Shown: piece after piece, positions 1 to 20,000 of the stretch
How the letters are laid out: each line of letters begins with the position of its first letter
Position numbering within the stretch: the first letter of the stretch is position 1
Source of the DNA: an uncultured virus (IMG/VR IMGVR_UViG_3300027751_000012)
Taxonomy: Duplodnaviria > Heunggongvirae > Uroviricota > Caudoviricetes
Virus record (IMG/VR): IMGVR_UViG_3300027751_000012
Length of the DNA: 20,000 bases
Direction: 5' to 3' (one strand)
The notes under the pieces: generated by a model
The model's input: the letters and a program-made list of their open reading frames with translations, nothing else
What the model was told of the DNA's origin: nothing
The model's database searches: none
Made by a program: the position numbers and the translations under genes

Positions 1-2329
1 GTGTATACACAATTGGGTTGTCAACATTTAGTTGTAGATAATCTAGCCTATACGATGACTGACCTGAGCCGTCGGTTATTGTTTTAGCAAAGTACTGAAG
101 TGGAATATAGTCTTGCCAAGAAGCATCTATTGCAATATCTATGTCAAAATACCCCAGGTACTCCCTTGGTGATACCGTATAGCTTGCTGTATGAGTATAA
201 AGCTGACTAGCTATAAATGATGTTGGGTCTCCACCATCTAAAAAGTCTGTTATTTCTGTATCATATGCTCCACCAGATAGCTCTGTTGCACTATCATACT
301 GGTCGAAAACGTTTTCTATGTTTGCAACCGTTCCACTGCTATTGAAGTATTGAGATATTTTTTGTAGGTTTCTTTTTGTAGATAGTCCTACACGATATAT
401 CTTTCCAGTAAATGTACTTGAAAAATCTGGCTCATCTCCTACGTACATCTTTAGAGTACTCTTGGCTCCAAAGAATGTAGCAATGTTAGAACCATATACA
501 GAAGAGAACTTGTCAATATCAATGCCTGCAGTGGTGGCCAATCCAACTGTATGCTGTGACTCAGAAGTTACCGTTGTGATGTTAGCTCCATACTTCAAAG
601 TATATACAATTTCTGTACCAGTGATAGTAATGCTAAAAAAGTTTTTAGTTACAGAATCTTCAATTTTAAGAATGGTCTGGTCAGAGTCTTCTGTGGATCT
701 AAAAACAACGTAAAGTGCTTTAAGATCTTGCCTAAGCACTGCCAGACTATTGAAGAATAGATATCCTCCATCTGAGTTATCTAAGGATAGATTTATGAAC
801 TTTCTTGGGTCAGTGGAGTCGTTGTTAGCAGAGAGATTAGATTCTAGCCACGACTCTCTGTCTGTGTTATTAAGTATAATTTCTGGCAGAGGATATTCTG
901 GTGATGTTAAGACGTTATCATCAACAGATAGATTCTCTACGACTCCCTGGTTCCACCTACCCATGTCTGGGTATAAGTAGTTATTTGCGTATCCAGCATT
1001 TCTGTAGTCAATGATGGCTGAGGACCCTCCGAATGAGCTATTATTGCTTTCTGGGTACTCTACCCCCTGTCCATACACAAACCTTCTTTTTGCAACTATT
1101 TCTGGAACAGAGTATGGATATATGGCTGGTGACTCAATGTCAAAATACAATAGGTCGTTGCTCCCATAAAATCCTATCCAGTCCTGGTTTTTGCCATAGT
1201 AAAGAGATGAAAGAGTGTTATTGTCTGAGCTTGGCAGTGTCACCGTATCAGTATCTATCGTCATTGAAGATGTTAGCTCCCCGTTGATGAGCATTGACAC
1301 AGAGTTTCTAATTACTCTAATGTGAACCAACATTGGTCTTCCCCAGCTTCCAACAAAGTGAGACATTGTCTGGTTATCTAGCTTAAATGTTAGAAATTGG
1401 CCATCTACATATAGTCCGTCATCTGAACCTATTGGTCCTAAAATTCTTGTTGGAGTATAGGACGAAGTAGAAACCCGAATCCATGTCTCTAAAGTCATGT
1501 TCTTATTTCTACCAACATCATTTAAGAATCCGAAGCCTGGAAGTACGAGAGATGGTCCATAATCACTTTGTCTAATTTTAGTTGCATTTGATGAACCATA
1601 CACAATTGGTAGTCCATCGTTATACGACAACAAGCTGCTATCGGATGCTAGATAGTATCCAGGACTGCTTTTTAGACCATATGCAGGAGCTTCAATTGCT
1701 GGCTGGTCAGCGATGGCTATGCTTGGGGCGAGGGAATAAAGACTTGTTCCTGAAGTTCCAGAGGTTTTTGTGTTTTGGTTTTCACTCCACTGTGAAAATG
1801 AAATTCCATTAATAAACAATGCATAGTCCCCAATAGAAGAAGCATTGACCCTTACCACCAACCTTAATGGCTCATTTGTATCTGGCATGTCAAAGGTCTT
1901 AGATAAAAATGCCCAAACTCCAGTGCCAGATATTGAAAAGTTTTCCAGTACCTGTATTACACTACCATCAGTATATTCGTAGCCAATATCAATAGATGTG
2001 ATTGCTGAATTCTGAGAGTAAACGTACGTTGATATATTAAAGTTTTCTTTACTCTGATCCATCAAGACAGGGCTAATAATTCCATTACTAGTTGCAACTA
2101 ACTGATCTGATGCCTGGACGTCTAGCCTTACTGTTGGTGACTCTGTCGGTCTAGCTATACCAGAAAGGCTCTCTAGAGATGACTCCCCACCGCTGATTGA
2201 CCAGGAAGACATTTTTTTGTCAGCTGACGATAGGAAGGATAAGAAATCTACTTGGTCGTCAAGAGCCCACAATGCCACTGGGTGTTCTGAAAACACTTTC
2301 TCTGCATAAAGATTAGATGGTTGTGACAT
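1..2329 (-). CDS. Large virion/tail protein with a LamG/ConA-like region; runs off the window edge (>776 aa)
   Basis: Absent from the ORF track because it has no stop in the window. ATG at 2329 with AGGAG at 2334-2338. Translates MSQPSNLYAEKVFSEHPVALWALDD...; frame spot-checked open at 1200-1021 (YGKNQDWIGFY...AIYPYSVPEIVAKRRFVYGQG) and 58-2. MTLETWIR segment is LamG-like. Confidence 0.85.
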   Translation of the reverse strand, partial: MSQPSNLYAEKVFSEHPVALWALDDQVDFLSFLSSADKKMSSWSISGGESSLESLSGIARPTESPTVRLDVQASDQLVATSNGIISPVLMDQSKENFNISTYVYSQNSAITSIDIGYEYTDGSVIQVLENFSISGTGVWAFLSKTFDMPDTNEPLRLVVRVNASSIGDYALFINGISFSQWSENQNTKTSGTSGTSLYSLAPSIAIADQPAIEAPAYGLKSSPGYYLASDSSLLSYNDGLPIVYGSSNATKIRQSDYGPSLVLPGFGFLNDVGRNKNMTLETWIRVSTSSYTPTRILGPIGSDDGLYVDGQFLTFKLDNQTMSHFVGSWGRPMLVHIRVIRNSVSMLINGELTSSMTIDTDTVTLPSSDNNTLSSLYYGKNQDWIGFYGSNDLLYFDIESPAIYPYSVPEIVAKRRFVYGQGVEYPESNNSSFGGSSAIIDYRNAGYANNYLYPDMGRWNQGVVENLSVDDNVLTSPEYPLPEIILNNTDRESWLESNLSANNDSTDPRKFINLSLDNSDGGYLFFNSLAVLRQDLKALYVVFRSTEDSDQTILKIEDSVTKNFFSITITGTEIVYTLKYGANITTVTSESQHTVGLATTAGIDIDKFSSVYGSNIATFFGAKSTLKMYVGDEPDFSSTFTGKIYRVGLSTKRNLQKISQYFNSSGTVANIENVFDQYDSATELSGGAYDTEITDFLDGGDPTSFIASQLYTHTASYTVSPREYLGYFDIDIAIDASWQDYIPLQYFAKTITDGSGQSSYRLDYLQLNVDNPIVYT

Positions 2330-2343
2330 TTTTCTCCTACCTT

Positions 2344-2352
2344 ATTCTACCA
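2344..2352 (-). promoter_or_regulatory. Extended -10 promoter TGGTAGAAT
   Basis: TGn-TAnnnT 14 nt upstream of ATG 2329; same motif recurs upstream of many genes in the window. Confidence 0.65.
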
Positions 2353-2357
2353 TACTA

Positions 2358-3902
2358 CTATATTGATTTTTGCCACTGCGACCCATCATAGTAATATACT
2401 GTTCCACGTGTGTTCCAGTTACCGTTATAGAACATCATATCTTTTTCTTCCCAGATAGATCCATTGAAGACATATACCCTGCCTCCGATATCAGAGACTG
2501 TCATTGTGTATGTAGGTGTAGAAATATACTCGCTTGTGTTGTTATATGCTCTGATAGTGAAGACGTATGTTCCAGATGCTGTAAAAGATCCAGACAGTAG
2601 TCCAGTTGATACATTCAGTGTTATTCCAGGTGGAAGAGTTCCAGATACTGAGTAGTATGCAGCATCTATTGCACTGACAGAGTCAGAGTAGGCCTGCCCT
2701 ACTGAATAGTTTCCGCTTGAAACTGTCTGATCTGACCATACTGGAAAATAGTCACTCACTGTAAATGCTCTATCTATTGATGTTGCACCACCATCTGAAT
2801 TGCTTGCATAAAATCTTACAGTAAAAGATCCATAAGATGTTGGAGTACCAGATAATGAGTTTGTACCCAAGCTCAGTCCAGACACTAAAGATCCGCTGAC
2901 CACAGAAGAAGAGTATGTTATAGCTGAGCTATCGGCTATGGTTGCAGAAACTGAGTCATTGTAGTATGTTCCTCTACGAAGAGATGATCCCATGGATGAA
3001 TCTGACCAGGAAGGTATTGGGTAATATACGTAGCTACTTCCATTAAGTGGGGTTGATCCACCATCTCCAATTGCAGTTACTGACCAATAGAAAGTGCCAG
3101 ATTGGTTTGGTGTTCCTGAAAGGTATCCATTTGTTCCTCCAGTAGCCCAGGACGGCTTGCTGGTCCATGAATAAGAGTTTGTGTCGTACGCCTGAACCCT
3201 GTTGGAACTATTATATGCACCATAAGAATAATCACCGAGCGTTGTATCCCAGAAAACAGGTGCTGGTGTTGATATAGTCCACTGAGCATATAAAGTTTGT
3301 GTTGAGGTTACAGCAAAATAGCTGCCAGCCCCACCACGATAGCTTCCTCCAGATGCTGCACTGTACCATCCGTTAAATGTATATCCAGTTCTGCTGGGGG
3401 TGGGCAGGGTTACTCCATCTCCTGATCCAGCCCTAATAGATGATGTTGAAACAGATCCACCATTAGCGTCATAGCTGACGGTATATACATTGGCAAATGG
3501 AACGCTTAAAGACTGCGTCATATTTTGAGGAACAACGGAACTGGTTCCGCTACCATCTACAGAGACATCTACTGTCCAAGATTTTGTCCAGGTGCCACCG
3601 CTATTTGAGGCATAGTCAGTGTCTCTATCTACGCTCTCAACTAGAAGTAGCGTTGCATTGTAACTAGTACTATACTGTTGAGATGCTGACGCCAGGGTGA
3701 CGCTTCCAACCTTTATAGAGCTAGTTATGGTGTAGTTAGTAAAGTAGTTATTGCTTGGTGCAATAACATACGTTCTGACTGTAGTTCTTGCTGTAGGGCG
3801 AGGAGATCCGTTAGCATCTATAATAACAGTTGACCAGTCTGTTTTAATCTTATATCCACCAACACCTGCAGCTGATGTTTCGCTACCACTTGTTCCAGCC
3901 AT
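2358..3902 (-). CDS. Ser/Thr-rich adhesin-like tail 'head' protein: InlB B-repeat (Flg_new) domain plus ~3 putative Ig (He_PIG) domains
   Basis: YTVSYDANGGS...LPTPSRTGYTFNGWY...LYAQW (B-repeat); LSGTP..G.F/LPPGITLN.STGLLSG (He_PIG); C-terminal FNGSIW/YNGNW/YDGSQW motifs. Confidence 0.8.
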   Translation of the reverse strand: MAGTSGSETSAAGVGGYKIKTDWSTVIIDANGSPRPTARTTVRTYVIAPSNNYFTNYTITSSIKVGSVTLASASQQYSTSYNATLLLVESVDRDTDYASNSGGTWTKSWTVDVSVDGSGTSSVVPQNMTQSLSVPFANVYTVSYDANGGSVSTSSIRAGSGDGVTLPTPSRTGYTFNGWYSAASGGSYRGGAGSYFAVTSTQTLYAQWTISTPAPVFWDTTLGDYSYGAYNSSNRVQAYDTNSYSWTSKPSWATGGTNGYLSGTPNQSGTFYWSVTAIGDGGSTPLNGSSYVYYPIPSWSDSSMGSSLRRGTYYNDSVSATIADSSAITYSSSVVSGSLVSGLSLGTNSLSGTPTSYGSFTVRFYASNSDGGATSIDRAFTVSDYFPVWSDQTVSSGNYSVGQAYSDSVSAIDAAYYSVSGTLPPGITLNVSTGLLSGSFTASGTYVFTIRAYNNTSEYISTPTYTMTVSDIGGRVYVFNGSIWEEKDMMFYNGNWNTRGTVYYYDGSQWQKSI

Positions 3903-3910
3903 AGAATCCC

Positions 3911-4987
3911 CTAAGCTGTCTTAACCCAAATATCCCCAGATACCATGCCGCTTGTAGGCTGAGTAGATTGAACAAATAAAGACCTATTGTTAATCTTTGA
4001 GGCATTGCTTGCTGTACCAGTTAGGGAGCCAGTAATTGACGTAGCGTTTACGCTTGATGCTGATATTGCATTAGCAGATAGAGTGCCAGTAAAAGTTGGG
4101 TCTGCTAGCTTTGCAACTACTGCTTGGTCAATTGAAATTTGTGTTCCATTAACAACGATTCCAACTCCTGGCGTAACAGATAGCCCTCCAGCAAATTGCG
4201 TCATAGTTATACTATCTGTTCCTACAGTAAATGTGCTTGGATTATCTACTAAGGCTACATATCCAGCACCTGCATTAAGAGTTCCATATTTTACGAAAAG
4301 ATACATTCCTGGTATTTCGTCTGCTGTGTCGCAAAGACTACACCTTCTAAGAACCCATGGTGTTGATGATGATCCAGAGTCAAGCAGGACATAGCGACCA
4401 TTTTCTGCTGAATTTGTCTGATCTTTTACCAAAATTCCATCGTACTGGTTCCACCCAGTTGTCAAATCATCTAGGCCTGGCCACTCACCATTTGAGTTAG
4501 AGGTAAGGGTTGCACCAACACCAAGTGCACCGTTATCATACGTGGTATCTAGGGCAGTAGTAGTTGCTGCTTCAACAGCAGGTTTTGTTACGATTCCTGC
4601 TGCGACACTATCGACATAGTCTATAGTTGCTAGCCTGGAAGTATCTGCAATCCCATGAACCAATGTTGTGTCTGAGTTGTGGGTATTTAATTCTGTGTTA
4701 ATCTTAGCTACAGCATTAGCTAGCTGAGTTAGTGGCACTTGGCCATTGGAATCCAATGATGCAACTCCATCGTTTTCTCCTACAGCTGATGCAAGAAGAA
4801 AGTCTGCAAAGCTACCACTTTCAAAATAAGGAAGGTCTGTCCATGTAGTAGAGCTATCGCCCATTTTAAATCCAGTAGTACCGTCTGGCCTGATCTCAAC
4901 ACCAAGCTCTCCAAATTCCAGAACTGGGTTAGCGGTAGTCCACTGCTCGGCGGTTCCACGCCTAAGGGTAATTCTTTGAACTGTCAA
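3911..4987 (-). CDS. Tail fibre protein with Mtd_N/hyaluronidase-N-type anchor domain
   Basis: TTG start with AGGAG SD; N-terminal LRRGTAEQWTTANPVLEFGELGVE...FKMGD...WTDLPY; ILVKDQT..AENGRY fibre motif; ends VQSTQPTSGMVSGDIW. Confidence 0.85.
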   Translation of the reverse strand: MTVQRITLRRGTAEQWTTANPVLEFGELGVEIRPDGTTGFKMGDSSTTWTDLPYFESGSFADFLLASAVGENDGVASLDSNGQVPLTQLANAVAKINTELNTHNSDTTLVHGIADTSRLATIDYVDSVAAGIVTKPAVEAATTTALDTTYDNGALGVGATLTSNSNGEWPGLDDLTTGWNQYDGILVKDQTNSAENGRYVLLDSGSSSTPWVLRRCSLCDTADEIPGMYLFVKYGTLNAGAGYVALVDNPSTFTVGTDSITMTQFAGGLSVTPGVGIVVNGTQISIDQAVVAKLADPTFTGTLSANAISASSVNATSITGSLTGTASNASKINNRSLFVQSTQPTSGMVSGDIWVKTA

Positions 4988-5016
4988 GGTTAGTTCTCCT
5001 AATAGATATCTAACCT

Positions 5017-5025
5017 ATTATACCA
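5017..5025 (-). promoter_or_regulatory. Extended -10 promoter TGGTATAAT
   Basis: Perfect TGnTATAAT upstream of the SD of 3911..4987. Confidence 0.7.
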
Positions 5026-5163
5026 TTAGTTGAAGGACATTTTGCTTTTTTCATGCTTGTCTAATGGTCCACAAGCATTACAGCTATAAGCCTTAATTCC
5101 AGTCACTGGGCATTGATTTATTGATACCTTATGCCCTCTTAACTTACATAGAAGTGCTTTCAT
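5026..5163 (-). CDS. Small Cys/His protein, 45 aa, DUF1660-like putative Zn-binding
   Basis: Below the ORF-track cut-off. MKALLCKLRGHKVSINQCPVTGIKAYSCNACGPLDKHEKSKMSFN; ATGA overlap with the oxygenase stop; fills the gap exactly; C-x3-GH...CxxCG pattern. Confidence 0.75.
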   Translation of the reverse strand: MKALLCKLRGHKVSINQCPVTGIKAYSCNACGPLDKHEKSKMSFN

Positions 5164-5825
5164 CGAAGAGGAGTCCAATGCTGTTCATCCTCTGGGCCTA
5201 AACCTTCTAATGAAGATAGCGGCGATACATCATAGGCTACCGTTATTCTTGGTCCGTCCCAGTCCCAGTCGGCCATGGCGTGTGAGTGCCCCATCTCTGA
5301 CAATATGGCCTTATTATTTACGTTGTTGTTAATCTTGTGCTCACCGAATGTATAGTAGTGAGTTTCAGATGGTTCTGCAGATACGGCGTAGTAGCCATGA
5401 AAGAATGGTGCACCAACAGGTGAGTGATCATGCCAGTCTAGTCTGCCCTTTTTAGAGTAGTTTACATTAAACCAACCCTGAATCATGTACTGTTGTTCAT
5501 CAAAGTCTATCTCATAGTATTCACAAGCTTCATGAACCATTTCGCTGACTGCATCGTAAAGCTTTCGTATTCCTGGAATGTAAAATTGAAATACATTATA
5601 CTGTCTCCACTTCATAGTGGATACACTATTAGATTCTTTCCAGTAGTCACTATCTGTCACTGGAGTTACCCCCTCAAGCTCTGCACGCTCGATTCTTCCA
5701 TACCTATCTAGCAAAGCTTCTGATAACTCTGTAAGGTTGTTGCCCACATTTTTCTCGAAGAACCTATGTGGTTGGGAAGAGTGACTCTTGCTTATTCTTG
5801 GGTCATACTGAGGATGCTCCTGCAT
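5160..5825 (-). CDS. Putative 2OG-Fe(II)/cupin-fold oxygenase (TIGR02466-like)
   Basis: WFNVN...WHDH...FHGYYAV...HSHAM...RITVAYD follows the DSBH HxH/D...H...R pattern; GGAGG SD. Confidence 0.7.
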   Translation of the reverse strand: MQEHPQYDPRISKSHSSQPHRFFEKNVGNNLTELSEALLDRYGRIERAELEGVTPVTDSDYWKESNSVSTMKWRQYNVFQFYIPGIRKLYDAVSEMVHEACEYYEIDFDEQQYMIQGWFNVNYSKKGRLDWHDHSPVGAPFFHGYYAVSAEPSETHYYTFGEHKINNNVNNKAILSEMGHSHAMADWDWDGPRITVAYDVSPLSSLEGLGPEDEQHWTPLR

Positions 5826-5858
5826 TCCTCCTCCATTCTACTGTAATTATATAAAACA

Positions 5859-5867
5859 ATTATAGCA
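5859..5867 (-). promoter_or_regulatory. Extended -10 promoter TGCTATAAT (second TATAAT at 5846-5851)
   Basis: Motif match in the intergenic gap upstream of the oxygenase. Confidence 0.6.
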
Positions 5868-5877
5868 TAAAGGTTTA

Positions 5878-6723
5878 CTATACAGCACGTACTCTTGGCG
5901 TAAAGGAAAATGGAACAAAGTTGAATGGTGTAAATGCAAAGTTTCCAAATGGAACAAAGTTGAATGGTGTAAATGCAAAGTTGTTGAATGGTACAAAGCT
6001 AAATGGCACGAAGCTAAAGTTTCCGAATGGCACAAAGCTAAATGGTACAAAGCCAAAGTTTCCAAATGGTACAAAGCTAAATGGAGTAAATCCAAAAGTA
6101 GTTATGCTTGCTGAATTTGCAGAATAAACTCCAACACCATTGGCGTTTTCAGCACGTACCTGATAGGTTTGAGCAGTTCCACCCTCTTGATCTACGGTAA
6201 CAGAGTTAGATGTTGTAGTTCCAGTCTTTCCATCTGAAGATGTCCATGTATACTGAGTTATGGCACTACCACCGCTTGTTGGAGTGGTCCAGCTTACAAC
6301 ATCCTGGCTTGCTCCAGTAACGTTAGTTCCAGCTGATGGTACTGGTGTGGTAACTGTTGGTGCCGAAGGAGTTGCTGGCACTGTTGTGACTACAAGCTGA
6401 CCACCATCAGCTACAGGAGAGTCGCCTGAGGCATTTGTAGCAATCATTGTAACAAATGTGTCTACGGCAGAAGCTAGGCCCTCTACGACGATTGGAGAAG
6501 AAGATCCAGATGCAGTCCTAGTTGGCTCACCACTCTGTGTTGCTGTAACTGTATAGGATGTTGCAGCAGGAGAATTAGCAGGCAATGAGAAGCTTACGGA
6601 AACCGCACCATTGTTGTATGGACGGTCAGTCACGTTGCTTGGTGTTACGCTAATGGGTGCCAGTGGCTCCAAAAAGTCGTTAGAGCTCTGTGAGTTTGCA
6701 CCCAGATTTTTTCCAATTGCCAT
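5878..6723 (-). CDS. Virion-associated protein with two fibronectin type III domains and a C-terminal Phe/Pro-rich repeat
   Basis: VSVSF...SYTVTA...VEGL...ATNASG and VSW...GGSAITQY...YQVRAENANG FN3 signatures; AGGAG SD; FxF[TV]P repeats at the C-terminus. Confidence 0.85.
   Translation of the reverse strand: MAIGKNLGANSQSSNDFLEPLAPISVTPSNVTDRPYNNGAVSVSFSLPANSPAATSYTVTATQSGEPTRTASGSSSPIVVEGLASAVDTFVTMIATNASGDSPVADGGQLVVTTVPATPSAPTVTTPVPSAGTNVTGASQDVVSWTTPTSGGSAITQYTWTSSDGKTGTTTSNSVTVDQEGGTAQTYQVRAENANGVGVYSANSASITTFGFTPFSFVPFGNFGFVPFSFVPFGNFSFVPFSFVPFNNFAFTPFNFVPFGNFAFTPFNFVPFSFTPRVRAV
5896..6096 (-). repeat. 39-bp (13-aa) coding tandem repeat, FxF[TV]P-FxFVP-F[GN]N, about 5 units
   Basis: 67 aa with 11 FxF[TV]P pentapeptides; exact 36-bp duplication at 5908-5943 and 5947-5982. 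Confidence 0.95.
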
Positions 6724-6753
6724 GCTAATTATCTCCTGTCGTAATTTTAGTTA

Positions 6754-8409
6754 TTAAGCTGATGTGTCACCAAAGACTAGCCAGTTGTTAGCTCCACGCT
6801 TTAGCAGAGTAACAGATGACCACTGTGCACGTAGCTTTAGCCCTGGAGTTGCATTAACTGTAACTCCTACTTCACCTGCGATGGTGACCTGGCCAGTACC
6901 AGTCTGAATTACATCTAGAGTAGTACCTACTGGGAAGTCTAAAGTTGCATCTGTTGGAATCGTCAAAGTTGTTGCAGATGAGCTGTTTACCTCAACAATT
7001 GTATCACGCTCTGTAGTTGCAGATAGTGTGTATGATGCGGTCTTCTCAGAGATTGGGGTAATTGAAGGCACTCCAACCTTTGTCTGGGTTCCATCTGTGA
7101 ACACAACACCAGCCACCTCAACATTGTTGACTGCTAGGTCATCGAGTGATCCTTGACCAAAGTTAATCGTTGTGCTTGGCTCATCTGTAACGCCCTTGAA
7201 TAGTTTCCAGATGCCCTCAGAAGAGTCACGGACAATACCTGAGTGTTGGTAGATTCCGTCATCAAACGAACCTACAAGACCTAGGTCTGCAGTGTTTCCT
7301 GTTGAACCCTCACCAATGTAAATCATTGGGTCATTTACGACTAGGTCCTGTGTGCTAACTGTGGTGGTAGTACCAGATACTGTGAAGTTTCCAGCAACTG
7401 TAATATCTCCATCAAATGTCTGGGCTACTGCACTTAGGAGTGCTAGGTCTGATGTATCAGCAATTCCGTGAACATTTGTGGTGACTGCAGCGTGAGCTAC
7501 AATCTCTCCATCTGCGTGCCCCTCAGCAGCTGTTTGTGCTGTTGCTGCAGATCCTGCTGCATCGTAGTTAGAGGCTAGTCCATCTGCATATGTCTGTGCA
7601 GCTGTCTGAGCTGTGGAGACATCTGAAGTAGTTGCCAAAAGTGATGTATCTGCAATACCGTGGACAGATGTTGTCTCTGCATTGTGGCTTGTTACTGCTG
7701 AGGATGCTGCTCCTGCCGAATCATAGTTGCTGGCAAGACCATCTGCGTAAGCTTCTGCCGTTGCCTCGGCTGCTGCCTGGGCATCGGAGACGTTAGTGGT
7801 TGTTGCAAGTACAGTCGTGTCTGCAATACCGTGAACATTTGCAGTTAGTACGCTAAATGCAGCAATAGCGGCATCTCTGTCAGTAACTTCCTGGGCAATT
7901 GCTGCATCGGCATCGTCTACTCTTCCAGAAAGTGTAGTAACGTCTGCTTCTACAGCAGTAATTTGCAAGTTTGCAGAGTCAATGTTTGACTGTAGGGTTG
8001 AATCGGCTACCTCTAGGTCAGCAACAGCGTCTGCAACTTCTGTGTCAGTATAGCCGTTTGCATCTAAAAGGGTTTGTGCAATTGACCCGTTAATAGTAGT
8101 GGTTGCATCTGCCAAATCCTGAGTAAGGTTTGCAATAGAAGTTGTGTTTCCACCAACAACAGAGAAGAAGTCTGGGTTATTGTCGATAGCAGCGGCTAGC
8201 TCTTCTAGTGTATCTAGAGTAGCTGGGGCTGCTCCCAGGATTGCCGAAGCATCTGAGAATGCCTCAATGTTGCTCCATGTATTGGTGCCATCACCAATCT
8301 TAAACTTGCCAGTGTCTGTCTCGTAACCGAACTCACCTGCTGCAAGGATCGGGTTTGCAGCTGTCCATTCTGCAGCTGTACCTCTACGCTGTTGCATTCT
8401 CGTTGCCAT
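6754..8409 (-). CDS. Tail fibre protein, Mtd_N-type anchor, Ala-rich coiled-coil shaft
   Basis: MQQRRGTAAEWTAANPILAAGEFGYETDTGKFKIGDG; APATLDTLEELAAAI fibre motif; three VHGIADT repeats; C-terminal domain FPVGT...QTGTGQV...NNWLVFGD. Confidence 0.85.
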   Translation of the reverse strand: MATRMQQRRGTAAEWTAANPILAAGEFGYETDTGKFKIGDGTNTWSNIEAFSDASAILGAAPATLDTLEELAAAIDNNPDFFSVVGGNTTSIANLTQDLADATTTINGSIAQTLLDANGYTDTEVADAVADLEVADSTLQSNIDSANLQITAVEADVTTLSGRVDDADAAIAQEVTDRDAAIAAFSVLTANVHGIADTTVLATTTNVSDAQAAAEATAEAYADGLASNYDSAGAASSAVTSHNAETTSVHGIADTSLLATTSDVSTAQTAAQTYADGLASNYDAAGSAATAQTAAEGHADGEIVAHAAVTTNVHGIADTSDLALLSAVAQTFDGDITVAGNFTVSGTTTTVSTQDLVVNDPMIYIGEGSTGNTADLGLVGSFDDGIYQHSGIVRDSSEGIWKLFKGVTDEPSTTINFGQGSLDDLAVNNVEVAGVVFTDGTQTKVGVPSITPISEKTASYTLSATTERDTIVEVNSSSATTLTIPTDATLDFPVGTTLDVIQTGTGQVTIAGEVGVTVNATPGLKLRAQWSSVTLLKRGANNWLVFGDTSA

Positions 8410-8474
8410 AATTTACTTTCTCCTAATGGGGTTTTCCCAACTATACAATTATATACTGCTTTTTAAAACTATGA

Positions 8475-8930
8475 TTAGTTGTACTGATCTACAACCAACC
8501 CTCCGCTCCAAGTGTCTGCCCAGTCTGTGTCTGTAGCAGAGCCAGCATCTGTTGTCCAGTAGTATGTGCTTGTTGGTGTTCCAGCATCCATAAATATAGA
8601 TACTATAAGTCCAGTGCCATCAATTGCTGTGTCGTGAATGTGGTCTTGCAGTACTGATGCATCATCTAGCGTTGCAAGTGCAATCCACTGCTCACCACTA
8701 AAGACATGAAGCCTTTGAGACACTGTGTCTAGCCACATCTGACCATTTTCTGGGGTTGATGGTGCTGTGCTATCAACAACTGGCAAGCTAACAGAATCTA
8801 CATAACCTTTTGTTGCAATGTGCGAGTTAGCTGTTGGAGCTGACGATACAGAAACTGTTCCCTGTATTACAGCATTTCCATTTACGTAAATTCCATTTTT
8901 GACTTTAAAGTCTTTATCTGATATTGCCAT
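8475..8930 (-). CDS. Small tail-fibre-associated structural protein (paralogue of 8949..9296)
   Basis: DFKVKNG N-terminus, HIATKGYVD, STAPSTPENGQMWLD...VFSGEQW, HIHDTAIDGTG. Confidence 0.75.
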   Translation of the reverse strand: MAISDKDFKVKNGIYVNGNAVIQGTVSVSSAPTANSHIATKGYVDSVSLPVVDSTAPSTPENGQMWLDTVSQRLHVFSGEQWIALATLDDASVLQDHIHDTAIDGTGLIVSIFMDAGTPTSTYYWTTDAGSATDTDWADTWSGGLVVDQYN

Positions 8931-8948
8931 TAATAACTAGTCTCCTAC

Positions 8949-9296
8949 CTAAAGTATCTCAATAATTCTTCCAGTACCGTCAATTGCTGTGTCATGAATA
9001 TGTTCAGGAATAAAGTTTGCATCCTCTGTGGTTGCTAACAAAGTCCAATCTGAACCATTATAGACCTTTAGCCTAGGCTCTACTGGATTTGACATATCAA
9101 GCCATAGCTTTCCAGGTACTAGTGTTGATGGGGCTGTAGAATCTACTGTGGCTAAACCAAGGTTTCTAGCATATCCTACTGTTGCAGCATGATTACTTTC
9201 AGTTGGCTCAGCAGCTGATAAAGACCCAATAAAGTTTGCATCTCCTGCGACCTGCAGTCCATGCTTTATCTTAAAGTCTTCACTTGTAGTAGACAT
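8949..9296 (-). CDS. Small tail-fibre-associated structural protein
   Basis: DFKIKHG N-terminus, STAPSTLVPGKLWLD...VYNGSDW, HIHDTAIDGTG; GGAGG SD. Confidence 0.75.
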   Translation of the reverse strand: MSTTSEDFKIKHGLQVAGDANFIGSLSAAEPTESNHAATVGYARNLGLATVDSTAPSTLVPGKLWLDMSNPVEPRLKVYNGSDWTLLATTEDANFIPEHIHDTAIDGTGRIIEIL

Positions 9297-9319
9297 TACA
9301 GCCCCATCCTCCTATTTAA

Positions 9320-10981
9320 TTATACTAGCAGAGTTCCTACAACAGTAACATCGGAATTATTGTTAAGTGTTGTTACAAGAAGCTCTACGTCTGTTCCGTT
9401 CATTAATGCAGTAACAGTTGCAAGCGATCCGTTAGTTCCAACCATTGCATATTCTGTAATTGCAATGTTGTCAGCTGTATCTAGAGTAATTAGAACCTCA
9501 GATACTTCTGTGTGAACACCAGAAGCAACCTTTACCAGGAACTTAGCTGTTCTGTATGCAGTTCCAGAGAATCCGTAGCCAACTACCTGGCTAGCAGTTG
9601 CAACATTCTGAGTTGCAGCTACCTGTAGTGCAACGGAGTTTACATCCACTGCCTCGTAGGTTGGTGTTGCAGTTGCGTCACCAGTTGCTACTAGGGTGTC
9701 TGCATAGCCCTCAGCTGCAGTCTGAGCTGCGGTAGCCTTGCTAGATGCATCCGATGCTGCAGTAGAGATTGCTTCTGACTTAGCAGTTGCAATGTCTGAA
9801 GCTACGGCTGCCTGAGCACGTGCATTGGTGAAGTAAAGGTTGGTAACACCTTCAGCTAGGTCATCAGTGTCAGAATCTGCAACACCGTTCTCTGCTGTAA
9901 TTGTTAGACCAGCACCGTCACCAGTGATTGTAATGTTAGTTAGTGATGCACCAGTTAGAAGTGATGCAGCATCTGTCTGTGCCTTTGCAGTTGTGTAGTA
10001 CTCGTTTGTACCCTCAGCTACATCGTCAGTTGTTAGAGCATCGATAGTTCCGTTGATGGTTGTCTCAATGCCGTCTGCGTATAGCTCTGCTGCTGCCTGA
10101 GCATCGTCAACGTACTTCTTAGTAGCAGCGTGTAGATCTACTGTTGGAGCACCAGATAGAGTTAGTGCACCAGTCATGGTGTCGCCAGACTTACTTACCT
10201 TAGTACCGATCTCGGTGGTTAGGTTAGTGATTACATCTGGGTTATCACCAAGGGCTGCAGCTAGCTCATTTAGAGTATCTAGTGTAGCTGGAGCAGAATC
10301 TACAAGGTCAGCGACTGCACTTGCAATCCTGTCTGTAATAGTGTTTCCGCCCGTGCCATCTACTGTGCCATCACCGATTAGGCTGTCTGTGTAGGTGTTT
10401 GCATTAGATTCTGCTGTATCTGCATAGCCCTGAGCAGCAGAGTCTAGTGTACCAATCTCACCGTCTGTATAGCTGTTGGCAGCAGTGATTGCATCTGCCT
10501 CAGCTGTATCTGCATAGGCCTTTAGAGATGTGTCAAGAGTTGTGATCTCGCCATCTGTGTAGGTGTTTGCGTTAGACTCTGCGGTGGCTGCTGAACCTGC
10601 TGCATCGTAAGCTGCATTGGTAGCATCTAGTGCACGCTGGTCAGTGAAGTACTGGTTTGTAGTACCCTCTGACAGGCTGTCTGTATCGTGGTTAGAAATG
10701 TCTGATACTGTACCAGTTACGTCACCACTTACATCACCAGTTAGATCTCCAACAAATCCCTGATCTGCTGTAATCTCGTTTGCTGTAAAGTCTCCATTGG
10801 CGTCACGAAGTACTAGCGTATCTGGAGTGTTTGTAGAAACACCAGAACCACCAACCTGTGCGATAATGTAGTTTACGTCTGCCGAACTCTTTGTAAGAAT
10901 GTCGAATGTATTTACTGTTGCTGTTGTACCTTCAACTACAAGACCGTGTTTGATCTTAAAGTTTTTGTTTACTGTTGCCAT
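9320..10981 (-). CDS. Long tail fibre / structural protein
   Basis: NFKIKHG N-terminus; three TDxxxEGxxNxY[FY]T repeats; APATLDTLNELAAALGDNP; GDTMTGAL; HAATKKYVD; C-terminal YRTAKFLV...TEYAMV domain. Confidence 0.85.
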   Translation of the reverse strand: MATVNKNFKIKHGLVVEGTTATVNTFDILTKSSADVNYIIAQVGGSGVSTNTPDTLVLRDANGDFTANEITADQGFVGDLTGDVSGDVTGTVSDISNHDTDSLSEGTTNQYFTDQRALDATNAAYDAAGSAATAESNANTYTDGEITTLDTSLKAYADTAEADAITAANSYTDGEIGTLDSAAQGYADTAESNANTYTDSLIGDGTVDGTGGNTITDRIASAVADLVDSAPATLDTLNELAAALGDNPDVITNLTTEIGTKVSKSGDTMTGALTLSGAPTVDLHAATKKYVDDAQAAAELYADGIETTINGTIDALTTDDVAEGTNEYYTTAKAQTDAASLLTGASLTNITITGDGAGLTITAENGVADSDTDDLAEGVTNLYFTNARAQAAVASDIATAKSEAISTAASDASSKATAAQTAAEGYADTLVATGDATATPTYEAVDVNSVALQVAATQNVATASQVVGYGFSGTAYRTAKFLVKVASGVHTEVSEVLITLDTADNIAITEYAMVGTNGSLATVTALMNGTDVELLVTTLNNNSDVTVVGTLLV

Positions 10982-11004
10982 TTTGATTATCTCCTAATAA
11001 AAGA

Positions 11005-11451
11005 TTAAGCTTTTAGTCCCATGCGAGCGTATCGCACGGTAACAGGCTTAATGACTGCGTCTGGGGTAACTGTAACTGCTACAGTGTCGCCAGTCCTAGA
11101 GACATCAATGGTGCCCATATTCCCATCATTGTCTATTGTGCCATACTCGCTGACTGAAACGTTTGTTCCATCAACTAGTACGGTCAACTCTGTTGCGTAG
11201 AATTTATTATCCCCTTCTGTGGTCTTGGAGATAGAAATGATGTACTTCACCATTCTCCAGACAGTAGCATCGAAGCTGTCTACTACGGTAGGGTTTTCAA
11301 CTCCAGAAATGGTGCTCTCGTTATTTCCAGAGGTACCGAGGTCGGTTGCCTGACCTGCAGCGGTATCAATCAGATCTTCGTAATCTGCTTGTTCTGGACG
11401 ATCTCCAGTCTCGAAGCGTGTCTTAATATAAGGGATAGATGTTCTTGCCAT
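11005..11451 (-). CDS. Structural protein sharing the C-terminal domain type of 9320..10981
   Basis: FETGDRPEQADYEDLID N-terminal motif; WRMVKYII...SEYGTI aligns by eye with YRTAKFLV...TEYAMV; leaderless start. Confidence 0.75.
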   Translation of the reverse strand: MARTSIPYIKTRFETGDRPEQADYEDLIDTAAGQATDLGTSGNNESTISGVENPTVVDSFDATVWRMVKYIISISKTTEGDNKFYATELTVLVDGTNVSVSEYGTIDNDGNMGTIDVSRTGDTVAVTVTPDAVIKPVTVRYARMGLKA

Positions 11452-11457
11452 GTACTA

Positions 11458-11466
11458 ATTATAGCG
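11458..11466 (-). promoter_or_regulatory. -10 promoter (CGCTATAAT) for a leaderless mRNA
   Basis: TATAAT exactly 6 nt before ATG 11451; no SD. Confidence 0.65.
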
Positions 11467-11481
11467 GCATTTTAAACAAAA

Positions 11482-11706
11482 CTATAAAACATAGTTGCTG
11501 TAGCCAATGATGGCGATGCCGATAGGAGCTGGGTTGTTGGGGCCATAAGCATTAATTCCAATAGTTGTAAACTTTACACGAAATGGAAGAAAATCTACAA
11601 CTTTTGCATTATATTTATCGTCATATACTTTTGACGTATGGCCATTTACTTTGTTTATGTAGACAAGCTTTTGGCCTATAACATTAGTTATGACCGCCTT
11701 TGCCAT
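11482..11706 (-). CDS. Hypothetical protein, 74 aa, translationally coupled to the upstream adaptor
   Basis: TAATG 1-nt overlap with 11706..12107; fills the gap. Confidence 0.7.
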   Translation of the reverse strand: MAKAVITNVIGQKLVYINKVNGHTSKVYDDKYNAKVVDFLPFRVKFTTIGINAYGPNNPAPIGIAIIGYSNYVL

Positions 11707-12107
11707 TAGTTTGTTACATCCTCAATCACTACGACTTTGCCCTGGGCAACAGTCCAAACTTTTGCATCTTGTGCAGTCCTAAGCTCAATGTCAAATATGT
11801 CCCCAGTTTCTAGCTGTGAAGACTCTGCTGCTGTGAGGGAAACCGTAAACTCTCCTGCTGCATCATCTGGGTCTTGGGCTGGCTCTAGAGTTAGTACGAT
11901 AGTTGCTGCATCGGTTATTACGCCAGCATCAGATGGGCTTGAGGGCCTCTTGATTTCCATGTCAATAGTCCAGTCTGGAATGTTCAGTGGGGACTTTGCG
12001 TCATCCGTAACATAAACCTTGAATGCTGCAGTATCTCCACGGACTACCGTCCATGTTACTTGTGGTGGGGCGTTACCAACGCTATACCCTGAGTTTCTTG
12101 TGGCCAT
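11706..12107 (-). CDS. [RK]GDT-type beta-sandwich virion adaptor (BppU-N/LtfC-like), paralogue 1
   Basis: WTVVRGDT...FDIEL...VWTVAQGKVVVIEDVT; similar to 15349..15708 and 17026..17412. Confidence 0.75.
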   Translation of the reverse strand: MATRNSGYSVGNAPPQVTWTVVRGDTAAFKVYVTDDAKSPLNIPDWTIDMEIKRPSSPSDAGVITDAATIVLTLEPAQDPDDAAGEFTVSLTAAESSQLETGDIFDIELRTAQDAKVWTVAQGKVVVIEDVTN

Positions 12108-12113
12108 AAAGTA

Positions 12114-12151
12114 ATTATACCATATACTTTTAGAGAATTAGGTGGTATAAT
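12114..12151. promoter_or_regulatory. Back-to-back extended -10 promoters: TGGTATAAT on - (12114-12122) and on + (12143-12151)
   Basis: Two perfect TGGTATAAT in divergent orientation; the minus copy is 6 nt from ATG 12107. Confidence 0.75.
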
Positions 12152-12208
12152 TGTAGGAATAAACGACGGCACCCCTAAAAAGGTGCTTTTCCTTTTAGGG
12201 GGATAAAA

Positions 12209-12805
12209 ATGGTAATTAGCAATAATAAAGTTTTAAGAACAGCAGGACTCACAGGAATTATTCTTCTTGGAATGACAGAATGTGCAATGATTGGAGATCT
12301 GTCCGCTGTTGCAGATACCCCAAAAACACAAACACTAAATGTTCCCACTACCTCAATGGATATTATTGAAATAGTAATAGAATCTAAGCGATTTATGAGA
12401 GCTATGCCAGAAATTGTTGAAGTAGCCCCATGGCTTAAGCCAGAGATGCAGTCAATTATGCTATCCGACTCTGAGCTTATCTCAGTACTAAAGCAGGCTG
12501 GTTTTTCTGGTAACGGTTTACGAATGGCTTGGGCCATTGTAAGGGCAGAGTCTACATCTAGAGTATATGCTCACAATAGAAACAGAAATACTGGAGATAA
12601 CTCTTATGGTCTTTTTCAAATCAACATGATTGATGGCCTTGGCCCAGCTAGACTTGAAAAATATGGTCTAGAAAAAAATGAAGACTTGTTTACCCCATTA
12701 GTAAATGCTCAAGTTGCTTTTAAGATTTCTGCTGGTGGAACCAATTGGGGTGCTTGGACAACACATAAAAAAGCACAATCAAATGTTTCTAGCTTTCCTG
12801 GCTAG
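12209..12805 (+). CDS. Lysozyme-like / SLT-fold transglycosylase with N-terminal hydrophobic segment
   Basis: AWAIVRAES (catalytic Glu), GDNSYGLFQIN, NAQVA, GGTNWGAW; AGGGGG SD. Confidence 0.85.
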   Translation: MVISNNKVLRTAGLTGIILLGMTECAMIGDLSAVADTPKTQTLNVPTTSMDIIEIVIESKRFMRAMPEIVEVAPWLKPEMQSIMLSDSELISVLKQAGFSGNGLRMAWAIVRAESTSRVYAHNRNRNTGDNSYGLFQINMIDGLGPARLEKYGLEKNEDLFTPLVNAQVAFKISAGGTNWGAWTTHKKAQSNVSSFPG

Positions 12806-12806
12806 A

Positions 12807-14294
12807 TTAAATATCTTCCCAGGTACTGCCGTTAAATCTTTTTGCAACTGTTAGGTCTGTCCACGAGCTACCATCATACCTTTTATAAATTGTAATTGGT
12901 GTTGAGCTAGAAGATCCAGTCATTCTGTTACCACCATTCAACAATGCTGAGTCAACAGTAATCGTAAATGTTTTCTGTGCAGTATCTACCGAGTTTGATG
13001 CATAAATTGTAAAGGTAGAAACTCCTGGTGAAGTTGGTGTTCCATATACCCTCCCATTACTAAAATACATACCTGCTGGCAATACTCCAGAATAGGACCA
13101 TGATGTGACATTTGATGCAGATACGGAGTCATCATAAAACACTCCTACTGTTGCAAAAGCAGAAAGGCTTTGATCAATCCATGATGGTGCTGGTAGTGAA
13201 GAAATTATAATTGAAAAGCCCTGCGTTGTAGGGTTAGTAATATTTTCTGCCCTAAGATCAAATGAGTACGTTCCAGCAGTAGTTGGTGTGCCACTTACAT
13301 AAAAGTATTCGCCGCTTGCATTTCCAGAAAGCCCTGGTGGCAAAGATCCAGAGCTTATTGTTATTGGTCCATATGCAGTGTCATGCCCAGTTGCCCTAGC
13401 ATAGTCTTGTGTATAGGTTGTATTAACTTGACCAGAATTAAAACTTCCAGACCAAGTTGGTGCTGGTACTGGTGGAGCTCCAGACTCTGTAGTTGCAGAT
13501 GCAGATGATGACCAGGGTCCAGTAGAATCTGACACAACGCTTCTAATCGTATTGTCATAGGCTGCTACTCTAAAATTATAGGCGACCCCAGCCTCAAGTC
13601 CTGTTACTGATACTCCCGTTAAAGGATATCCGCTTGTGCTGGTAAAGGTTGTCCATGCAGCGTCTACCGCTTTTTTATACTGAATAGTATATCCATCTGC
13701 TGATGTCGCTACCCCCGATGCTGCCACTTGTGAAAATGTAACATTAACACTGTTTTGTCCAGTTGTAGACGCAGCAATTTGTGATGGTGCATTTGGTAGA
13801 CCATAATAGTCAAGCGACAGGTATTGCTGAGAATTTGCAGATTCAACTGAGTTTGCATAAACACTATCGCCTGGACTAGTGCCAGGAGCCGTTCTAGTAC
13901 TCATAACTCCAGAAGTGCTAGTGGCAAGTGCTCCAGCATAGTATTCTGTTGTGCTTCCAAGAACTGCATCTGCACTACCTGCAAAATATGCGTATCCGCT
14001 ACCTAAGCTTGCTGAGCCAGAGAAGGTATTATAGGCATTTGAGGATGCCTTGTCTGTTCCACCTGGGGTTCGCCCCATGATTACTTTGATAGTTCTTGAG
14101 CCAGAAGGGGCATCGGCATCTGCTGCTCTAGCGTATACAACTATTCGTGTAACTACGTATAGCTGTCTACTCTCTTGAGGGTTAGTGTTTCCGCCCCAGT
14201 CATCTGGAGTAAAGCTTGAAACAAGGTATCCATTGAAATCTGTTACTCGAGGTTCCCAAGAAGTGCTTGTCGTTCCATAAGTCTTAGTAGCCAT
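12807..14294 (-). CDS. Ser/Thr-rich adhesin-like tail 'head' protein: FN3 plus two He_PIG domains
   Basis: YTIQYKK...VTGLEAGVAYNFRVAAY (FN3); SGSLPPGL...SGTPTTAGTYSF and LPAGM...GTPTSPG (He_PIG); C-terminal YDGSSW...FNGSTW. Confidence 0.8.
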   Translation of the reverse strand: MATKTYGTTSTSWEPRVTDFNGYLVSSFTPDDWGGNTNPQESRQLYVVTRIVVYARAADADAPSGSRTIKVIMGRTPGGTDKASSNAYNTFSGSASLGSGYAYFAGSADAVLGSTTEYYAGALATSTSGVMSTRTAPGTSPGDSVYANSVESANSQQYLSLDYYGLPNAPSQIAASTTGQNSVNVTFSQVAASGVATSADGYTIQYKKAVDAAWTTFTSTSGYPLTGVSVTGLEAGVAYNFRVAAYDNTIRSVVSDSTGPWSSSASATTESGAPPVPAPTWSGSFNSGQVNTTYTQDYARATGHDTAYGPITISSGSLPPGLSGNASGEYFYVSGTPTTAGTYSFDLRAENITNPTTQGFSIIISSLPAPSWIDQSLSAFATVGVFYDDSVSASNVTSWSYSGVLPAGMYFSNGRVYGTPTSPGVSTFTIYASNSVDTAQKTFTITVDSALLNGGNRMTGSSSSTPITIYKRYDGSSWTDLTVAKRFNGSTWEDI

Positions 14295-14301
14295 TATCTA
14301 C

Positions 14302-15060
14302 CTACCAGAACCAGAGGTCTCCAGAGGAGGCTCCTGAAGGTGTCGCAGATTGTACATAAATCTTTGGCTGCTCACTCTTTGTATAGTAAAGATCATTATG
14401 AGTGTGCGAAGCAAGTGCCCTATCGTCAAGCTGTGATTGAATGTTACCAACTACACCGTCTAAAGCATTCAGCTCTGTGGTAGAGATTAGTGCTGATGAT
14501 GAAAACTTGCCAGCACTGTCCACAATTGCTACTGTATCTACAGAGACTGAGGAATTTATTCTGGAATCAATCTGAGGCTGTGTATAGTATCTTGAGTCAT
14601 GCAAGTGGCCATCTTTAGAGGCTAAGCTCCATCCAGACCATGTAGATGTACCTGCTGTGGTAGATCTAAAATAAAAGTTATTTGTTGCACCAGATGTATG
14701 ATATGTTTGGAATGCAGTTGAGTTAGCAAAAAATACATTTAGAATTCCAGCAGTTGTAGATGGATAGCCCAATACAACTGTAGGTGCAGATATAGAAGCG
14801 TAGACACCAGTGCTTGTGACATCATTTAGATTTTGAGACCCCAGCAGCTGTGTAATTGCCGAGACACCTGCCTGAACATTTTCCAATGCTGAAAGGGTAT
14901 CTCTAATATACCCAGCCATAGAGCTATTGAGAATTTCTTCTTCAGATGCAGGAACAGTAGTAGTTCCATAGTGATAAAGATTAAATGCTTGGCGTATGTC
15001 TGCTGACTCTGAATAGGCTGGCACCTGTGTTGGATAAAATGCACCAATTGACTCTGGCAT
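14302..15060 (-). CDS. Tail fibre stalk protein with a pyocin-knob-like domain
   Basis: NLNDVTSTGVY...AGIL.V...QTY...YFR...WSGW knob pattern; HLHDSRYYT and HTHNDLYYT motifs; ends YVQSATPSGASSGDLWFW. Confidence 0.8.
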   Translation of the reverse strand: MPESIGAFYPTQVPAYSESADIRQAFNLYHYGTTTVPASEEEILNSSMAGYIRDTLSALENVQAGVSAITQLLGSQNLNDVTSTGVYASISAPTVVLGYPSTTAGILNVFFANSTAFQTYHTSGATNNFYFRSTTAGTSTWSGWSLASKDGHLHDSRYYTQPQIDSRINSSVSVDTVAIVDSAGKFSSSALISTTELNALDGVVGNIQSQLDDRALASHTHNDLYYTKSEQPKIYVQSATPSGASSGDLWFW

Positions 15061-15061
15061 A

Positions 15062-15349
15062 TTACACCGCCCCTAGATTAAGATCAATGAGCTGAGCCCA
15101 ATCTTCTGTTCCTGGACCTGTCTTCTGGTACATTACCCTATAATCATCTTCGACTGGAGATGTTACGATTACAATGTCAAATAGAATTACACCGTCTGGC
15201 TTTGTTGTTGTCGCCAATCTTGGATCTGCAGAGATACCAAAAATTCTAGTGCCTCGTGTTCCCTGTGGCCCATAGTTGATATCAACATTCTTTGTGGTTA
15301 CCCCACCAACAACAACAACATCGATAGCTGATACATCAATATTTGGCAT
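15062..15349 (-). CDS. Hypothetical structural protein with a vestigial collagen motif
   Basis: GPQGTRG; TAATG overlap with the upstream adaptor. Confidence 0.7.
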   Translation of the reverse strand: MPNIDVSAIDVVVVGGVTTKNVDINYGPQGTRGTRIFGISADPRLATTTKPDGVILFDIVIVTSPVEDDYRVMYQKTGPGTEDWAQLIDLNLGAV

Positions 15350-15708
15350 TATGGTGCCTCGCTTACCTGCTCTGTCACAGATATAGTGCCAGTGAGGAGA
15401 GTGTGTACTAGTGGGTAGTCTGTAGCATCTAGGTCATTAATCTCTACGTCATATACGTATGATGTTGCCTCAGCAAGAACAGCTGAGTCTGATGGAGTAA
15501 TTGCACAGCGAATGTGGTCTGACTGGACAGAGCTATATGCTACAACTCTATTTGCTACTCCGTCTGCTCCACGTGAAGTAGAGATAGTAAAAATTGATTC
15601 ATACGGTGTCAGGTCAAATACGTTGCCTGCAGAATCTTTGGGGTATACGTTAAACTCAAAGGTGTCCCCTTTGTAGTACGAAAAGTTATAAGTTCCTGGA
15701 AATGCCAT
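15349..15708 (-). CDS. [RK]GDT-type virion adaptor, paralogue 2
   Basis: YYKGDTF...YVYDVEI...TLLTGTISVTEQVS; leaderless start. Confidence 0.75.
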   Translation of the reverse strand: MAFPGTYNFSYYKGDTFEFNVYPKDSAGNVFDLTPYESIFTISTSRGADGVANRVVAYSSVQSDHIRCAITPSDSAVLAEATSYVYDVEINDLDATDYPLVHTLLTGTISVTEQVSEAP

Positions 15709-15714
15709 ACTAGT

Positions 15715-15723
15715 ATTATAGCA
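15715..15723 (-). promoter_or_regulatory. Extended -10 TGCTATAAT, leaderless
   Basis: 6 nt before ATG 15708. Confidence 0.7.
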
Positions 15724-15725
15724 CG

Positions 15726-16442
15726 TTAACTTACAGAAATAGTTATGCTTTTAGGAATAAAGATACAGTTGTTGTCTGAACGAACCAATGGCAAAATACC
15801 GTCTGCCCTGTCGGCTTCATTGTCTATTGTCAGATGCTGTGTGACTGAAAAGTTGTAGTCATACTCATACTTTAGCAAAGCTACGAATGATGTATATTCT
15901 TTTTTAGATGCTGGAAACTGACTTTGAATCCAGATCTCGGTATTTGATGAAAGTGTAGATATATCAAAATTATAAGTTATTGAAACTTGTGATCCTATTT
16001 CTAGGTGCTTAGTATTAATTCTTTTTGCAGAAGTGTTATACAAAGATACGGAGTTTCTTGGCAAAAACTTTTCTACTGTGTCTTTACCATTGCCATCTAC
16101 AGAAAAAGATACCCAGCCGTCTACTCCACGATTAGACCCTAGGGCTAGCTGTTTAAGATCTTTGTGCGAGTATCTTGCCCATCCAGAATCTTGTCCGTAA
16201 ACAGGCATGTAGCTAATGCCATCTTTACCAGCTGGACCAGGCTCACCCTTTGGACCTTTTTTGCCTTCTTTTCCTTCGGCACCTGCTGGACCAATGTCTC
16301 CTCTTGGGCCCTGTGGGCCTGCTGGACCTGGTACGGCTATATACTGTGGACCATCTGTGGGAATTGCTCCCTTAGATGGTGTTGCCTCTTTTTCATAAGG
16401 AGATTTTTTTCTTACAATTGGAAACTCTACATCACTTGCCAT
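15726..16442 (-). CDS. Collagen-like protein (12 GXY triplets) with a C-terminal globular domain
   Basis: GPAGPQGPRGDIGPAGAEGKEGKKGPKGEPGPAGKD. Confidence 0.85.
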   Translation of the reverse strand: MASDVEFPIVRKKSPYEKEATPSKGAIPTDGPQYIAVPGPAGPQGPRGDIGPAGAEGKEGKKGPKGEPGPAGKDGISYMPVYGQDSGWARYSHKDLKQLALGSNRGVDGWVSFSVDGNGKDTVEKFLPRNSVSLYNTSAKRINTKHLEIGSQVSITYNFDISTLSSNTEIWIQSQFPASKKEYTSFVALLKYEYDYNFSVTQHLTIDNEADRADGILPLVRSDNNCIFIPKSITISVS

Positions 16443-16448
16443 ATATCT

Positions 16449-16457
16449 ATTATCTCA
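16449..16457 (-). promoter_or_regulatory. Extended -10 variant TGAGATAAT, leaderless
   Basis: 6 nt before ATG 16442; one mismatch to TATAAT. Confidence 0.55.
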
Positions 16458-16459
16458 GA

Positions 16460-17026
16460 TTATTGAGATTTCAGGTACGTTCCGCTAATATGAAAGTTAT
16501 CTTCTGCTGTTAGTGAGACTGGTGTGGTAGGAGTAAACGCCTCGTCCTGTCCGTTACTAGCGGTGTAGTAAAGATTAAGCTGGCTAGACCCTGCATTTAC
16601 ATTTCCAGAAATACCATAGCTCTTACCACTAGACTGGTCATAAATGTGTCCGTCTCTAAAGTAGTACTCATCTCTTGCATTGAACGGCAAAGTTACGTAA
16701 TACTGTCCCGTTCCGAAGTTTGTGATGTTGTCGAAATCTACATTAACTGTAAAGTGTACAAGGTCTCCAATAACAATCGCTTCTCCTGCAAATAGAGGAT
16801 CTCCGTTAAATGTTGGCTGAGCTCCATCTGTTCCCCCACCTACAATATACGAAGTGATTTCTGAAACACCAGACTCTCCCTGGATTCCTTGCTCTCCTTG
16901 TGGACCCTGCTCGCCCTGTAGACCCATTGGTCCCGTTAGTCCAGTTTCACCCTGGATGCCTTGTAAGCCTCTTGGGCCTGTAGCTCCAGGTGCTCCTGGA
17001 AATGGTACGATATTAACTGTTGGCAT
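16460..17026 (-). CDS. Collagen-like tail fibre protein with a C-terminal beta-sandwich head
   Basis: About 14 GXY triplets from residue 10; GDLVHF...YYVTLPF...ISGTY C-terminal domain; TAATG overlap with the adaptor. Confidence 0.85.
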
Positions 17027-17412
17027 TATAAACTACCTCCTGTAACGTCTCCAAGTACTGAGATAGTGCCTATGACTGGAGTCCAGACGGTATCATTATC
17101 AATTGTAACTTGTAGATCAAAAGCCAATTCCGCTACGGTTTTCTTATATCCGTCTCCCCATAGCGATGTAATGTCTGCTGGTGCTACGACGTCTACGTAG
17201 CCTTCACCTGCAGTAATTTCAAGTTCATCTGTGATACCGTTTTTGTAGTCATATGCTGATGCTGCAAAATCCCATGTGGAGGTATCGTAAGCGGTTGCCT
17301 CGTCGTCTTCAAAAAATTGGATTCTAATGACTGCCGTGTCGCCTCTTACGACGTTCCACTTAATGTTGGCAGGATTAGCTCCAAAAACTTCTGGTCCGCA
17401 TGCTGATGTCAT
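17026..17412 (-). CDS. [RK]GDT-type virion adaptor, paralogue 3
   Basis: WNVVRGDT...LAFDLQV...[16 protein letters not shown]; leaderless start. Confidence 0.75.
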
Positions 17413-17418
17413 AGATAT

Positions 17419-17427
17419 ATTATAACA
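17419..17427 (-). promoter_or_regulatory. Extended -10 TGTTATAAT, leaderless
   Basis: 6 nt before ATG 17412. Confidence 0.7.
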
Positions 17428-17452
17428 TCAATAAAATAAATAAAGTCTCAGG

Positions 17453-17507
17453 AATAAAAAACTGGTACCTAGAAAGTGGGTATGAGAGACATTCTAAGTA
17501 CCAGTTT
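17453..17507 (-). ncRNA. Candidate ~55-nt single-hairpin small RNA
   Basis: Own promoter TGGTATAAT (17513-17521, -); 16-bp stem 17459-17474/17492-17507 whose one mismatch is G-U on the minus strand; 17-nt loop; U-tract at the 3' end. Confidence 0.6.
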
Positions 17508-17512
17508 AGTAT

Positions 17513-17521
17513 ATTATACCA
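17513..17521 (-). promoter_or_regulatory. Extended -10 TGGTATAAT with no downstream ORF
   Basis: Perfect motif; predicted TSS ~17506-17507 at the hairpin base. Confidence 0.65.
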
Positions 17522-17525
17522 TAAA

Positions 17526-17609
17526 GTAACAAAAGGATAACAGGGTATCAAGATATAAGAACTTTTCTTTAAATAACTACTATATAACATATTGTTATAG
17601 AACTGTTAT
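17526..17609. promoter_or_regulatory. Three RTAACA-N5-ATAACA direct-repeat boxes
   Basis: GTAACA-aaagg-ATAACA 17526-17542; ATAACT-actat-ATAACA 17573-17589; inverted copy TGTTAT-agaac-TGTTAT 17593-17609. Confidence 0.55.
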
Positions 17610-17620
17610 TAAAAAAAGAC

Positions 17621-17650
17621 TTGACAACTTACTTTTTCTGCTACTATATA
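17621..17650 (+). promoter_or_regulatory. Possible sigmaA promoter (TTGACA ... TGCTACTAT) with no downstream + ORF
   Basis: TTGACA 17621-17626; TG-C-TACTAT 17639-17647; spacing of 15 nt is suboptimal. Confidence 0.35.
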
Positions 17651-17745
17651 AAAGGGTTGATTGTTATATATATATTAATTCAAATCATCTCTAAGTAGAG
17701 TTTAGTGAATTTACTTATATTTACTTATATATTATATATATTATA

Positions 17746-18051
17746 TTAAGAGTTTCTATTAGACAAGTATTCAATCATTTTATCGTACAGATCATCTATT
17801 TTTCTTTCTAGCTTTTCCATTTTTAAGTAATTATCTTTTCTAATTGCGTCTGCTGCATCTTGTCTTTGTTCTAGACGGTTAACCTGATCTTTTATACTAC
17901 CTCCGCCGTTTGGCTTAAGCTCATGCTTAATTTCCTCTAGATAATGCTTAACCATCCATCTGATTGCGACCCCCAGCATTGTAAGAATTGATCCAATACC
18001 TACGAGTATTCCTATTGATAAATTCAGCTGGTCTAGTGGGGTCATAACCAT
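17746..18051 (-). CDS. Membrane-anchored coiled-coil protein, holin/lysis-accessory candidate (start may be ATG 18045)
   Basis: One N-terminal TM helix, ELKPNGGGSIKDQVNRLE motif, coiled coil; TATAAT at 18055-18060. Confidence 0.65.
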   Translation of the reverse strand: MVMTPLDQLNLSIGILVGIGSILTMLGVAIRWMVKHYLEEIKHELKPNGGGSIKDQVNRLEQRQDAADAIRKDNYLKMEKLERKIDDLYDKMIEYLSNRNS

Positions 18052-18096
18052 ACAATTATAAATACTTTTTATGACAATGCGGCTTAAACACTGGGC

Positions 18097-18143
18097 TGTA
18101 AGTTCGGGGTGTAAGTTCGGTTTTAAAGTTCGGTTTTAAGTCG
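18097..18143 (+). repeat. 13-bp tandem repeat with core AAGTTCGG, three copies plus a degenerate fourth
   Basis: AAGTTCGG at 18100, 18113 and 18126; AAGTCG at 18138; intergenic. Confidence 0.85.
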
Positions 18144-18192
18144 TGGCGAGAAATACTCCAACCAAAGTACACGACATATAACGTCTAAATAT

Positions 18193-18237
18193 ATAACAAA
18201 GTTATAACAAGACAACATCCGTGATGTATGGTAGAAT
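18193..18237 (+). promoter_or_regulatory. ATAACA-N5-ATAACA box (18193-18209) upstream of extended -10 TGGTAGAAT (18229-18237)
   Basis: -10 lies 6 nt before ATG 18244; the box sits at about -51 to -35. Confidence 0.65.
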
Positions 18238-18243
18238 AGATGA

Positions 18244-18450
18244 ATGGGAGATGACGTAAGCGTATTTGATTTATTTAATCCAAATGCACCCAGGTCCTCT
18301 GAGGAATTAAAAGAAGCTAGAATGGCTGTATGCCGCACTTGCGAATTCTTCCTTAAAGGATCTAAAAGGTGTAAGCTTTGCGGATGCTTCATGAATAAAA
18401 AGACAACACTAGAATTAGCAAAATGTCCTATGGGATACTGGAAGGAATAG
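18244..18450 (+). CDS. Small Cys-rich protein, DUF6171-like
   Basis: RMAVCRTCE...CKLCGCF...K......CP.GYW pattern; leaderless. Confidence 0.8.
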   Translation: MGDDVSVFDLFNPNAPRSSEELKEARMAVCRTCEFFLKGSKRCKLCGCFMNKKTTLELAKCPMGYWKE

Positions 18451-18451
18451 T

Positions 18452-18646
18452 ATGAGAAGAGAAGACGCTGTAAATCTAATGACAAAGCATGTATTGGATA
18501 TGAACAGAGGCCTGGGAGAACAGCAGGGTATCCCAGAGCAGCAAATTGTAAATACGCTTGAGCAGATGAAGCCAGAACTAGACAGGGTAAATGAACAGTT
18601 GTTCGATGTCCTGTACGAGGCTGGTATTATTAACCTACACGGTTAA
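18452..18646 (+). CDS. Hypothetical helical protein, paralogue of 19261..19461
   Basis: AAGGA SD; 18/60 identities in an ungapped alignment with 19261..19461. Confidence 0.8.
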   Translation: MRREDAVNLMTKHVLDMNRGLGEQQGIPEQQIVNTLEQMKPELDRVNEQLFDVLYEAGIINLHG

Positions 18647-19218
18647 ATCTTAAAGAACTCGTATTCGGTAAGCCAAATAGGAATGGTATATCTTTCCTCG
18701 TAGATCTCCTCTACGGAGTGTACAAATTCTAATGGCTTAGAAGGAAATGTAACTAGATCTCCCTGTACTGGACTATACTTATAATCGAGATCAGGAAAGT
18801 TTAGTTCGCCTCCAGAAGACATTGTATTAAGGTATAGTATGCCACTGTACTTGAATTGCATGTTTTTACCACCATCAGTGTCAACATGAGAGTCAATGCG
18901 TGCTCCTGGATATTGCTTTGCTAGGAAGAAGTTATTTACCATAATCTTTCTTCTATTGCCGAATACTTCTTGTATTTGCTTTTCCATCTTAGGGAATATG
19001 TCATTACGGAGCATAGGTTCTATCTCTGAGATCAAGGAGAAATCTGTTTGTGAGTCTCTATGGAATGAGTCTTTTCCAAATGATAAGAACTTTCTCCGAT
19101 CTCCGTAGATCTCACTACCCTTCATAATTTCTAGCTTGCTGTTAATATAGCTAATCAGATACTCTGACTCTTCTTTTGAGATAAAGTCCTTTAATATATG
19201 GATTTGATCAATGCTCAT
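18643..19218 (-). CDS. 2OG-Fe(II) oxygenase, prolyl-4-hydroxylase-like (191 aa; start moved from 19233 to 19218)
   Basis: HVD...YSGILYLN...GGELNF...GDLVTFPS...HSV...RYT. The track's ATG 19233 overlaps promoter TGGTAAAAT (19224-19232), which lies 5 nt before ATG 19218. Confidence 0.9.
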   Translation of the reverse strand: MSIDQIHILKDFISKEESEYLISYINSKLEIMKGSEIYGDRRKFLSFGKDSFHRDSQTDFSLISEIEPMLRNDIFPKMEKQIQEVFGNRRKIMVNNFFLAKQYPGARIDSHVDTDGGKNMQFKYSGILYLNTMSSGGELNFPDLDYKYSPVQGDLVTFPSKPLEFVHSVEEIYEERYTIPIWLTEYEFFKI

Positions 19219-19223
19219 AGTTA

Positions 19224-19254
19224 ATTTTACCATACCCTAGCGATACTGTATAAT
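19224..19254. promoter_or_regulatory. Divergent leaderless promoters: TGGTAAAAT (-, 19224-19232) and TATAAT (+, 19249-19254)
   Basis: 5 nt and 6 nt from ATG 19218 and ATG 19261 respectively. Confidence 0.65.
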
Positions 19255-19260
19255 ATAACC

Positions 19261-19461
19261 ATGTATAAAGAAGATATTATAGACATTATGTCAGAAGCGA
19301 TTGCTAAGTCCAATGAGGATCTAATGCGATACCAAGGAATGAACGATAAAGAGATATCAGAACAGCTAAATTGGAATAGACCTGCCTTGGATTATGCTAA
19401 TGAGATGGTTTTAGATGCTCTTATAGCTAATGGTGTTGTTTCTAAGGATACCGTCGAGTAA
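19261..19461 (+). CDS. Hypothetical helical protein, paralogue of 18452..18646
   Basis: Leaderless start; paralogy supports coding. Confidence 0.8.
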   Translation: MYKEDIIDIMSEAIAKSNEDLMRYQGMNDKEISEQLNWNRPALDYANEMVLDALIANGVVSKDTVE

Positions 19462-19464
19462 TTA

Positions 19465-19545
19465 TTACCCAATAAGTACTGATATCAGAGCAAATACCGT
19501 ACATATTACGGCTGTTCCTAGTACAATCTTAATCTCATCTGTCAT
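19465..19545 (-). CDS. 26-aa single-TM peptide
   Basis: MTDEIKIVLGTAVICTVFALISVLIG; TATACT (19552-19557) exactly 6 nt before the ATG; tandem TAA TAA stops. Confidence 0.55.
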   Translation of the reverse strand: MTDEIKIVLGTAVICTVFALISVLIG

Positions 19546-19761
19546 ATATCTAGTATACCCCACTTATTCTATACCTGGAAAATCTGAAAAAATCTATTTT
19601 TGGCAAAATCTGAATATTTTTTAGTTATGTATGATACACATTTACGTGAAAAAAGCAAGAAAACTTAGTCCGCACACCGTGCCACCTTTTTGTCTGATAG
19701 CCCTGCCAGATCATTGTGGATTCCTACAAAAAACACACCTAAACTTTGTAGGTAAATGTAC

Positions 19762-19798
19762 TTGACTTTTTGACATTTGTGTGTTAGAGTAATAGTAT
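19762..19798 (+). promoter_or_regulatory. Two overlapping sigmaA-type promoters
   Basis: TTGACT(19762)-N17-TAGAGT with extended TG, and TTGACA(19770)-N17-TAGTAT. Confidence 0.7.
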
Positions 19799-19841
19799 AA
19801 ATAAAGATAGATAAAAAAAGATTTCATAGAAAGGATAAAAA

Positions 19842-19985
19842 ATGATTTCAGTTTCAATTTCAATTCCAACAGGAGATTTCGCAATGTGCGAGATTTGCGA
19901 CAACTACACACCTCAGGTGTTTGTAGTAGAAGAAAAAGAAAGCGGTTGCGAATACTGCTTCGAAGCCTATGGTGAAATAAACTAG
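19842..19985 (+). CDS. 47-aa CxxC...CxxC putative Zn-binding early protein
   Basis: GAAAGGA SD; MISVSISIPTGDFAMCEICDNYTPQVFVVEEKESGCEYCFEAYGEIN; below the ORF-track cut-off. Confidence 0.75.
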   Translation: MISVSISIPTGDFAMCEICDNYTPQVFVVEEKESGCEYCFEAYGEIN

Positions 19986-20000
19986 GCTTTCTTCGGCGTG

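Follow-up and report, generated by a model that had tools for sequence, protein, structure and literature searches.

Introduction

To our knowledge, small RNAs encoded by phages are known mostly from a few enterobacterial phages. The oop RNA of phage lambda is a short transcript with its own promoter, one hairpin and a terminator, and is antisense to an overlapping gene. Intrinsic terminators, which mark the end of a transcription unit, combine a G+C-rich stem and a loop of 3-8 nt with a U-tract, and a loop of 17 nt is unusual for an efficient one. The actinobacterial phylum, to which the host discussed below would belong, is not known to have Hfq. In the section of the source drawn on here, the 6C RNA binds mRNAs through C-rich loops without chaperones (PMC6486639). 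Phage RNA decoys form another group and include the RNA anti-CRISPRs, which are small phage non-coding RNAs according to the part of that work used here (10.64898/2026.06.03.729762). PhotoRC-II, in the portions of its two descriptions relied upon, is a candidate cis-regulatory RNA of psbA with no mechanism described (PMC2864571, PMC9602691).

Here, we describe a predicted hairpin RNA on the minus strand of the window, the whole 20,000-nucleotide stretch of an uncultured virus (IMG/VR IMGVR_UViG_3300027751_000012) that was analysed. Like lambda oop, the hairpin is self-contained, with a promoter, a hairpin and a terminator; unlike it, the hairpin overlaps no opposite-strand ORF, the ORF list holding no plus-strand ORF of >=40 aa that overlaps 17453-17521. 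With an intrinsic terminator it shares a stem followed by a U-tract, yet it has in addition an invariant 17-nt loop and a promoter at the base of the stem. The C-rich apical loop on a stable hairpin recalls the actinobacterial 6C-type sRNAs, from which the RNA differs in being a single hairpin and phage-encoded; in the window, neither the 6C covariance model nor other Rfam sRNA families match at E<=1. With the RNA anti-CRISPRs, as presented in the part of the source cited above, it has in common that it is a small non-coding RNA from a phage and a possible mimic of another RNA. As to Rfam as a whole, the check suggested in the preliminary description of this locus, no family matches the hairpin, and at E<=1 the window gives only two chance-level matches elsewhere. 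Taken on its sequence evidence, the hairpin is a new, large and well-supported family of phage sRNAs with an unusual minimal architecture, outside Rfam 15.

Architecture of the Hairpin Unit

The features of the unit and of the gene that follows it are listed below, in the direction of transcription.

17526..17542, minus strand: direct repeat TGTTATC / TGTTAC, 11 nt apart, in the -35 region of P1
17513..17521, minus strand: P1, extended -10 box TGGTATAAT, read from the sequence
17506, minus strand: predicted transcription start, at the stem base, 7th nt past the -10 box
17492..17507, minus strand: stem 5' arm AAACTGGTACTTAGAA (sequence, fold, covariation)
17475..17491, minus strand: 17-nt loop TGTCTCTCATACCCACT (sequence)
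17490-17476, minus strand: 15-nt loop core GTCTCTCATACCCAC
17482-17476, minus strand: invariant TACCCAC within the loop core
17459..17474, minus strand: stem 3' arm TTCTAGGTACCAGTTT (sequence, fold, covariation)
17453..17461, minus strand: U-tract TTTTTTATT, a T run at 17461-17456, then ATT
17410..17427, minus strand: P2, TGTTATAAT at 17427-17419, 6 nt, then ATG at 17412
17026..17412, minus strand: 128-aa phrog_1084-like protein, first gene of the tail-fibre module (PHROGs)

The preliminary description had read TGGTATAAT, a 16-bp stem with one U-G pair, a 17-nt loop and a T run on the minus strand, as well as a promoter belonging to the next gene (TGTTATAAT, 6 nt before the ATG at 17412), and all of these stand. 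The spacer between TGGTATAAT and the stem is 5 nt long. The only pair in the stem that is not Watson-Crick is U-G on the minus strand and hence C-A on the plus strand, and the first three T of the U-tract double as partners of the AAA at the stem base. The prediction of the transcription start was calibrated within the window on three paralogous genes in which TGNTATAAT is followed by 6 nt and ATG. In these phrog_1084-like genes the distance from the box is exactly 6 nt (17410-17427, 15706-15723 and 12105-12122, minus strand); each of them heads a block of tail-fibre genes, and leaderless mRNAs are predicted for them. The mRNA of the gene next to the hairpin is thus predicted to be leaderless. 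The direct repeat at P1 is a candidate regulator site and, by its look, may be phage-specific. Farther 5' of P1, ATAACA repeats are found at 17593-17610 (minus strand). Other subfamilies carry TGTCC...TGTCC and TATAACGAT repeats at these two places.

The upstream gene ends ~240 nt before the hairpin. A simple terminator of that gene was considered and rejected on this distance, on the promoter at the stem base of every member and on the invariant loop of 17-21 nt. In a simple terminator scan of the window the hairpin was not called because its loop exceeds 8 nt; no tRNAs were found in the window. The same stretch holds, at 12168-12187, a hairpin that is terminator-like on both strands, between the convergent ORFs 12175-12537 (minus) and 12209-12805 (plus).

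Covariation and Strand

Folded as RNA, the minus strand of the hairpin has a minimum free energy of -22.9 kcal/mol, against -12.3 +/- 2.7 for shuffled sequences (z -3.9; none of 200 as good), whereas the plus strand, with its stem interrupted, reaches -19.3 kcal/mol (z -2.35; 5 of 200 shuffles as good). Evolutionary evidence for the stem comes from an alignment of 48 distinct hairpins, which were retrieved by the exact core, so that loop invariance among them is circular. In their 14-bp consensus helix 96.7% of the cells are paired, and both-sided (compensatory) changes occur at 14 of the 14 pairs; not one of 500 column shuffles reached the observed values, and when the partner columns were slid by 1-3 positions pairing was only 30-48%. 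The alignment contains 83 G-U/U-G pairs versus 2 A-C/C-A pairs, and the structure under selection is therefore an RNA of the window's minus strand and not a DNA cruciform. The covariance model likewise scores 47-83 bits on the hairpin strand versus 16-30 bits on the opposite strand.

The balance of G-U and A-C pairs bears directly on the reading of the hairpin as a DNA-level element, be it a cruciform, a replication origin or an inverted repeat bound by a protein, since cruciforms, which form on both strands, would not tolerate such an imbalance. The position of the hairpin in one complete relative, G005, would suit such an element: it lies at a switch between leftward and rightward gene blocks, near the minimum of the cumulative GC skew, and adjoins TATAAC repeats and divergent promoters. 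In the phage of the window, however, the divergence point is ~1.7 kb away, and we regard a DNA element as highly improbable.

The covariation also settles the coding status of the hairpin. The preliminary description had stated that there is no ORF; mechanically, this is incorrect, for a 56-aa ORF (17420-17590, minus) spans the hairpin, but the substance of the statement holds: the ORF is not coding because the relatives have insertions or deletions of 1-4 columns there, together with covarying changes in the stem. The micro-ORF MSLIPT..., which begins in the loop, was rejected as well: its start codon is lost (CCG in L019, TTG in L003), and lengths vary by numbers not divisible by three.

Family Size and Loop Variation

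The exact 17-nt loop is present in 10 viral loci. When loci were retrieved by the downstream protein alone (59-100% identity), eight out of eight carried the 15-nt core in a hairpin with different arms. An alignment-based search with the downstream protein gave more than 603 viral loci with a relative, and the best 80 of these make up a non-circular set. In 75 of the 80 the covariance model finds the hairpin directly 5' of the gene, on the plus strand of the locus; of the other five, two end at a contig edge and three are without the hairpin. The latter (L319, L336 and L339) retain the leaderless second promoter and the gene, which indicates that the hairpin RNA is dispensable in some lineages. 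In complete genomes, the hairpin is single-copy.

Among the 75 protein-ascertained hairpins, 38 have the same loop core as the window and 20 have the variant UUUGUCCUAUACCCACC; rarer forms are GUCUUAUACCCACC, GUCUCUUACCCACC, AUCUCGUAUACCCACC, GUUUUUCAUACCCACC and one with a single inserted U. The sole invariant part of the loop is UACCCAC, followed by C or U. Its 5' half keeps a pyrimidine-rich composition while its sequence drifts, and a G-U...A-C pair can close an inner loop of 6-12 nt with UACCC at its 3' end; across the family, loop length is 17-21 nt. The second variant (UUUGUCCUAUACCCACC) occurs in at least 121 further viral loci, and its 75 distinct contexts comprise 61 with hairpin and promoter and 14 due to chance. 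A conserved loop and a covarying stem were the signs that the preliminary description had proposed to look for; both are present (UACCCAC invariant, 14/14 pairs covarying), and they counter the outcome that it had set against its own reading, namely an ordinary terminator or a DNA inverted repeat.

The variation is less kind to the function first proposed for the loop, that of an antisense RNA to a start codon, pairing with ...AUG AGA GAC.... The commonest loop does have CAU, and its complement resembles a start region. Yet 28 of the 75 protein-ascertained hairpins do not have CAU at this place, 26 of them reading UAU instead and 2 CUU, and no matching start region is found in the window or in four complete relatives; nor do the four hold a promoter-linked gene that starts with GTGGGTA. 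The weak match within the window noticed earlier, GTATGAGA at 18450-18457, is indeed there and is only 8 nt long. We give pairing with a start codon very little credence.

Two loci place the motif elsewhere. On the viral contig of L028, the same 16 nt occupy the loop of the middle hairpin in a ~105-nt RNA of three hairpins with its own extended -10 box, a separate G+C-rich terminator and a different gene context; the region concerned runs from ~48 nt upstream of the core to 75 nt downstream of it. At L076, AGGAGG (Shine-Dalgarno) and an ATG come directly after the usual hairpin; the 209-aa product of this gene has no relation to the usual neighbour, and the second promoter is absent. Thus, the motif and not the neighbourhood is the constant, and this portability favours a function borne by the RNA itself.

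Beyond the viral collection, the 15-mer was found at >=120 loci, that is, at least 120, in 185,579 species genomes (596 Gb), for which our own arithmetic gives ~1000 chance matches. Among the 121 genome occurrences listed, two belong to the hairpin family (L195 and L240, both probably on phage contigs that ended up in MAG bins) and one is PhotoRC-II-like (L146). The literature searched holds no description of the hairpin RNA, which is not proof that it is unpublished. Overall, the hairpin is very likely a real, previously uncatalogued sRNA gene of hundreds of uncultured aquatic actinophages.

Promoter and Terminator Signals

The flanking signals were compared across 80 distinct members, which comprise all viral loci and the window. 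Every one of them has TGNTANNNT within 32 nt 5' of the stem, most often ending 3-7 nt before the outermost stem pair. In the 8 nt past the stem, 54 members have at least 6 T and 26 have 4-5 T; such weak U-tracts make some read-through plausible. A second TGNTANNNT lies no more than 95 nt downstream in 65 of the 80, with ATG or GTG 4-9 nt later in 58 of these. Judged by sequence only, the 80 members have both a promoter and a terminator of their own, and the unit is in all likelihood an independently transcribed hairpin RNA of ~50-55 nt.

These same signals are the ground on which a purely cis-acting role must be weighed, in which P1 and the hairpin would serve the tail-fibre operon at whose head they stand, as an insulating terminator that fixes the start of the next mRNA at its leaderless AUG, as a regulated attenuator, or through promoter interference that times the operon. 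The neighbourhood speaks for it: a phrog_1084-like gene lies directly downstream in 46 of the 47 relatives' loci of the 48-hairpin alignment, the exception being L076, and the same gene family does so in 75 of the 78 evaluable protein-ascertained loci; by a rough count, P2 follows within 5-15 nt in most members. Subfamily-specific direct repeats in the -35 region of P1 resemble regulator sites, and the weakness of the U-tract in 26 of 80 members points the same way. A plain terminator, however, needs neither a promoter at its base, as seen in 80 of 80, nor an invariant loop, and no upstream RNA is available to form an alternative antiterminator structure. The motif is, moreover, not confined to this scaffold and context (L028, L076), and at three loci P2 and the gene persist without the hairpin. 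We judge a purely cis-acting role unlikely.

Phage Context and Host

The window is the reverse complement of a 22.6-kb IMG/VR virus fragment with an estimated completeness of 20%; its last 297 bases (19704-20000) are not on the contig that carries positions 1-19703. Its minus strand bears a tail-fibre module (PHROGs); the products of 3911-4987 and 6754-8409 (minus) are tail-fibre-like proteins with a common N-terminal ~55 aa that matches many tail-fibre PHROGs. Neither local DNA nor two tail-module proteins matched a cultured relative in 50,697 phage records. Among complete relatives, those with the hairpin measure 111-125 kb and have terminal repeats. One of them, G005 (complete, 111.9 kb; L350-L355), encodes WhiB, a DnaE-type polymerase, a 3491-aa tape measure protein and six tRNAs, and has ~20 promoters that match TGNTAYAMT and lie 4-9 nt ahead of an ATG or GTG, from which leaderless mRNAs are predicted. 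G005 also carries some twelve separate genes for 2OG-Fe(II) oxygenases, a feature more familiar in cyanophages, and encodes Hsp20, a proteasome-like subunit, a PNKP phosphatase-domain protein and a 702-aa protein with an Mtd_N domain.

When compared with Streptomyces phages of 125-135 kb (Stanwilliamsviridae), the polymerase of G005 is 54% and its portal protein 48% identical. WhiB, this kinship with Streptomyces phages and the leaderless architecture jointly suggest a host among the actinobacteria, and from the ~40% G+C and the aquatic samples the host is probably a low-G+C aquatic actinobacterium. In five cultured Stanwilliamsviridae phages of Streptomyces, the covariance model found no hairpin at E<=1 (0/5), a weak negative from a first look without candidates.

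Relation to PhotoRC-II

The commonest 15-nt loop core of the family is identical, at 15 of 15 nt, to the core of the commonest form of Rfam PhotoRC-II (RF01717): GUCUCUCAUACCCAC. The 109 distinct viral contexts of this 15-mer comprise 37 of PhotoRC-II, 62 of the hairpin family and ~6 due to chance, and include 2 further hairpin rows that were script-classed as 'other'. The PhotoRC-II contexts score 55-81 bits, against a gathering score of 39. Chance contexts numbered no more than ~6-14 for a random 15-mer in these scans, and an exact 15-nt identity between two conserved phage RNAs, each in its commonest form, is very unlikely to be a coincidence.

The likeness consists of these 15 nt and of the fact that both are phage RNAs of aquatic samples; in other respects the two elements differ. 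PhotoRC-II is made of two hairpins joined by a conserved linker and lies 82-87 nt 5' of psbA on cyanophage contigs, whereas the actinophage RNA is a single hairpin followed by the gene of a phrog_1084-like tail-module protein and not by psbA. In PhotoRC-II the 15-mer is not a loop: its first 10 nt are the linker between the hairpins and its last 5 nt the 5' strand of stem 2. The fixed part also differs, being UCAUA in PhotoRC-II and UACCCAC in the hairpin family, and the second loop variant has no PhotoRC-II among its 75 contexts. The hosts belong to different phyla. Against the PhotoRC-II model, the window has no match at E<=1 and does not reach the gathering score of 39 bits. Membership of the hairpin in PhotoRC-II was thus rejected: it is a single hairpin, has no psbA and falls below the gathering score. 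PhotoRC-I (RF01716) had no match in one cyanobacterial MAG.

PhotoRC-II itself may be more structured than its Rfam entry. Two rows of the original seed alignment, in the part of the source used here, have covariation in stem 2 (PMC2864571). In the seed rows given there, the first five nt of the linker change together with the loop of hairpin 1, as GAGAC/GUCUC and GGGAU/AUCCC (PMC2864571). At L021-L026, L030, L036 and other PhotoRC-II loci, the hairpin-1 loop GAGAC is complementary to the linker GUCUC. A pseudoknot between the hairpin-1 loop and the linker, absent from the Rfam structure line, is probable from these sequences, within the very few seed rows that the cited part of the alignment provides.

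The identity admits a bolder interpretation, in which the 15-nt core is a portable RNA module of phages of two phyla that addresses one deeply conserved partner, most plausibly a part of the translation-initiation machinery, the actinophage RNA being a decoy that favours leaderless mRNAs. We consider this a long shot. Were it true, the module would be displayed as the loop of a free hairpin in actinophages and within the psbA leader in cyanophages, and the decoy would shift translation to the leaderless mRNAs of the phage; the tail-fibre operon behind the RNA starts with one.

Search for a Partner and Proposed Mechanism

An antisense target, as the preliminary description supposed, was found neither in the window nor in complete phage genomes, the downstream mRNA or 401 Actinomycetota genomes. 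In the window, the full 17-nt complement with up to 3 mismatches occurs only in the hairpin itself. In five complete phage genomes, GGTGGGTAT matches the hairpin itself and 0-3 scattered further sites per genome, and partner strands like those of PhotoRC-II were not above shuffled expectation in complete phage genomes. An ungapped complementarity scan of G005 gave a best non-self score of 25 versus maxima of 23-35 for shuffled loops, and in the downstream mRNA of 58 members the mean score was 16.7 versus 17.0 for shuffled loops. On the host side, GGUGGGUA occurs twice in Streptomyces 23S rRNA, and the duplex energy in a Streptomyces rRNA operon is -21.8 kcal/mol versus -21.0 +/- 1.9 for shuffled loops. 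The 16-mer complement with at most 1 mismatch was matched in 11 of the 401 Actinomycetota genomes, a sample that may leave the true host outside, versus 12 matches of the reversed control.

Despite these chance-level results, the model that we favour, and to which we give an even chance, is that of a stand-alone gene for a trans-acting hairpin sRNA of ~50-55 nt that would work via its loop. Host RNA polymerase, directed by the extended -10 promoter, would start right at the stem base, and the transcript would be the hairpin alone, ending in the U-tract; the next gene would be transcribed separately from its own leaderless promoter. The long covarying stem would then be a scaffold that presents a single-stranded loop of 17-21 nt, composed of a pyrimidine tract and the invariant UACCCAC(C/U), through which the RNA would act in trans. 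That the loop acts in trans we hold to be somewhat more probable than not to be the case. The favoured partner would be a G-rich single-stranded RNA with GUGGGUA in the actinobacterial host, by analogy with the C-rich apical loops of chaperone-independent Gram-positive sRNAs; even granting action in trans, such pairing is a tentative proposal, and the titration of a protein, also doubtful, is almost as likely.

In the latter case the same stand-alone transcript would be a protein decoy or aptamer, whose loop, closed by a conserved 2-bp GU/AC helix and ending in AUACCC, would titrate a protein of the host or of the phage, such as a factor of translation or RNA decay. Several observations are in keeping with it. 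The searches for an RNA target are all at chance level, in the 5' half of the loop it is the pyrimidine composition and not the sequence that is kept, and the inner GU...AC pair is found in every loop variant; many mRNAs of these phages are predicted to be leaderless, and a shift of the translation machinery might well pay. Yet no candidate protein has been identified, the upstream neighbours are not conserved between the window and G005, and the strict conservation of 7-8 nt would suit a pairing seed equally well. As an account of the whole locus, a protein decoy is possible and comes with a modest share of our confidence, below that given to the trans-acting sRNA model.

Conclusions

The hairpin adds to the biology of phages a very small RNA, reduced to promoter, hairpin and terminator, that is conserved across hundreds of uncultured phage contigs. 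Its carriers form a lineage related to Streptomyces phages that probably infects abundant low-G+C aquatic actinobacteria. Textbook covariation and a sharply defined recognition motif of 7-8 nt make it ready for experiment. The locus is, in addition, an example of phage gene expression that relies on leaderless mRNAs. Finally, the identity of 15 nt ties together two RNA elements in phages whose hosts belong to different phyla, and the partner of one could explain the other.
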